Shown: positions 1-64,000 of the stretch, in pieces
Layout of the letters: every line of letters starts with the position of its first letter
Numbering within the stretch: position 1 is the first letter of the stretch
IMG/VR virus record: IMGVR_UViG_3300009545_000023
Coordinates: 2,701-66,700 of that record
DNA length: 64,000 bases
Direction: 5' to 3' (one strand)
From: a virus
Notes under the pieces: generated by a model
What the model was told of the DNA's origin: nothing
What the model saw: the letters and a program-made list of their open reading frames with translations, nothing else
The model's database searches: none
Made by a program: the position numbers and the translations under genes

Positions 1-569
1 TGAAGGACGGTTGCGATCGATTCGAGGAAGTTCACAGCTGTCGTTTGGGTGATACCGCTTTTCGTGATATCGACCGCGCCCGCATCGTACTTCATCTCGG
101 ACGGGATACCGAATGAGGCGGTATTGTCGAGGCGATAACGCCAACCAACCGCACCCTTCTTATTCCCCGTGATGTGGTTGTTGTTGACGATATAGTCGTT
201 GAACTTGTAGGTAAACGCTTTCGTCCACGCCTTCACCTGAGACGCTGCCGGGTTGGTGATGTTATTCTCATCCTCGCTCAGCAGTTCGTCTATCTGGATG
301 AAGTTGCGGATGATGTGCGCCGACTCTTGCCGCTGTGTCGGTGTGCCGTAGGTGACGACCGGCTCTTCGTTGATGTCCACATGGTCAACAGAGGGTAGGT
401 TGCCTTCCCAGCGGGCACCGTTCCGTCGCATGGTCTTGCGGTTCGCCATGACCATATCGGTCAGCACGTTGCCGCGTTCGTAGAGCGCCCAACTAATCTT
501 TGTGATCAGCGGGTCGTTGGTAGATTTTGCCCAGGCATGAAAGGGCAGTACATTTGCATCAATTGCCAT
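1..569 (-). CDS. Major capsid protein (HK97 fold), N-terminal part; runs off the window
   Basis: Not in ORF track. Hand translation from ATG 569: MAIDANVLPFHAWAKSTNDPLITKISWALYERGNVLTD...LPSVDHVDINEEP...AFTYKFNDYIVNN; open to the edge; directly downstream of scaffold and portal. Confidence 0.85.
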   Translation of the reverse strand, partial: MAIDANVLPFHAWAKSTNDPLITKISWALYERGNVLTDMVMANRKTMRRNGARWEGNLPSVDHVDINEEPVVTYGTPTQRQESAHIIRNFIQIDELLSEDENNITNPAASQVKAWTKAFTYKFNDYIVNNNHITGNKKGAVGWRYRLDNTASFGIPSEMKYDAGAVDITKSGITQTTAVNFLESIATVL

Positions 570-590
570 TGTTGCTATTCTCCGGGTAAC

Positions 591-623
591 AAAAAACGAC
601 GCGCTCAGAGTTGAGCCGTCGTT
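591..623 (-). terminator. Terminator-like hairpin just upstream of the capsid gene
   Basis: Minus strand AACGACGGCTCA-ACTC-TGAGCGCGTCGTT followed by a T run. Confidence 0.55.
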
Positions 624-727
624 ATCGGGTTGCTATGTGAGGTTTTTAGAGTTCTAGGTAATCAAACAGGCTTAGGAGAGAACAGCAAGTAGCGGAATGG
701 AAAGAGCAAGGTACTACCCTGCATCTT

Positions 728-1642
728 TTATCCGCGTCTGCGGTTCATCTCGTTGGAGTATTTCAGGGCCGCTGCCATCGGCATACGGCGCATCTCTTCT
801 TCCGTGAGCGGCTTCAGGTTGCCCTGATCACTTCCAGGTGTCCGACGAACGCCCTGTACGTTCTTGGCGCGTGCCTTGGCTGCTGCCGCGTCCGCAAGTG
901 CCTTAGTCTGCTGTGCCGCGCTAAGTTGTTTCTGTTTTTCGAGGTCGCTTTGCCGCTTGGCCTCTACCTTCGCCGCCTGATCGTGCAGTAGTTTCGCGAG
1001 CGGCATGATGTACTGCGGTTCGGTCACATTGGCACGGAGGAGATCCGGGTCAGCGAGCGGGAATTGTTTGGAAGCGGCCTCAAACCCCTGGTTCATTTCG
1101 AGGCGAGCGGTTCGAGCGGCATAGACGCGCAGGTCAACAAGTGCCTTGGCATCCTCCGCGCTGATCTGCCCCCATTCGACCTTCTGAGCGGCTTCTGCTT
1201 CCAACTGCTCACGGTACTGCTGCTCTTGCTGTCTCTCCAGTGCAGCGATAACAGCGGCAGAGTCCGTGAACCCCTGTGATTCCAAGTGACTGATCGTTGG
1301 TGCGAACTTCTCATACTTCTCCGCTAGTGCTGCACGTTCACGAAGTGTTTGCAGTTCCGCATTGAGTTCACGAATCCGGGCATTGGCACCACGCGGCGAC
1401 TCGCTACCTTGTGCCTGCGCCTCGGTATCGTCGGGAGTAGTCTCGCCCTCTTCGAGCAAGCCGCTATCAGCATCATCTGCCACGGCATCTACAATCTCTT
1501 CATCATCAGGTGGCGCACTGCCGAAATCATCGTCGGCCAGGTCGCCGGGATTGACGAAAGTCGTGTTACGATCGGCGACAGGTGCCGGGTAATCATCATC
1601 TGCAACGGTGGACGACCCCGTGTCATACGTCTCTATTTGCAT
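728..1642 (-). CDS. Capsid scaffolding protein
   Basis: Acidic disordered N-terminus, coiled coil (ANARIRELNAELQTLRE), basic C-terminus; between portal and capsid. Confidence 0.75.
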   Translation of the reverse strand: MQIETYDTGSSTVADDDYPAPVADRNTTFVNPGDLADDDFGSAPPDDEEIVDAVADDADSGLLEEGETTPDDTEAQAQGSESPRGANARIRELNAELQTLRERAALAEKYEKFAPTISHLESQGFTDSAAVIAALERQQEQQYREQLEAEAAQKVEWGQISAEDAKALVDLRVYAARTARLEMNQGFEAASKQFPLADPDLLRANVTEPQYIMPLAKLLHDQAAKVEAKRQSDLEKQKQLSAAQQTKALADAAAAKARAKNVQGVRRTPGSDQGNLKPLTEEEMRRMPMAAALKYSNEMNRRRG

Positions 1643-1739
1643 GGGTTTTTATCCTTCATGGAATGGGTTGGAGTCTGTAGGAGTCAAGCAAGCCGTATTG
1701 ACGGTTGCGGTTGGCACGATTGCCAGTTGTGTGAACGAT

Positions 1740-2144
1740 TTATTGATGGATTCGATGGATCATCTTCGCGACAATGCTTTTTGTCCAGATAGAATTAAGG
1801 CACTCACGAACAACGGAGACAACTTCCTCTTCGTCTTTCGCAATACGCGTCCAGCCCATCAACCCCTGCATTTCTGGTAGAAGTTGGATGGTTAGACCAG
1901 CATCGCGGCAATCGACACGAAGGAGCGTTGTTGTATCGGGACTGTTCGCAATATGGATATAGAAATCGAAACCATCGGTATTGATCGGCTTTCCAACAAT
2001 GCCGGAGACGCACTTCTGCTTGTAGAGAGTGATTCGTCGGATATGTCGGATCTGCTCCTCTAGTACAGTCTCACAGAAGGAGAGCAGCGCGAGGTTCTTT
2101 GGTGTCGGTTCGAATGTCTCCGGCCAGAGGCTTTCTGGTTTCAT
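1740..2144 (-). CDS. Hypothetical protein
   Basis: 134 aa ORF, ATGA-coupled to upstream gene. Confidence 0.6.
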   Translation of the reverse strand: MKPESLWPETFEPTPKNLALLSFCETVLEEQIRHIRRITLYKQKCVSGIVGKPINTDGFDFYIHIANSPDTTTLLRVDCRDAGLTIQLLPEMQGLMGWTRIAKDEEEVVSVVRECLNSIWTKSIVAKMIHRIHQ

Positions 2145-2497
2145 TGGGCGTTTGCCACATACGAGGCGTGCTGTGTCAGGTCATAATGAATCTGCTCAGG
2201 CATTTCATTCAGTCGGCGCGGTTCAAAAGACGGATGCCCGATAATCACGCTCCAGCACATACGATCTTCGCAATGGTGTACACTTTTTACGGTCACATCG
2301 GCAGGTATACTGGTGGGCATCGTCAGCGTTAAACGACCGGTGATAATACCGAACATCGTATTTTCATCAATCAATAACGCCTTGACGCAGAGCCGTTCCC
2401 TGCCGTAAGCAGTGAGATTACCCTCTCTATACCATAGAGCATTAACAGGAATATCATTTTCCTGCTCACTTGTCTTAATCTCAGTGTCCTTACTCAT
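2141..2497 (-). CDS. Hypothetical protein
   Basis: 118 aa ORF coupled on both sides; AT-richer 5' part. Confidence 0.6.
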   Translation of the reverse strand: MSKDTEIKTSEQENDIPVNALWYREGNLTAYGRERLCVKALLIDENTMFGIITGRLTLTMPTSIPADVTVKSVHHCEDRMCWSVIIGHPSFEPRRLNEMPEQIHYDLTQHASYVANAQ

Positions 2498-2667
2498 TTT
2501 GGTTTACCTGTCGCCTGTTTAGATTTACGCGGCTTCTTAGCACGTGCCTGAATACGTTCCTTGACTTCAGCGACTGCCCATTCCGACAGACTAACGACGA
2601 TTGCAGTAGCGGCGGCAGTCAGAACTGCTAAGGCAAAATCACCTTTGCGGCTTGTTGGCTCACTCAT
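2494..2667 (-). CDS. Small membrane protein (57 aa)
   Basis: MSEPTSRKGDFALAVLTAAATAIVVSLSEWAVAE...; ATGA overlaps at both ends; below the ORF-track cut-off. Confidence 0.55.
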   Translation of the reverse strand: MSEPTSRKGDFALAVLTAAATAIVVSLSEWAVAEVKERIQARAKKPRKSKQATGKPK

Positions 2668-5540
2668 TTCTTGGTACTCGCTTGCTTCGCCTTGGTCTGA
2701 GCGTTTAACTTCGCCGCCTTCTCCTGCGCGGTCAGTTGCTTATCCTGCATCTGTGCCTGCTGGGTGCCCTGTACGGCGGTCTGTGTAAGGTCATGGGCAT
2801 GGTCCATCTGCCCTTGCGCTAAATCGTGCTGGTGTTGCTGTTCGGCTTCGACGAGACTATGAACATGCTTGATATGCTCAACGGCGGCAGTCTTACCGAC
2901 TTCGAGAGCGGCGTTTTGCTGGGCGGCGGCGGCTTCCTTCTCGGCGTTGAATTTGCCGATGATCAGATCCGCGTTCACGCGTGCTGTCTGCTCCTCTTCG
3001 GGAGTTGCCTGTCGTGCGCCCTTTGGTATCATCTGATCTTCGAGTTGGTACTTCTGTGCCTGTAGCGCGGCGGCTTGTTGTCCCTGAGTCTGAAGTAGGA
3101 TCAGTTTCTGCTGTGTTTCGAGGTTAGCCTGTTGCGCCTCAAGCGATTGTTTCTGCTGCTCCATCGCCTGAGCCGCAGCCATAGATTTCTGTTGCTGCTG
3201 TTCTAGGAGCGGGACTATCGTGTCGGCGAGTTTGGAGGATTTCAGCGTCGGGAGTGCGCCGAGAAACGCCTGCCCTGCCTCCGGGCTACCTGGCGCACCA
3301 AACAACTGCATCTCGTACCATCGTTCGAGTTGTGCCTCTTCCTCACCGGGCGTTTCCGGCATCGCCGAACCAACCGTTACCTCACACCGCGCTTTGCCTA
3401 CCCGCATCAGATCCGGCATAAACAGACGCGCTGCCGGGATATCCCCCTCTAACTCGTCGTCAATGGCGATTAGGCGCGGTTCCGTCGCGTACTTGCTGAA
3501 GCAGGAGATAACGCGCTCGGCGATAGCGACTTCAGCGTCCTCTATACGGCGTGTGTACTCACGAATGATGCGGTTATCGGCCTGCTGAAGAAGGTAGGTC
3601 TGTCGCCCGCTCTGCTGTGCCGATTCCTGTTGCCCATCGGAAGAGTCGTGGATACCGATCGCGTCTTCCATCTGCCGCTCGCAGAGTTCCATGACTCGCT
3701 CGTACTTCTCCCAATCAGCGGGAGGTGATTGTAGTTGCGGAGGAGCCATCCCCTTCTTATGGTAAATCTTCCGGTAGTCCAGACCGCTGATATAGTCGTC
3801 CGGGCGAAGACCAATGCCTTCCTCGGCCATCACGAAGAGTTTATCCATCCGCATTCGACTCATCATGTGAGAGAATGCGGAGTTGTAACCGATCTGTGAG
3901 TCAACGAGGCTCGGGACGATGCCACGGCCCCATATACTGTTCACCTCACGCTGATAGTAGAACGGCACGAACGGATTCGGGAACTCCTGATCATCAAGTA
4001 CGGTGTGCTTGAGTAGTCGGTTGTCCGCAACTGCGCTGTATCTGCCTTCCGGGTACTTCGGACTTTTGAACTCCCATCGCTCGAACAGGGTTACATAGTC
4101 GCCCGTATCGCCTGTGCCGTATAGATCGTCACCCGTGATACCCGCAAGACGCGCATCGGATGCTACGGACTCCATACCATTCCCGCCGCCGCCTTTATCG
4201 GGCTTGACGAGATAGGCCACACCACCAAAGGTTGCCTGCACCTCGGAGATTGGCACACGCCGCGCATGGATAAAGAAGCGGATCTGCTCCCAGTGCCGCG
4301 CATCCGGATCGGGATAGGCTTCAAACGGCGCAACGTACTCGATCTTCGTCATTCCAACCGGCGCACGGACACTGCCGACAATCCGAAGCATCGGCGAGAG
4401 CGATGTGATCGGCTCTGCCTGCTCGCGAGCAAGCTCGCTTGCGTGCTCGTCGTCCTTCTGTCCCTCTCCCGATTCCGGAGTGTTCAGCGGTTGCAGTTCA
4501 TCGTCGCTACCTGCCTCGGTCGGTTCCTGGTCCGGTCCCGGTACACCCTGTTGCATCGCCTGCTGTCTGCCCTGCTGAATCGCGGCGAGCATCTGCGCGG
4601 CGGGTGACTGCGGGCCACCCTGCGGGCCCCCCTGCGGGACTCCTGGTGGCGTCGGTGGTAGTGTTTGGCCCTGCTGACCTGCTAATGCCTGCTGCACCAT
4701 CGTGGGAGGAACGGGAGAAGGTGGCACATCGTTGTCACCGCCCTCTGCCGCTTCTCCTTGGGGAGATCCTGTGTCCTGTGGTTGCTGCCCTTGCTGCTCC
4801 TGTGCCGGGTCGATGATCTTGAACTCAGGGATATCATCTTCCGCTTCAGCGTCCCAAACGACCTTCCAGAAGATCGGGTAGCACTGCCCGAAGTAGACGC
4901 CTTCTTCCTTTACCTCGTCCCACTTGCTAAACTTTTTGGCGTGGTGCCACACCTGACGGCATTGTTTGGCGGCTAGTTTGTCAACCGCTACACCGGGCGC
5001 AACAGGTACGAAGTCAAGATCGGGCGAGGAGGCAAGAGCGCGGGAAGTGTTCTTACGGAGTAGTGGCGCTATCTTGTTGACGGTTTTGAAATACTCTTCG
5101 GCGTCGGGATCGTTCCAGCGGTTACGGAGTCGCCGTGTCGAGCGGTCATACTCCACCCACTGATTATCGCGCTCGAATGCGGCTGCCAGGTACCATTTCT
5201 CTTCCCGTGCCGCTTTTGCGTTCGCGGCCAACTTGAAGTCGCGCATCACATCATCGACGATGAGTTGCCGCGCCGCAAGTTGCTTGGCGACCTTCTCCGA
5301 CGAGGAAGCGTCTTTCTTGTCCTCTACCTTGATACTGAAGTCAATATCGTCGAGCAGTGCCTGCGGGTCTTCGATATCCTCCGGCGTGATATCGCGCTTC
5401 TGATTCTTCTTCGCTTCCTCAGTAAGCGGCGGAACCTTCTTCTTTGGTGCGAGTCCCTGAAGTACCGTTAAAATGCCGTTCTTTTGCCCTGGTGCGCCCG
5501 TGCCGTTGCTGTTGGAGCGATTGAGAGCAGGTGGAAACAT
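2664..5540 (-). CDS. Portal protein (P22-like, long C-terminal Q/A coiled coil)
   Basis: 958 aa; portal-like motifs (TVNKI, YPDPDAR..EQIRFFIH, PFVPF...IWGRGIVPSLVDSQ..YN, SGRQ); between TerL and scaffold. Confidence 0.88.
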   Translation of the reverse strand: MFPPALNRSNSNGTGAPGQKNGILTVLQGLAPKKKVPPLTEEAKKNQKRDITPEDIEDPQALLDDIDFSIKVEDKKDASSSEKVAKQLAARQLIVDDVMRDFKLAANAKAAREEKWYLAAAFERDNQWVEYDRSTRRLRNRWNDPDAEEYFKTVNKIAPLLRKNTSRALASSPDLDFVPVAPGVAVDKLAAKQCRQVWHHAKKFSKWDEVKEEGVYFGQCYPIFWKVVWDAEAEDDIPEFKIIDPAQEQQGQQPQDTGSPQGEAAEGGDNDVPPSPVPPTMVQQALAGQQGQTLPPTPPGVPQGGPQGGPQSPAAQMLAAIQQGRQQAMQQGVPGPDQEPTEAGSDDELQPLNTPESGEGQKDDEHASELAREQAEPITSLSPMLRIVGSVRAPVGMTKIEYVAPFEAYPDPDARHWEQIRFFIHARRVPISEVQATFGGVAYLVKPDKGGGGNGMESVASDARLAGITGDDLYGTGDTGDYVTLFERWEFKSPKYPEGRYSAVADNRLLKHTVLDDQEFPNPFVPFYYQREVNSIWGRGIVPSLVDSQIGYNSAFSHMMSRMRMDKLFVMAEEGIGLRPDDYISGLDYRKIYHKKGMAPPQLQSPPADWEKYERVMELCERQMEDAIGIHDSSDGQQESAQQSGRQTYLLQQADNRIIREYTRRIEDAEVAIAERVISCFSKYATEPRLIAIDDELEGDIPAARLFMPDLMRVGKARCEVTVGSAMPETPGEEEAQLERWYEMQLFGAPGSPEAGQAFLGALPTLKSSKLADTIVPLLEQQQQKSMAAAQAMEQQKQSLEAQQANLETQQKLILLQTQGQQAAALQAQKYQLEDQMIPKGARQATPEEEQTARVNADLIIGKFNAEKEAAAAQQNAALEVGKTAAVEHIKHVHSLVEAEQQHQHDLAQGQMDHAHDLTQTAVQGTQQAQMQDKQLTAQEKAAKLNAQTKAKQASTKK

Positions 5541-5571
5541 ATTTGGTTTTCGGGGAGCAATAATAGTGGTA

Positions 5572-5850
5572 TTACAGCGGTATGGGTGCGCTAACTACGG
5601 GCGCATCTTCAGGGTCTTCTGCTTGGTTGTACCAAAAGCAAAAGCAATGCTTGCGGCGTCCCCATTGGTCGCAGATGATGTATCCTTTACCTTGGCAGTC
5701 GATACAATGCGCTAATGGTCGCTGAATCGGTGCAGGACCATCCAAAGAAGCCATGCGAGGTATCACAAAACGCCCTGACCCAGCACTAAATGGATGATTC
5801 ATAGTAGCCTCTAAAACTTCGGCACTCGCCCGCTCGGATATCGCCGCCAT
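5572..5850 (-). CDS. Small Cys-rich protein
   Basis: CIDCQGKG...HCFC zinc-finger-like motif; start uncertain. Confidence 0.5.
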   Translation of the reverse strand: MAAISERASAEVLEATMNHPFSAGSGRFVIPRMASLDGPAPIQRPLAHCIDCQGKGYIICDQWGRRKHCFCFWYNQAEDPEDAPVVSAPIPL

Positions 5851-6053
5851 TGCAACAATCGATCACGAAGCCGCTGAAAGAACGGCAGAAAGCCCGTCTC
5901 AAGTGCCGCTTCTGAGGTAAAACCCTCTTCCGATATCGCCGATTCGATGCGTAGACCGACCTGATAGATCGCCCTACAGAAAGCGATAAGGGCAAAGGTG
6001 CCGATGGCGTTTAAGGTGAGCAGAGCAACTATCACGACAAGAACGGGCATCAT
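5811..6053 (-). CDS. Small membrane protein
   Basis: Hydrophobic N-terminal helix; coupled to upstream ORF. Confidence 0.5.
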   Translation of the reverse strand: MMPVLVVIVALLTLNAIGTFALIAFCRAIYQVGLRIESAISEEGFTSEAALETGFLPFFQRLRDRLLQWRRYPSGRVPKF

Positions 6054-6283
6054 CGGTTGAACTTGCCGTACTCTCGTTCGTCCAGCGCATCTGCAATCTT
6101 TATTGTCTCGGTAGGCGTCAATCCGACTACATCGCCCGTAGAAATGCGCAAGTTGAACTGACGGTCAAACCATGCGTCTCCCGCTTTTGCCATGCGTATG
6201 CACAACTCGAACTCGGCTTTGCAATACTCATCGAATGACCAGCGCTGTGAGTAGGCATGACGCGAACGATCGGTATCTGTCAT
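6050..6283 (-). CDS. Hypothetical protein
   Basis: 77 aa, ATGA overlaps. Confidence 0.55.
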   Translation of the reverse strand: MTDTDRSRHAYSQRWSFDEYCKAEFELCIRMAKAGDAWFDRQFNLRISTGDVVGLTPTETIKIADALDEREYGKFNR

Positions 6284-7026
6284 AATCCCTCACGCCGCGC
6301 TATCTCGGTCGCATCATCCGGCCAGTCCATCGGGTACTTATTCGCTCTCTCGACGCCTAGCCGTTCATTAGCTAACTTCATGTACCCTTCGTGTGTATAG
6401 GGATACTGCGCGGCCAATTGCTGCATCGCGGCCCGACGCTCGGCGAGGTCACGACCATAGCCGTGGAAGGCGGCAACAATTGTTCCGTCGCTCTGCTCAT
6501 CGTGCAGCGTGTTGTTCCATGACTGGTAGATGGTGCAGAGGCTTTGCTGATAATCCGGGTACGCCATCAACTGGCTATTTACGGCGTGTTGGTCATTCGC
6601 GAACAGATGCCGCTTCGCAAGACAGTTCCCTAGGAAGTCGCTTGCATCGGTATCGCACCGGAAATACATCTGCCCAACCTGCCAATGCCAGCGGTTAGCC
6701 CGGTATGTGGCGATTGGATACGGATGCACTGTGAAGGCGTAGGAAGCATAGCCAGGAAGCGTCTCCCGCATATCGCGCCGAAGGTCGAGGACGATGCAAT
6801 CGGCGTCGAGCCAGAACACATGCGACCACTTGCCTTCTCGGATGCGATCAAGCGGGACCTGAAGGCGGGCGAACCCGTTATCGTAGGGCACACCTGCCGC
6901 CGTCATGTCGAAAACTTCGTAATCGTATCCGTGGCGGTCGGCATAGGCTTGATGGCGGTCGCGATGGTCGGCTATCATCGCCGCGTACTCATCGTTGGAA
7001 TGGCACTGAAGAAGGAGCGGTTTCAT
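6280..7026 (-). CDS. GT-A glycosyltransferase (GT34/MNN10-like)
   Basis: YADRHGYDY, VFWLDAD (DxD), NDQHAVN, AFHG motifs; probable start MKPLL at 7026. Confidence 0.75.
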   Translation of the reverse strand: MKPLLLQCHSNDEYAAMIADHRDRHQAYADRHGYDYEVFDMTAAGVPYDNGFARLQVPLDRIREGKWSHVFWLDADCIVLDLRRDMRETLPGYASYAFTVHPYPIATYRANRWHWQVGQMYFRCDTDASDFLGNCLAKRHLFANDQHAVNSQLMAYPDYQQSLCTIYQSWNNTLHDEQSDGTIVAAFHGYGRDLAERRAAMQQLAAQYPYTHEGYMKLANERLGVERANKYPMDWPDDATEIARREGL

Positions 7027-7625
7027 TCGGTCGGTGCCTCCTGCTTCTTTTGGAATCGGGCACATGCGGACCATTGCGCCTGCACAGCGACTGCCTCACC
7101 CAACGGGCATACGATTACACCACCTACTACACGCCTATTACCGGGAGATATCCAATTACCATTGCCTTTACTATTGCTCGTGTCTGCTTCCCAGCCGTTC
7201 TCAAGCAGGTACTCACAATCACGTTCGAGAGGATGCCCGTACTGCGGCCATTTGATGAATTGAACACGCGGAGCGTTATCATATGTCGGCTCGAATCGAA
7301 CGCCAGAAATAGACGGAACGGCGCGACCCATACCCAAAACTCCGTCGCCAGTAGTCAGTCCGGTATTCTCGTCATACTGTGTACTCAATTCATTGCACTC
7401 CTCGGCTACGATATCACTGGTTTTTACAAACACTAATCCCGATCTACTTATCGTAGAGACCGTATAGAAATTAACCCGTTCCTGCGTCCCGGTTTTCGGT
7501 CTCATATGCAGTGATTCTATTCGGACGCGAGATCCAGCCTTACCGATATACTCATTATCAATAAGCGTCCTTCCAATTTGCCCATTATTAAGAAAAGATG
7601 TTTGGGCAGGAGAGACAGTACTCAT
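7023..7625 (-). CDS. Hypothetical protein
   Basis: 200 aa ORF with ATGA overlaps. Confidence 0.5.
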   Translation of the reverse strand: MSTVSPAQTSFLNNGQIGRTLIDNEYIGKAGSRVRIESLHMRPKTGTQERVNFYTVSTISRSGLVFVKTSDIVAEECNELSTQYDENTGLTTGDGVLGMGRAVPSISGVRFEPTYDNAPRVQFIKWPQYGHPLERDCEYLLENGWEADTSNSKGNGNWISPGNRRVVGGVIVCPLGEAVAVQAQWSACARFQKKQEAPTE

Positions 7626-8419
7626 TGTGCCTGTCCTCCGTAAACCGGTGCAATCTCACCCTGTCGCCATGCAACAAAGATCGTCGGCGCACCGTTGCCC
7701 AGCCCCAACCATGCCGCTTCGTACCCGGCGCTGACGAGTTCACGCCGCAACGCTTCCTGAGACAACATTGTCCACGAGTGCCATTCGCCGATGATGTAGC
7801 GGATGCGATGTGCGACCGACTTGAACGACTCGCCGCGCAGTATCTCGCTCTCTGCGCCCTCTACGTCGAGTTTGAGCAGGTCGATGGTGTCAATCTCTTT
7901 CATTCGCATAAGCGTTGATAGAGTGACAGTGGTAACTTCTTCGATTGGGCCGCCGATACCATTATCCAATAAAGAATGCGCAGTAGGATTTGAGGAATGG
8001 TGCAGATTGTACGTACCGTCCTTATCCCACAGAGCGACCTTCATAGGAAATACATCCTGCCACTGCTCATTCAGTTCAAGAGTATTACGTATGCAATCGT
8101 AGTGATCTTTACAGGGTTCGAGCGCGTAAACTTTATCAGCGTAGTCAGCGAAGTAAACCGCCGTGATACCGATGTTAGATCCAGCGTCTACAATGACCAG
8201 AGGCTTAGGCACTGAATGATTGGCGCGCAACCCTACGGCCCTGATTACCGGGTCGTATATCCGCGCATGGTAGACCTCGCTGATAATGTCGCCGATGTGA
8301 GCGTTTGCGAGATCGCCGTTGTAGAAGATCGCTTTCAGTCTGTTACCTCGCCAGTACAATCCGTGATCGGTTCGCGATGACTTCCTGCGCCTGTTGATGT
8401 TCCGCTTTTGCCGACTCAA
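7622..8419 (-). CDS. FkbM-family SAM methyltransferase
   Basis: VDAGSNIG, YALEP, IDLLKLDVEGAE, GEWH motifs; true start probably downstream. Confidence 0.9.
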   Translation of the reverse strand: MSRQKRNINRRRKSSRTDHGLYWRGNRLKAIFYNGDLANAHIGDIISEVYHARIYDPVIRAVGLRANHSVPKPLVIVDAGSNIGITAVYFADYADKVYALEPCKDHYDCIRNTLELNEQWQDVFPMKVALWDKDGTYNLHHSSNPTAHSLLDNGIGGPIEEVTTVTLSTLMRMKEIDTIDLLKLDVEGAESEILRGESFKSVAHRIRYIIGEWHSWTMLSQEALRRELVSAGYEAAWLGLGNGAPTIFVAWRQGEIAPVYGGQAQ

Positions 8420-8570
8420 TGATATTGATCAGTCTCGCAACCGCGTCGTTCAGAGCGGCGATTTCCTCGCCCTGCGCGGCGAGCTTCGCTTCGATCTCGG
8501 CAAAGCGTTCGCCATTGGTACGTGACGGTTCGAGCGGTGTCATAACGAGCGGTGTTTTCTCTTTACGCAT
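8343..8570 (-). CDS. Small coiled-coil protein
   Basis: 75 aa, heptad pattern. Confidence 0.5.
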   Translation of the reverse strand: MRKEKTPLVMTPLEPSRTNGERFAEIEAKLAAQGEEIAALNDAVARLINIIESAKAEHQQAQEVIANRSRIVLAR

Positions 8571-8883
8571 TGGTTGGTACTTTGTAATCCACGGGAACTT
8601 TGACCATTAACCGGTAAGATACTACCTTTTCATAATCAAGCCACGGCCTATGAATAGGATAAATCGCTCCCTCTACCCATAAGCAGCGGTAATTCTGTGA
8701 CCCGTCTACTTTTGGGACACAAACATCATCATTAAGAAGATAGTAGACTTGAAATACAAACTGTTTTCCATTAGAGCCACTGGTTGACTCAAGACAGGCT
8801 ATTTTCTTATCGCATAGCCCACACACCTCAGTAACCGCATTACAGATATTGATTTCGTGCTTTTCTAGCGGTGGGATATACAT
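8563..8883 (-). CDS. Hypothetical protein (AT-rich)
   Basis: 106 aa ORF in operon. Confidence 0.5.
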   Translation of the reverse strand: MYIPPLEKHEINICNAVTEVCGLCDKKIACLESTSGSNGKQFVFQVYYLLNDDVCVPKVDGSQNYRCLWVEGAIYPIHRPWLDYEKVVSYRLMVKVPVDYKVPTNA

Positions 8884-9413
8884 TACTTACCCTTGGCGAG
8901 CATAGCCCGTGCCTTCGATTTGATCGTTGCCGCCTGAGCAGGAGTGATATTCCCGGCACGTTCGGAGCGCGTAGACATAGGGATCGCAAGACGGGCATGG
9001 GTAGCGTCACCTATTGGAAAGCTACCTGATGGGCCTGCGGTTACACTGCGTGCCTTTGCCGGTGCAGTCGTGTTCGGCCCAATCTTAGCGGTCGTCGCTG
9101 GCTTCATGGGGGCCGCTACCGGTGCTACTGTCGCCTTCTTGGGGTGATGGTACGCGCCCAAATTCGCCGCAGGATTGAACGGCTTGCCCGATGGTGCAGG
9201 CGTTGACTTCTTCGCCATCTGCATCGCGCCTTTGGCGTCCATCGCGTTATCGGCCTTCGAACCCTCTTTGGTGCCTGTGCGGGCATCCTGACGTTTGTCG
9301 GCGGCACTTCCTTCGTAGGCTTTCATTTGCGCGGCAGTCGGTTTAGTCGCGGCAGGTTTTAACTGCACGCCGGGCTTTGGCCCTTGCGAACTCCAAGGAT
9401 TTTTCATTGCCAT
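8883..9413 (-). CDS. Basic Ala/Lys/Pro-rich phage protein
   Basis: Probable start MAMKNP; C-terminal GSFPIGDATHARLA motif typical of small head-region proteins. Confidence 0.6.
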   Translation of the reverse strand: MAMKNPWSSQGPKPGVQLKPAATKPTAAQMKAYEGSAADKRQDARTGTKEGSKADNAMDAKGAMQMAKKSTPAPSGKPFNPAANLGAYHHPKKATVAPVAAPMKPATTAKIGPNTTAPAKARSVTAGPSGSFPIGDATHARLAIPMSTRSERAGNITPAQAATIKSKARAMLAKGK

Positions 9414-9417
9414 CGGA

Positions 9418-9699
9418 TTACTTGCCCTTCTTGTGCAGTTCCTTCGTGTCATCGATCTCTTCGACCTTGGAGACACCGGACGGCGTTATCTCACCTTCGG
9501 GCGCATCAGGCAGCGCGACAGGCGACTCGACCACATCCGGCAGGATCGGCTCAACCGGCAACGGATCAGGCTTCGACCAATGGTTATCATCGCCCTTAAC
9601 CCAACCCTTGCTGACGAGATAGGCTTCGTCCGCTTGCTTGGCGTCTTCCTGTCGCTGAAGGTTCAACGCGGTCTCAATGTGCTTGTTTTCGAATGCCAT
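9418..9699 (-). CDS. Hypothetical protein
   Basis: 93 aa immediately after TerL. Confidence 0.6.
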   Translation of the reverse strand: MAFENKHIETALNLQRQEDAKQADEAYLVSKGWVKGDDNHWSKPDPLPVEPILPDVVESPVALPDAPEGEITPSGVSKVEEIDDTKELHKKGK

Positions 9700-9701
9700 G
9701 A

Positions 9702-11348
9702 TTAAAACTTAGCCTTTCTCTCGTCGCCCTCAAGTTCGAGTTCCCATTTGTTTTTCGTGCGCGGCTTTACAGCGGCTTCCGGCCTGGTGCGGAGCGCATA
9801 GCGGATCATGTCACCAACAAGGTGATCCCACGGGCCTTCCGCCATGTCTTCAGACTTCACTTTGCTGAATTGCGCCATTGGGAACAGTCGGATAACGTCG
9901 GCGTTGTAGCCCTTCCAGATGCGCAGGACCGGCTTCTTGTCGGAACACACCTGCTTTAGTGCGGCACGAACCACGGAGAAACCCGCCTGACGGTTGTTGT
10001 CAGCGGGTGCGCAGGATAACCCGGCGCGATGGTACGCCTCTATATTCGCTTCGCCAACAAAACCGGGCTTATTACGGGCGTGCGGCTTGTTCCACATCGT
10101 CGGGTCGCAAGCGATAGGACAATCGTCTTTATCGACTCCCCAGCGTTCGAGGAGATCACATATCTTCTCTGCCTGTTCGTCGTCCTCCAGCCGTGTCACC
10201 TGAAACGACTCGATCAGATGCACCGCACCAATCTCGTCACAGGCGAAGAGTCCGAACGCTTGCGGATCGCGCCAACCCCAGTCATTACCGGCGAAGTAGT
10301 TCCACCATTTCGGCGGTCGCTTGCCCTCAACGGGTTGATAGAGCGGTGCGATACAATGGCGATCTGCACTAAACTCGCTATAGAAGGTTGTGCCCAGTCC
10401 GGTACGATGCTGACATTCACGCTCGAACGAGACCGCGCCAAACTTGTTTAGCTCAAATTCACAGACTTCGAGATCCTTACCGGCCCAAGTCGGCGTACCA
10501 CCGGTGATCTCGAAGACTTCCTGCCCGCGCTCATTGATGTACTTTTCGTATTTCAGGTCAACAACGGCGGGTATCTTCTCCGTTGGAAAGCGGTCAAGCA
10601 ATATGCCGTTCTCACCCGATAGCGTCTGCGCCATCACGGAGTACGAATGAATCTCGTTTTGGACGAAGATCACCGCGCAATCATCAGAGCCAGCCGGGAG
10701 AACTGTCTGGGATACGGTCTCGGTCTTCTTGGCGGCGGCTTCGATGCTATCGTGACGGTCGTCTATGTCGTCAAGGACGATAATATCGGGCCGCAGCTCG
10801 TCCAGCTTGACACCGCGAGTACCGCCGTTCAGACCGAAGGCAAGAACGTTAAAACCGTTCGCGGCGCGTAGCTGGGTACCGTTCCATCCTCGTGCAAAGC
10901 CATACTTGCCCATGGCGCGTTCAACACCCATGCGCTCCATCTGTACCCCGATGGCCTGTACGTGCCTGTCTGCTGCCTCCTGAGTACCCGATACATAGAG
11001 TACGAATCGCCGGTTGGCAGTCGCGCACAGTCGGCAGATATTGGTTTCTACCGTTGTCGATTTACCGTGACCTCGGCTCCAGCATTCGATCAGTGCCGGA
11101 TGATGAACACCGGGTTGCAGTGCTTCGAACCACTCCCAAACCCGCGTATGATGCGGTGCGAGCGGTTTATCAACGACACCACCGCCGTACCGCTCTCGCC
11201 ATTCCTGCCAGGTTAGATCCCCGCTCGGCAATCGTGTCGCCGGTTTCGCACCGATGGCGTTTTCCGGGTCAAGACTCTTGGCGAGATTCAATAGCCAGGT
11301 CGTTAAGGCGTCTTGCTGCGGCGGCAAGATCGACAGGGTTGCGGACAT
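9702..11348 (-). CDS. terL: Terminase large subunit
   Basis: Walker A SRGHGKST, Walker B IIVLDD, RNase H-like nuclease GNDWG...DH..DMIRY. Confidence 0.95.
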   Translation of the reverse strand: MSATLSILPPQQDALTTWLLNLAKSLDPENAIGAKPATRLPSGDLTWQEWRERYGGGVVDKPLAPHHTRVWEWFEALQPGVHHPALIECWSRGHGKSTTVETNICRLCATANRRFVLYVSGTQEAADRHVQAIGVQMERMGVERAMGKYGFARGWNGTQLRAANGFNVLAFGLNGGTRGVKLDELRPDIIVLDDIDDRHDSIEAAAKKTETVSQTVLPAGSDDCAVIFVQNEIHSYSVMAQTLSGENGILLDRFPTEKIPAVVDLKYEKYINERGQEVFEITGGTPTWAGKDLEVCEFELNKFGAVSFERECQHRTGLGTTFYSEFSADRHCIAPLYQPVEGKRPPKWWNYFAGNDWGWRDPQAFGLFACDEIGAVHLIESFQVTRLEDDEQAEKICDLLERWGVDKDDCPIACDPTMWNKPHARNKPGFVGEANIEAYHRAGLSCAPADNNRQAGFSVVRAALKQVCSDKKPVLRIWKGYNADVIRLFPMAQFSKVKSEDMAEGPWDHLVGDMIRYALRTRPEAAVKPRTKNKWELELEGDERKAKF

Positions 11349-11958
11349 ACGTCTTTAGAAGTTCAGAAATCACACCGAAGAGGACGGCGACCCGCTCGGC
11401 ACTGATAGAGGTAGCAGCGGCAAAATCGCGCTTGGTTTGGGAGTCCGCGCATTTACGGCGCTGCTCGGTCGTCTCACGGATCTCCTGCCACACCTTGAAG
11501 TTCGAGCCACCCTGCGAGATGATCAGGCCCAGCGATTCGACTGCATTGTCAGTATCGCGGGTTCTGTCAGCGGGTTCACCGTGCCCGCTGCGCTCCCTGT
11601 AGATGGCGGGTCCAATCTCATTCCATGCGTCGGATAGTGCTTCCCACAGTTCGCCACTCTCTCCATGGTCTACCTGTTCGAGGAGGTCATCAATCCGCGC
11701 ATCCATAAGCGCGATATTGCGTTTACTCTCAACAAGAAGCGGATCTCGCAGGTACTCATGGTATTTCTCCTGCATCCGTGCAGGGAGCGATGTGCTGTAG
11801 CGGCCATGTTTGAAGCGAGGAGATGCAACACCGATACGAGCGTTGCCGCTGTGCATTCGGCACTTACCACCGGATTGGGCCGGGTTGCGGCACGGATCGC
11901 CATTACGCGTTTTAGCGCCACATGCCTTGCTGATATTGTTCAGAGGTGCGGTTTGCAT
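11269..11958 (-). CDS. terS: Terminase small subunit (HGGxSTG-like Zn motif)
   Basis: CGAKTRNGDPCRNP...CRMH..., KHGRYS; directly upstream of terL. Confidence 0.75.
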   Translation of the reverse strand: MQTAPLNNISKACGAKTRNGDPCRNPAQSGGKCRMHSGNARIGVASPRFKHGRYSTSLPARMQEKYHEYLRDPLLVESKRNIALMDARIDDLLEQVDHGESGELWEALSDAWNEIGPAIYRERSGHGEPADRTRDTDNAVESLGLIISQGGSNFKVWQEIRETTEQRRKCADSQTKRDFAAATSISAERVAVLFGVISELLKTYVRNPVDLAAAARRLNDLAIESRQES

Positions 11959-12026
11959 GGGGTAGTCCCATTTGCATGGGGTATCAGTGCGTGCGCTCTA
12001 TCCAGTCCCATCGGATCGGCGGCTTT

Positions 12027-12236
12027 TTACTTACTGGCATCGCTCACCACGGGTGCAGGAATCTCATCGGTGTGCATGACATGCCATCGTTCGGCATGGA
12101 GTCGCACGTCTTGCGTCATCAGGTGAAAGTACGGTTTGAGTTGGTGAAGTTCGGCGAGCGTCGTCAGCATCAGATCATGCACAGTCCAGGCCCGCGCCTT
12201 CTGTTCGAGTTCTTGGGTTGTCATTTCGTTATCCAC
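12027..12236 (-). CDS. Hypothetical protein
   Basis: 69 aa ORF in operon orientation. Confidence 0.45.
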   Translation of the reverse strand: MDNEMTTQELEQKARAWTVHDLMLTTLAELHQLKPYFHLMTQDVRLHAERWHVMHTDEIPAPVVSDASK

Positions 12237-12337
12237 TCGTCGCCACCAAAGCCGCCACGATCAAACTGACGAAGGAAAGCACGATCAACCCGATCAGAAC
12301 CGCGATGCAGCCAGAGCCGGGAAGTTCGCGCATTTCA

Positions 12338-12730
12338 TTAACTCAGCGGTTGAATGTTAAAGAACCCTGTTTTGTTGTCCCGTTCGACAGAGAGCGGCAC
12401 ACGACCATAAGCGGTTCCCACCTCGTCACGTCGGTTCGGGCACTTGTAGTCATAATCCCAATCACGACGCGCTACCTGGATATAAGCGGTTCCTGTAGCT
12501 CGGGCGCATTCCTTCTTCTCGGAGTCGAATGGTCGCACATCGGGAAGAGAGCGGGAACGACTCTTTACCATCGCTCTGCGCTGGGTGGCTGCGCTGGGAC
12601 TAAGTGCCATTTTAGGGAGTATCACAATCTGCGGAAGATCCGCCTGGAAAGTGACAGCTTTAGCCGGTGCGTTTTGAATGCGGGGAGACAGCGCGGTTAA
12701 CGCTGTCACAAAGTTACGAGGGATATACAC
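12338..12730 (-). CDS. Hypothetical protein
   Basis: 130 aa, GGAGAG RBS-like sequence before GTG. Confidence 0.45.
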   Translation of the reverse strand: MYIPRNFVTALTALSPRIQNAPAKAVTFQADLPQIVILPKMALSPSAATQRRAMVKSRSRSLPDVRPFDSEKKECARATGTAYIQVARRDWDYDYKCPNRRDEVGTAYGRVPLSVERDNKTGFFNIQPLS

Positions 12731-12996
12731 CTCTCCATTCGGTCACGGCGGGCAGTTCGCTTTACGCGTCTGTGCGGCCTGTCAGGATGGTTCCCCATCG
12801 GTCGGCAACCGAGCCTTATTATTGCGATCTCAGAGAACCCCGGCAGGCATCGCGTGTACCATGAAGACTCAGCCGACGCTTACCTGCCGGTTGCTCCACG
12901 ACGGAGAGAGAAAGGAGATCACATCTCGAATCTACCGCATCTTCTGTGCGTTTGTTAGCCGCTCAAACTTACGATGTCGGAATCCTACAAAAATAC

Positions 12997-13251
12997 CTAT
13001 ATCGACGGGTCAATGGCAGACGCGAAGTACGCTCCGAACCGCTCTACGACACGCAGGATGGTGCGTTCATCCATCTTTACTTGTTGCTTTGCCCTGACCG
13101 CTGATCGATGCTTCAGCCATGCGGCCAGAAGTCGAAGCTCATCGGATGTCGGCGGGCAAACTCCCTGCGGAAATCGAATCGTGATGGTGATTTGCCGTCC
13201 GTTCTCTTCCCTCTGCGTCGGTTGCTGAATCATCGGCCCTGTTGGTGTCAT
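12997..13251 (-). CDS. Hypothetical protein
   Basis: 84 aa, TAATG coupling. Confidence 0.5.
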   Translation of the reverse strand: MTPTGPMIQQPTQREENGRQITITIRFPQGVCPPTSDELRLLAAWLKHRSAVRAKQQVKMDERTILRVVERFGAYFASAIDPSI

Positions 13252-13583
13252 TACGGTTGCTCGCTCTCTATCCGTCCATTATGGTGAAGCGGTCGAAACA
13301 ACTTATCCTCAACGTCCTGTGAACGCGGGCTATTCTGCAAACTGCGCGATATTAGCCACGCCTCAGCCAGCATAACAACCTCTCTCCTGCTCACCTCGCC
13401 GAATGTCTCATAGATGCGCTCTATAGCATTACACAGGTAGTAATTCAGGCTGCGGTCTAAGCGGAACTCCTCTAGCGGTCGGTGTTCTAGGTTCACAGTT
13501 CCATACCGCGCATAGAAATGCTCACGGGTAAAGTTAATTAACGCATGGAACTCCTGCAATGGAATCGACTTTTTGTCGCTCAT
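13251..13583 (-). CDS. Hypothetical protein
   Basis: 110 aa coupled ORF. Confidence 0.55.
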   Translation of the reverse strand: MSDKKSIPLQEFHALINFTREHFYARYGTVNLEHRPLEEFRLDRSLNYYLCNAIERIYETFGEVSRREVVMLAEAWLISRSLQNSPRSQDVEDKLFRPLHHNGRIESEQP

Positions 13584-14155
13584 CCTCGCCCCTCGCCTTC
13601 CTCTGACCCAAACACCGGATTGGTCAGTCGTCCTGCCTCATTGTTCAGCATATCGAAAGCCGACGCAGGTACAAACTCCTCACCGCTCGCGATTCGGATT
13701 TCGATGTTTTGCCGTTCGATTTCCGCCGCCTGACTCGCCACCGTTTCGAGCAGGGTGTCTCTCTGCTGCCGTGCGGTGTTCCGTTCGGCTTTTACCTCGA
13801 TCGCTTTTTGGTGCCAGCTATCCCGTGAGTCGGCATTCCAAAACGCTTCTGTCTCAAGGCGATTTATGCGCTGATTCTTTACCTCCAACTGTCGTTCCAG
13901 TTCAGCGATGCGCTCCCGTGCCTCCTCAAACGCCTTGAGGGTGCCTGTCATGACCGCCGCGTTTCCCGCCATCATCGCGAGTGTCTGCGGCTTGTCGAGG
14001 TCAAACTCTTCTTCCTGCACGCCGACATTGTGAATCGTGAGCGTTTGCGTCGGCGTCTTCATGAGGATAGTCTGCGGCTCAATCGCCGGGTCAATCGTGA
14101 CCTTCGGGAAACCGATCTGTGCCAAACTACCGCCATACTCGTCAATGTTAGCCAT
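13580..14155 (-). CDS. Coiled-coil hypothetical protein
   Basis: Probable start MANIDEY (14155) with GAGG RBS; ORF-track extension to 14389 overlaps another gene. Confidence 0.6.
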   Translation of the reverse strand: MANIDEYGGSLAQIGFPKVTIDPAIEPQTILMKTPTQTLTIHNVGVQEEEFDLDKPQTLAMMAGNAAVMTGTLKAFEEARERIAELERQLEVKNQRINRLETEAFWNADSRDSWHQKAIEVKAERNTARQQRDTLLETVASQAAEIERQNIEIRIASGEEFVPASAFDMLNNEAGRLTNPVFGSEEGEGRG

Positions 14156-14399
14156 CTGTTTGAGTCCTCGCTTCGTGAAAAATACAACCGAAACTATGCT
14201 GTGTACGGATCTCGGTAATATCAGCGGCGTCCGATGCGTTGATTTTGAACGACCGCTCCAAAGCATAGGCACTCCATCGTGTGTGAACACTGTCGTTGAA
14301 ATCATCACTGTCGCAAACCCCTCGCGCCCGACTTCCGACCCGCGCTTTCTCTCGCCAGAATCGGCACGTCTCGCAGGTTGGCTTGTCATTCGGTGCCAT
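14148..14399 (-). CDS. Small Cys-rich protein
   Basis: CETCRFW...GVC...FGCIFH. Confidence 0.6.
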   Translation of the reverse strand: MAPNDKPTCETCRFWREKARVGSRARGVCDSDDFNDSVHTRWSAYALERSFKINASDAADITEIRTQHSFGCIFHEARTQTDG

Positions 14400-14634
14400 C
14401 TTTACACCCCTCCCTTATTTGCTGCCGTTTATGCGCAATCCATGGTCCTTGTTTTGCATCCGGGTATCCGGCAGAAAAACCGTTTTCAATATCAACGGCT
14501 TGCTCAAAAGTGACGGAATTACCAAACGGCAGGATCAGCCAATCGCGCCAAATGTTGAACCATTGGTCATCGCCGACAATTTGCCAGCCGCGCTCCGTGA
14601 GCATCAGTTCAAGGTTCGTGTCATTCTGCGCCAT
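14386..14634 (-). CDS. Hypothetical protein
   Basis: 82 aa, GGAGG RBS. Confidence 0.55.
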   Translation of the reverse strand: MAQNDTNLELMLTERGWQIVGDDQWFNIWRDWLILPFGNSVTFEQAVDIENGFSAGYPDAKQGPWIAHKRQQIREGCKDGTE

Positions 14635-15490
14635 CGGTTTTGCCCTCCTGAATTACCGGGAAGTCAAAACCCTTTTCACGCCATGCCTGCGCCTCTTCTT
14701 CAGGCGTCATGTCATGCCACAGGACCGGTAACACATCGCGTCGCGGCTCCTTCAGCGATTTGTTCTCGGCTTTCAACTGCTCGTTCTCTGCCCTGAGTCG
14801 GTCGCGCTCTACCCGCAATTCGTCAGTGCCACGTTCGTATCGAACTACTTGATTGCGCAACGATACCAGTTCCTCAACCGCCTCTTTCGCGTGTCGTTGG
14901 GAGGTATGTAACTCCTGCCGCAGGACATGGTTCTCTGCTAAAGCGCATTCTCTCTCGACTCCCATTTCGTCGGTACACTGCACCATCAACCGATTAGCAG
15001 ACCGAAAAAACAGCGCGTTACGGAATGACTCGTTTAGCAAATCGCAGATAGATACAGCATCCTCGGAACTTGGAACCAACCCGATATGAACCAATGTCCC
15101 GCGCTCAAAAATCTGCACATCACCATCAAAATCACGGTAGCCATATCGCCCATGGACTGTCATTGAGTCCAGGTGGTATCGATCGTAATCAGCGAGTCGA
15201 TCCGGGCTAACGCGGATAATCTCAACGACTTTCGATTCGCCATTTTTGCTACCTTCCCGCCGATTTTGACTTTCGTCTTTTGGCTGAATTACCGAGGTCT
15301 CCGGTTCCGCAGGGTATTCTGGTGCCACCGGAACCCCTTCCGCGTCTCTCCGTGGCAAGGAATCACCTTCCTGCGGCATCTCCGCATTGGGCGACGGGTC
15401 GTAAAAGTCGCCAATTCCCGCGCCAATGATGCCCGGTTCCTCAACGTCAAGTTTTGACGCCAACCATTCCGGTGTGATTTTCAGGTTCAT
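14621..15490 (-). CDS. Hypothetical protein with C-terminal coiled coil
   Basis: 289 aa coupled ORF. Confidence 0.6.
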   Translation of the reverse strand: MNLKITPEWLASKLDVEEPGIIGAGIGDFYDPSPNAEMPQEGDSLPRRDAEGVPVAPEYPAEPETSVIQPKDESQNRREGSKNGESKVVEIIRVSPDRLADYDRYHLDSMTVHGRYGYRDFDGDVQIFERGTLVHIGLVPSSEDAVSICDLLNESFRNALFFRSANRLMVQCTDEMGVERECALAENHVLRQELHTSQRHAKEAVEELVSLRNQVVRYERGTDELRVERDRLRAENEQLKAENKSLKEPRRDVLPVLWHDMTPEEEAQAWREKGFDFPVIQEGKTDGAE

Positions 15491-15855
15491 CGTTTCCGCC
15501 CTCTCTGTTTCGCCCGCTGCTTTGATTCGTTTTTCTGAAAGGTTGGTCGGTTCAGCGGTTGGACGGTGAGCGAGGACATTCGCGCCATCTCTTCGCGTCT
15601 ATGACCTTGACTGTCAAACTCATGGATAACTTTATCGACCTTCCCGAACATCGCCCGCTCCGCTGACCGCAAAGCATCAGCCATATCCCTCTCGCGCTCC
15701 ATCTTGGCAATCTGCGAGGTATCCGGTAGAGGCATCGCCGCCATCATTTCGCCCATTCGCACACTCAACAATCCCATACCAAGGCAATGCAGCAACGAAT
15801 CGCTGTGACCGATCACTGCGCGCTTTGGTTGTTCTTCCTGCTCGTTGTCTTTCAT
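15487..15855 (-). CDS. Hypothetical protein
   Basis: Probable start MKDNEQ. Confidence 0.5.
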   Translation of the reverse strand: MKDNEQEEQPKRAVIGHSDSLLHCLGMGLLSVRMGEMMAAMPLPDTSQIAKMERERDMADALRSAERAMFGKVDKVIHEFDSQGHRREEMARMSSLTVQPLNRPTFQKNESKQRAKQRGRKR

Positions 15856-15857
15856 CT

Positions 15858-16346
15858 TCACCCTTCCTCCTTCGCCGCTGCATTTTGTTGCGGTCGGCAC
15901 AAATGCAGTGCCATCAGTTCGCACAGCCCGCGATACGTCCAACCCGGCAGGATGTGCGGCTCGGTAAACATCGCGCTTAGTTGCTGGAACTCGTAATCTG
16001 TTTCGTACATACCGAGAATGAGAAGTGCGTCCACCACGGCATCAATATCCCATTCCTCTTCCCGTGGCATCGGGTCTACCATGTCCGGCAATCCACCAAA
16101 GACGGTGCGCTCTCGCCAGTCCAGTAACACGAACAGGAGCGAAGCAAGACACGGGTCAATGATTAACCATCGGATCTCTTCACGGTCGAACCTCTCACTG
16201 ATCTGGTCCATGTAGGCAATATCGCCACTGACACACCGACCGACCGATCGGGCTTCGTTGCAGTGACCGTGATAGCCGCTGTATCGCCGCGTTGCTGAGT
16301 CAAGAAGTTCCGCCGATATTCTGTCCCGTGCGCTTTGGGTTAGCAT
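15858..16346 (-). CDS. Hypothetical protein
   Basis: Probable start MLTQSAR right after the dnaB stop. Confidence 0.5.
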   Translation of the reverse strand: MLTQSARDRISAELLDSATRRYSGYHGHCNEARSVGRCVSGDIAYMDQISERFDREEIRWLIIDPCLASLLFVLLDWRERTVFGGLPDMVDPMPREEEWDIDAVVDALLILGMYETDYEFQQLSAMFTEPHILPGWTYRGLCELMALHLCRPQQNAAAKEEG

Positions 16347-16347
16347 C

Positions 16348-17712
16348 TCAGGACTCCACGAACCGCGTCTGTGACGGGTAATACACCAGGTCGAACATTC
16401 CTTCCGACCCGTGGCGGCACTTGGCAATATTGGCTTTGTAGTACAGGCCGTTGCCGTTTGCATCGGGCACGTCCTTTGCCTCCTGTTGCCGCTCCAGAAT
16501 TATCAACACGCTTGCATCTTCCTTGATTTTTCGCGATTGCTTTACGAGTCCATCGTCGTTCAGTTGCGAAAGCGCGATGACCGGGATACCCAGGCTTTTA
16601 GCGGTGCGCTTGAGTCCGGCGACGATCGCGTTGATCTCTTCCACGGGCGATTGTGCCCGGTGATATCGCGAGGGTGTCACGATCTGCGTGTAATCCACGA
16701 TCACAAAATCGCACTTGTCTTTGAACCGCTCGGCGCGGCAGTAGGACGCGATATCATCGACAGTGACGGACTCCTCGTCGTGCAAATGCAACGGCAATCC
16801 GCGCAGAGTCTCGAAAGCATCGCGCAGATTTCCCCAGGACTCCGCACTGAGCGACCGGGAGGCAAACTCATCGTGACGGACACCTGCGGCACCGAACATT
16901 AGGCGGTCCATGATCTCTTCCTGCATCATTTCGATCGAGAAGATGTGACCGACCGCTGGGCGTCCGTCCGGTTTCTTGTTCAGGAGGGAAAGGTTTTTGC
17001 CGATCTGGAGCGCAAGGGCAGATTTACCCTTGCCAGATTGCGCGGCCAGGATAACCAGGTGCCCCGGCCCGAAACCACGAGTCATGCGGTTTATGGTGAA
17101 AAAACCGGTATCCATCCATTGCAGCGCGTCGTCTCGCTGATTGGCGTACTCTTCCTGCATTCGCTCCCAGTGCGCCGGGAGGATATCGGCCAGGGCGGTC
17201 GGGCGCGTGTCTTTCGAGTTGCCAACACGCAGAGAGAGCGCATCGGCTTGCATCTCGGCGATGATATCGGCGGCGCGGCGCGGTGTTGTTGCGTTGCCTT
17301 CGGCCTGTTGCTGACAGATGGCCTTGTATCGCTCGGCTATCTCAGCGATACGGTACAGAGCCGCATTATTGGCTATCTCCTCGGCATGGAGTGTGTAGTT
17401 CTGCCGTGACTCTACCGGCTCGGCAGAGATCGCAACCAGAGTGCGCTGTGCGGCAGACGTGGCGCTCTCGCCAGCCGCGAACGTGAACCGTGACAGGGCA
17501 GCAGTTAACTTCTCACGCATCGCTGTCATGGTCGGTGCCCGCCCTTCCACCACGAGGTCATGGACGACCTTGTAGGCTTCCGCAAAGCACGGATCGGCGA
17601 AGTCTTGCGGCGTGACGATCTGCGCTACCTGCGAGGCGACAAACAGACGGTTCGGTGCCTCAGTGCGGATAATCGCTGCGATGACGGCCCGCTCGGAACC
17701 GGATGCGCTCAC
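16348..17712 (-). CDS. dnaB: Replicative DNA helicase, DnaB family
   Basis: LAAQSGKGKS Walker A, FSIEM, VIVDY, LSQLN, IAKCRHG. Confidence 0.95.
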   Translation of the reverse strand: MSASGSERAVIAAIIRTEAPNRLFVASQVAQIVTPQDFADPCFAEAYKVVHDLVVEGRAPTMTAMREKLTAALSRFTFAAGESATSAAQRTLVAISAEPVESRQNYTLHAEEIANNAALYRIAEIAERYKAICQQQAEGNATTPRRAADIIAEMQADALSLRVGNSKDTRPTALADILPAHWERMQEEYANQRDDALQWMDTGFFTINRMTRGFGPGHLVILAAQSGKGKSALALQIGKNLSLLNKKPDGRPAVGHIFSIEMMQEEIMDRLMFGAAGVRHDEFASRSLSAESWGNLRDAFETLRGLPLHLHDEESVTVDDIASYCRAERFKDKCDFVIVDYTQIVTPSRYHRAQSPVEEINAIVAGLKRTAKSLGIPVIALSQLNDDGLVKQSRKIKEDASVLIILERQQEAKDVPDANGNGLYYKANIAKCRHGSEGMFDLVYYPSQTRFVES

Positions 17713-18959
17713 TGGAGATACGCCCCCTTCGGATCACGGGTAATTGATGCACCAGACGGCAGACGCGGCAGACGAGTAGCGGTAATGCGTGGCGAGGTAT
17801 CAGCGCCCACTGTGACAGGGATCTGGTAGATACTCGCCTCGGTCGGCGGCGCGTCGTCCTCGTCGGACTGCTCTTGCCCGGTGAGATACGACGGCAGACG
17901 GTCGAGACCGGGGCGGAACTTGACTAGCTCATCCTCAAAACCACCGGGGCCGGTGATGTACCAAACCTCCTTGCCCTCCTCACGCAGTCGATCCATCGGA
18001 TAGCCGGGATACGGCACCTTCGCGAAGTTCTGGAACATCGGGAGCGGCCTGCCGTTGATGATCGGCGGTTGCTGTGCCTTGATGCGCTCCAGCCGGGACA
18101 TCTGCCCGTCAAACCGCTGATTGTTCAGCCAGTCCTTGACGGCCCTCTCGTCACGGTAGTCCGGCACCGGCACGGAAGAGGGGGGCGCGGCGGAACTTGG
18201 GGGGGTGTTGGTCTGGTTGCGCTTGAGGCACGATCTCAGTTCAAGTTTCCTCTGAAGGTCATTGAACCAGGTAAATTCCCAGTTAAGTTTCGTAGCGTTG
18301 CTTGCCTGAGAGAGCCAGTGGTGTACAAAGGCTTCGATAGCCACGGGCATATCGATTTCCGGGTACCGTGCCTCCATCTTCGCCAATGCTTCCGGTGACG
18401 GTTGCCAATCGGCAGGTATGCGTGTACCTCGCTTACTCTTTGGCTCGGAGGGAATATCCTCCTTTCCGGGGAGAGACGGCGCGTTAGCGTCGATATCTGC
18501 GTCGTCAAGATCGGCTTCGTAACTCCCTGCACCCTCTCTCTCTTCTTTCTCTGTATCTACTTCTGCATCTGTATCTGTATGGTTGGGCGTCCGTTGTAAC
18601 GGGCGTTGAACGGGCGTTGAACGGGCGTTCGTTCTAGCGGCAACGGATGCTTGTCCAGCGGCCTTAGCCTGTTCACTTTTGGCCCGAAACTTGGCTAATT
18701 CGATTTCAATGCGCTTATGGGTCCAGGTTTGACCATCGTCAATGAAAAATTCTGCAAGCGTCGCTCGAATCTCGTTCCACTGTTCGTTGGACATCCGTAC
18801 AACGTTCGCTAAGCGTCCGTTGTCACTGGGGAGTGCTTTGCCGCGTTGCCAGTAGGTCATTATGAGGAGCATATACGCTCCATGCTCCAGCGTGGACAGG
18901 TGTGCGGCATCAGCCATGTAATCAGCGATATAGAGGGGCATATAGGGGACAGCGGGCAT
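17709..18959 (-). CDS. Phage replication initiator (YdaU/DUF1376 N-terminal domain)
   Basis: YMPLYIADYMAD..HLSTLEHGAYMLL...W; GTRIPADW.P C-terminal region; coupled to dnaB. Confidence 0.85.
   Translation of the reverse strand: MPAVPYMPLYIADYMADAAHLSTLEHGAYMLLIMTYWQRGKALPSDNGRLANVVRMSNEQWNEIRATLAEFFIDDGQTWTHKRIEIELAKFRAKSEQAKAAGQASVAARTNARSTPVQRPLQRTPNHTDTDAEVDTEKEEREGAGSYEADLDDADIDANAPSLPGKEDIPSEPKSKRGTRIPADWQPSPEALAKMEARYPEIDMPVAIEAFVHHWLSQASNATKLNWEFTWFNDLQRKLELRSCLKRNQTNTPPSSAAPPSSVPVPDYRDERAVKDWLNNQRFDGQMSRLERIKAQQPPIINGRPLPMFQNFAKVPYPGYPMDRLREEGKEVWYITGPGGFEDELVKFRPGLDRLPSYLTGQEQSDEDDAPPTEASIYQIPVTVGADTSPRITATRLPRLPSGASITRDPKGAYLQ
18598..18630 (+). repeat. Three tandem 11-bp repeats AACGGGCGTT(G/C); candidate iterons of the lytic origin
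   Basis: Copies start at 18598, 18609 and 18620 inside the initiator gene. Confidence 0.6.
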
Positions 18960-19088
18960 ATTTTTACCTGCAACCTTTTTGTCTAAAGCGTGTCTGATTT
19001 CCGTTACAGTATTATACCATTCCTGTTATGGTGCGCTATAACGAATCGACCATTTTTGTGATATACTATTTATGGGTAGGCTAAACTA

Positions 19089-19361
19089 ATGTACAATCCC
19101 GATGTGTTCATTTCGCATTTTGATAAACTGCTGCTCAAAAAGAGCGCGCTAGTTGGCCGTCGTCTCTCGCTGCGGGATGTAGCGGCAGGCGCGAAAATCT
19201 CTCTAGTGACTGTCCATAAAGCGAGTCGCGGCCCGCTTGACACACTCTCCCTAGCCTCGGTAAAGTCACTGTGCGCGTACTTTGAGGTCAAGCGACTAAC
19301 CGATCTCATCGAATGGCAGCCCGATCCACCGACCGACGAAAAAGCGGACAAGGCGGAATGA
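19089..19361 (+). CDS. XRE/Cro-like HTH regulator
   Basis: LSLRDVAAGAKISLVTVHK...LCAYFEV..LTDLIE; lone plus-strand gene. Confidence 0.8.
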   Translation: MYNPDVFISHFDKLLLKKSALVGRRLSLRDVAAGAKISLVTVHKASRGPLDTLSLASVKSLCAYFEVKRLTDLIEWQPDPPTDEKADKAE

Positions 19362-19364
19362 GGG

Positions 19365-19760
19365 TCAGCGCGTCCCTCCCATGAATCCCAAGCCGAGAAT
19401 GCAGTACCCTTCCATCAGACCGAACGCGGGACCATCCAATCGGTAGGTGATGATTCGATGGCATTCGCGCCCGCTGTAGGTGTCTGTCGCCGGATCGTAT
19501 TCCACGAGGTGCAGGACGTTACCGACATTGAAGGGACGATCGGCCTTGCGCAACTCGAATGGCTTCTCGCCTGTCCGAACCGCTTCGAAATATTCCGGCC
19601 ATGTTTTAAGCGTGTGCGTCATCGGCGTCATCTGCTCCCTCTGTCTTTTCGCATCCTCGGTGATTTTTTTCTTGATCCATTCCGGGCACCGTTCGGCGGC
19701 GGCTTCGACTTTGCGCCACATCTCAGCAGCGGCCTTCTTGTCGTAGTGAAGTTTGCTCAT
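19365..19760 (-). CDS. DUF3850/ASCH-PUA domain protein
   Basis: HTLKTWPEYFEAVRTGEKPFELRKADRPFNVG..L.L.EY. Confidence 0.85.
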   Translation of the reverse strand: MSKLHYDKKAAAEMWRKVEAAAERCPEWIKKKITEDAKRQREQMTPMTHTLKTWPEYFEAVRTGEKPFELRKADRPFNVGNVLHLVEYDPATDTYSGRECHRIITYRLDGPAFGLMEGYCILGLGFMGGTR

Positions 19761-20014
19761 TTGTTCGGCTCCTCCAGCCCGATTTGCTCAAAGATCGCTC
19801 GCATTGCCCGGTGTTCACGAATAGGAAGCGGTGCAACGACGGTGAATCCGTTCTCCTGATGAAAGAGGATCTTCTCGTCGTGTTCAGCCATGCGGTTCAT
19901 CTCGTCGCGGAACTCGCGCAGGTAATCGCGGATGACAGCAACAGCGAACGCGTTCTCGCTAGAGTCAGCAGGTTCACCGTCCCATTCGCTGACAAACTCT
20001 TCGGGTGTCTTCAT
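19757..20014 (-). CDS. Hypothetical protein
   Basis: 85 aa coupled ORF. Confidence 0.55.
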   Translation of the reverse strand: MKTPEEFVSEWDGEPADSSENAFAVAVIRDYLREFRDEMNRMAEHDEKILFHQENGFTVVAPLPIREHRAMRAIFEQIGLEEPNK

Positions 20015-20382
20015 CTCGCCTCCTGAAAAAGCCCGCTCGTTATCGACTTGCCTTCAGTCCGCAACTTACCGAACCGTCGCAACAGAAAGGCTTTCCGTTC
20101 ACTCAGCCATATTTTGTACGGATGGTTTTCTCTGCCACCACGAAACGGGTAGACCGCACTGTAAACGGCTTCAACGGTCTTCCGGTCGGCGTCTTTGGGA
20201 ATGACCGCATCGATGGCACAGAGGACCGCACGGGCCGCGTCTCGCCATGTCGTGCCATCAGCACCGCCGCCGACTGCACCCGCCCTGTCAATGACACCAC
20301 GCTTGGCGATTTGTGCGCGTTCGATCAGTGCCGCAAGTTCTGCGTCCCGTTCGGCGCGGGTTGGTATTTTATCGGTGGTCAT
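20011..20382 (-). CDS. Hypothetical protein
   Basis: YPFRGGRENHPYKIW motif; coupled ORF. Confidence 0.6.
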   Translation of the reverse strand: MTTDKIPTRAERDAELAALIERAQIAKRGVIDRAGAVGGGADGTTWRDAARAVLCAIDAVIPKDADRKTVEAVYSAVYPFRGGRENHPYKIWLSERKAFLLRRFGKLRTEGKSITSGLFQEAR

Positions 20383-20726
20383 TTGGCCTCCACGAGTGCG
20401 ATAGACACCTCTGCCCTTGGGTTCTTGCTGTCATCGTGCAGGTAGAAATGCGCTTCTACAATCTGCTTGTCATCCTTGTAAACGACACCTTGCAAGGAGT
20501 CAGAAAGCACCTTCTCACGGTTCATCAGGTCGCCTGACTTTTGAGGTCGGAACACATGGACAGTGAGAGATACCGGGCCTTCGACCATCGGGACGCGCTC
20601 AACCATGCCGATCTGAGCAACGGTCTGTTTGAATGCCTTGGCTTCCTCGCTGACGTAGGTTCCGTGCTTTCCATTTCGCCAATATCTGTTTGCCGAGGGG
20701 GGATATGGTAGTGTCATGTGGATCAT
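20379..20726 (-). CDS. rusA: RusA-like Holliday junction resolvase
   Basis: LPYPPSANRYWR, GDLMNREK..SDSLQ...DDKQI. Confidence 0.9.
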   Translation of the reverse strand: MIHMTLPYPPSANRYWRNGKHGTYVSEEAKAFKQTVAQIGMVERVPMVEGPVSLTVHVFRPQKSGDLMNREKVLSDSLQGVVYKDDKQIVEAHFYLHDDSKNPRAEVSIALVEAK

Positions 20727-21520
20727 GGCAACGTTACTCCTATCTCCTGCGCCATCGCTGGGAAGACACGCAAGAGTTTCTGGCGAGCGCCTTTGACGAT
20801 CTGCCCAAGGCGCTGGGCACTAAAACCGTACAATTTCGCGATATCTCCGTTGCTCATATCGCCGAGGTTCTGGTAATAGTCTTCGAAGACTCGCTGCTGC
20901 AACGGTGACAACTCTGCCCGCTTGTACAGCAGTTCGCGGAACTGCGCATCGTCCGTCTGTCGGTAGCGGGATTCGACCTTACCGGCGCGAAGCCATGCCA
21001 TCGCCATCTGGTCCCGCTCCTCCGGTCGCACCGGTTCATGTAGCGAGACAGACACACCGACACCGGCATGAGAAAGGAACTGTTTCTTTACCTGCTTCTT
21101 CGGGCCGTGGTTCTCGTGCAGGTAGGATGGGATATTAATCAGGCGGGAATGGCGCATCGTGTAGTGACGCGCCGCTGCCAGGATGCGATGCGCACAGTAG
21201 GTCGTCCACGATCCGCCCTTATTCGGGTTGTAGGTGTTCGCACCATTGATGACCATCGCCCATATCTCGCCCGTCAGATCGTCCACAGAGAGCGCGGAGA
21301 GGCTACCCGGCATCGGGCTTGTTCCCCACTTGGCAACCGTCTTTCGGGCAATCGCCATCACCATGTCGTGAACGGCTTCCACAGCGGTATTGCGTGCGGA
21401 TAGGTCGCCTTCGATCTGCCATCGGCGGATCAATTCGGCATGGAACGTTGAGCGAGCGCGGGCCTCATCAGTGACCGGTAGATAGGCTTCACGTTCGAAG
21501 ATAACAGGCGCGGAGGCCAT
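20723..21520 (-). CDS. Sigma-70 family RNA polymerase sigma factor
   Basis: Region 2 (ARN.AVE, DDL, YNPNKGGSWTTY, LINIP) and region 4 (LSPLQQRV...IAKLYGFSAQRLGQI). Confidence 0.85.
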   Translation of the reverse strand: MASAPVIFEREAYLPVTDEARARSTFHAELIRRWQIEGDLSARNTAVEAVHDMVMAIARKTVAKWGTSPMPGSLSALSVDDLTGEIWAMVINGANTYNPNKGGSWTTYCAHRILAAARHYTMRHSRLINIPSYLHENHGPKKQVKKQFLSHAGVGVSVSLHEPVRPEERDQMAMAWLRAGKVESRYRQTDDAQFRELLYKRAELSPLQQRVFEDYYQNLGDMSNGDIAKLYGFSAQRLGQIVKGARQKLLRVFPAMAQEIGVTLP

Positions 21521-22533
21521 TACCGTGAACCTCCTGCCCTACTGCTCGTCTTGGTCTGCGCTGGGCCTCGCATGTCGTTCGCGGGATCGTAAGGGCTTGT
21601 GTGTGCCTCCTCAGCGGGCGGAACGTCAAGAAGGCGGTCGGAGGAGAAGTTAGGCTCGGCGAATAGATCCTCTGCGGTGCCGTTTTCGGGATCAGGGAAT
21701 GGGTCGCGCAGTTCCGGATCGTCTCCCGCGTCCAGGATCTCGCCTTCGTCAGCATCGGTTGGCGGCGCGTTCTGCTTCTGTTTTGCGAGCAGGTCAGCGT
21801 GATACCGCTTCAGGCTTTTTGCAGCCATGTCCCAATCGTCAGCACTCGCCTCTTTCGCGTCGATGCCAACCTGCTCCATAAGCAGGTCGGTCATCTTCTT
21901 GCGGCTCAGGTTGCCCTTCTCGCCTAACATATCGAAATCAAGGGATCGGGCCAGGTTGCCGTATCGCTCCATTGCCGCGATGATCTGCCTACGCTCATCA
22001 GGTGCGATAGTCCGCCCTGGCTCTGGCTGACTCGGAGCGGCACCTGTAGCCTGTGCGATACCCTCCGGTGTGTCCCAGCGCTCCTCTACAGAGCAGAGAG
22101 CGATATCAAAGGCAAACCGTAGGGCGCGGGCCATGGCGACCTTTTCCGCCATCTCAGGGCCGAACTGATGATTTTTGCTCTTGGGAAAGCGACCACGGAA
22201 ACGGAACGGACGGCTCATATCTTTGCGGTAGACCGTCGCAACGGCACAGTAATGTGTCTGCGTCTCTGGCAGTTCCTCAGATTCGATGCCGTCAAGCATC
22301 CCGCTTCGATGCGCGACATGGAGTAGCCCGTCACGGGTTACGTAGAGACCTCCCTGCTGACCGGGAATGACGATAGCGTGTTTCAGGATCGGGTCAAGGC
22401 CATACTTTTCACACGCCATTACGAGCGCCTGAACACGTGGCTCTCTCGGGTTCAGGCTCAGGGCACTGTAGACCGCGTTCCAGTCGATCGGAGCGGAATC
22501 TGCCCTGTTGATAGTTGACAACTCATTACTCAT
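21520..22533 (-). CDS. RecT/Red-beta-like single-strand annealing protein
   Basis: CEKYGLDPI, YVTRDGLL.VAHRSG..DGI, PEMAEKVA.ARALRFAF. Confidence 0.8.
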   Translation of the reverse strand: MSNELSTINRADSAPIDWNAVYSALSLNPREPRVQALVMACEKYGLDPILKHAIVIPGQQGGLYVTRDGLLHVAHRSGMLDGIESEELPETQTHYCAVATVYRKDMSRPFRFRGRFPKSKNHQFGPEMAEKVAMARALRFAFDIALCSVEERWDTPEGIAQATGAAPSQPEPGRTIAPDERRQIIAAMERYGNLARSLDFDMLGEKGNLSRKKMTDLLMEQVGIDAKEASADDWDMAAKSLKRYHADLLAKQKQNAPPTDADEGEILDAGDDPELRDPFPDPENGTAEDLFAEPNFSSDRLLDVPPAEEAHTSPYDPANDMRGPAQTKTSSRAGGSR

Positions 22534-22616
22534 CGGGATCGGAACCTTTCAATTTTGCGGCGGAAGTGAAACAGGGCAAAGGTGAGGAGGAAGGCGACGA
22601 GGAGGGCATCTTTCAT

Positions 22617-23048
22617 CTATCGCCCTCCCAGCACGTAATAAAGGGCAGACAGCAGCACCAACCCGCCGACGACATTGCCGACGATTTGAGCGGCGTACAA
22701 CCAATCAATCGAATCGTCTTCCTCGCCTGTCCGTGTCACCTCGCAAGCCGCAGAACCAATCAGCGGCACAGGTGAGCAGTGTGTCGTCTCTGGGTGCTGA
22801 CTGAGCAGGTAATCAACGGGATCGATCTGCTCACGGTAAACATGCCCGGTTCGACTCCACACCTCGCCACGGTCGCGGCAGGGTTTGCATTGCTCGGCGT
22901 CGGCGTCCTGAACAAAAAGCGGCGCAGGGAACAGGGTTTCGAGCGGCACGACACGGAAACAGCGCTCACACGGGCTTTCGTGCTTGGCGGGACGTTGCGG
23001 CGTGTCAGCGGTGAACGTGACGAGGCGTAGATGGTTGGGGCGTTTCAT
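22617..23048 (-). CDS. Zn-finger protein with C-terminal TM helix
   Basis: CERC...CKPC and hydrophobic tail; probable start MKRPNH. Confidence 0.5.
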   Translation of the reverse strand: MKRPNHLRLVTFTADTPQRPAKHESPCERCFRVVPLETLFPAPLFVQDADAEQCKPCRDRGEVWSRTGHVYREQIDPVDYLLSQHPETTHCSPVPLIGSAACEVTRTGEEDDSIDWLYAAQIVGNVVGGLVLLSALYYVLGGR

Positions 23049-24394
23049 AGAACCTCCGTGAGTGAGCGCATCAGAGCGGCCATAAAGAGCGGGGGAACCG
23101 CGTTCCCTACGATGGTTTGAGCAACGCCGGGTTTGCAGTTGAACCGGTAGGAGTCGGGAAACGTTTGGAAGCGGGCGATGCAACGGGCGGGATCGCCTTC
23201 CGGCTGTAACTTCACGACGCGATAGTCACGCTGCGCGAAGAGTTCCTGCTGATCGGGTTCCGTTCCGTACAGGACGTGCCGTCCTGTACGGCCTCCCTCG
23301 CCTGCCATTACTGTGACCATCGGTTTATCGTCGGGTAGCGTCGTTGGCGGTCGCTCACCGGTTGATGCACCTTCAATGAAAAGGGCGCGAAGTTTACCTG
23401 CACCGTCAGCGGTCAGCGTCGGGCAAGGGATGGAGGGCGGGACCGCGATATCTCCTGCCTCACCGTTGATGCGGATCAGGGCGCGTAGATTGTTCAGCGA
23501 ACCCGTCATGGTGTACGCCGGGTCTAAGTCCTTCGGCGCAGGGAACCAGGGATTATCGGCGTTCGGGTGAGGCAGGACCGCTCTAAACGGATGCTTGTCA
23601 ATGGACGCCGTTATCGTTGGCGCGGGTGCCTCTCCATCTCGCGTCATGGGCGCAGCGTCACCGAAGGACGAAGGGATTCCCGCAACTTGTTGCGGGAAGA
23701 TGGCTTTCTCTCTCAGTCGCTTTTCCTGCCATTTCGCTAGTTTGGTCTCAGGACATCGCGGGAGCAGATCGGCAATCGCGTCGTACCAACCGCACCAAGG
23801 CAAGAGTGGCGCAGCGGCGAACATATCCATCGTCTTCCCGGCGAGTTTGGACCGCTCACAGTGTGTCGGCAGGAACATCGGAATCGTGTCGCTCACATCT
23901 CTGCGGACAGCACGAACGATAAGGCGCTCACGTGTTTGTGGAATACCGAAATCTGCGAAATTGAACACGTCGTACTGAACTATGTAGCCCTGAACGTAGA
24001 GCATGGCGAGGATGGATTTAAACGACTCCGAATGCTCATAGGCGCGGACATTCTCCAGCGTGAACAGTTTTGGGCGGATCTCAGCAATAGCGCGACAGAT
24101 CGCGTTTGCACAGGTGATTTCAAGTTCCGATTCCTTCCCGTTCGTGTTCGCGACAGAAAAGACCGTGCAGGGCGGGGAACCGTGAAAGTGGTCAGCACCG
24201 GCAAGCGATCGGTAATCGACTGCCCGCACGTCGGCACAGCGCAGGTGCTTGTCTCCGAAGTTATCGGCATAGACCTCGCAGATTTTCGGATCGTGTTCGA
24301 CGGACAGGACGACAGAGCCGCCCGTCGCCATGACACCCATTTCGACGCCACCGCCGCCGCTAAAGGTCACGACTGAGGTATAAGGCTTGCTCAC
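23045..24394 (-). CDS. DNA (cytosine-5) methyltransferase
   Basis: FSGGGG (I), GSPPC (IV), ENV (VI), PQTRER (VIII), GNAV (X); probable GTG start 24394. Confidence 0.95.
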   Translation of the reverse strand: MSKPYTSVVTFSGGGGVEMGVMATGGSVVLSVEHDPKICEVYADNFGDKHLRCADVRAVDYRSLAGADHFHGSPPCTVFSVANTNGKESELEITCANAICRAIAEIRPKLFTLENVRAYEHSESFKSILAMLYVQGYIVQYDVFNFADFGIPQTRERLIVRAVRRDVSDTIPMFLPTHCERSKLAGKTMDMFAAAPLLPWCGWYDAIADLLPRCPETKLAKWQEKRLREKAIFPQQVAGIPSSFGDAAPMTRDGEAPAPTITASIDKHPFRAVLPHPNADNPWFPAPKDLDPAYTMTGSLNNLRALIRINGEAGDIAVPPSIPCPTLTADGAGKLRALFIEGASTGERPPTTLPDDKPMVTVMAGEGGRTGRHVLYGTEPDQQELFAQRDYRVVKLQPEGDPARCIARFQTFPDSYRFNCKPGVAQTIVGNAVPPLFMAALMRSLTEVL

Positions 24395-24975
24395 GCTGCA
24401 CCTCCCTCTTCGCAATCGACTTCCTCACCCGCGACGTAGGATTCTTCCAAATCCTCGTTGGCTTTGTCGCCGCCCTTCGTCTCGAAGTCGTCCACCCACA
24501 CGAACGACCACACATCAAATCGAACGCTGGGGTGTTCCTCTGAAAGACGCTTCGCCTCCGCTGACCAATCGACCGAGCAAGAGCGGATAGACAGGCCGAA
24601 CACATCAAGTTCAGCGGCTTCGAGATCGGCAACAGTCGTGACACCGGGAATCATCACAGCGCAGATTTCGCGGTACCGGATTGGTCCCTCCCAAACGTCA
24701 GCAAACACCGTGTCTTTCTCCTCATCGCGGTACATCGTGTGATCGACCGGCAGGGCGAATTGATCGGCGGCAGGACTCGGCATCAGGTCAGCACCAGCCA
24801 TGAACGGCAACACAGTGTTTGCAAGGTGTCCCGGCATTTCCGCATAATCGCCCGCGTCGAAAAAGGCGTCGTTTGGCATCGGGATTGGTCCGGCAGGAAG
24901 CACGGGCACATCGACCGGTTCAAACTCCGCTTTGCCGGTCTCGGCGTCGAAATGGATCAGGGAGACGGTTTTCAT
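24391..24975 (-). CDS. Hypothetical protein
   Basis: 194 aa acidic ORF, coupled. Confidence 0.6.
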   Translation of the reverse strand: MKTVSLIHFDAETGKAEFEPVDVPVLPAGPIPMPNDAFFDAGDYAEMPGHLANTVLPFMAGADLMPSPAADQFALPVDHTMYRDEEKDTVFADVWEGPIRYREICAVMIPGVTTVADLEAAELDVFGLSIRSCSVDWSAEAKRLSEEHPSVRFDVWSFVWVDDFETKGGDKANEDLEESYVAGEEVDCEEGGAA

Positions 24976-25214
24976 TGGGTCGCCTCGCTTTCCGCCTTGT
25001 CGTACTCACGTCCGCAGAACGGGCAGAACTTCGCGTTCATTGAGTGCTTTATCCGCTTATTGGTACCGTCGATGCGCACCAAAGGAATAGAAACGTAGGT
25101 CGCTCCTGTCTTCGTATTCCATGCAAACCCAACGCCTACACCGGGTTCCATCTTGCTAATAGCATCATTCATCTGACTAAGGCAATCGCAGTTTCCAGCA
25201 ATATCGCGGTTCAT
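24972..25214 (-). CDS. Small Zn-finger protein
   Basis: CDC...FCPFCG. Confidence 0.65.
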   Translation of the reverse strand: MNRDIAGNCDCLSQMNDAISKMEPGVGVGFAWNTKTGATYVSIPLVRIDGTNKRIKHSMNAKFCPFCGREYDKAESEATQ

Positions 25215-25567
25215 CCCGTCACCTTCCCTTCTGCCTTAGTAAGGGCGGCATAAACGGCGCGGGCATCGGCAATGGTCAGCACGATTTCAATGCGCGCGTC
25301 GGGGTTCCAATCGTCCTCAGAGACGTGCTTCTCGGAGTGTGAGGAGTGAATCAGGGCGGCGGCGACACGCTGTAGAGCGGCGTTCTGATTTGGAGAAGCA
25401 GAGATCAGGTTGAGATTCGCCCTCATCTGATCGCAGGTATTACCGTGGATCTCAGCGGCGATGATCTCTCCTGCTTCGTTCATCACGTAGGAGTCGCCGG
25501 AATGGAACTCAACGTAGTTTGGTATCCATTCGCCTTCGGTGACGCCCGGTTTCGTTGTGTCGCTCAT
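25211..25567 (-). CDS. Hypothetical phage protein
   Basis: TEGEW...ANLNLISASP motif common in early genes. Confidence 0.65.
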   Translation of the reverse strand: MSDTTKPGVTEGEWIPNYVEFHSGDSYVMNEAGEIIAAEIHGNTCDQMRANLNLISASPNQNAALQRVAAALIHSSHSEKHVSEDDWNPDARIEIVLTIADARAVYAALTKAEGKVTG

Positions 25568-25860
25568 CTCGTGACCTCCGACTCTGCATTATTGAGAAGC
25601 GCGAAGACGCCATCAAAGAAAGGCCCGTAGAGATTCGGCGGAACGGTGTATCGTCCGGTCTCCTGCTGGATCTTGAAAATCTTGACGCAACCTTCTAGCG
25701 CGGAGTGGTATTCTTTGACGGTCTGTGTTAGCCGAGATATCTTCGCCCGGTCCTCATCAGCAGCAATACGATAGCCGTTTAGGTGATTCTCTTTGTCCCG
25801 GCACAGGGATTTGAGGCGGTAGTTCTCGGCAATCAAGTCCGTTTCTTCTCGCACGGTCAT
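25564..25860 (-). CDS. Hypothetical protein
   Basis: 98 aa coupled ORF. Confidence 0.55.
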   Translation of the reverse strand: MTVREETDLIAENYRLKSLCRDKENHLNGYRIAADEDRAKISRLTQTVKEYHSALEGCVKIFKIQQETGRYTVPPNLYGPFFDGVFALLNNAESEVTR

Positions 25861-26312
25861 CAGTCGAGTCCTCCCAGTCCTGAGATTTTCTGATAGTGTT
25901 CGTACTCAAGGTCGGTACATTCGCCCGATGCCATACGCAGGGAGATGTATCGTGCGTACTCACTCAGTACCTTCTCAGCCTCTTTGGTGCGCCCTACCCA
26001 ATCAAGGGCGGTTGCGATGTCACCGGAATTGCTGTCACCGTTCGGCTCCTCAACGTAGCGGTCGATAAGAGCGATGGCGAAGTCGCGCCCTATCACCGTG
26101 GAGGGTGGCATCATATCAACCGCCCGTTGTCGCAGTGAGTCGCGGTACTGCTCGGTCATCTTGTCGCCGGGATTCAGTCTCACAAACTCATTCGTGAGTT
26201 CACGCTCTGTCGGCAGGCCATCTTCGTGCAGTAGCTCTGAGACGCCTTCCGTATCCGCACCGCGCTCCATCCATGTGTCACGCGCCCACGCTTTTGCAGA
26301 TGCTTCGCTCAT
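25860..26312 (-). CDS. Hypothetical protein
   Basis: Probable start MSEASAK (ATGA overlap). Confidence 0.55.
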   Translation of the reverse strand: MSEASAKAWARDTWMERGADTEGVSELLHEDGLPTERELTNEFVRLNPGDKMTEQYRDSLRQRAVDMMPPSTVIGRDFAIALIDRYVEEPNGDSNSGDIATALDWVGRTKEAEKVLSEYARYISLRMASGECTDLEYEHYQKISGLGGLD

Positions 26313-26713
26313 CCTGCTAACCTCCCGTAAGTGTGTTCTGTCGTCGGCGTCCACGGTGTGAAGGCGAGAGGCGGCGCGGCAGGTCCGTCAAAGTCGGCGG
26401 CGCTCATCACGGAGCGGTCAGCGAGGCGCACAGGAGCCACGGAGCGCGGCATCGTATCCGCTAAAGACACAGCATCGCGCGATGCTCGAATCATCGGCAG
26501 GAAATTCTCACGGAAGGCGTACAGGTGCCAACAGTCACGCGGCGATTGGCAGTTGCAGACATACTCGCCCTTTCGAGGAGATAGGCACAGCGTGTATTTC
26601 TTGCCGCTATGCGCAGATACGACTTCGAAGGTAGGCCATCCCTGAATCGATAGACCGGTGTCAGTCCAGAGCGATCTGTCAGCGTAAAGAGACGCTTTGA
26701 CTTCGATTGTCAT
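26309..26713 (-). CDS. SWIM-type zinc finger protein
   Basis: FEVVS...Y...YVCNC..PRDCWH; start MTIEV with GAGG RBS. Confidence 0.7.
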   Translation of the reverse strand: MTIEVKASLYADRSLWTDTGLSIQGWPTFEVVSAHSGKKYTLCLSPRKGEYVCNCQSPRDCWHLYAFRENFLPMIRASRDAVSLADTMPRSVAPVRLADRSVMSAADFDGPAAPPLAFTPWTPTTEHTYGRLAG

Positions 26714-26863
26714 AGCTACCTCTTTACAGGAATCCGCCGCGCTCTTGGTGGCTCCGGCGCATCGGTGCTGCCTGTATACGCTATTTAGATTGCGATTGTT
26801 GCCTTTCATTTTCTGTGATAGAATCCCTTCAGCTTTTGATTTTTTCTTTCGCCTTTTGGCGGT

Positions 26864-26888
26864 GCCCGCTCTCATGGAGCGGGCTTTT
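26864..26888. terminator. GC-rich hairpin closing the repeat array
   Basis: GCCCGCTC-TCATG-GAGCGGGC; T run on the plus side, 13 nt past the last array delimiter on the minus strand. Confidence 0.6.
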
Positions 26889-26897
26889 CTATTTCTT

Positions 26898-27637
26898 GCC
26901 TGCCAATCCACCCGTGCCATCCTCTACACACCTCGGCTTGCCATGCCTGCCTAACCAAACCGGGACACGCCATACCATGCCGCGGCATACCCAACGCGGA
27001 CTGACCAAGACATGCCTGCCTTACCTGACCAAAACACGCCAAAACTGGCCCCACCATAACTCGCCTGACCGCGCCAACCGTGCCAAGCCTGCCTCAACAG
27101 GCCCGACCTCAACGCGCCACACCTGAAACAGCCAAAACATGCCTCGCCTGCCTTGCCGCACCTGGACTCGACTAGACTAACCAAGCCAGAACCGACCTAA
27201 CCGGAACTTGCCCCGCCTGCCACACCTCGCCAATCCGTGACCGGACGTACCACGCCTTGCCTACCTCACCAGTCCCTGACAGAACCAGGCTGACCCGACC
27301 TAAACACGACCTGCCTGCCTCGCCAAAACTACCTTGCCCCGAACGGCCCCGCCGCAACCCGCCTTACCTGCCATGCCCGGCCCGGCCAAGGCCCAACATG
27401 CCCCGAATTGCCTGACCGTGACTGACCCAACCTCGCCTGCCATACCCCACCAAACAACGCCATAACGAGACTAACCACGCCTGCCCCACCATGCCACGAC
27501 TTACCGTGCCAAGACGCGCCGAGAAAAGCCGTGCCTGCCAAGACTCACCGCACCTCACCAAGCCGCACACCGCCATGACACACCGGGCCTGCCGAACCAA
27601 GCCATGACAAACCACGACGTACCCCACCTCGCCTGCC
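26898..27637 (-). ncRNA. Array of 13 putative guide-RNA units (GGCAGGC-delimited, GGY/GTY-NN pentamer repeats; VIPR-like)
   Basis: 14 delimiters (12 exact GGCAGGC, plus GGTAGGC and GGCAGGT); spacings 44,54,54,44,69,53,54,44,69,59,73,69,47; strict 5-nt periodicity; starts 4 nt after the accessory gene stop. Confidence 0.85.
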
Positions 27638-27641
27638 TAGA

Positions 27642-28130
27642 TCAGATATGAACCTTCTTTTCGATGACGCGCTGTTGCAACTCGTCAACGCCTTGAAGCA
27701 GATCGGAGAACTCTTTGAGGCTTTCCAGTTTGCGGCGAGTGGTGGCGAGGTCTTTTGCCACCTCATCCAAAACCTGAAGGCGTAGATCGGGATCGATCAT
27801 CACTGCCTGCACCGACTCGTAGGAGGAGTCTTCTTCGATAACCACATGGCAGAAAGCCCGTACTGGTTGCGCGAGGTCTTCACCGTTCGGCGTTGTAGCA
27901 ACGACCACAGAGCGGATAATTTGACCTGCCTGCTCCAACCGCCAGCGCGTCGCGGCCTTCTGATCGTCCCACTCGAAATACCGATGCAGCAGGTTGTCTT
28001 CCGGTGTCGCCGCCTCAACGACCAGGGGAGCAGTCAAACTCCCCTTCTCGTCGCGGATCGCTTGCAGTGCCTCGCCGACCGCCTGCGGATCACCGGGCAT
28101 TCTCGCTGTTTTTGCGAACTTATAGACCAT
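27642..28130 (-). CDS. Accessory protein of the RAMP/array locus (162 aa)
   Basis: True start MVYKF at 28130 (TGATG overlap with RAMP stop); GEAL..I...G.LT...VV.AA.....LH.YFEWDD..AA..WRL.QA..IIR core plus C-terminal helix. Confidence 0.75.
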   Translation of the reverse strand: MVYKFAKTARMPGDPQAVGEALQAIRDEKGSLTAPLVVEAATPEDNLLHRYFEWDDQKAATRWRLEQAGQIIRSVVVATTPNGEDLAQPVRAFCHVVIEEDSSYESVQAVMIDPDLRLQVLDEVAKDLATTRRKLESLKEFSDLLQGVDELQQRVIEKKVHI

Positions 28131-28741
28131 CAGGAACCTGCCGCTCCGTCCGTCTCGGTGGCGACGTGGAACATTCCGTAACTGCCGTCTTTCTGCGGTC
28201 GCCACTCGCCGACTCCAACCGCAAACCCGGCTACATTGAAGAGGTTGACCAGTTGCTCAACCGAGATCACGGAGGCGTTATAGCGAATCTCTACCGTCGC
28301 CTCCCACTTCTTGAACTCGCCACGATAGCGAATATCAGCGGTCCCCATCCCGACGCGCACCATATCCTCACGCATCGATGGCTCACCTTCGATCTTCACT
28401 AACTCGCCGTTGATGTGGAAGGAACCACGGGCCGCGACCTTGGTCACATTGGCGATATAGGAACAGGCATCGACCGCCGCCGCTTTGAATCCCACGACAG
28501 GGAAACCGTATCCGCCGTCTGGATGCTCGTACAGGGAGTCGAGATAGTCTTGCTCGGGGTTCTTAGCAGACTTGGCGGAAACCGCCTTCTTCATCTGCTT
28601 GTCCAGCATCTCTTTCTTGGCCTTCTCCGACCACTTGTGACAGATCAGGGGAGAGTCGCCAATGATGCGGACTTTGATCGTCCGCAGGTCAAGTCGAGGA
28701 AGTTCGATTACTTCCGGGGTTGGAGCAGTTTTCTTTAGCAT
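28130..28741 (-). CDS. Stand-alone Cas7-like RAMP protein (Vipr-like)
   Basis: RAMP hallmarks: beta1 IKVRIIGDSPL, GFPVVGFKAA (compare Cas7 IPGSSLKG), C-terminal Gly-rich loop AGFAVGVGEWRPQKDGSYGMF; no other cas genes in window. Confidence 0.8.
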   Translation of the reverse strand: MLKKTAPTPEVIELPRLDLRTIKVRIIGDSPLICHKWSEKAKKEMLDKQMKKAVSAKSAKNPEQDYLDSLYEHPDGGYGFPVVGFKAAAVDACSYIANVTKVAARGSFHINGELVKIEGEPSMREDMVRVGMGTADIRYRGEFKKWEATVEIRYNASVISVEQLVNLFNVAGFAVGVGEWRPQKDGSYGMFHVATETDGAAGS

Positions 28742-28774
28742 TTGATTTTTTCTTTCTCGCCGGGTGTTCCGGTC

Positions 28775-28936
28775 TTAGTCCGCCACGATGTCATACACGC
28801 CGTCGATGATCGCGGTGTCCTTCTCCGCTTCCATCAGCAGTTTTTCCGCCGCGATGCAACCAAGGCCTGGTTCGATCACGATCACAACCGGCTTGCCGTT
28901 CTCCGTCGTCTTCAGCACCAATGAATAAGTTCGCAT
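28775..28936 (-). CDS. Small hypothetical protein (53 aa), first gene of the operon
   Basis: GGAG RBS before MRTYSL. Confidence 0.55.
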   Translation of the reverse strand: MRTYSLVLKTTENGKPVVIVIEPGLGCIAAEKLLMEAEKDTAIIDGVYDIVAD

Positions 28937-28977
28937 CGTTCGTCTCCGTGTCCGCTTGTGCGGGATGTGATACAACC

Positions 28978-29006
28978 ATTATACAATCTTCACTTGTATT
29001 TGTCAC
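28978..29006 (-). promoter_or_regulatory. Sigma70-type promoter of the leftward early operon, with embedded operator-like site
   Basis: GTGACA-17-TATAAT; spacer contains ATACAAGTG, also found at 29318-29326. Confidence 0.7.
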
Positions 29007-29018
29007 TAGTTTTACTTG

Positions 29019-29288
29019 TTATTTTTGGCAAGGAAAATACTTGTTTATCTGAGTGACCATATCACTTGCTGACAAGTCGGTAAGCCGCATGATGATGGGC
29101 CAATAGGAAGGATCGGGGCGACATACACCTGTTACCCAATACCCAACCGCTTGGACTGTGATTTTGCATTCTGCGGCAAGATCGTCTCGGGTAATTCCCT
29201 TATCCTGCATGCCTTTTGCAAGCTCACGCCACACAATATTGGGGCGTCGTCCACTGGTATTACGCTGCTTTGTCGTCCCTGTAGCCAT
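29019..29288 (-). CDS. Cro-like HTH protein
   Basis: GITRDDLAAECKITVQAVGYW..G..RP; divergent from cI-like gene; TTGTAT-17-TAAAGT promoter would make it leaderless. Confidence 0.8.
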   Translation of the reverse strand: MATGTTKQRNTSGRRPNIVWRELAKGMQDKGITRDDLAAECKITVQAVGYWVTGVCRPDPSYWPIIMRLTDLSASDMVTQINKYFPCQK

Positions 29289-29294
29289 GCACAC

Positions 29295-29360
29295 ACTTTA
29301 CACCAAATACAAGCCAGATACAAGTGCAACTTTTTGAGCATCTGAGGACACTTACAAGTG
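29295..29360. promoter_or_regulatory. Immunity operator/promoter region
   Basis: TACAAG at 29308, 29319 and 29353; palindromic CACTT-AC-AAGTG at 29349-29360. Confidence 0.55.
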
Positions 29361-29885
29361 ATGCTTTATAATGTAAACCACGGCGATAAAGCGCAAATCC
29401 GCTCGCCTTTTACTATTCCTGATGCTCGGGGTGTTCTAAGCCCGCTCAGTTTAATGCCTATGACATCGACAAAGGAAATACAGGAGACATTCGGGCTTTA
29501 CTTCAAGCGTCTACGCAAGAAAACACGCCCCAATGTCAGTCAAAAGGAAGCTGCTGATGCGGCAGGTGTTACCCAGCAATATGTGTCCCTGATTGAGAGA
29601 ACAGCGGGCACCATAGAGGAACCAGAGGTTGATTGGGAGGTAGCCATCAATCTTGCACTGGCTGTCGGCGGTACAAGAGAAGGCGCTCTAAAAGCTCATG
29701 GAAGAGATCCAAACTCCCCGAAATTTTCCGACCGAGTAGCGCCAGACCACGCAACCATTCTTGTTTCCGGGGAGATCGCTTATCTAAATTCAGCAAGCGG
29801 TCGTAAGATTTTGCTTACTGACGATCTGATGAAGCGTTTGAACTTGGAATCCGAACTGCAAGAGCAGATCGGAGAGCGAAAGTAA
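29358..29885 (+). CDS. cI-like XRE repressor
   Basis: FGLYFKRLRKK...SQKEAADAAGVTQQYVSLIER; true start probably ~29454; no S24 peptidase domain visible. Confidence 0.8.
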   Translation: MMLYNVNHGDKAQIRSPFTIPDARGVLSPLSLMPMTSTKEIQETFGLYFKRLRKKTRPNVSQKEAADAAGVTQQYVSLIERTAGTIEEPEVDWEVAINLALAVGGTREGALKAHGRDPNSPKFSDRVAPDHATILVSGEIAYLNSASGRKILLTDDLMKRLNLESELQEQIGERK

Positions 29886-30490
29886 ATCGCTAACACGAGA
29901 TATAGACCGCACACAAACTATGAGTGTGGACATATCGGAGTGGAGGCGAACGCATACTGGTTCCTGTTTTGGGTCACTTACCTCTAGCATACGTATGGCT
30001 GTGATGGGGACCAAAACAGGGGACGGTATCAACTCCTCCGATCTATTACTGACCATGACCTGAACCTCTTTGTTAACCGATCGTTAGTGAAATAAAGCAA
30101 CTTGGGATGAATCGCATTATATCATTTTTGCATTGAGAACACAAACAGGCGTTTGCCTTATAGCACTGAGCAAGTGTCGCGGCTTGCCTCTTTGCGACAG
30201 TACATCATACGCCCAAAAATCACGTTTATTCGTCAGTAGGCACATAAAAAATTGCGTGTTTTTTCGCTCTTATTACAATACATTAGCCGTTTAACGCCTG
30301 TTTTTGTGCAATAACGGTTTTATTTCAGTGAAATTGGTATAGGGCATACGAATGTGCGCCCGATTATATTCGTTTTTATTGAGTGCCGTTGACAGCAATT
30401 CAATTAGTGTCACAGCTAATGAATCTGCTTCAAAATATTAGCTATTGTACTAATAACTTTTGAGCATAGAGTCTGCCGACTACAACCGGC

Positions 30491-30745
30491 GTGACCGAGA
30501 AGCGAGACCCGAAACGAGACCCGAAACGATGGTCAGGGAGCCATCTTAACGACCGAGGATTCAGCGTTAGTTTTACCTTGACGCAGTGGCACGTAGCGGT
30601 GATGCGGCTTTATGCCGAGCGGCTGGGCGCGGAGGTCAGCAAGAGCGCGGCAATCCGACGACTCATCGAAGCGGCAGCAGAAGAGTTTACAGACGAGCAG
30701 ATCGCGGCGGCATTGGAAGCCATTCAGCAGGACAAGGCAACATAG
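30491..30745 (+). CDS. Ribbon-helix-helix-like protein
   Basis: SVSFTLT...SKSAAIRRLIE. Confidence 0.6.
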   Translation: MTEKRDPKRDPKRWSGSHLNDRGFSVSFTLTQWHVAVMRLYAERLGAEVSKSAAIRRLIEAAAEEFTDEQIAAALEAIQQDKAT

Positions 30746-30802
30746 GCGCAAATATATACACCAACCTACACAGATAGGTAGACACGCGGGTACAACTCAG
30801 GC

Positions 30803-31285
30803 ATGAGCAACACGACTGCCCTGCCGAGGCGAACACCGCGCATCAGACGGATCATCGGGAACCTCCACGAAGAGGAGATCGGCACCTTGGCAACAGACAG
30901 CGGAGATAACGGCGGCGACTCAGGAGGGCCACAGAGGGCACCAGGAGGCGCACAGAGGCAGCGAGAGGTCACAGCGCGAGAAGCAGGGGCAAGTCTCGCA
31001 TACACCTGCCTGATGGGTGGCGCGGTCATCCTGTGGGTTGTCACGATTCTAACCGTCTTCTCCAACCTCGCGGTCAAGTTCGTCATGACGATGGACGGCA
31101 TCGAGCGGACCACACCGGGTTATCTTCGCTTCGCTGGGCAGGTCATCGCTGCGCCGGTTGTCGCCGTCAAGTTTGGTGATTCGGTCATGCTCACGATTCT
31201 TTTGGTGGGGCTGGGCATCGGGGCCGCGATGGTCACAGGGGCGGTTGTCCTGGCACGGAAGGTTATTCGCGGTCCTCAATCTTAA
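30803..31285 (+). CDS. Membrane protein
   Basis: 2-3 hydrophobic segments. Confidence 0.5.
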   Translation: MSNTTALPRRTPRIRRIIGNLHEEEIGTLATDSGDNGGDSGGPQRAPGGAQRQREVTAREAGASLAYTCLMGGAVILWVVTILTVFSNLAVKFVMTMDGIERTTPGYLRFAGQVIAAPVVAVKFGDSVMLTILLVGLGIGAAMVTGAVVLARKVIRGPQS

Positions 31286-31478
31286 TCCGCTTGCCGTCCT
31301 TCAATTCGACAATAGCCGTCTTTGGCAGCAGGAAAGCATCAAAAAGTAGATGATTCGACCCGTTGTACTTCTCACCCGGCGTCGCCAATGATTCCAACAG
31401 GGCAACAAAGCCGCGCCCTACCTTCATTACCTTAATATCAGGCTCTGGTTTCATATCCAAAAACTCTCTAATTGTCAT
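31263..31478 (-). CDS. Hypothetical protein
   Basis: 71 aa with AGGA RBS. Confidence 0.5.
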   Translation of the reverse strand: MTIREFLDMKPEPDIKVMKVGRGFVALLESLATPGEKYNGSNHLLFDAFLLPKTAIVELKDGKRIKIEDRE

Positions 31479-31482
31479 GTCT

Positions 31483-32043
31483 TTAATTTCCTCTTTCTGC
31501 TCTGGCAGCGGCTAATTTTGCTTGCCATTTTGCTTCGCGTTCTGTGTGAATCCGAATCACTTCCGGGTCATTGTCGAACTCCTTCATATTCTCCATAAAT
31601 GTAGGAAAGAAAGCATTGATTGCTTTGTTACGTTCAATCTGTTCACGCATCTTTTTCAAGTCTGCGGCTTTTTTCGCCTCTGTCTCTTTGTTTATCGCCT
31701 CCTGAGTTACCTTCTTAGCCTTGTCACGGGCGATCCGCTGCTGATATCGAATATACCGAGAGCGTAGACTTTCCATATCATCGGACGCATCATCAACCGA
31801 GACACCGACAACTGTCACACGCTCCAGCGAGCAATTCAGGCATGAGCGTTCCGAAGGCCAATATGCACCACGCTTGCCAAGTTTCAGTGAGTCCGTCACC
31901 TCCTTGACTAACGTATCAGCATCCATTCGCCCGATGATCCGAGATACGCAATCGGCAGATCGCTGCATAGATGCTTCTATTCTCTCATGGTTTATCTGCT
32001 GTCGCGTTCGTCGCATCCTGGTTTCCTTTCTTCCTGTCCGCAT
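31483..32043 (-). CDS. Hypothetical helical protein
   Basis: 186 aa; probable start at MRRTRQ. Confidence 0.55.
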   Translation of the reverse strand: MRTGRKETRMRRTRQQINHERIEASMQRSADCVSRIIGRMDADTLVKEVTDSLKLGKRGAYWPSERSCLNCSLERVTVVGVSVDDASDDMESLRSRYIRYQQRIARDKAKKVTQEAINKETEAKKAADLKKMREQIERNKAINAFFPTFMENMKEFDNDPEVIRIHTEREAKWQAKLAAARAERGN

Positions 32044-32206
32044 CGATCAGGCGGCGAAGGTAAGCACTCACGCCGCCCGGTTGTTTTTTGCAGTGATCGT
32101 TCTGCTTCTCGGTCAGGTTCACCAACACCGATTTCATCGGTTCACCGGGAATGATTAGCGGGCGATGCGCTGGGTTCCCGGTTGGCTTGTAGTTTTTTCT
32201 TGGCAT
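31985..32206 (-). CDS. RHH-like DNA-binding protein
   Basis: MPRK...SVLVNLT...GGVSAYLRRLID. Confidence 0.65.
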   Translation of the reverse strand: MPRKNYKPTGNPAHRPLIIPGEPMKSVLVNLTEKQNDHCKKQPGGVSAYLRRLIDADRKKGNQDATNATADKP

Positions 32207-32424
32207 CAGCCCTTCTTTTCTACCTTTTCCAAAAGCTTCCATCCTCCTGGTTCGACTTCATCGGATGGCTGCTCATCAATCCGTGTTACACAGAACCATA
32301 CGGTAATATGTGGTTCGTCTGCATCTCTGCGCGTACTACGCCACACATTACCGCCATGTTTCCCTGCTAACCTATAAGCGAATCTGCTTGATGTCACCAC
32401 CGAGCAGCGATCTGTTTCGTTCAT
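32206..32424 (-). CDS. Hypothetical protein
   Basis: 72 aa coupled ORF. Confidence 0.5.
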   Translation of the reverse strand: MNETDRCSVVTSSRFAYRLAGKHGGNVWRSTRRDADEPHITVWFCVTRIDEQPSDEVEPGGWKLLEKVEKKG

Positions 32425-32657
32425 TTGTGATAGCCCTGATACTTCAGCGGGTCTTGCATATACTCTTCAGCATCAGCCTTGTCTAAGGCATAATGGGCTA
32501 CTGCATGCGATTCATGGTTTTCGCAGAACTTATCAAACGACTCATGATACACGCGCCAATCACCCGTCGTATTGTGTGCTGTAAAGCGATGATAGCGACC
32601 TCCACAACTAACATGAGTCACCTGCATCCAATGTCCGTAGTCAGTTACTTTTACCAT
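32421..32657 (-). CDS. Hypothetical protein
   Basis: Start MVKVTD after RBS and promoter. Confidence 0.55.
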   Translation of the reverse strand: MVKVTDYGHWMQVTHVSCGGRYHRFTAHNTTGDWRVYHESFDKFCENHESHAVAHYALDKADAEEYMQDPLKYQGYHK

Positions 32658-32692
32658 TTTCTTGATTCCCTTAAGTTCGTTCTTACATGTAC

Positions 32693-32721
32693 ATAGTAAC
32701 ATATATACTTAAGTGCGTCAA
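32693..32721 (-). promoter_or_regulatory. Sigma70-type promoter
   Basis: TTGACG-17-TACTAT. Confidence 0.65.
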
Positions 32722-32792
32722 GCCCAACCGCCAAAAATAACCCAAGAATTTTCAAACAAACGTAAAGTCAGCGAAAGGAGCGGCGAAAGCGG

Positions 32793-33473
32793 TCAGCGCC
32801 AACCGAACCAACCGGCGATTGTTTCGAAGAAGCCCGGTTTTTGCCCGTCTGGTGCATTTTCAGGCGATGGCGGGGGCGTCGGGGGGATGGAAGGGCTGTG
32901 CGTTGATCCTGGGGCGTCCTGCGCTTGATTCTGCGAGTCGCCGCCATCGGTTGCAGTCTCGCTGTGAGTCGCTGCAATTATCTCAACACTGCGACCTGCG
33001 GAACCTGGAATCATTCGGTATAGCGATAACTCCTGCTCGTGCTTCAATACTTCGAGCAGTTGCGCCTTCTCCTGCGCGGCAGTCTTTAGTTGCTCACGTA
33101 GGGATTGGATCTCACTACTTTGTGTTTGTATGGTCTCGTCTTTGGCACGGATGACCTCTTGTATAAGTTCGTCCTGTAGTCCTGTACCAACTTGCGGCGA
33201 CTCACTGCGAGACAGGAGCGGTTTGCCGACAGTCGCGGCGAGTTGCGGCAGGATAGACTCACGGTACAGTTTGACCGGTCGCCCGTCTCTTCTTCCTTCC
33301 TCGGCACGTTCGGCGAATCCGTGACGCTCCAGCCAACCCGTGACCGTTCGCACCTTCGCACCGAACCGGGCCGCGATCTCCTCGGCGGTGAGTTGCGGCG
33401 AGTCGTCAGCGGTTGGCGTCGAGTCGCTGTCAGTCACAGTAACCTCATTCGTGTTCGTGTCCTGCTCAGGCAT
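32793..33473 (-). CDS. Plasmid rep-associated HTH/coiled-coil protein with amphipathic C-tail (OrfX/DUF536/RacA-like architecture)
   Basis: LTAEEIAARFG...TV..W HTH, coiled coil, C-terminal KPGFFETIAGWFGWR; overlaps the rep stop. Confidence 0.65.
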   Translation of the reverse strand: MPEQDTNTNEVTVTDSDSTPTADDSPQLTAEEIAARFGAKVRTVTGWLERHGFAERAEEGRRDGRPVKLYRESILPQLAATVGKPLLSRSESPQVGTGLQDELIQEVIRAKDETIQTQSSEIQSLREQLKTAAQEKAQLLEVLKHEQELSLYRMIPGSAGRSVEIIAATHSETATDGGDSQNQAQDAPGSTHSPSIPPTPPPSPENAPDGQKPGFFETIAGWFGWR

Positions 33474-34359
33474 TCGCGTACAACCTCGTCTTTTGGAGCG
33501 CGGCGCGAAAGGCGTCACGACCTTTCGGGCCGCTCGTAGTCTCAAGCGCAGGAATAGGCACCGTAACGCGCTTCGACCGCTCAGGGGGCAACGTAGGGCG
33601 ATCTGACGGGTATTTTGTACGGGCGTCGGCGTACTGGTAATCGTTCACAATGGCTCGTCTCAGCCATCCACCGCGCTTGTGTTTCTCCAATGATGGAGGG
33701 ATCATCGGGATATGACGAAGGCATTGACGGACACCGTACTGTTTAACCACCTTACCGGCTTGACCTTTAGTGAATCCCGCAGACTCCATCGCAGTGATAG
33801 CGGCTTTCTCCTCGGCTGTATATATCTCATCAACACACACAGGAGGAGAGGATACCGGATCTGTAGGCGCATCCGGTGAGGCTATGTTATGTTCTTCTTT
33901 TACATAAACACCCTTCAGATCCTTTGATCCGTCAATCGGCGGTACGGTCGGGCATGGCTTTTTAGGCGTTCGGGACTGACGATCGGCGGTACTGTTCTCA
34001 CGATCAGGTAGCAATGAATAGACCGGTGAGAGGTCGTATTCGTTGCTGGTACTGGTGCCGTCTGATAGTTTGCGCTGTCGTGCTTTCACGAGTCCTGATT
34101 TCTTGAGCGGTCGCAGTGCCTTGCCTACCTTATCTGTCGAGCAGGAAAGCGCCTCAGCAATCGTTTCCTGTGCAGGATAGGCGATCTGCTGCGCGGGCCG
34201 CGTGTAGGTCAGCAGATGGCACAGAAGGCGAAACGATGCGTCAGATAGCGAGGAATTGTGAAGGATCGATACCGGAACCATCACAAAAGCATTAGGCGAA
34301 TATGCGTTCGCCTTGACAACGGGTGTCTGTGACCCGTACAATAGGGCGGAATTACTCAT
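33466..34359 (-). CDS. Plasmid-type replication initiator (winged HTH, HTH_36-like)
   Basis: FVMVP..IL....LSDASFRLL..L...AYPAQETIAEAL.CS...V...L..LKKSGLV...R.....SNEY; C-terminal GGWLRRAI..DY. Confidence 0.75.
   Translation of the reverse strand: MSNSALLYGSQTPVVKANAYSPNAFVMVPVSILHNSSLSDASFRLLCHLLTYTRPAQQIAYPAQETIAEALSCSTDKVGKALRPLKKSGLVKARQRKLSDGTSTSNEYDLSPVYSLLPDRENSTADRQSRTPKKPCPTVPPIDGSKDLKGVYVKEEHNIASPDAPTDPVSSPPVCVDEIYTAEEKAAITAMESAGFTKGQAGKVVKQYGVRQCLRHIPMIPPSLEKHKRGGWLRRAIVNDYQYADARTKYPSDRPTLPPERSKRVTVPIPALETTSGPKGRDAFRAALQKTRLYANA
34313..34342 (+). promoter_or_regulatory. Antisense promoter inside the rep 5' end
   Basis: TTGACA-18-TACAAT. Confidence 0.7.
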
Positions 34360-34422
34360 CGGGAAAACTACTCTTTCTCGGTGACAGGCCCGCAGGTATC
34401 TGGTAAATACCTGCGGGCTTTC
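34349..34422 (+). ncRNA. Predicted counter-transcribed antisense RNA (ctRNA) to the rep leader
   Basis: Promoter above, then a 12-bp stem GCCCGCAGGTAT/ATACCTGCGGGC (34388-34418) and T-rich tail; covers the rep start codon. Confidence 0.6.
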
Positions 34423-34439
34423 TGATTTTTGGTTGGTTG

Positions 34440-34468
34440 ATTGTAGCGGATTGGTTGGCGGGAGTCAA
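34440..34468 (-). promoter_or_regulatory. rep promoter
   Basis: TTGACT-17-TACAAT, convergent with the antisense promoter. Confidence 0.7.
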
Positions 34469-34474
34469 GCGGGA

Positions 34475-34708
34475 TTAGATTCCCGTGTTGATGAATGGGA
34501 ATGTACGCCGACCGGTAGGCCGTGGCGAATCGCGCCATGCACCCGGTTTATAACGACCTGCGATCCGCTCCAACTTTGCGATAGCGTCAGCATCAATTTC
34601 TTTGCCGCTTGCGATAGGCTCGATAAAGCAAACACCATCGGGCGTTTCTCCGATTACGCGCCACCCTCGCGGTACTGGTTGCCCTTTGTATTTCAGTTCT
34701 TCAATCAT
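34475..34708 (-). CDS. Hypothetical protein
   Basis: 77 aa. Confidence 0.5.
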   Translation of the reverse strand: MIEELKYKGQPVPRGWRVIGETPDGVCFIEPIASGKEIDADAIAKLERIAGRYKPGAWRDSPRPTGRRTFPFINTGI

Positions 34709-34750
34709 TTCTCACATCTCGTTTCTGCCCGCACCAGGCGAGCGCGTTGG

Positions 34751-35182
34751 TCAGGCGGCGGTAACTTCGATCTCATCGCGTTCTTGAAAGTCACGCGGCG
34801 CAGGCCGGATCTTCAGCCACGCTTCGTACCTGGGATTGTCACGGATTGACGGGAACTCATGGCAAGTTTCGCCGCGCTCCTTCACCTCAAGGTCACAGCA
34901 TCGTCTAGCTAGTCCAACCGTATTCCCAAATCCGCCTCCCCAGGACTCGCCTTCGTTGCTGACAAAATCCCATGACGCAGTAGAACCGCGATGCTCGCCC
35001 CACAGCGTCACCACGCCTTCAGGGAAGCCGTAGCGGGCAAGTTTAGCCGCTGGGTACAGTTCGCCGGTTCCGTAGTTCAGGTGATGCCGCGCCAGTGTGA
35101 CCATGCGGCGAATCCAATACTCCTCATCGGTCTCTTTTTTGAAGCGGGTCACGTTCGCTGTTTTTGGTAAGCCTTTAGCCAT
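34751..35182 (-). CDS. Hypothetical protein
   Basis: 143 aa. Confidence 0.6.
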   Translation of the reverse strand: MAKGLPKTANVTRFKKETDEEYWIRRMVTLARHHLNYGTGELYPAAKLARYGFPEGVVTLWGEHRGSTASWDFVSNEGESWGGGFGNTVGLARRCCDLEVKERGETCHEFPSIRDNPRYEAWLKIRPAPRDFQERDEIEVTAA

Positions 35183-35390
35183 TTTACAGGCAACCTTTCA
35201 ATTAATAATCAAACTAGCGTTTGAGCTTGATAATGTAAGTTGTAGTACACAACAAACACGGGCGTTAGCATACGTTGCAAGCAATTGGCGAAACGCGATT
35301 TTTGGCGGCATTTTCCGCCCGTTTCGCCCGCAAATGTCAATTTCAGGCATGGATTCAGCCCGTTTCCCGCCCAAATCGCCGGATTTATTG

Positions 35391-35780
35391 CTATTGTTGC
35401 GAGCGGTTTTCGATGTCGTTTAATTCAAAGACGCTTTCAACCAGCCGCATAAACGCATCGGCCTTCTTCTCTGGGAAGTCAGGCAGTGAATAGATAACCT
35501 GCGCGATGCGCTGAAGCGGCGGCGTCTCGTAATCCTCGGCAATCCCATCAATGAAATCGGCGGGTGACTGCTCCAACCATTCACAGATTGTCAGAATTGT
35601 TGTGAGGTCAGGCGGCAGTCCTGAATCGATGCGCGACAGGGTTGCCGTTGACACGAATCCGTTCGTACAGGCTTCGATTTGCTCAGACGCCCAGCGCAAA
35701 CCTTTGTCGTCGCGCTTGGCCCGAATCGCCGCCGCGAACAGTTTGTCATTGAATGAGAACGCGACACGCGACTTAGCCAT
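35391..35780 (-). CDS. XRE HTH regulator
   Basis: GLRWASEQI...VSTATLSRIDSG..PD..T...IC.WL; start MAKSR. Confidence 0.8.
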   Translation of the reverse strand: MAKSRVAFSFNDKLFAAAIRAKRDDKGLRWASEQIEACTNGFVSTATLSRIDSGLPPDLTTILTICEWLEQSPADFIDGIAEDYETPPLQRIAQVIYSLPDFPEKKADAFMRLVESVFELNDIENRSQQ

Positions 35781-36195
35781 TGGATTGCGTCCCTTCCTCC
35801 TTCGACACGACCGGCGCGGCCAACTCAGCATACATATCAACGAGGCTACGGATCATACGACACATAGCCATAGGCGCGGACGTATCGGATAAGGCGAGGC
35901 TTCCGTCTCTGCCCGTTGTCTTCCATGTAACCTCTATAAGACAGGAACTGGTCTGAATTGTCAGGGCGACCTTAAACCCGCGCTCGTTCAGCCACGCGAC
36001 AAGTTCCTCTATGAGCGCCCAGGACACGGCGTAAGGTGGTAGCAGCGGCTTATCCTCCTCGTCTCGGAAGGCGTAGCCCTCGCCTTCGTTGCGGACGTAA
36101 AACGTTATGCCAAATTCGGTTGTTAGTCGCCATCCCATCAGCCGCGCGATGAACTCCGACAGTTCCAGTTGGGCGGGTGTTTGTTCAGTTGTCAT
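35773..36195 (-). CDS. Phage ABA-sandwich-like protein
   Basis: ELSEFIARLMGW...LPPYAVSW...LV..L...PMAMCR. Confidence 0.65.
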   Translation of the reverse strand: MTTEQTPAQLELSEFIARLMGWRLTTEFGITFYVRNEGEGYAFRDEEDKPLLPPYAVSWALIEELVAWLNERGFKVALTIQTSSCLIEVTWKTTGRDGSLALSDTSAPMAMCRMIRSLVDMYAELAAPVVSKEEGTQSNG

Positions 36196-36464
36196 TTGGA
36201 TGGCTCCTTGTCATCGGGTGCGAGGAGGGCGGCGATTTGGCGCAGAGTGTCGGTTGATTCGGTCGCTTTCTGAAATGCCATGGATTTCAAGCATTTAGGG
36301 CACGTTACTGCACTGTCAATACTCGTCCACGATTGACCTTTTGTCAAATCAATCTTATGCGGTGTCTTAGCGCAGAGCGGCGACACATCACCAAATTGGT
36401 TGACAAGATGAGCACGGTGATAGATTTTCAGGTCGTAGTATGGATTGTTTTTGCGCCTAGTCAT
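36192..36464 (-). CDS. Small Zn-binding protein
   Basis: H...PLC...VTCPKC. Confidence 0.6.
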   Translation of the reverse strand: MTRRKNNPYYDLKIYHRAHLVNQFGDVSPLCAKTPHKIDLTKGQSWTSIDSAVTCPKCLKSMAFQKATESTDTLRQIAALLAPDDKEPSK

Positions 36465-36466
36465 GG

Positions 36467-36946
36467 CTATTGTTTCTTCTTATCAAGTAGTATAGCGATT
36501 TCTCGCAGAGCATCTATATCGATTTTATTCCAATTGATTCCACGCAGACGCGCAACTAATTTGTATTTATCGATTTCATCAACGATATCTTTAGTCACTT
36601 GATATAGCATAGTGCCACGTGTCCACGAATCGGCTCCGCGTAGTTGCCCATCACTCTTATTGAACTCGTCTGTTCCGATACGGATACGAGTTGCAGTTAT
36701 GCCAGTGACTTGCTGTATCTCATAAGATCCGAAATGGCGTGCTACTTGATCACCAATCTTCAGGGATTCAAGCCAACGCTTACGCTCTGCTTGAGAACGT
36801 GCTAGCATTTCTCTGTAGCTAAGTGATTCTGCCTCTTCTGTAGACGCATCAACGCTCTGTTCAGTCTCGCTCACTCCATCACCAATCCTTTCCGCCATGC
36901 CGCAATGTGAGCGACGAGGCAACCAACCGCAAACAAAACCGCGCAC
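36467..36946 (-). CDS. SH3/beta-barrel-like phage protein
   Basis: LKIGDQVA...VTGITATRIRIG..EF..DG; start likely downstream. Confidence 0.55.
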   Translation of the reverse strand: MRGFVCGWLPRRSHCGMAERIGDGVSETEQSVDASTEEAESLSYREMLARSQAERKRWLESLKIGDQVARHFGSYEIQQVTGITATRIRIGTDEFNKSDGQLRGADSWTRGTMLYQVTKDIVDEIDKYKLVARLRGINWNKIDIDALREIAILLDKKKQ

Positions 36947-37086
36947 TTAAATCCCGCCATGCCGACCGTGCACACAATCACCTGGCGAAGGGTTGGAGCG
37001 GTCCCAAACAGCGCCGCCACGAACGGGATGGCGATCAGGGACAGCAGGGCAAGGGGCGGGAATGGAGGGAGAGGGCGGGTGGTCAT
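36871..37086 (-). CDS. Small membrane protein
   Basis: Two hydrophobic helices. Confidence 0.5.
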   Translation of the reverse strand: MTTRPLPPFPPLALLSLIAIPFVAALFGTAPTLRQVIVCTVGMAGFKCAVLFAVGCLVAHIAAWRKGLVME

Positions 37087-37481
37087 AGCGTGTCCCTCCA
37101 GATCAGCGGTCGGGCCGCCTTGGTCACCTGAGTAATCAGAGCGCGGAACGGTTCGATGTCCTCCAGGTCGCTTTCAACCTTCGTTTCGTCGCAGGACATC
37201 ACGGCGTAGATGCGCGGGCTATAGCTGATAGCGATTTGCCACCAACCGTCATAGTTCGGGAAGGCGCGACAGTTCATAGCGCCATTAGGTAAAGGCACGC
37301 CGGGAATTACAACTCCGCGAACAACTCCCTCCTCAGCGTGAAGACGCTCTACCTGAGCCATCGCTTCGTCGGTGAGAAAGCGGTTCGGCGACGGTCCATC
37401 CGATTCCCAGAATATGTGCGTCCATTTCCTGAAGGCGTCGAACGTCTTTTCGGCGGTTGCTTTATTCGATGTAGTGGTCAT
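37083..37481 (-). CDS. Hypothetical protein
   Basis: 132 aa coupled ORF. Confidence 0.55.
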   Translation of the reverse strand: MTTTSNKATAEKTFDAFRKWTHIFWESDGPSPNRFLTDEAMAQVERLHAEEGVVRGVVIPGVPLPNGAMNCRAFPNYDGWWQIAISYSPRIYAVMSCDETKVESDLEDIEPFRALITQVTKAARPLIWRDTL

Positions 37482-37729
37482 GCGTTCGGTTCCTCATTCG
37501 ATGCGGGCGGGGCGGTCGGAATCAGTTTGCCGCGTTTGTTCAGTTCGGCATAGCATTCGCCCTGCTCTTGTCCTAGCATCGTTAACTCTGCCCGTAGATC
37601 TTCCGTAAGTCTGTCCATCGCCTCAACGGTGGCAATCTTGTCGCGGTTTAGGCTCTCAATACGGGAGCACAGTTCGTCGTCGGTCATCTCACTTATCTTC
37701 ATGCTTCTGCTCCTCCTCGGTTGCGCCAT
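37478..37729 (-). CDS. Small coiled-coil protein
   Basis: KISEMTDDEL... helical. Confidence 0.55.
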   Translation of the reverse strand: MAQPRRSRSMKISEMTDDELCSRIESLNRDKIATVEAMDRLTEDLRAELTMLGQEQGECYAELNKRGKLIPTAPPASNEEPNA

Positions 37730-38042
37730 CGTTTGCGGCGGGGTCTTTCTTTTTCCTGCCCGATCCGGCCCGCTTCCCCCCCTGTGTTCCTAGAACCCAT
37801 GCGTCGGCGTCCACGATCCTTATTAACCGTCGTTTCAACATCTCGTCACGGATAGAGGGGAGCGATCCGCGAGACACTGCTGACTTGACTGTGCCCTCTG
37901 TCACACCCTTGCGGAGGGCAACTTCCTGCACCGGAATATACTCGAACCCATCAATTACTATCATCGTGTCCATGATAGCAGACTTCTTCTTTTCAAGCAT
38001 CCGAGTAGTTGCTTTTTTAGTCGCGCTTCTTGCTTTCCTCAT
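37689..38042 (-). CDS. Excisionase/MerR-like HTH protein with AT-hook-like tail
   Basis: YIPVQEVALRKGVTEGTVKSAVSRGSLPS...RRLI; GGKRAGSGRKKK; true start probably near 37965. Confidence 0.65.
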   Translation of the reverse strand: MRKARSATKKATTRMLEKKKSAIMDTMIVIDGFEYIPVQEVALRKGVTEGTVKSAVSRGSLPSIRDEMLKRRLIRIVDADAWVLGTQGGKRAGSGRKKKDPAANDGATEEEQKHEDK

Positions 38043-38076
38043 AAACCCATGCTATCATAAATCTAAGCCGTTGCAA
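38030..38076. promoter_or_regulatory. Overlapping divergent promoters
   Basis: Plus TTGCTT-17-TATCAT; minus TTGCAA-16-TAGCAT; both with TG extended -10; at the strand switch. Confidence 0.5.
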
Positions 38077-38096
38077 GAAAAGTTGAAAGGAGTTTA

Positions 38097-38627
38097 GTGA
38101 TGAGCATAAAAGAATACATGGAGTCAATCGGAGCGGAGTACCTCGGCGAGAACCATCACCTGTTCTCTTTTGGTCCCGGTCATGTCGTCTTCGAGGATGG
38201 GAATGTCGGCGATTGGTTTATCAACTCGTGCATTAAGAACTGCGACGAGGAACGGTTCGTAAGCCAATGGACGCCTGAGCAGTTGGGGTTAGTACGCACG
38301 GCGTTGGAGACGCTGAAAACCTATCCGTACAAAGACCGCTATATGTGGGCGCATGACGGCGAGGAACCGTCAGCAGAGGATCACGATGTCGAGGGCAAGC
38401 CTCTTGGTGATTGGGGCTATTGGGGTAACGATCCGCCTTGCGAACACATCATTGCACTCCGCAATTTCTTGATAGAGAGCGGGTTAAGTGTATACGGTGA
38501 GAACACAGAGTCCCCTAGAGGTTGGGTGAATGTGAATTGCGAGAAGTGTCAGAAGACCTATGAGGCGACGTTACAGAAACCATGGCGCACTGATGACGAT
38601 GAAGAAGACGAGGACGACGAGGATTAA
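38097..38627 (+). CDS. Hypothetical protein
   Basis: 176 aa, AAGGAG RBS. Confidence 0.6.
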   Translation: MMSIKEYMESIGAEYLGENHHLFSFGPGHVVFEDGNVGDWFINSCIKNCDEERFVSQWTPEQLGLVRTALETLKTYPYKDRYMWAHDGEEPSAEDHDVEGKPLGDWGYWGNDPPCEHIIALRNFLIESGLSVYGENTESPRGWVNVNCEKCQKTYEATLQKPWRTDDDEEDEDDED

Positions 38628-38657
38628 CGCATTCAAAACGCCGGGTCGTTCGTCCGG

Positions 38658-38927
38658 TTGGAAGGGAGGGAGTTGATGATGGCGGAAACAAAAACTGAAC
38701 CGCGACGGCTCATCGATAGACCGGGCTTTCAGTTGGCGCACGGTATCGTGCCTGAGCGCGAGGACGAGGCGATACCCGAAGAGTGTATCGTTGGTCGCTG
38801 TCCTGAGTGCGGAGACAGTCTCCTGAGTAATCTGTATTGGCACCCGGAGAAGGGGTATCTGCTCAGGTACGAGTGTGTGAGCGCGTTATTGCCGAACGGA
38901 CGATGCCATTTTTACTGCAATCCGTGA
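38658..38927 (+). CDS. Small Zn-finger protein
   Basis: CPECG...C...C. Confidence 0.55.
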   Translation: MEGRELMMAETKTEPRRLIDRPGFQLAHGIVPEREDEAIPEECIVGRCPECGDSLLSNLYWHPEKGYLLRYECVSALLPNGRCHFYCNP

Positions 38928-38946
38928 GAAAGGTTAGGTGGGATAA

Positions 38947-39324
38947 ATGCCATCTGTATTGACAGAGCAAGAGGCTATAGCGACGATTTTAGTCAATCAG
39001 CGTTTTATGAGGAATGGCTCACCGCCGATCATCAACGCACTTGACCTGCTGCCGAAGAAACTGAAAGATGAGGTGATGGGCGATGCGCAAGCAGTGATTG
39101 ATGGACTGAAGGCAAGCCGTCTACAGGAAGGCGCACAGGCAATTGACGATAAGAAGGATCGCCTATGGGAGTGTTGTGAATCATACATTAAAGGCAAGCA
39201 GGTCTGTGAAGAAGGTGTTTACCAAATGGATCACATCGCGCTTACTGCTCTTGATTTCATAAGCAGCGTTGGCGAGATTATTGGTTTTTACGAGTACCCG
39301 CCCGAAGACGAGGCCGCACCCTAG
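38947..39324 (+). CDS. Hypothetical protein
   Basis: 125 aa. Confidence 0.55.
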   Translation: MPSVLTEQEAIATILVNQRFMRNGSPPIINALDLLPKKLKDEVMGDAQAVIDGLKASRLQEGAQAIDDKKDRLWECCESYIKGKQVCEEGVYQMDHIALTALDFISSVGEIIGFYEYPPEDEAAP

Positions 39325-39327
39325 CCT

Positions 39328-39561
39328 ATGCGCAAGCCCTGGCTATCCCTTCGCCTGAACGACGATGGCACGGTCTCTGTCACCGGCTCGGTTGAACTCG
39401 TCGGCTTGTTGCTCAGGGACGCGGAGCAGGGTGCTTTCGCCATGCGGGAGAGGGTGGAGCAGGCAGACACGCGCCCGGACATTCGAAAAGTGATGACGGG
39501 TGATGTTGCAATGTATTTGCGGTTGTGCCGATGCCTGGAACGGGTGGCACAGAAAGAATGA
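39328..39561 (+). CDS. Hypothetical protein
   Basis: 77 aa. Confidence 0.5.
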   Translation: MRKPWLSLRLNDDGTVSVTGSVELVGLLLRDAEQGAFAMRERVEQADTRPDIRKVMTGDVAMYLRLCRCLERVAQKE

Positions 39562-39856
39562 GGGAGTGAGGAAGAGAATGGCTAAGATGTTAATCGACTT
39601 GGAGAAGGCCGGGTTTTCCGCGCTCTACGTCATGTGTGAGGATTGCGACGGGAAAGGCGGTTATCACCCGTATGACGATATCCTCTGTGAAAATGATACG
39701 TCACGATGGGTTGAGTGCCGCTCGTGTGGTGGTACAGGCAAGACTGACAATCGCGACACTGTGATACTGGAACTGGCAACGGCTATCGTGGCGCTCGAAG
39801 CATCGTTGAAGGCGGTCGGCGTTCCTTTGCTGGAACTGAAGGGAACCACCGAATGA
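39500..39856 (+). CDS. DnaJ-type zinc-finger repeat protein
   Basis: CEDCDGKG and CRSCGGTG; start probably MAKML. Confidence 0.6.
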   Translation: MMLQCICGCADAWNGWHRKNEGVRKRMAKMLIDLEKAGFSALYVMCEDCDGKGGYHPYDDILCENDTSRWVECRSCGGTGKTDNRDTVILELATAIVALEASLKAVGVPLLELKGTTE

Positions 39857-39899
39857 GCGCAGACTTTCAGCCGCCATCCGCCCTGTTGCTCGCTGTACT

Positions 39900-40256
39900 G
39901 TGCTTCCTGGCGGCTATGATCGCCGGGAGAGGCAGAGGAGGAGGGAGGTTGTCGTGAGTGAACCGAAAGATAGAGTTGAATTGAAAGCGCGTCTATTCGG
40001 TGCTGACGAGTTCAGGCGATGGGCGGCAGAGCATACAGCCGGTGAGCGACCGACGTTCACCGGTCTGAAGGTGACGCTGCACGGTGCTTGTGACGCTGAC
40101 TTCCCGCTGTTTGTGGTCTTCCGTGACTGCCTATATCAGCAGCGGCAGGTATCTATCGAAAACACTGAAGCGGGCCGCGTGTATGTCGGTGTCTATTGCA
40201 GAGAGGCAGCGGAGGCACTGACAGTAGACGACATCGTAAAAGGAGATTGGCGATGA
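39900..40256 (+). CDS. Hypothetical protein
   Basis: 118 aa; start probably later. Confidence 0.5.
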   Translation: MLPGGYDRRERQRRREVVVSEPKDRVELKARLFGADEFRRWAAEHTAGERPTFTGLKVTLHGACDADFPLFVVFRDCLYQQRQVSIENTEAGRVYVGVYCREAAEALTVDDIVKGDWR

Positions 40257-40753
40257 CCACACAAAACGAGGCACAAAGCGAGGCGATTCGAAGCGAGGAG
40301 CCGTTTTGGAAGCGGTGGGAGAAGTATGGAAACGGTAAGTGCGTATTCCTTTATCGTCGTCCCGAAGGCAAGCAGATAGAAGACGTTTACCTGGTGCAGC
40401 GCAGTCACGCATGTGTGCTTTCTGTATATGGTAACGGGTCTCGTGATTACAGAGCCTGTGATTGTGACGGACTAACCGTATACGGTGGCGATGTAGCCAA
40501 CGATATGCCTGAGTTCAAATGGGCTGCTGATGCAATGGCACACGCACGGGCGAAGGGTCTGCTTACTCCTGCTCCTCTCACGCCTTTAGAGCAGTCAGAG
40601 CAGCGTGTGAAGGAGTTGACGGCACTTCTAGTAGAGGCCGCTGACGCGCTCGAAGGCAGTTGTCCGCGTGGCACCATACCACCCGTGTACCAAGAAGAGG
40701 TAGCGAAGAAGATTAGGGCGGCACTCTCAGGCACGGAAGGAGCGCAAAAATGA
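40196..40753 (+). CDS. Hypothetical protein
   Basis: Start probably MTTQNE. Confidence 0.55.
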   Translation: MQRGSGGTDSRRHRKRRLAMTTQNEAQSEAIRSEEPFWKRWEKYGNGKCVFLYRRPEGKQIEDVYLVQRSHACVLSVYGNGSRDYRACDCDGLTVYGGDVANDMPEFKWAADAMAHARAKGLLTPAPLTPLEQSEQRVKELTALLVEAADALEGSCPRGTIPPVYQEEVAKKIRAALSGTEGAQK

Positions 40754-41277
40754 GCGAGACACCGGGATTGACGGCGGAACGGTTGGCATGGGCTAGGACG
40801 ACGATTAAACTGCTCATAGGCACGGGCGCAGGTTGGAAGGCTTCCAAGGACCGCGACACTTTGCTATCCGCTCTGCTGGACGCCGCCGAGGAGAACGTTA
40901 GGCTAAGAGAGCAGTTGGCATCAATCGAAGCGACCGCAGAGAACTTCGTCTTGAAAGTTGGCGCGTCCGAACTCTCAATTGAGGAAGTAAACCGGAATCT
41001 GCAAACTATCGCCAATTCGTTCAAAGAGAAATACGGCACTTACGAAGCGGCTTGTGAAGCGTTGGAAACGCTGACCGGTGCGGATCTCTTTTTGCATGAG
41101 TTACTGATGGATAAGTTCAGTTGCCTGAAGGTGACGAGAGACGCGCTCGCACAGTTGGCGGAATGGCGGGAGGTCGCGGAGGCGGTCGCGGTCGATTGGG
41201 AACACCCGCTCCAAATACGCAATGACGTTGCTTATATCAGGAACCTGATGGAGAAGTACCCGAAAGGCGGTGAGTGA
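40750..41277 (+). CDS. Hypothetical coiled-coil protein
   Basis: 175 aa coupled. Confidence 0.55.
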   Translation: MSETPGLTAERLAWARTTIKLLIGTGAGWKASKDRDTLLSALLDAAEENVRLREQLASIEATAENFVLKVGASELSIEEVNRNLQTIANSFKEKYGTYEAACEALETLTGADLFLHELLMDKFSCLKVTRDALAQLAEWREVAEAVAVDWEHPLQIRNDVAYIRNLMEKYPKGGE

Positions 41278-41690
41278 TGGAATATACGGAAGCCACAACC
41301 AATATAGGTCAGCCGCGAGTCATTACCGGCACACTGCAAGATATCAACGGTAGGCAAGAGGGCGTGTATCTGCCGCTTTCGGATCTGAAACAGGTGTGGG
41401 TGCAACGGCCGGATACGAGCGTTTCATCGTGGGACGTGCCGCACGAAATCTATTACGGTATCTATGTCGAGCAGTGCTATTCCGCGAAAGATCCGTCGTA
41501 TCGGGCGTGGGCCGTGAAGTGCGGTGCGTGGCAGAACGATTACCTTACACATGCTGGTGGATGGGAGACCGCGCCGATGCCGTCAGACCGCACCGACTCA
41601 TTCTATAAGCGTTGCCGATGGCCTGACTTTGGCGAAGCGATGGCGGCGGCACAGAAGGCAGTCGAGAAGGCGAAGGAGGCGAGCAAGTGA
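41274..41690 (+). CDS. Hypothetical phage protein
   Basis: WAV...L...GGWE..PMPSDRTDSF..RCRW motif. Confidence 0.6.
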   Translation: MMEYTEATTNIGQPRVITGTLQDINGRQEGVYLPLSDLKQVWVQRPDTSVSSWDVPHEIYYGIYVEQCYSAKDPSYRAWAVKCGAWQNDYLTHAGGWETAPMPSDRTDSFYKRCRWPDFGEAMAAAQKAVEKAKEASK

Positions 41691-41956
41691 CCGACCAGGA
41701 GTTGAAAGAGCGACCGTACAAAGGCACGTGGGGGCCGAACGGATACTGCAACTCAACTGCTTGCGACACGACGCCAGCATCGTATTACCATAACGGAAGA
41801 TACGAGGACGAAGGCAATAACCGGTGGTACTGCGCTGAGTGTGCTAGTAGGATAAACCAGCGGTTCGGGTCCGATATTTGCCGCACGAGACAGGGAGAGA
41901 TCCCGCCCAGCACAACGCCGACAGGGACAGACGATCAGGAGGGGATGAGATGTTGA
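41687..41956 (+). CDS. Small Cys-rich protein
   Basis: CNSTAC...WYCAECA. Confidence 0.6.
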   Translation: MTDQELKERPYKGTWGPNGYCNSTACDTTPASYYHNGRYEDEGNNRWYCAECASRINQRFGSDICRTRQGEIPPSTTPTGTDDQEGMRC

Positions 41957-42212
41957 TAGAGATACGTGCCGAGATTAACGGAAAAGTTTACGACCTTAAT
42001 AGCCCTGAAGAGTTGGAAATGCTAAAGGTCATAGCGTTGCAACGGATACAGATAATAGCACTATCAAAAGTTAAAAAACGTCGTGGCCCTTACTCCCTAA
42101 CCGATGAAGAGAGACAGAGGCGCAGGAGGCGTTTGTCTGCGATAAGCAAGGAGTAACATAAGGCGGTGTCACCTTATGCCCTTGATGACGGTGAGTTTTG
42201 ACGGCGTTATTG

Positions 42213-42848
42213 TCACGGCGTCGGCTGCTTAGAGATAGGATCGTTCGGGAATCGGGCTTTATACGAGGCGATCCAATCGGAGGCAGGATCGTTGCTCAGG
42301 AAGATTGCCTGCGCCTTTGGTAGCGTGATCTTGCCCGCCTGAAGGTCACGGTAAATTTTTGCCTCCAGCCGATCTTTGACCCGGAAATTCCATGTGCTGG
42401 TGCCGGTCTCAATCCAAAGGTTCAACCGCGAATTATCGCCGCCGAGACAAAGAGGCAGCCGGTGATCGACCTCTCGGCGAATGTGCGGGTCGGGCTTGAC
42501 GTGATACTCGGCGTAGACCGCGTTTTTGGTGGACTCGGGAACGTCTCGAACGCCCGTCTCACCATCGGATGCCGAACCGTTGGCGTAGCCCTTCTTGACG
42601 AGTTCTGAGACAGGCACAGGAGCACCATTGACCATCATGAGCGCACCAGGCGTTAGAATCGGGTCAGGGCGGATCGGTGCGCCATCGGAGGCTAGAACAG
42701 GCACAGAAGGCGCAGGAGAGGACAAAGCGATGACATGGACAGCGACCGGCGTTTCAACCGTGGCGGCGTGTTGTGCGATGCCCGCGATTCCGATAGTCGC
42801 GATGATTCCACCACCGAGACCTGCGGCGAGTTTGTAGAGGGTTGACAT
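42213..42848 (-). CDS. Exported HNH-like protein at the end of the lysis cassette
   Basis: N-terminal signal/TM; PDP.LTPGA, EVDHRLPLCLGG.N...NLW, KDRLE. Confidence 0.7.
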   Translation of the reverse strand: MSTLYKLAAGLGGGIIATIGIAGIAQHAATVETPVAVHVIALSSPAPSVPVLASDGAPIRPDPILTPGALMMVNGAPVPVSELVKKGYANGSASDGETGVRDVPESTKNAVYAEYHVKPDPHIRREVDHRLPLCLGGDNSRLNLWIETGTSTWNFRVKDRLEAKIYRDLQAGKITLPKAQAIFLSNDPASDWIASYKARFPNDPISKQPTP

Positions 42849-42878
42849 CTTTACTATCCTTTAGGAGGGATTGAGATA

Positions 42879-43238
42879 ATGGATAACTTTAAGATTGACA
42901 TAACAAGCGATGGGCGAGAAGGGTTCGACCTCGCAATGCAAATTGCCTTTCAGGGTCGCATTAAAGCGATTGGTTGGAAAGAAGTTGCTGATAAGGGCAT
43001 CATGCTGTACTGGACAAAGGCAGACGGCATAAACCTTCTACCGGTGCCGTTGGACGCGGCAGGCTCATCTGATCTTGTATGGCTATGGCTTGGCGGTCAA
43101 GACTACGGCAAAGAACCGGATCACGACGGGAGCAATGGAAGAGGTTGGCGCATATACAATGAGCAATGGCGGCGTGTTAACAACGAATGGGAAGCATTTA
43201 TCGCCATAAAGCCCGCATGGGCTATGTATGGGAAATGA
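42879..43238 (+). CDS. Hypothetical phage protein inserted antisense in the lysis cassette
   Basis: EPDHDGSN.RGWR...PAWAMYGK; AGGAGG RBS. Confidence 0.7.
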   Translation: MDNFKIDITSDGREGFDLAMQIAFQGRIKAIGWKEVADKGIMLYWTKADGINLLPVPLDAAGSSDLVWLWLGGQDYGKEPDHDGSNGRGWRIYNEQWRRVNNEWEAFIAIKPAWAMYGK

Positions 43239-43239
43239 T

Positions 43240-43503
43240 CTAACCGCCCGTCCCTGCTCCATCCGTTCCTGTCGAGATCGGCGGCGCGGAATCGATCGCA
43301 CCAACCGCCGCCGATTGTTCCTGTGCTTTGGTTGCGTCCCGCTCAGTCGGTGACTTGTCGATGAATGCTCGAACCGCCACAAGGCCCGCTAAGAGGACCG
43401 TAGCGCCTTCCTGATAGTATCCGTGCAGGTATTGCGTACCCGCTCCCAAAACAGCGATCAGGAAGTACAGCCAGCCGCGCAGTTGGTAGTCGAATCGTGT
43501 CAC
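43240..43503 (-). CDS. Small two-TM membrane protein (holin-like)
   Basis: Probable GTG start 43503 (GTGA overlap); two hydrophobic helices. Confidence 0.5.
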   Translation of the reverse strand: MTRFDYQLRGWLYFLIAVLGAGTQYLHGYYQEGATVLLAGLVAVRAFIDKSPTERDATKAQEQSAAVGAIDSAPPISTGTDGAGTGG

Positions 43504-44063
43504 GGTGATGTGCCTTTCTCGTATCGCTCTTTGTCCATCAATCGATCGGTGGTCAGTTGCTGAATTGCCATCTGGAACGTTGCCCGCTCTGCTGCCCATC
43601 CTGCCCGTTCATCAGCAGCACCGGCCCGCGTCGCCTCAAGTGCGCGGTGTAGTCGATCAATCTCTTTGTCCTGGCCCGCGATATAGGCGTCCTTCTTGTC
43701 AACCGTCGCCTCAAGATCGGCTATATGTCCCTCGGCAAAGGCGCGATACCGTTGCAGTTCCGAAGTGAGCGTATCGACCTTGCTTTCAAGCCGAACGACA
43801 TTAGCCTCGGCTATGGCGGCTTTTGATTCAGCAGCAATAGCCTTATCAAGCGTCTGTTCGTTCTTGTCGAATAGTTCACGGGCGATATCGGACCATTCTT
43901 GTTTTGACTTGTCTTTAGCCTGTGCCGCTGATAGATCCGTTTTTCTTGCTTCGTTGATTTGCGCCCAGCGAGCGGCGACGAGTGTTCCCGCCGAGGCGAT
44001 TGCCGCACTAGCCGTTGCAATGAATGCAGTTACCCAACCGCTCGTCGTTGCCTGTTCTGACAT
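43500..44063 (-). CDS. Membrane-anchored coiled-coil protein
   Basis: N-terminal TM plus long heptad region; lysis module. Confidence 0.6.
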   Translation of the reverse strand: MSEQATTSGWVTAFIATASAAIASAGTLVAARWAQINEARKTDLSAAQAKDKSKQEWSDIARELFDKNEQTLDKAIAAESKAAIAEANVVRLESKVDTLTSELQRYRAFAEGHIADLEATVDKKDAYIAGQDKEIDRLHRALEATRAGAADERAGWAAERATFQMAIQQLTTDRLMDKERYEKGTSP

Positions 44064-44079
44064 GGCACTACCTTATCTG

Positions 44080-44685
44080 TCATCTGCTGCTGACCTGCTG
44101 CACGGCCTGTGCGCTCGCTGTGGAGTCCTGCGCGGGCTGCGTGACCGTGTGAACCTGCGCGGTGGCTTCGACCGGTCCCGCTGCGGTCTGAGTCGTCACC
44201 GTTGCCGTGGTGTCGGTGGTGGTCGTGGCGTTGTACCGCTCCTGCAACCGATCGGCGAAGCGGACGAATGGTTCCTCCGCGCCATTGAAGAGGCTATGAA
44301 TGAAGTCTCTCAGCATGCGCTCACTGGTGCCGGGAGGGATATACCGGGCGATCAGAGGCGAGCAGGAAAAAGACGCATCGCGCAGGTTCTCAAGTATGCT
44401 CAGGCATTCGATACAGGCAAAGACAAAGCAGAAACCGATTGTGCTAAATAGTGGTGCATGGCAAATCTGCATCACATTCAGTGTTATTAATGCTCCTGCT
44501 TTTCGGATCGCGCCCCACCACCCCAGGTAACTGATAAATCGACGGTTCCGGAATGCCTTTATGAAACCGGTAAAGATGTCAACGAAAAATAGAAGCGTAA
44601 ACGGAACGTCCATCAGCATGACAGACTGAACTGTAGTAGCTTCGAATAAGCATTTTATGATGAATAAGAAGGTTTGTGGGTTCAT
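44080..44685 (-). CDS. Phage holin (holin_4/toxin secretion family)
   Basis: VDIFTGFIKA...S..G..G..RK, ECLSILEN. Confidence 0.85.
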   Translation of the reverse strand: MNPQTFLFIIKCLFEATTVQSVMLMDVPFTLLFFVDIFTGFIKAFRNRRFISYLGWWGAIRKAGALITLNVMQICHAPLFSTIGFCFVFACIECLSILENLRDASFSCSPLIARYIPPGTSERMLRDFIHSLFNGAEEPFVRFADRLQERYNATTTTDTTATVTTQTAAGPVEATAQVHTVTQPAQDSTASAQAVQQVSSR

Positions 44686-44828
44686 TTACTCGTGATCGAA
44701 ACGGGCGACCGCTGCCTGCTGAATGGCGCGGTGATGATGGCGATGGTGATTTCCTTTGTGATCGTGTAGGTTGCTATCGTTGCGCTTTTGGTGATAGGAT
44801 AGAGGCAAGTACCCGCTTGCCTTTCGAG

Positions 44829-44873
44829 GTGAGCCGGATCGGATGTCGAAGGGTTCGAGTCCCTTACGCTCAC
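44829..44873 (+). other. tRNA-like mini-element (acceptor-like stem plus T arm)
   Basis: GTGAGC...AAGGG-TTCGAGT-CCCTT-AC-GCTCAC; no D or anticodon arm. Confidence 0.5.
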
Positions 44874-44874
44874 T

Positions 44875-45099
44875 ATGAACGATAAGCCCATCTGGATCAA
44901 CTACACCAACTATCGCGGCGAGACAAGCGACCGTTTAATCGTGACGCGTGAACTCTTCTTCGGGTCGAACGAATGGCATCCTGATCCGCAATGGCTCCTT
45001 CGCGCTTTCGATGTCGAGAAGCAAGCAGAGCGCACCTTTGCCATGAAGGACGTTCACCGCTGGGACGTGCCGATTACTTCATCCCCGTCATCGTCTTAA
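44875..45099 (+). CDS. Stand-alone WYL-domain protein
   Basis: INYTNYRGETSDR.I...WLLRAFD.EKQAERTF. Confidence 0.85.
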   Translation: MNDKPIWINYTNYRGETSDRLIVTRELFFGSNEWHPDPQWLLRAFDVEKQAERTFAMKDVHRWDVPITSSPSSS

Positions 45100-48000
45100 C
45101 GCTTGGCATCCCGCTTTTGTCGCTTTTTGGCATTCCGAGCATCTGCATTAGAGCGGGATCTATCTTGCCTTTCGGTTGGTACTTGTCGTATTGCTGTGCT
45201 GATAATCCAAAGACCGACATACCCGTCTGTGCCGCGTTCTTAGCAAGCGTCTTCGGATCTCTGATATCCGTGTGCTTCTCCGCGTCTTTTCGGATGATAT
45301 CGGCGAGGTCCATCACGACCATTGGCGCGGCCAGTTGCAGCGTGCGCTCTGCTGTTAGCTTGGCCTTATCGCTAAAAGACACCTTGGCGGCACTGTGTGG
45401 TTCGGCAAGTTTCTTAGCAATCGGGTTATCGTACCGGTCAGGCGCGTATTGAGGCATGAAGATATCAGAGATATACCCAGCGACCGGGTTCGCACCGTTC
45501 CGCATATACTGAAGCGTGGTAGACATCGCCTTATCCGGGTTGCCGGTCACGATGTACCGAGTGATATCGTAGATGGTCTTTGCCTGCCGCACGAGACCCG
45601 CCGACATATCGACCACCACATCACCAAAGCGCATCTTTCCGTTCTCATACTTCCCGCCCATGAGTTGAGCGAGGGCCATTGTCGATAGCACAGCACCGGC
45701 ATAGGCGAGATTGCGCTGTGCGATCAGTTTACGGGCTACCGGTGTCTGCTTTGCGTAAAAGGACGGGTCGCCGAACATCTGAAGACGCGATGCGCCATAG
45801 GTCGGTGACAGCGTGATTACGCGCAGTACCTTCGTGAGTGTCTCGGCTCGTTCCTTGTTCATACCGGGAAGGCGGGAGAGGTCGCCCTTACCGCTCGCCA
45901 TATTCACGTATCGGGCGATAGCCTCCATGGTCTGCCCGCGCTCTACTGCGCCTTTCTCACCTGGCAGTGCGATATCGATCGCCTCTTTCATCTTCAGGTA
46001 GGAGTTCCACCGCAGGGCATCGAGATACGTTGTGTTCGCTGTCTCAATCGCCTTGAGTGGCCCTACCTTATCTGCGAGTTTACTGGCATAGTTTTCCGGT
46101 CGCTCCATGTACGGCACATCGGCGGCGTTGGCATCAACCTGCTTTCGTGCTTCATAGATCCGCTTTGTCAGCCCGTCCAGGCGCAGGCCGTTCTCCAATG
46201 CCTCTTTAATCGCCGGGTGCGATGCGACACTCTGATAGAACGCCTCGCTATTCGCCTCGCCATTCTTGCCAAAGGACTTGACTAGTTCCGGTGCGGCCTT
46301 GAAGGTAGTGCCATCGAATAGCCCGTAGATACCGAGCGCGGCACCCTGACGACCGACATAGCCGAGATCACCGATCACCTTCGCGGTACGGATCGAATCA
46401 GCGGTTTCAACGACGGCATCAACGACACGCTTTGCCGTAGGATCGGGTATGTGTGCTGTCTTCGCTATCGTCTCTGCTTGCTGCTGTAGTGCCCGTACAC
46501 GCCCCGGAGGTGGTTCATAGCCCATCTGGTACGGTAATGGCTCAGGCTTAGGAGGTGCCTGCGGATTGGAAGGCCTGCGGAATGGCGTTCCTTCCATGCT
46601 GTTCGCGGGTGCCGGTCGCTGTTGTTTCGGTGTCGATGGCTTGGCGGCAGGGATGGACTCGAATGGGTCTTCACCGTCTTTGAGCGGTTCGTTCTTTGGT
46701 GCGGACTGGAACAGGATATCGGAAGGCAGGTCGGGCCGCTGACTCTCACCATGTTCCCGTGCGATGAGTTCCTGAGCGCGCCGAAACTGCTTGGAGACCA
46801 CGCGAGTCTCCACGGGCACTCCGGCCCGTCGCAACTGCGTATTGATGCCGTCGCCGCGAACGATCTCGCCATGAATGTTCCGTGCGCCTTTGATGCCGTT
46901 GAGGTTCCCGATGGAATCCGGGTCGTTTGATTGTCCTGTCTTGACATTGACCTCATAAACCGGGAATTTGGTATCGTTGCCAGCATCCTTGAAGTATGCC
47001 GGGTGAGAGTTGATATACGCCTGTTTCTCTGTGAAATCTTTGCCAGGGGGAAGAGAGGCGGATCTGATCTTAGCTATACCGGTCTTCGAATTATAGGCGA
47101 GTAGCTTGGAACCGTCTACCTCCTCCGCACCGCGCACCATACGATCACGACCTAATTGAACCGCCTTTGCAATCAGCGTTTTTGTCTCATCCGTAACAGG
47201 CTTGCCCTTCGCCCTCATCTTCGCGGCGACCTCGTTCACGACATCAGGAATCGGACGCGATTCTACGGGTTCGGTTTTTGTTTCAGGCTTCGCGGCAGTA
47301 GCCGGAGAATCTGACTCTGTAGTCCTGCCTAAATACGCATTAACGGCAGATTCGTCAGAGGATAACTCTCTAGCCCTATCGCTATTTAGAAGTAATTGAC
47401 GTGACTTTTCAGATGGGCGATTTGCGAGAATATGATCAAATTCTGCGCGGCGTTCATCTGTTGTGCTTTGGTTCTTAAATTCGCGTTTACTATTAGCAGT
47501 TTTAAATACCTCACGAGCAGAACGGCCAGTATAACCATCCATAGACCATTGTGGGTTATCAGAGTTCTGTTCGGTAACTCTCAATTTACCCGTTGCAATA
47601 GCTTCAGCAATCAACCTTTCATGCTTAGATCCTTTGATAACGCCATAGTATGGGTTTGAGGTTCCTTCTCTCTCAGCATCACGCTCATACTGAGATTTTA
47701 ATTTAGGCGCAGATGGTTCTACTCGCTCAACAGTTCTTGCTTCTTGAACCGCGACGGCAGACGGTTTGGATTCAGTAGGCGCGGCAGGTTGTCGTATGGG
47801 TTCCGCTGGTCGCACACGCTCTGCCGTGGCCACAGGAACGACTTCGGACGCGACACGGGATGAAGATGCAGTCCGTCCTCCTCCCAACTGTTCCGCCCGA
47901 ACGCCGCTATCTCGTCCATCCGTCGTTCCAACTGCGGCAAGTGTTCCTTCGGGTCCAGTCCCCGTTGCTCCAGTTCGTGCCGGACCTGGTTGATTATTTC

Positions 48001-50575
48001 CGTTCGTGTCATTCTCTGATTTTACACCTTCGCCTGTTAAGTCGCTAACGTCGCCAATATTGCGCTTCAGTACATCAATAACCTCTGGCGAGAAAGCACG
48101 AATCTTCACGCCGCTTTTTCCGCCGATCTGTGTCACGCGCTGATAGACCGAGGTCATAAAGTTGCGGAAGGTCTGGAAGACACCCTTGAGTGATGCATTC
48201 GGTGCTTTCCCGTCTCGCGTCCATCGCTCGAACCCTTGCGCGAATTGCTCTCGCTGACTGTCGGTACGCTGACCGCTCTCTGGCACACCAAGCCAATCAT
48301 TGACCACTCTGTTATCTGCGGGATCGCTCAGGTTGTCGAGGAAGACGTGCCCTAGCTCGTGAATCGGCGACGAGGGGTTCGCGCCCGTGAATGTCAGTAA
48401 GACACGCCGCAGGTCAACCGGGTTGCGCGATGCCTTATCCCATATGACCGAGCCATCGGAAGCGTAACGGTTGGCGGCGTAGGTCGCGGCAGGCCGTCCG
48501 GTTACATCCATCGGCCTTTTCGCGGTTGGCTTGGTGAACTCCTTGCTGTACAGGTCGGCGAGTTGTTCGGCATGTGCGGTCGCACCGGGTAGAATCTGCT
48601 TGTACCAATCGGCAGAGGTCGTGCCTTCGGGTTGCTGATCGGCCCAACCACGCGCGATTGCCTCATAGAAATGCGCTGTCTTCGTCGCCTCGTCAGGTGT
48701 GTAACCGAGTTTCAGCGCAGGATCTTGGAACGCGGCGGCAAGGTCTTCATGGTTTCGAATCAGGCGGGTGTAGGGTGCGGCACCATCCGCAGATTCAATC
48801 TCAAACGGTAGGTTTTCATTTGGAGTCGGCGCGGGTATCGGTGCTGCCTTCGCTGCCTGCTTCGCTGCCTGCTGTGCTACCGGTGTCTCTACAGGAGTCT
48901 CTACTGGCGCAGGAGCGGCGTTCTGTGGCACGCTGACGGGTTGCGCGGCCTCTGGTGTGGCTGGTGCCTGCGCGGGTGCGTTCTTTGCCGCTTCGATCTC
49001 CTCAAAGGTCGGCAGGTTGCGGTAAATGGCGAGAGGATCGGCGGGGGGTGAGGATGGTTCTGTAGCAGGTGCCCTACCTTTTACGGGTGGACGTACCGGA
49101 GGCATAGCGCTATCTGCCGGTGTTGCGTTCCCGCCGAACAGTGCCGGTTTACCTGCCCGCGCTGCTGCGATACGACCGACGAGGTTATCGTTCACGAGCG
49201 GCGACGATGCCTGTCTACCTTGCGTGATGCGGTTCAATATATCGGTGACACGCGGCGTAACCTCACCTGCCTTTTTCGCCGCTGATCGGCTCAGGTAGTC
49301 ACCCGTTTCTGCCGCCGATTCGTGCAGTTGCTCGCCAAACTCTCCGAGCGAACCCGGCGCGAGAAGTCCAATCAGTGACGGGATTGCCGACTCTCCGAGG
49401 TTCTGCCCCTGACCGGAAAGGGCACGCATAGCCACATCACCGCCATACCCGATGCCTGCGCCCATCAATCGCTCTGGCAGTGCCGCGCTCATCGGATTGC
49501 CGCTGAGGATCTGTGAACCATTCTCCCATAGTGCCATGCCGAGCGGGTCTTGCTGCTTCATCTCCGCTTCTTTAGCGAGGAACTGACGGATCTTGCCGGA
49601 CTTGTCAGAGTCGAGCATCGCCGCACCGAGTCCCTGCGTCGTGCCTTCGGTCGCCTTGCTACCCGCGTAGACACTCCCCAGGATCTTTGCGAGGTTCACG
49701 CTGTTCCCTGCCGCCTTGAGTAGCCAGGGCGCAATAGCCGGTGCGCCTTCGCTCGCCGCCCAATTACCTAGTGCTTCGAGCGCAGGAGCAGTCAGCCCTT
49801 CGACCGCGCCGCCTGCGATCGCGCCCGCGCCGAGACCGGTCACGGTACCGAGCGTGTTACCTGCCATGGATAGCATCGCGGTATTGGCACGGTCTTTCTG
49901 CGGTAGAGAGGGAGACAGAACACCGCTAAAGGCAGGATTATCGCCATGGTAGCCCGTGAGCGGCGTTGCACGCACCCGTGAGCGATTCGCGCCCGGTGCC
50001 TTCGTTTCCCGTGCGATGAAAGACGGTGTATTTTCGACGTTGCCGCTTCCCATAGGGCCGGCGTCCGGCGTGATGCCGGGAATCACCGCTCCCGCATTGC
50101 GCAGTTGGTCGAGAGCGCCACCGGGCACCAATGCACCGGCTTTCAGTAGAGCGGCGCGGGCACTTGTCGGCGTTGGAGCGGAGGGCGTCGGGTCAAACCA
50201 GGGACGCGCAGTATCGGAGGAGTACGCAGGCGCAACGGGTTGACCGCGCTTCATTCCCGTGACAGTGCCCGGAGGAACGGCAAGTTGGTTCGAGGGTACG
50301 GCGGGGGTCGGCGGTGTTGATAGTTTCGTCGCCTTGCCGAGCCAGAACGGATCAATGGGAGGAGTTGCCGAGGATTGGGCAGGCGTGCCATTACCGGCGC
50401 TCTGCTGGCCGTAGGAGGAGCCACCCGAAGCATCACGAAGCGCGCCGCGTTTTATTAGCTCCTGAATTGCAGCGGCGCGAACCGGGTCATTCTTGAAAAC
50501 GCCGCGCCGCCGCAGTTCTTCATAGGCTTGTTGCCTTATAGGGTCAACTTCGGGATAAGTTGCGGTATCTGGCAT
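45074..50575 (-). CDS. Giant internal virion/ejection (polyvalent) protein with zincin-like HEXXH motif
   Basis: 1833 aa; SSPIHELGH...EQFAQGFE; last gene before lysis, as in podoviruses. Confidence 0.7.
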   Translation of the reverse strand: MPDTATYPEVDPIRQQAYEELRRRGVFKNDPVRAAAIQELIKRGALRDASGGSSYGQQSAGNGTPAQSSATPPIDPFWLGKATKLSTPPTPAVPSNQLAVPPGTVTGMKRGQPVAPAYSSDTARPWFDPTPSAPTPTSARAALLKAGALVPGGALDQLRNAGAVIPGITPDAGPMGSGNVENTPSFIARETKAPGANRSRVRATPLTGYHGDNPAFSGVLSPSLPQKDRANTAMLSMAGNTLGTVTGLGAGAIAGGAVEGLTAPALEALGNWAASEGAPAIAPWLLKAAGNSVNLAKILGSVYAGSKATEGTTQGLGAAMLDSDKSGKIRQFLAKEAEMKQQDPLGMALWENGSQILSGNPMSAALPERLMGAGIGYGGDVAMRALSGQGQNLGESAIPSLIGLLAPGSLGEFGEQLHESAAETGDYLSRSAAKKAGEVTPRVTDILNRITQGRQASSPLVNDNLVGRIAAARAGKPALFGGNATPADSAMPPVRPPVKGRAPATEPSSPPADPLAIYRNLPTFEEIEAAKNAPAQAPATPEAAQPVSVPQNAAPAPVETPVETPVAQQAAKQAAKAAPIPAPTPNENLPFEIESADGAAPYTRLIRNHEDLAAAFQDPALKLGYTPDEATKTAHFYEAIARGWADQQPEGTTSADWYKQILPGATAHAEQLADLYSKEFTKPTAKRPMDVTGRPAATYAANRYASDGSVIWDKASRNPVDLRRVLLTFTGANPSSPIHELGHVFLDNLSDPADNRVVNDWLGVPESGQRTDSQREQFAQGFERWTRDGKAPNASLKGVFQTFRNFMTSVYQRVTQIGGKSGVKIRAFSPEVIDVLKRNIGDVSDLTGEGVKSENDTNGNNQPGPARTGATGTGPEGTLAAVGTTDGRDSGVRAEQLGGGRTASSSRVASEVVPVATAERVRPAEPIRQPAAPTESKPSAVAVQEARTVERVEPSAPKLKSQYERDAEREGTSNPYYGVIKGSKHERLIAEAIATGKLRVTEQNSDNPQWSMDGYTGRSAREVFKTANSKREFKNQSTTDERRAEFDHILANRPSEKSRQLLLNSDRARELSSDESAVNAYLGRTTESDSPATAAKPETKTEPVESRPIPDVVNEVAAKMRAKGKPVTDETKTLIAKAVQLGRDRMVRGAEEVDGSKLLAYNSKTGIAKIRSASLPPGKDFTEKQAYINSHPAYFKDAGNDTKFPVYEVNVKTGQSNDPDSIGNLNGIKGARNIHGEIVRGDGINTQLRRAGVPVETRVVSKQFRRAQELIAREHGESQRPDLPSDILFQSAPKNEPLKDGEDPFESIPAAKPSTPKQQRPAPANSMEGTPFRRPSNPQAPPKPEPLPYQMGYEPPPGRVRALQQQAETIAKTAHIPDPTAKRVVDAVVETADSIRTAKVIGDLGYVGRQGAALGIYGLFDGTTFKAAPELVKSFGKNGEANSEAFYQSVASHPAIKEALENGLRLDGLTKRIYEARKQVDANAADVPYMERPENYASKLADKVGPLKAIETANTTYLDALRWNSYLKMKEAIDIALPGEKGAVERGQTMEAIARYVNMASGKGDLSRLPGMNKERAETLTKVLRVITLSPTYGASRLQMFGDPSFYAKQTPVARKLIAQRNLAYAGAVLSTMALAQLMGGKYENGKMRFGDVVVDMSAGLVRQAKTIYDITRYIVTGNPDKAMSTTLQYMRNGANPVAGYISDIFMPQYAPDRYDNPIAKKLAEPHSAAKVSFSDKAKLTAERTLQLAAPMVVMDLADIIRKDAEKHTDIRDPKTLAKNAAQTGMSVFGLSAQQYDKYQPKGKIDPALMQMLGMPKSDKSGMPSVKTMTGMK

Positions 50576-50576
50576 C

Positions 50577-52298
50577 TTATTTACCCTGTCCCTTCATCGC
50601 AAGAGCCATCAGTTCATCGTTGGTCATCTGCTTCAATGACTTACCGTTGTGAGTCACAGGAGGTAGCGTCACCTTTGGCTTTGGCCCGCCATTACCGCCC
50701 ATGACGGTCACACGAGGCACCGGAGGCGCACCCTTGCTGATGCCCGGTGTCCCATAGTCAGCCATCGGTGGTGCCTGTGCGGGTGCCTGTCCATTGGGTA
50801 GCCTGCCCTGTTGTACTGATTTGAGATAGCCGGAGTAGGTGCCGAGTCGCGCCTTTGTCTCGTCGCGCATTGCGGCAAGGTCTGCCGCTTGCTGTTGTAA
50901 CTGCTGCTGTGTCACGCCAAGTTGGTCGAGTGCCTGCGGTGTCAGGTCGTTGCCGTTCTGATCCTTCTTGCCCTGGATCATTGCGGTCACGTGCCCTAAC
51001 TGTCCGCTCACCTTCGCAAGTCGAGTGCTGTACCCGTTCGGGCCGTTCAGATCCTGATAGATGGAGCGCACCGTTCCGCCGAAGGTGCGCAGGTCGTTCG
51101 CGTTCCGGTTCTGCTGCAAGGCGTCGAACTGCTGCTGTGCCAGTCCGAGCCGATTCACCGCTAGGCCATAGTTGCGATCACCCTGCGCAAGACGATATGC
51201 GGCCTGTCCGATGCGCTCCTGCCCTTGCGCGAGCATCCCCGCATGGTAGCCCGCTGTATCCTTGGCGCGAAAGATGTTCGTACCGGCGTTGGTCGCCATC
51301 GAAGCGGCGTTGCTTTCCTTCACGGCGATCTCACGCGGAAGGAGTTGCGTCCGTCCTGCCGCCAGTCCCGCCGCCTGAAGTCGGTACTGATCAATTGCCT
51401 GCGGTGTGAGTCCGGGCATGAACTGCTTTACCGGGTTGCCGTTCGCATCCTTGCCCATGCCGAGGAATGTACCCGGAGCCGGGATATACCGGTCGGAGCC
51501 GTTCGCCTTCGCCTCGTCGTTGAGTGCGGCAATCATCTGTTTCTGCACGGCTAAGGGCTGTTGCGCGATGTTGCCGAGACGCTTCATGTAGTCCCGCTCA
51601 AAGGCGGTCAACTTACCTTGCTTTGTCTTCTCCGCGAGCGCATCGGCCTTCTCCTGCGCTGTCTGTTGTCGCCCGTAATCCTGTTGCGCATCGTCATAGG
51701 CTCTCTGTGCGTCCGCAGTCTGCCGAGCGACGTTCTGATTGGCCGAGTTGATCGCGCCTGCCTGAGCGTTGTACTGCCCCTGTGCCTGTTGCTCCTTGTT
51801 CTGGAACGCCTGATCCTGTGCCGAGGTCGCGCCACCCATGTAGCCCTGCAAGGTCTGCGGTAGGTATTTCCCGCCGCCGAAGAGAAGCGAGCCGAGGCCC
51901 GCGAGACCGACGCCGAGAAGGTTCTGTTTCGCCTCGCCCTGAAGGTCACGAGTCGGTGCCTGATACGTCGGCAGATCCTGATACTTCCCGATGCCGCTGA
52001 AGTAATCATCCCGGTTCGGTGCGCCGCCCGAGAGACGCGTATCAATCACAGGCCCGATCTGCCCTCCCGCCCCCATTGGGCCTGGTGCGCCCTGTATCTG
52101 CAATGACGGGTCAATGATGGGAGGTGAAGGCGGCATAGGTGCCTGTCCTCCCTGCCCCTGCGTCGGTGCGATTGGCGGCGTCATGCCCGGTCGATTGTTC
52201 CCCGTCGCGGGTGTGACTGCTCCCGTCTTCGGGTCAAAGGCACCGCTGCCCATGAGAAGTTGCAGAAGGGCGTTTGCCGGATAGGTATTGTAGGACAT
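50577..52298 (-). CDS. Internal virion/ejection protein
   Basis: 573 aa Q/A/G-rich, helical, with a hydrophobic GLAGLGSLLFGG segment. Confidence 0.6.
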   Translation of the reverse strand: MSYNTYPANALLQLLMGSGAFDPKTGAVTPATGNNRPGMTPPIAPTQGQGGQAPMPPSPPIIDPSLQIQGAPGPMGAGGQIGPVIDTRLSGGAPNRDDYFSGIGKYQDLPTYQAPTRDLQGEAKQNLLGVGLAGLGSLLFGGGKYLPQTLQGYMGGATSAQDQAFQNKEQQAQGQYNAQAGAINSANQNVARQTADAQRAYDDAQQDYGRQQTAQEKADALAEKTKQGKLTAFERDYMKRLGNIAQQPLAVQKQMIAALNDEAKANGSDRYIPAPGTFLGMGKDANGNPVKQFMPGLTPQAIDQYRLQAAGLAAGRTQLLPREIAVKESNAASMATNAGTNIFRAKDTAGYHAGMLAQGQERIGQAAYRLAQGDRNYGLAVNRLGLAQQQFDALQQNRNANDLRTFGGTVRSIYQDLNGPNGYSTRLAKVSGQLGHVTAMIQGKKDQNGNDLTPQALDQLGVTQQQLQQQAADLAAMRDETKARLGTYSGYLKSVQQGRLPNGQAPAQAPPMADYGTPGISKGAPPVPRVTVMGGNGGPKPKVTLPPVTHNGKSLKQMTNDELMALAMKGQGK

Positions 52299-52313
52299 AG
52301 GGAAGCCTTAGTG

Positions 52314-52592
52314 TCATTCCTTCGGTGAAATAGTTACCGTGTGGGTGACGTGTATTAGAATCGGCCCATCAGATGGCTTCTTGAGTTCGCTGTCCTCAGC
52401 ACACTCAGTAAATGCCTTGCTCATAGCCGCGAGGATATTATTTAAGTAACCGGATTCAGCAGGGAAATCAAAGGTGACCCGTGCGGTCCCATCTTTGAGT
52501 AGAGGTTGGAATCGGCATTTTACACGCTGTGTCGAAACTGGAATACGAAGTATCATATACGCTCCTTTGAATGATTCAATGGTAGCGTACAA
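52314..52592 (-). CDS. AT-rich hypothetical protein (moron-like)
   Basis: 92 aa; inverted repeat upstream. Confidence 0.45.
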   Translation of the reverse strand: MYATIESFKGAYMILRIPVSTQRVKCRFQPLLKDGTARVTFDFPAESGYLNNILAAMSKAFTECAEDSELKKPSDGPILIHVTHTVTISPKE

Positions 52593-52651
52593 GTGTAACT
52601 AACACATCCGTCAAGTCAGTTACACTAAATATATTTTATTTTTTAATAAGA

Positions 52652-53491
52652 CTAGAACCGATACTGCGGCAACTTAGGCACACCGGGCATTGTTGCTGGA
52701 GTCACGGGCAAGCCCGTCCCGTAGGAAGGGTTCATACCCGTCTGCATTGAGTTCTCCATGCCGATCTTTGCGCCGATGCCGGGTACTGTCGATCGGTTCG
52801 GTGTCATCGCACCCGCGAGCAGGCCGCCGAGTTGCCCGTAAATGCTCGCGTTCTGCCCCTGCTGCTGGTTCCATTGGTTCTGCTGGTTGTAATCCTGTTG
52901 CGCGAGTTGCCCGTACTGACTGCCTGCGCTCCCGTACCCACCCATCGCCTGACCGAGATAGCTCTCTGCCGCACCTCGGTACCCGTTCGCCGTCCCTGAA
53001 AGCAGGTTCGCGAGTTGCTGCGACCGGTCGTACTGATTCTGCACCGACTGACCGTACAGGTTCTGCCGTGCGCCCGCAATCGCGTTATTTCGGTTATTGG
53101 CGATCGCTGTCAGTCCTCCCGTGAGCGCTGAGGAGTCGCTGATACCGCGCTGGGCAAGTTGTGCCGCGAGGTTGGATTGTGCCGCCTGCGCATCACCGTT
53201 CACACCCGCTGTCATCGCGCCGAGTTGGTTGGTGCTGTACTGATCGGTATACGGGTTTTGCCTCAGCAGGTCCGCATAGTCACCGATGGCACGCTGCGAC
53301 TGCTGGTTGTACTTGTTGTAGTCGCCTTGCGCCTGATTGCCGTAGCCCTGAAGCGTATTGGCGAGGTTGCCCTGCTGCTGTGCGAGTGCTGCTTGCTGCT
53401 GCTCATAGGCTGATGGCTTGCGCTTCCCACCGAGGAGAGAGCCGAGCGCAGACGCCGCAAACGGGATAAGGGAAGTTGCTCCAAAACTCAT
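52652..53491 (-). CDS. Internal virion/DNA-transfer protein
   Basis: AASALGSLLGG N-terminus, Q/N/G-rich, LAQRGISDS motif. Confidence 0.65.
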   Translation of the reverse strand: MSFGATSLIPFAASALGSLLGGKRKPSAYEQQQAALAQQQGNLANTLQGYGNQAQGDYNKYNQQSQRAIGDYADLLRQNPYTDQYSTNQLGAMTAGVNGDAQAAQSNLAAQLAQRGISDSSALTGGLTAIANNRNNAIAGARQNLYGQSVQNQYDRSQQLANLLSGTANGYRGAAESYLGQAMGGYGSAGSQYGQLAQQDYNQQNQWNQQQGQNASIYGQLGGLLAGAMTPNRSTVPGIGAKIGMENSMQTGMNPSYGTGLPVTPATMPGVPKLPQYRF

Positions 53492-53512
53492 AGTGTGCCT
53501 GCTTATTTCTGA

Positions 53513-54001
53513 TTAGGTCGGGTCGGTGAATGCGGTAATGATGCCATTGACGACGGTGATATCGCCGTTCGTACCAAGTGCTGTGAGTTTGGCAAGGTGG
53601 ATGGTGCCTGATGCGCCTAATGCCCCAAGCGTCGGGTTTGGATAGGTGCCGGTGAGATCTCCCCCCGCTGGCCCGGTTGGTGTTCGTGCGTCGGTGTTGC
53701 GCGGGTCGGTGTCGGAGACGGCTATAGGCGTCGCTGCATCGGCTGCCGCTGTCGAGAGTTCGACGATCCCAAGCGTCGATATAGTTGCAATCGGCGTAGA
53801 GGGTGCCGGAGTTCCATCGCTTGGTACAGCGACCACTGTATTTGTGGTCGTCGCCCTGGTCGTCGGCGTCTTGCCAACGGTCGCGATCTGCTTCCCTGCC
53901 GTTTGTGTCCCGCGCTCAAGGGCAGTAATACGTCTATCTAGCCCCTCATGGTCGGAGTCATACGCCCCCTGTACAGGGCGGTCTACATTGAAATTAGACA
54001 T
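53513..54001 (-). CDS. Small virion/fibre-like protein
   Basis: GIVELS, GPAGGDLTGTYPNPTL, ITVVNGIIT fibre motifs. Confidence 0.6.
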   Translation of the reverse strand: MSNFNVDRPVQGAYDSDHEGLDRRITALERGTQTAGKQIATVGKTPTTRATTTNTVVAVPSDGTPAPSTPIATISTLGIVELSTAAADAATPIAVSDTDPRNTDARTPTGPAGGDLTGTYPNPTLGALGASGTIHLAKLTALGTNGDITVVNGIITAFTDPT

Positions 54002-54007
54002 GGTAGG

Positions 54008-54130
54008 CTACCGATCGCAACCACACTTAGAGCATTTCCAGTCGGCGAATCCTTCCGGTATCCAGTCGTGAATGCAATCGTTCCAGACTCCGTAAAACAT
54101 GAAATTTATGATTTTTACAAGTAGTTTCAT
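54008..54130 (-). CDS. 40-aa Zn-ribbon micro-protein
   Basis: MKLLVKIINFMFYGVWNDCIHDW...WKCSKCG; fills the gap between virion genes. Confidence 0.5.
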   Translation of the reverse strand: MKLLVKIINFMFYGVWNDCIHDWIPEGFADWKCSKCGCDR

Positions 54131-54132
54131 AG

Positions 54133-57100
54133 TTAATACTGCTGCCAGTTTGACCCAATCTTCGACTGAAGGCGGATCGGGCCAATCACGAAGCGTTTCT
54201 TGACCGTCGCCGTGACCGTCGCCTGAAGCGTCTTGCCCTCGGCATAGTCCGGTGTGAATGTCCAGTTCTGTGGAGTGTTGAGCAGTGCGAGGTTATATGA
54301 TTGAGTCGAGACTACGGAGCCTTTATCACCTGCTAAAGCAACCGTGACCGCGATACCTGCTGCCTCTGCTGAACTGCTCGTAAACTCCGTGTCACACCGG
54401 ATCGGCACCTTCAGGTCATAGAGGTTCGCATCATGGCCGTACTGTCGCGTCGTGAGCGTGAAGGCAATACCGGTGATAGATCCTGCCGCCGTTGCCTTAT
54501 CACCCGCGCCCTGGACATATTGATAAATCATGCCGTCCAATCCGCCGACGTAATGGCCGTTGCTATCGCTCTGCCCGGTGAGCGCACAGCCGCCCGTGAC
54601 ATTGCCCTGAAGCCAACGCACCCACGCCCCCGCAACACCATCACCGGAGATGACGCCGGTATCACTGCCTTCTTTCGGGTCGAATCGGAATATCACCGTA
54701 TTTGCATTGTCGCTGCTCGTGCCTGGTGCCGCGAGGTAGATGCGCCCTCCTTGCTGCCAGAGCGAGCAGAGCGGGTATCCTGTCGTATTCAGTGCCGTGC
54801 CACCACCCATGAGCGCCGGGTTAAGATAGCCCTGAATGGGAAGGGAGAAGGGTTGCGGATCGGTCGCGGTGTTCCACCGTAGAAGTCCATTCGGCGAGAG
54901 GTAGATAACAAGCCGCCCCCAGACGATCGCCGCATTCCGAGCCGATAAGCCCATATCCTGCCCGCTACTGCTGATGAATGGGCGAATGGAGTAGTTCGAC
55001 GGGTCACTACCTAGCATGATATACGGTGACTTGCGCGAGAACAGGAATACCATCCGGTCATCGAGCGGCATCATTCGCAGAACCTGATCGTTATCCTCCG
55101 TCGCGATATGGTCATAGAATCCCTTCACAGGCGCGTTCGGGTCGGTCGGATCTACAGAGCGCGAGAAGTACAACCCGGCGTTTACGTCAGCAGAGAGAAG
55201 CCAACTTCCATAGAACTCGTTGCGCAGTCCCGATCCCGCGAGAAGCCATAGGCGGTTGCCGTACTCAACGATATCGCGGACCTTCGGCGGCGGTGCATCA
55301 CGGCCATCGATATACAGTTGCAGCGACGGGAATAGGAACGATGAGGGCGTATTGTCGGTGACGACGATTCCCGCCGATCCGACCGTACTGCCCTCCGCAC
55401 TGAAATCCACGGCGATATACGGGTTTGCCAGGTAAGCGTAGAAAGGTAACTGCCCTTTGTTGGTGTCAGCACCCTCGGCGATATTCGACGGCACCACGTT
55501 CAGGTAGTTACCGGAGCCGTCGAAGGTAGACCATCCAATCACGCACAGGAGCCGCCCTAGCCCGTCCTGAAAGTCACCAAAACGGTAGATTGCAAAGTAG
55601 GTGCTGTACGCGCCGCTGGTCGTGCTATTCTTCCTTGCCGCGAGGGTAATCACACCAATCGCATCGTCTAGCGTCGGGATAATGGCGGTAGTCTGGTCAC
55701 TCCCGTTACTTTGAATGATGTTAAGCAGTTTGAGCGGGTCGGTGCGCCCATCAATCTCCACCACGTTGTAGGTAATCGACGTGTCAACGCTTAAATTACC
55801 GGGTTTTGTAACGAAATTAACCTGTAAGAGATTGACGCCGCCATCAACTGCTGGAGGATAGATCGCAGAGGTATCCGGTATCGGCACATCGTCACCGAAC
55901 TCAAAGCCGATGCGTGTCACTGCTGACCTAATGGCGATATCGGCGGTCGTAATGTCAAAATCAATGCTCTGATTGGCCCCAACCGTTAGATCGATCTGCC
56001 CACTATACGCTCTATTCGCCGCCGTCTCGGTCCCGCTCGTGTAGTTGCTGATATAAAGCTTGACCGGTACAGTATTGGTCGTGCCGATATTAAATAGCAT
56101 CTGGACACTTGCCGCGATGCGCTGCACCTGAGAGAAGTCCGTCGAGGAAATGTCTGTATAGAAGCGTCTGCCACGGGTATAGAATGCCGTAACTTGCGGT
56201 AGCGGGTTGACGTAAATCTGGTTGCCGTCGCTGCACACATTACCGACCGGCGAGGCGTAGACCGTGCCACTCTTGACCGTGAGTGTGGTTGTCGAGGCAA
56301 CGAACCCGAAGCCATACCCGCCCGCCATGACAACGATATCGCCGATCATGGGATCGTCACCCTTGATACCGCTATTCGCGTTTTCGATCTTCAGCAGAAC
56401 CGATTTAATGTTATCTGCGGCGTCTCGGCAGTCAAAGGTAACGGTCTGCAACTGCGGTGTCGTGGACATCAAACCAATCAGGAATACACGCACATCAACA
56501 GGAACCGATGCGCCCGTATCTGAGAAGGTTGACAGCGTGACTTTCAAGCGACTTGTGATGTCGTCACCGCCGAGCTTGGTCTGTCCCAGGAAGGAAACCT
56601 TGACAGTGGTCGGGTAAGTGCCGTCAGTGCCAGCGGCGAACACAATCGGGTTCACCGTGACGATTGAGGTACCAACGGAGCCGCCCAGGGTACAGGACGC
56701 TGCGCCGCCTACAAAAGTAGTAAACGCGACGTTCGGGAATGCGCTTGCTTGCCAGTCTTTACCGGTTCCGGTGTCCGTATTACCTGCGGTGGGAGTCGAG
56801 AACGCAGAGACGTAGTTGCCGATAGGATCGTCGGCGTCGTAGGTATTCCATGTGAGCGTACCCGGCGTCGATAGGAGCGGCTGATGGGAGAGTTTAGATA
56901 CAGTTGGCGCATCGGGCTTCGCCAGCCCTGTCACTGCCCCGCCACTCGTACCGGTGCTGCCATCCGGAAAGAAACGCAGGATACCGGTACTCAGTCCGCC
57001 ACTCGTGTATGTGCTGTTGTCGCAAACGTAAACATACCCGGCTGCTTGCTTGATTACGACGTTCGCCGCAGTGAGCGAGGGCATACCGCTATAGGTGATT

Positions 57101-57399
57101 TGGGTTGCCGACGTGCCGCCCGGTACGTACTTATAGAGGTTACTTCCTTGCGCGAACCATATATTTGTCGTTCCGTCGCTCTGGATGATCGGCGTGAGCG
57201 CATAGATCGCGCCGCCCATGATAGAGGTTAATTGTCCCTGCTTACCGGGCCTGATGACCAGTTGTCCGCCTTCGATGACAAGGTTATCAATGACGGAGCA
57301 AAAACCTTCGGGCACATTCTTTGCCGGGTGATACGTGTCGAGACCGTACCAATACGGGTCGCCCGCTGTATATATGGCGGGTTTGGGCATCTTAGACAT
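54133..57399 (-). CDS. Tail hub/stabilisation protein (P22 gp10 / tail tube B-like beta-propeller) with inserted beta domains
   Basis: WYGLDT...DNL.I..GQL..RPG N-terminus, YGNRLW, propeller repeats. Confidence 0.7.
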   Translation of the reverse strand: MSKMPKPAIYTAGDPYWYGLDTYHPAKNVPEGFCSVIDNLVIEGGQLVIRPGKQGQLTSIMGGAIYALTPIIQSDGTTNIWFAQGSNLYKYVPGGTSATQITYSGMPSLTAANVVIKQAAGYVYVCDNSTYTSGGLSTGILRFFPDGSTGTSGGAVTGLAKPDAPTVSKLSHQPLLSTPGTLTWNTYDADDPIGNYVSAFSTPTAGNTDTGTGKDWQASAFPNVAFTTFVGGAASCTLGGSVGTSIVTVNPIVFAAGTDGTYPTTVKVSFLGQTKLGGDDITSRLKVTLSTFSDTGASVPVDVRVFLIGLMSTTPQLQTVTFDCRDAADNIKSVLLKIENANSGIKGDDPMIGDIVVMAGGYGFGFVASTTTLTVKSGTVYASPVGNVCSDGNQIYVNPLPQVTAFYTRGRRFYTDISSTDFSQVQRIAASVQMLFNIGTTNTVPVKLYISNYTSGTETAANRAYSGQIDLTVGANQSIDFDITTADIAIRSAVTRIGFEFGDDVPIPDTSAIYPPAVDGGVNLLQVNFVTKPGNLSVDTSITYNVVEIDGRTDPLKLLNIIQSNGSDQTTAIIPTLDDAIGVITLAARKNSTTSGAYSTYFAIYRFGDFQDGLGRLLCVIGWSTFDGSGNYLNVVPSNIAEGADTNKGQLPFYAYLANPYIAVDFSAEGSTVGSAGIVVTDNTPSSFLFPSLQLYIDGRDAPPPKVRDIVEYGNRLWLLAGSGLRNEFYGSWLLSADVNAGLYFSRSVDPTDPNAPVKGFYDHIATEDNDQVLRMMPLDDRMVFLFSRKSPYIMLGSDPSNYSIRPFISSSGQDMGLSARNAAIVWGRLVIYLSPNGLLRWNTATDPQPFSLPIQGYLNPALMGGGTALNTTGYPLCSLWQQGGRIYLAAPGTSSDNANTVIFRFDPKEGSDTGVISGDGVAGAWVRWLQGNVTGGCALTGQSDSNGHYVGGLDGMIYQYVQGAGDKATAAGSITGIAFTLTTRQYGHDANLYDLKVPIRCDTEFTSSSAEAAGIAVTVALAGDKGSVVSTQSYNLALLNTPQNWTFTPDYAEGKTLQATVTATVKKRFVIGPIRLQSKIGSNWQQY

Positions 57400-57500
57400 A
57401 TGGAATTACCAAGCAAATATTAGTTTGTGAAGGAAACAGGTATGCAGAGGAGCAACATTAGCCGTTAGCAAGCGTCACACTCGCATAGGAGAATCGCTAA

Positions 57501-58028
57501 GTGTCAAAATATCAATCTATCGTCGGCGTCGTTGCCGGGTTCATCTTCTTTTCTGCGCTCGTCGTCGGTTGCGGCGGTGGTAGTTCACCATCCCCCAGCG
57601 CGAGCACAACACCTACGCCATCCCCTGCCCCAACTGCCCCACCTGTAGGGCGCGGTCTTGCAATCAGCATGCAGCCAACATCGCTTACCTTTGATCCGAA
57701 GTCGGGTTATGTCGGTAGCGTGAACAGCACAGAACCAGGGCAGACACGGTTAGTACACATCAACGGAACCGGATTCGTGCGCCCCGATGTGCCCTACACC
57801 TGCTATATCGAGAGTTTAGACGGCACGAAGAAATCCAATACATCAAAAGTCGAGGTCAATTCAGCGACTTTTGCGACCGTTAGCGAGTTATTCGTACCAA
57901 AGTCATTCCAACCGCAACCGGGAGAAGCCGATAGAACCGTTCACGTCGTTCTGCTGGACACGGGCGTTAAAGTACCAGAGCAGGCGGGCGGCATGACGAT
58001 TGTTCTTCACGCTGTCGCGCCTCAGTGA
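57501..58028 (+). CDS. Lipoprotein (possible superinfection exclusion)
   Basis: Lipobox LVVGC, S/P/T linker, Ig-like domain; opposite strand with AGGAG RBS. Confidence 0.75.
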   Translation: MSKYQSIVGVVAGFIFFSALVVGCGGGSSPSPSASTTPTPSPAPTAPPVGRGLAISMQPTSLTFDPKSGYVGSVNSTEPGQTRLVHINGTGFVRPDVPYTCYIESLDGTKKSNTSKVEVNSATFATVSELFVPKSFQPQPGEADRTVHVVLLDTGVKVPEQAGGMTIVLHAVAPQ

Positions 58029-59383
58029 CAGGTACACGCGTCACTCGTGAAAGTGCAGGATGTCGGCGGATCGGTTGTAAAGGTGCAGGTAACTGGAGCG
58101 TCGGTGGTAAAGACGCAATCAGTATCATCCGCATCGCTCACGAATCCGTGAACGCGAATCGACACAAAACCACGTTGCCCATCACCGCCCGATAGAATCG
58201 CGCTTACCCCATAGATATAGTCGGTCAGTGCTGTCGGCGGATAGTCGGTATAGGTCAGCACGTTGCCGACCGTCGCTATCTGCGTCATGCCGCGAGTAAT
58301 ATCGTAACCTATTGCCCCGTCTACTGCTGTCCATGTCAAGGTGACTTCGGGCGGAGTATCGCAACAGTCCTGACAGGCGGTAACGACAGGCGCATCACCA
58401 CCGGTGCCGAAGTCGTAGCATCCACCACGGGAGAAGCCTGAACCAGTCGGGGCGGTGAGAACATAGAGCGATTCGAGATAGGCGAATGTCAGACGGTTTC
58501 CATCTAGGATATTCAGTGACATATTCGGATTCGAATAGTGCTGAATGCCTGTCGTTAGATCGTTGAATGTCGAACCGTCTGTATACTCGATAAGGTTTGC
58601 CGATTCGGTTGGTGAGACCGTAGTCGCCCCTACAACCACAACCTGCCCTGATTTCGTTCCTTCCAGAGACGCGATGCGTGTTCCAAACTCACTGAATCCG
58701 CTAAAGATATTCAGCGCATATTGCCGGGTCACTACCGAGGTTGATAGATCGATCGTGTAAACAGCGGCATCGGTCGGGCTGCTGGTATTGTTAACGCGAA
58801 TAAAATATAGGGTGTTCTCGTCGGACCTGAGCGCGAGCGACATGTAACCCGAGTTTGTAGTTGCATCCTGATGGACTATCGAAACTGTTGCGGTATCAAT
58901 GTCGTACTTTTTGATCGCCGCTACATTGGGGGACACTCTACTAGAAGCGAAATACAGGCAATTCCTACCGACATCGGCGACCATATCCGTTCCAATAACG
59001 GCATCCGTGGCCAGTACCGGGAAGGTAGTTTCATCCGTTGAGTTCCATATGAACCAGTGGTCATTCGGCACGCCGATTAAGGTGCCGTCACCATGGACAT
59101 ACAGCACACCATTACAGCAGACTGGGTAATAGGGATTTGGCGCGAGGGCAGTTTGAACTGATAAAGGCGTGCTGGTGCTGAAATCCTGATTGTAACTCAG
59201 GCTAGTGAACTTGTTAAGTTTGATTGCACCAGTATTGATCTGGCTTATTAGAATAAAGCCGTCACCTGATAGTTTGACCTGCCCTGCGTTGAAATACTGA
59301 CCGCCAATTTGCGGAAGATTGGTCGCTAGTACGTCTAACTGGTAGCCCTGCGCAATAGCGTAGGCGGTAAGTGCAACTGACAT
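58022..59383 (-). CDS. Virion receptor-binding-like protein (propeller plus FN3, Cys-repeat tail)
   Basis: VTLTWTAVDGAIGYDI.R...Y.Y.VSA FN3; C-terminal C.FT.D repeats. Confidence 0.6.
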   Translation of the reverse strand: MSVALTAYAIAQGYQLDVLATNLPQIGGQYFNAGQVKLSGDGFILISQINTGAIKLNKFTSLSYNQDFSTSTPLSVQTALAPNPYYPVCCNGVLYVHGDGTLIGVPNDHWFIWNSTDETTFPVLATDAVIGTDMVADVGRNCLYFASSRVSPNVAAIKKYDIDTATVSIVHQDATTNSGYMSLALRSDENTLYFIRVNNTSSPTDAAVYTIDLSTSVVTRQYALNIFSGFSEFGTRIASLEGTKSGQVVVVGATTVSPTESANLIEYTDGSTFNDLTTGIQHYSNPNMSLNILDGNRLTFAYLESLYVLTAPTGSGFSRGGCYDFGTGGDAPVVTACQDCCDTPPEVTLTWTAVDGAIGYDITRGMTQIATVGNVLTYTDYPPTALTDYIYGVSAILSGGDGQRGFVSIRVHGFVSDADDTDCVFTTDAPVTCTFTTDPPTSCTFTSDACTCH

Positions 59384-59402
59384 GGCGGCTTATGCTGTGA
59401 TC

Positions 59403-61682
59403 TCAGATAACGATGGAGAGTGAGCCGAGCGGAGCGAGTCCACCGCCGCCGCCTACGGTGTCCGCTGCTGTAATCAGCTTTGCAAGTTGCCCGGTCATAT
59501 AGGCTACCTCGTCGGATTGGCGCGGGTGCGTTGAGTCTGCGCTACGATAGGATGGTGTGCCATACGGCTGATCAGCAATCCCTGATATTGCGGGTGGGTC
59601 AATCAGATACACCAATGAATCGGAATTTGCTGCCTTATATGCCGCGTATCCGGCCAGCATCGCCGATCGTTTGGGTTGTCCAAATTCGATAATAAGACGG
59701 ATGCGTGTGCGGCTCCCAACTGCCGCTCGATGCTGCACGAGAAAATCAGTAACACTTGCCGTGACCTGAGCATCACTCACAACAGCAGATTGAATGAAAT
59801 CGTTCATGCCCATGAATATGTAGCTATCGTTGTAATAGCCGCTACCCGAGGTCAGAGTAAAACTGCGGCTATGGGCAGAGTCGAGTTTGTCCCAGGATCT
59901 GGCACCGTTCGGGACATGGAAGGCAGGAACACCATCGGCACCACCCAACCGCCACCCCTGACCACTGAAGCCAACGATGCACACCTCGGCGTTCATGATG
60001 TCAGCGAAGGGTAACACCCATGACAGGTGCGCACCACCGGTACTGCTATTGCCATAGGAATCTCCGATGATATTCCCCTGTACAATGGAGTCTCCATAGA
60101 AAATCATGCGGTTAGTACGGGTAGTCGGCGCAACCGGTGTTCCGTCCGTGATTACCTGCGTGATGCGTACAATGGGAATGGGTGAAGTCCATCGGTTATA
60201 GCCAAAGCCCGTGGGAAGATCGCCAACGAGGATAAAGCGCTCATGGTCGCTTGAGGGCGAAAGTCCAGAATCGATCGTGACCGTGGTCGTCGCCGCCCCG
60301 AGCGTTAACTTCGTCCACCCCCCATTATCGCTATACCAGGCAACAGTCGGATACTGTGTCAGACCTGCCCCCGTATAGGTGGACATATCAAAGGTCAGTT
60401 GCAGCGTCGAACCGCTGGTTGTCTTGATCCGCAGATACGCACCCGCATTGTTCGTCTGGATCGACGTGCCCGCAGTGACAAGCCAGTTGCCCTCTGACAT
60501 ATACGCCAGGACCGCATCCGGTGCGAAGACTTGCACGACTCCAACAGAACACTGTTTGCCAGTTGTGCTATCCTGAATAACGATCGTACCTGCACTCGCC
60601 CCCGTGGTTATCGTGAGGTTGATCGTCCCTAGATCGGCTTGTGTCTGCGAGGTGATCGTTCCCGGCCCGGAGATAATGGAGAGTGGCGTCGTGCCTGATC
60701 CCCACGCGGTCCCCTGCCCGGTGATAGTAACGGGTGCTGATACTTGCGATACTGCAAGGCTATTTGGTGAAGCAGAGATCGTTACCGGTGCGATGTTCAG
60801 ATAAAACGCCGAGGACGTGGCGCTATCCTGCACCACTACGCCAGAGGTCGCACTGCCGGGAATAAGGTTGAGTGTGCCGGTAGTTGTTCCTGATCCGGTC
60901 TGAGTGACAATGCTTGCCGCGCTGCTGTTGATCAGTTGCAGGGAGAGTGTGCCCATGTTCGCCGAGCACGTTGTAGTAAAGGCGACACTAGCCAGGTTAG
61001 GCGAAACCGTGGTTGGTGATAGGGCGAGTGTGTTCGCGCAGTCGTAATAGGTCTGAACACGGGCAATCGGTACATCGGTGGTTCCACCCGTGACAGTAAG
61101 AGAACATCCTGCCGCCGCCTGAAGGTCCGCAGGTGCGCCCGATGTCCATGTAACGGTAATCGTTCCCGATGTGGTTGATGCCGTGACATCCTGAATGAAC
61201 CCGATGACCTGCGGCGAGGTTGTCCCTGCGCTCTGAACCGTTATCTTATAGGTATGCCCTGCTGTGTAGGCTATGCTTGCTGTACCGGAGCCTGATAGTC
61301 CCGTCTGAGAGCGTGAACCTGCGACAGAGCGCCAACCATCTAAGAGCAAGTTTCCAGCACTCAGACGGACGCGAAGGGCTATCCAGTCCTTCGTCGCCAT
61401 GACTGAGCGTGGCGATATGTAAACAAAGGGATCAGAAGGCCAGGTAGAGTCCAGTGTAACGACTACCTGCGCATTAAGCGATACGGTCTCGGTACGGTAT
61501 GCTTCTGCGGTCTGCCCGGTGATGAAGACAGCATGAGCATTACCAATCTTGGCAAAGCGGGCATCGGGTACAAACCAGTTGTTCGGGCCAAGCTGCCCCC
61601 ACTGATTCGAGGTGGCACCCGCACTGTAGGATGTACTCGCTCTTTGGAACGAATCATCGACCAGTATCTGAAATGTAGCCAT
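59403..61682 (-). CDS. Fibre/spike with Ig-like domains and SGNH/GDSL esterase
   Basis: FYGDSI (block I), GFSG (II), GMND (III), DSTHP (V). Confidence 0.8.
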   Translation of the reverse strand: MATFQILVDDSFQRASTSYSAGATSNQWGQLGPNNWFVPDARFAKIGNAHAVFITGQTAEAYRTETVSLNAQVVVTLDSTWPSDPFVYISPRSVMATKDWIALRVRLSAGNLLLDGWRSVAGSRSQTGLSGSGTASIAYTAGHTYKITVQSAGTTSPQVIGFIQDVTASTTSGTITVTWTSGAPADLQAAAGCSLTVTGGTTDVPIARVQTYYDCANTLALSPTTVSPNLASVAFTTTCSANMGTLSLQLINSSAASIVTQTGSGTTTGTLNLIPGSATSGVVVQDSATSSAFYLNIAPVTISASPNSLAVSQVSAPVTITGQGTAWGSGTTPLSIISGPGTITSQTQADLGTINLTITTGASAGTIVIQDSTTGKQCSVGVVQVFAPDAVLAYMSEGNWLVTAGTSIQTNNAGAYLRIKTTSGSTLQLTFDMSTYTGAGLTQYPTVAWYSDNGGWTKLTLGAATTTVTIDSGLSPSSDHERFILVGDLPTGFGYNRWTSPIPIVRITQVITDGTPVAPTTRTNRMIFYGDSIVQGNIIGDSYGNSSTGGAHLSWVLPFADIMNAEVCIVGFSGQGWRLGGADGVPAFHVPNGARSWDKLDSAHSRSFTLTSGSGYYNDSYIFMGMNDFIQSAVVSDAQVTASVTDFLVQHRAAVGSRTRIRLIIEFGQPKRSAMLAGYAAYKAANSDSLVYLIDPPAISGIADQPYGTPSYRSADSTHPRQSDEVAYMTGQLAKLITAADTVGGGGGLAPLGSLSIVI

Positions 61683-61685
61683 GTC

Positions 61686-61997
61686 TTAATCGGCCTTGAA
61701 GAACCAAAATAACTGTTGCACAGGAAAGCCAGAGGCAGTCGCCTTCTCCGCTGTCTCGAAGTTGCCTTCATCCGTCCCAGCGGGAACAACGGTCATAAAC
61801 TGACTGAATACGGTCACGTGCGAGAGGTCAGATAGGATGATGTCGCGGGACTGCTCAGCATACTCGTGAATCCAGAAATCGTTCGGGTCGCCGTCGCCGA
61901 TCACTGATGAGGCAAAATCGTCATATTGCGCATTGCGGCTACGCTTCATCGTCCACGTGTCGGTGTCGATTACATCGGGAAGTTCAGTTGTAGGCAT
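61686..61997 (-). CDS. Hypothetical protein
   Basis: 103 aa acidic. Confidence 0.5.
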   Translation of the reverse strand: MPTTELPDVIDTDTWTMKRSRNAQYDDFASSVIGDGDPNDFWIHEYAEQSRDIILSDLSHVTVFSQFMTVVPAGTDEGNFETAEKATASGFPVQQLFWFFKAD

Positions 61998-62001
61998 GGC
62001 T

Positions 62002-62775
62002 TTACTTCGTGGTTGACGGTGTCGATTGAACCGCTGCGGAGGTCGCCACCGAGGAGAGGAATAGTTTGGCGAGCCATGGATCTTGCTGCGAACGGACCTG
62101 CATAAAGAGGCGTTGGTACTCGGCAGTGATGGCCGGTTGTCTCAGTTGCACACGCGGATCGTCCATCGCTTGAATCGCCACACGAGAGGCGGCGTAGTAG
62201 ACAATCGCCTCGTCCCACTGCTCCGATAGCCATGCAAAGGTGTCGCTACCGGAGGATAGATAGGTCGGCAGGCAAGGACCGTTCACAGTGAGCGTTCCCG
62301 CGATAGCGGCAGGCGGATAGATTCCCACGGTCGGGTCAGCGCCCGCCACCTCGTACCAGTAGGCAGGAGTCCCGTTCGCATCGGTGAGGTAGTTTGGGTA
62401 GTTGTTGCGGAGCGTGTTCCAGTCGATGAATTGCAGGTTTTTGACAACGCCGCTATCGTCACCGCTCGATGCTGTGTACTGAACGGTGTACGCTGCTCGC
62501 ATCTCACGCACGCCGGATAGCGTCAGCGCGGATAGGTTCTTGAGTTTGTCGCCGATAGACACAGAGACGGTGCCCGGAGCCGCAGGAAAGAGCAGGTACG
62601 CACTGCGGCACAGTTCATCAGCACCCTCGTTTAAGTAGTCAGTGAAACTTGCGGCGGTCGTATAGGTGTAACTGCCAGCGGTCACACCATCAGGGACATT
62701 CGCGCCCTTCCAGTTCGACGGGACATTCAGAACCCGGTACATCTCGTTCTGCATCGTCGTGAGAGTCTTTGCCAT
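62002..62775 (-). CDS. Head-tail adaptor-like protein (copy 2)
   Basis: TL..M...., YLNEG..ELC, GTPAYW...GIYPP, AIVYYAA. Confidence 0.7.
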   Translation of the reverse strand: MAKTLTTMQNEMYRVLNVPSNWKGANVPDGVTAGSYTYTTAASFTDYLNEGADELCRSAYLLFPAAPGTVSVSIGDKLKNLSALTLSGVREMRAAYTVQYTASSGDDSGVVKNLQFIDWNTLRNNYPNYLTDANGTPAYWYEVAGADPTVGIYPPAAIAGTLTVNGPCLPTYLSSGSDTFAWLSEQWDEAIVYYAASRVAIQAMDDPRVQLRQPAITAEYQRLFMQVRSQQDPWLAKLFLSSVATSAAVQSTPSTTK

Positions 62776-62883
62776 AGCGAAGTACCAGAGGAGAGAGAAG
62801 GCGCGTTAACCGGTCAGATGCCGATGCCGATACCGATAGTCATGCTCATAGCGGTATCTCAGGAGAAGGCAGGGAATGAAGGC

Positions 62884-63195
62884 TTAGAACAGGGCGTATA
62901 CAGTCAGAGCGGCGCTAGAGTGGTCGTATGAGCCACTAGCAGAGTTGAAACCATCATTTCCCGAGGCGAGAACGTAGTTTGCTGCGAAGGGTACGACTCC
63001 TGCCGCTGCCATGGTGATGATGATCACATCGCCTTGCTCGTCGCCGAGTACCAATGTTCCGGCACCACCAACAAAGAGCGCCTTCGGTACCGGGTCAAGT
63101 TTGGTTGAATTGCTCTGCGCGATGGCAATCCAGGCACCGGCCACCGTATTACCGGTGTGCTTGCCGCCTTTTTTATCCGCATATGCTGTAGCCAT
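62884..63195 (-). CDS. Head-spike base protein (RcGTA Rcc01079-like)
   Basis: AIAQS....L...PKALFVGGAGTL.L...G......AGVVP. Confidence 0.65.
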   Translation of the reverse strand: MATAYADKKGGKHTGNTVAGAWIAIAQSNSTKLDPVPKALFVGGAGTLVLGDEQGDVIIITMAAAGVVPFAANYVLASGNDGFNSASGSYDHSSAALTVYALF

Positions 63196-63243
63196 AGTTT
63201 AAGTTTGCTTTCAAAGAGAAGGTAGCGAGTAATCAGTAATAGA

Positions 63244-63927
63244 TCAGTAATAGATGTAGTGGCGTTCACGGGCGCGGTCGTGCTGCCGGTTGATCTCGGC
63301 TTCATACTCGCCCAGGCGTGAGTCGTAAACGTCGGTGTTGGTCTTCGCTTTGGCGAAAATCACGGGATCTTCGGGGAACTCAAGTGCCCATTTGCCACAC
63401 ACACCGTAGACAATGGTGTCCATGATGCGCTCAGGCAATGCGGGCGAATCGCTCTGTGAGGCCCACGGAGCGAGCGGAGAGGCGTATCCTTCGAAGACGA
63501 GGCCCGCGTTGCAGGAGTAGTTCGGTAGCGGGTAAAAGTAGATATACGGCGGCGCGAATATCCAGTAGGACGGCAAGCCACTTGCGGGCGAAGTTCTCCA
63601 TTGCGGCATATACCGGTTGGCGTCTTCGATGTCGTATTGGCGCAGGAATATCTTATTGGCCGTGCTGTCCGTGCCCAACGTCACCATGACAGAGATGATC
63701 TCGTACAGTTCGGGCAGGCAATAACGCTCCATCGGACTACCGGCAGAACCGGTGATATCAGCGGTAAACCGTGCCTGATAACAGCGGGTGCGGCGGCTGA
63801 CTTCGCTTGTCACTTCGTCAATGATTCGGTTCAAGCTGATCGGGTCGCTATCCCGATCGTCGCGGAACTTGACCCGCAGACGTGCGCGAACCCGCGCAGT
63901 GATATCGGCGCGTGTAGAGGTAGCCAT
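63244..63927 (-). CDS. Head-tail adaptor-like protein (copy 1)
   Basis: TRADI..RVR..L, GLPSYW...IYFYPLP, P.LPE...D.IVYG. Confidence 0.75.
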   Translation of the reverse strand: MATSTRADITARVRARLRVKFRDDRDSDPISLNRIIDEVTSEVSRRTRCYQARFTADITGSAGSPMERYCLPELYEIISVMVTLGTDSTANKIFLRQYDIEDANRYMPQWRTSPASGLPSYWIFAPPYIYFYPLPNYSCNAGLVFEGYASPLAPWASQSDSPALPERIMDTIVYGVCGKWALEFPEDPVIFAKAKTNTDVYDSRLGEYEAEINRQHDRARERHYIYY

Positions 63928-64000
63928 AGGTTTTGCAGGGGGAGCAAAAGATTACTTAACAGAACGAGCGTCAGCAAAGTTAATCAATGTTTGGCGAACG

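Follow-up and report, generated by a model that had tools for sequence, protein, structure and literature searches.

VIPR (Viral Interference Programmable Repeat) systems were first reported in 2026, in bioRxiv preprints whose text describes a lone ancestral RAMP protein (Vipr) that assembles with one protomer per pentamer, sequestering GGY and displaying NN (10.64898/2026.04.26.720920, 10.64898/2026.04.26.720927 and 10.64898/2026.10.15.759431). As set out there, the systems include a vap gene, lack cas genes, silence the transcription of rival phages and satellites, and read double-stranded DNA (dsDNA) with one base skipped per NN. Confirmation by small-RNA sequencing, according to the text of the discovery preprint, covers the ribozyme-spaced and single-guide forms only, and the legend to its fig. 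S18 describes 'staggered vrRNA arrays', in which successive vrRNAs overlap by one nucleotide, the end of one being the start of the next (10.64898/2026.04.26.720920).

Here we analyse a locus in a 64,000-nucleotide (nt) stretch of phage DNA (the window), and conclude that it is very probably a VIPR system, in a tail-less staggered-array form, carried by a complete 66.7-kb rhizosphere phage. The preliminary description of this DNA, which worked solely from raw sequence, had likened the locus to VIPR; the class, described only months before, is in print, and the Vipr homology, the predicted fold, the array and the co-occurrence of array and homologues bear the likeness out. Its further suggestions, that each pentamer binds one RAMP subunit through a constant handle triplet while the variable NN is displayed, and that the system silences rivals, agree with VIPR as the text of the preprints presents it, in which rival phages and satellites are silenced at the level of transcription.

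Like the type II VIPR systems of Escherichia phage SUSP1 and a Pseudomonas fulva prophage, the locus is phage-borne, encodes a lone Vipr of about 200 residues with the same GGY-contact residues, has an adjacent small accessory gene and guides of 8–14 GGY/NN pentamers, and is free of cas genes. However, type II guides are described as each carrying a structured 3′ tail of 40–60 nt, and SUSP1 as having four guides, whereas the roughly 12 guides of the present array abut at GGCA/GGC with a one-base shift. Moreover, the repeat tracts of ESCO50 and LESphi2 lie 36–83 nt apart or flank the genes. Judged by the wording of the legend, the 'staggered vrRNA arrays' resemble it in the 5n−1 spacing and in the GGCA/GGC junction, found here and in 102 related loci.

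The Cas7/Csm3 proteins of types III, VII and III-E share with the predicted Vipr structure a RAMP fold built on the RRM, including the glycine-rich loop and the thumb hairpin. They differ from it in sequence (9–14% identity) and in periodicity (6 nt, against 5 nt here), and the locus has neither further cas genes nor a repeat–spacer array and would read its guides discontinuously. TIGR-Tas systems, whose effector is a Nop-domain protein, also have a non-CRISPR array, made up of short guide units at regular intervals, adjoining the effector gene, and are often phage-borne. Their effector is a protein of another kind, and their period is given as 18 nt in the text of 10.64898/2026.10.21.760802.

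Locus organization and phage context

The phage record is complete, with 123-bp terminal repeats, and contains portal, terminase, DnaB and RusA genes; the VIPR locus lies in its early region. Three DNA sequencing runs contain the stretch, two of which may be its source, and no RNA run was among those listed. Searches of viral_contigs with DnaB or terminase returned no close phage relatives, and among cultured phages the terminase found no match and DnaB only 27% matches. None of the 91 open reading frames (ORFs) of the window matched a Cas model (PADLOC), the window contained no tandem repeat whose period exceeded 24 nt, and Rfam scans gave no family at the locus or in the window, CRISPR-DR included; a tRNA scan run beside them found none. 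These results agree with the preliminary description, which had seen neither cas genes nor a CRISPR array in the window. Class 1 CRISPR–Cas was rejected as an assignment, given the lack of a repeat–spacer array and of any ORF matching the Cas models.

All elements of the locus lie on the minus strand. A candidate σ70-like promoter (positions 28978..29006; GTGACA, a 17-nt spacer and TATAAT) matches the consensus at 11 of 12 positions and may drive the locus; the 3.2-kb region holds five promoter-like sites, against 1.7 ± 1.7 in shuffled sequences. Between this site and vipr is a 53-amino-acid ORF (28775..28936) with no family match and no tblastn match in any of 137 related loci. Both flanking HTH genes and a 134-amino-acid ORF are likewise missing from all 137, which places them, with the 53-amino-acid ORF, outside the conserved module. 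Directly past the array stands a G+C-rich hairpin (26864..26884) that the preliminary description had noticed; its stem has nine pairs, seven of them G–C, the 111-nt fold containing it has a z of −3.25, and it may terminate the array transcript or stabilise its 3′ end. Only on the plus strand does the hairpin have a T-run; the array's own strand has no U-tract, a point against the VIPR reading.

Vipr is predicted to be a minimal RAMP protein

The vipr gene (28130..28741) encodes a lone Cas7-like RAMP of 203 residues, identified from its ORF, its homology and its modelled fold. The peptide motifs in which the preliminary description had recognized RAMP/Cas7 hallmarks are present in the translation, and the product belongs to phrog_4652 (E = 1.7e-30). 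Its sole significant sequence match in the PDB was 36pp_D, the 'SUSP1 Vipr protein' (E = 8.1e-5 with the single sequence and 6e-8 with a 20-sequence profile). An hhalign comparison with the SUSP1-type Vipr of Escherichia phage ESCO50 gave 97% (E = 9.3e-11) over 166 columns, the full length, at a tblastn identity of only 25%. By sequence similarity, then, we assign the protein to the Vipr RAMP family.

The AlphaFold model (pLDDT 82) predicts a minimal RAMP fold with an RRM core, a glycine-rich loop and a thumb. The Foldseek comparison with Cas7 and Csm3 that the preliminary description had proposed yielded ten matches at E ≤ 0.001, all of the Csm3/Cas7 type. In a VIA search, 66 of 997 chains reached Z ≥ 8, with a best Z of 9.5 spanning residues 17–196; the 50 matches listed were all RAMP chains of type III, VII or III-E, headed by Csm3 (9g9f_E; Z 9.5, rmsd 3.6, 151 residues aligned). 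In the predicted structure the glycine-rich loop reads G176-V-G-E-W-R-P182, and R140 sits on the β-hairpin formed by residues 121–143.

The residues of SUSP1 Vipr that grip GGY are given in the preprint text as H17, R138, D177, W178 and R179 (10.64898/2026.04.26.720927). They align with H35, R140, E179, W180 and R181 of the present protein, all five of which are unchanged across 20 homologues. The replacement of SUSP1 D177 by Glu (E179) is an observation that counts against the VIPR reading.

The accessory protein and the mode of interference

The vipr stop codon overlaps the start of a vap-like accessory gene (27642..28130; 162 residues) as TGATG, and the two coupled ORFs are as the preliminary description had given them. 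The product belongs to phrog_15946 (E = 2e-16), and a homologue adjoins vipr in 115 of the 137 related loci, where the conserved neighbour measures 150–210 residues. We found no Pfam family over the cut-off and no PDB sequence match with E < 0.05. Its model (pLDDT 93) suggests a possible winged-helix N-domain followed by a C-terminal helix of about 50 residues. The N-domain gave weak matches to winged-helix repressors (Z 4–5.5, below the tool's own threshold for trust), among them MecI (1okr_A; Z 5.2, rmsd 3.0, 68 residues aligned), and a wide VIA search matched the long C-terminal helix only. Foldseek found no PDB match at E ≤ 0.001; the three BFVD matches were all viral and uncharacterised, and those in the ESM Atlas were unnamed viral clusters only. 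We tentatively consider Vap a probable winged-helix dimer.

By position the 162-residue gene takes the place of the vap accessory gene, and by sequence it appears to be something other than vap1. An identification with vap1 was rejected after hhalign gave only 0.2% against ESCO50 vap1, and the comparison with the LESphi2 neighbour (0.4%) showed no similarity. Both this unlikeness to SUSP1-type vap1 and the low score of the winged-helix likeness (Z ≤ 5.5) count against the VIPR reading.

A locus of the VIPR family might nonetheless have a different output, targeting RNA or recruiting a nuclease or other effector through Vap. In favour of this, the type III Csm3/Cas7 proteins, whose solved folds come nearest, act on RNA; Vap fits no known family and shows no sequence relationship to vap1; and some of the seven VIPR types, according to the text of the discovery preprint, carry nucleases or helicases (10.64898/2026.04.26.720920). 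However, Vap matches no nuclease or helicase family, what it resembles most, if weakly, is the winged-helix DNA binders, and the GGY-contact residues of the RAMP are the same as those of the DNA-binding SUSP1 protein. Furthermore, guides of the clade match the coding strand of vipr genes and the opposite strand of one vap gene, and target matches on both strands are read in that preprint's text as DNA targeting (10.64898/2026.04.26.720920). We regard a different output as improbable, and favour a VIPR system that acts on dsDNA.

Architecture of the staggered array

The array (27637–26898; 740 nt) was parsed with our own scripts; Tandem Repeats Finder did not report it, because NN variation together with the −1 shifts puts it beyond that program. 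The first GGCAGGC starts at 27637, four bases past the stop codon of the 162-residue gene. Exact copies of this heptamer number 12 in the tract, against six elsewhere on the same strand and nine on the other strand of the window, and two junction variants differ by one base (GGCAGGT at 27372 and GGTAGGC near 27266). Successive copies are spaced by 44, 54, 54, 44, 122, 98, 69, 59, 73, 69 and 47 nt, seven of the 11 spacings being of the form 5n−1.

The preliminary description had counted 13 GGCAGGC-delimited units in a tract of about 740 nt. Tract and motif stand, and the parse comes close to that number, with 12 guides of 7–13 NN (8–14 pentamers), two mini-units of three pentamers each and a degenerate last unit. 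Units 1 to 6 occupy 27633–27590 (8 NN), 27589–27536 (10 NN), 27535–27482 (10 NN), 27481–27438 (8 NN), 27437–27369 (13 NN) and 27368–27330 (7 NN). After the first mini-unit (27329–27316) come units at 27315–27262 (10 NN), 27261–27218 (8 NN), 27217–27149 (13 NN) and 27148–27090 (11 NN); after the second (27089–27076) come units at 27075–27017 (11 NN) and 27016–26948 (13 NN), and then the degenerate unit (26947–26898). At every unit boundary the register steps down by one base.

Composition was taken from the 126 full pentamers of the array. G fills position 1 in 94% of them; at position 2, G accounts for 69% and T for 29%, and at position 3, C for 55% and T for 44%. Positions 4 and 5 are nearly uniform, with all 16 dinucleotides present. 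The triplet is GGY in 82 pentamers and G-K-Y in 114, and 12 depart even from G-K-Y, so that 'GGY' is strictly 'GKY'; the five-base period and variable NN of the preliminary description hold, and its constant triplet needs this amendment. The T at position 2 in 29% of pentamers and the 12 departures from G-K-Y are features against the VIPR reading. GGY is followed by GGY five bases on in 51 instances, against 7.0 ± 2.7 (maximum 19) in 500 dinucleotide shuffles, and neither strand of the window holds a second such array.

Between 26500 and 29400, no hammerhead ribozyme was found between guides: the one Rfam row at E ≤ 1 was a chance match to RybB. The guides abut directly, in a layout other than the ribozyme-spaced one. 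The array is of the tail-less staggered form rather than the tailed type II form.

Conservation of the staggered form in related loci

The class is very abundant outside cultured hosts: Vipr homologues (E ≤ 0.001) form 3,927 clusters at 50% identity, and genome record titles place them across many bacterial phyla. The preliminary description had proposed checking whether arrays accompany the homologues, and they do. Arrays of 12 pentamers or more are present in 114 of 137 related loci, and in 101 of the 115 with at least 1200 nt downstream; 164 of the 166 arrays are no farther than 1.5 kb from vipr, and the order vipr–vap–array recurs in 76 loci.

In this clade the staggered form predominates. 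Of 498 register changes, 454 are −1, and GGCAGGC stands at 244 of 369 junctions, across 102 loci. The motif flanks the outermost guides as well: GGCAGG occurs no more than about 10 nt away from 78 of 164 array starts and from 76 of 164 ends, the background being 352 in 34,492 windows.

Among related loci the NN are hypervariable while the GGY scaffold is kept. Loci L004 and L006 are identical at 1025 of the 1200 bases compared in vipr–vap (85%), and their arrays agree at 35 of 38 G1, 28 of 38 G2 and 28 of 38 Y positions, against 13 of 37 at N4 and 15 of 33 at N5. Loci L009 and L013 are 97% alike, and the single difference among their shared guides is an NN; their other differences are confined to the last guide, at NN and Y positions and as a G-to-T change at one G2, and L013 has one junction more than L009.

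These comparisons bear on whether the tract consists of DNA-level repeats, such as Vipr or Vap binding sites, iterons or a G-rich structural element, rather than guide RNA. The tract is indeed G-rich and strictly periodic, but all 166 related arrays lie on the vipr strand and none on the other, an orientation that a DNA site would not need, and NN that vary over a conserved GGY scaffold, together with in-phase matches to foreign genes, fit a code. In addition, the vrRNAs of two related systems were, by the account in the discovery preprint, sequenced and found to co-purify with Vipr (10.64898/2026.04.26.720920). DNA-level repeats are thus very unlikely, and we take the tract to be a guide array of a VIPR system.

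Proposed mechanism

We propose that vipr, vap and the array would be transcribed as a single unit from the promoter-like site at 29006–28978. One Vipr protomer would then occupy each pentamer of the transcript, holding G-G/T-Y and displaying NN, a step suggested by the published SUSP1 structures and by the conservation of the contact residues in the 203-residue protein. Every 8–14 pentamers, the four-base GGCA would shift the register by −1, ending one filament and beginning the next, and the transcript would be cut to about 12 guides of 39–69 nt. Each Vipr–guide filament would bind dsDNA by reading NN-x-NN-x..., where x would usually be the codon wobble base, and transcription would be blocked; this step follows from the published rule, which appears to work among relatives in the clade. 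Vap, if a winged-helix dimer, might help at the DNA. The likely targets are phages, satellites or prophages that compete within the same host.

As far as this phage is concerned, the locus is unremarkable within its class. What may be of use to the VIPR field is the tail-less staggered clade with its conserved GGCA/GGC junction. We suggest tentatively, as a proposition that falls a little short of an even chance, that this form is a distinct way of making guides, with GGCA in a five-base lattice as punctuation: by breaking the register of the Vipr filament, GGCA would delimit, and perhaps cut, the guides without a structured tail, a ribozyme or a dedicated nuclease. If so, a dozen or more guides would fit on one short transcript. 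The clade extends to cultured Gordonia and Mycobacterium smegmatis phages, in which it is open to experiment.

Guide targets and the skip rule

Against the phage's own 66.7 kb, the 12 guides with a one-base skip matched at best 12–19 of 14–26 bases, within the shuffled ranges except for guide 5 (19, where shuffled guides peaked at 18); the 0-nt and 2-nt rules likewise reached 19. None of the 12 guides exceeded shuffled guides against 783 kb of related VIPR loci, nor did the guides, decoded to wobble-free peptides, exceed shuffles against 270 Vipr proteins. The relatives' guides matched this phage at chance level (best, 16 of 18 and 14 of 16). A decaying or idle copy, its genes intact and its guides obsolete or array processing lost, would fit the blank for this phage's guides in its own genome and the 783 kb, as well as the degenerate last unit and two degenerate mini-units, but it is highly improbable, since both ORFs are intact, the contact residues are all kept, a clean scaffold is retained in 12 units, and the sequence scanned is so small a part of public sequence that the blank carries little weight.

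Among the relatives, some matches were consistent with the one-base-skip rule. In an all-against-all guide scan, four guides reached 90% identity or above with a one-base skip and none with a 0-nt or a 2-nt skip, against two for shuffled guides; because this aggregate excess is small, support for the rule rests on a few long phased matches. A 12-NN guide of locus L059 matches the vipr gene of L011 at 23 of 24 bases and its own vipr at only 17 of 24. Similarly, a guide of L130 matches four other vipr genes at 18 of 20 bases and its own at only 14 of 20. Both sets of matches lie in codon phase, with the skip at the wobble position, over the conserved motifs MLDKQMKKA and MGTADLRYR; on these sequence matches, some guides of the clade appear to be aimed at rival vipr genes.

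A VIPR locus with a staggered array

The locus is a VIPR (viral interference programmable repeat) system in its tail-less, staggered form, in which guides abut at GGCA/GGC with a register shift of −1; the observation made in the preliminary description is confirmed, and its interpretation as a phage RNA-guided RAMP with a guide array is supported. The VIPR identity suggested there also holds; these systems are real and recent, described in 2026 preprints. The discovery preprint (10.64898/2026.04.26.720920) describes Vipr, the vap genes and vrRNAs of 9–16 YNNGG repeats, together with a one-nucleotide-skip rule, dsDNA silencing, seven VIPR types, and targets comprising satellites, prophages and other VIPR systems. 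It also describes 'staggered arrays with overlapping vrRNAs', neighbours overlapping by one nucleotide according to the legend, and draws its 664 loci from NCBI; the present record comes from IMG/VR. Three further preprints give the filament and its contacts (10.64898/2026.04.26.720927), the deployment of VIPR by SUSP1 against a satellite (10.64898/2026.10.15.759431) and the recovery of period-5 VIPR arrays by a language model (10.64898/2026.10.21.760802). Our literature search returned no further description of vrRNA or Vipr beyond these four. Because the class, mechanism and array form are all already in print, the interest of the locus is modest; the present analysis contributes a quantitative account of the staggered clade, shows that its junction is conserved and that it extends to cultured actinobacteriophages, and adds the anti-vipr guides found within it.

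Identity and fold of the Vipr protein

The 203-aa protein, whose translation contains the peptide motifs previously quoted, has no Pfam match and belongs to phrog_4652, a PHROGs family of unknown function. Among all PDB sequences, its sole significant match is the 202-aa 'SUSP1 Vipr protein' (36pp_D), reached at E 8.1e-5 with the sequence alone and at 6e-8 with a profile built from 20 homologues. When profiles were compared with the Vipr of Escherichia phage ESCO50 (a Felixounavirus whose locus is of the SUSP1 type), the two proteins aligned end to end over 166 columns (97% probability, E 9.3e-11). Among the hits listed, the AlphaFold model (pLDDT 82) matched only CRISPR RAMP backbone subunits in a structure library extending to April 2026, from which the SUSP1 entry is absent: Foldseek gave 10 matches at E ≤ 0.001, and VIA-align gave Z ≥ 8 for 66 of 997 chains, the best being Csm3 (Z 9.5, rmsd 3.6 Å over 151 residues). 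The modelled fold agrees with the earlier assignment of the gene as a Cas7-like RAMP. In SUSP1 Vipr, the two guanines and the pyrimidine of GGY are held by H17, R138, D177, W178 and R179, according to the cryo-EM study (10.64898/2026.04.26.720927); their aligned counterparts here, H35, R140, E179, W180 and R181, are invariant in close homologues. We conclude that the 203-aa protein is a Vipr. The family is very large: E ≤ 0.001 was reached by 7,817 of 8,000 scored candidates and by 3,927 clusters at 50% identity.

Locus organization and array anatomy

The module lies on the minus strand. The vipr gene (28741–28130) ends in a TGA stop, the A of which is shared with the ATG of vap, a 162-aa ORF (28130–27642), and the G-rich array begins four bases past the vap stop and runs from 27637 to about 26898; the TGATG coupling and the four-base gap are as described before. 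The hairpin reported 3′ of the array is present at 26884–26864 (minus strand), and its T-run sits on the opposite strand, not the array strand. A near-consensus promoter-like site, GTGACA-17-TATAAT, lies 5′ of the locus (29006–28978, minus strand). With a gap of just four bases between vap and the array, co-transcription of vipr, vap and array is likely.

The exact heptamer GGCAGGC occurs 12 times in the tract, compared with 6 times elsewhere on the same strand and 9 on the other in the 64-kb window. Its spacings are 44, 54, 54, 44, 122, 98, 69, 59, 73, 69 and 47, of which 7 of 11 equal 5n−1. In a phase plot, G-K-Y triplets recur at five-base steps, and each successive run falls exactly one base lower in register. 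Dynamic-programming parsing yielded 12 units of 8–14 pentamers, opening with GGC-NN and closing with GGCA, besides two 3-pentamer mini-units and one degenerate last unit; the GGCAGGC delimiter proposed earlier stands, and the tally is close to the 13 units counted there. Across the 126 full pentamers, G fills position 1 in 94%; at position 2 its share is 69%, with T at 29%, and a pyrimidine (C or T) stands at position 3 in 98%. Base use at positions 4–5 (NN) is near uniform, and every one of the 16 dinucleotides occurs. Periodicity and variable NN are borne out, but a strict GGY is not. GGY follows GGY at +5 in 51 instances, against 7.0 ± 2.7 (maximum 19) in 500 shuffles. Scanning both strands of the window revealed no second array of this kind, and Tandem Repeats Finder does not report the present one.

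Conservation of the module

A profile search retrieved 137 loci (80 viral and 57 genomic; numbered L001 onwards) with Vipr identities of 38–74%, except L140, which matched at 75% over a 28-residue fragment only. Counting arrays of at least 12 pentamers with a G-K-Y detector, we found at least one in 114 of the 137 loci, and in 101 of the 115 with at least 1,200 nt of downstream sequence, so that arrays do co-occur with Vipr homologues. All 166 arrays lie on the vipr strand, and 164 are no more than 1.5 kb away from the gene. Vap homologues occur in 115 of the 137 loci; the order vipr–vap–array is commonest (76 loci), followed by vipr–array–vap (14), vipr–array (11) and others. From one run to the next, the register shifts by −1 in 454 of 498 cases, and GGCAGGC occupies 244 of 369 junctions (102 loci), the fourth base being A in 79%. 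GGCAGG lies within about 10 nt of 78/164 array starts and 76/164 ends, against 352/34,492 background windows. The genes on either side of the module in this phage recur in none of the 137 loci, and the mobile unit is therefore vipr, vap and array.

No G-K-Y array was detected in 14 loci that encode a Vipr homologue and extend 1,200 nt or more downstream (L007, L008, L014, L066, L070, L080, L085, L094, L106, L108, L112, L114, L134 and L137); these may have non-canonical repeats, which the VIPR preprints mention, a distant array, or none.

Very long arrays, reaching 155–197 pentamers in a single stretch, occur among L125 (1866–2897), L076 (2847–3656), L077 (4192–5000) and L047 (3620–6167); L047 holds about 340 pentamers in four stretches flanking vap on both sides. 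Among cultured actinobacteriophages, staggered GGY-NN arrays that are joined at GGCAGGC and lack annotation are found in Gordonia phage ODay, after the gene (L001 3629–3771; MW534375.1 about 10992–11134), and in Mycobacterium phage Quico, before it (L002 2635–2851; NC_028751.1 about 37314–37530). Their Vipr homologues (42–46% identity) are annotated 'hypothetical protein', and the protein is matched in phage records from Mycobacterium (29) and Gordonia (8).

Guide variation and targets

In the arrays of closely related loci, NN varies on a conserved scaffold. L004 and L006 are 85% identical in vipr–vap; their array scaffold columns agree at 28–35 of 38 positions, but their NN columns at only 13/37 and 15/33. 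L009 and L013 are 97% identical, and their sole difference within shared guides is an NN; the last guide differs at NN, Y and a single G2 position (G to T), and L013 has one additional junction. The units appear to behave as guides.

Parsing of 111 loci gave 478 guides, of which 425 are unique. With these we scanned 846 kb, comprising the present phage and the 137 loci with arrays masked, using 0-, 1- and 2-base skips and shuffled-guide controls. Four guides matched at ≥ 90% with a one-base skip (NN-x-NN-x), none with a 0-base or 2-base skip, and two among shuffled guides, so that in aggregate the one-base skip differs little from its controls. The best individual hits are more telling. One guide of L059, with 12 NN, matches 23/24 bases in the L011 vipr (3130–3164) and 21/24 in three further vipr genes, and a guide of L130 matches 18/20 in four (L072/L073 from 3412; L089/L090 from about 3442). 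All these hits are codon-phased, with the skipped base at the wobble position, and fall in two conserved motifs, MLDKQMKKA and MGTADLRYR; the thumb arginine belongs to the second. Each guide matches its own vipr less well (17/24 for L059, 14/20 for L130). Anti-VIPR targeting with self-avoidance is reported in the VIPR preprints, and the staggered clade appears, by these matches, to repeat both. The 12 guides of the present phage gave nothing above shuffled controls against the phage itself, against the related loci or, as wobble-free peptides, against 270 Vipr proteins.

An L071 guide also matches L101 near 4073 under the one-base-skip rule. Taken together, these guides from some of the related loci hit the vipr or vap of other loci in codon phase and on conserved motifs, and fit the copies in their own loci less well.

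The Vap accessory protein

Vap has neither a Pfam nor a PDB sequence match and is not alignable with ESCO50 vap1 or the LESphi2 neighbour. Its model (162 aa, pLDDT 93) comprises a mixed α/β N-domain (1–110) followed by a helix some 50 residues long, and the protein carries the conserved motif PLH..FEWDD..AA..YR..QAR. The N-domain aligns weakly (Z 4–5.5) with winged-helix repressors, among them MecI/BlaI, PerR, PadR, MarR and Fox proteins, under the level at which the alignment tool advises trust. This agrees with a comment in a VIPR preprint that winged-helix-like DNA binders occur among the vap proteins, but for the present Vap it is a lead only.

Phage context

The window covers bases 2701–66700 of a 66.7-kb virus record from rhizosphere metagenomes, which has 123-bp direct terminal repeats and is rated complete; searches with DnaB and terminase found no close relative of the phage, either in the viral collection or in cultured phages. 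Its genes include those for a portal, large terminase, DnaB-type helicase, primosomal protein, RusA, sigma factor and Bet-like annealing protein, as well as two DNA methyltransferases. The methyltransferase pair and the sigma factor lie at 7622–8419, 23045–24415 and 20723–21520, one methyltransferase being of the cytosine-5 type (PADLOC, PHROGs). The VIPR locus is directly downstream of the leftward gene of a divergent HTH pair (29019–29294, minus; 29358–29885, plus), which is probably an early or immunity switch of the phage. Promoter-like sites point both ways from this pair (29345–29372, plus; 29006–28978, minus).

Just past the array, a 134-aa ORF (26309–26713, minus) contains a C-x-C ... 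C-x-H pattern (YVCNCQSPRDCWH), which we take to resemble a SWIM zinc finger; it has no family match and is not conserved beside the other VIPR loci (137 loci). Within the primosomal/replication-initiator gene region, an 11-nt unit is repeated 3.4 times at 18592–18629 (CGTTGAACGGG), and these might be iteron-like origin repeats.
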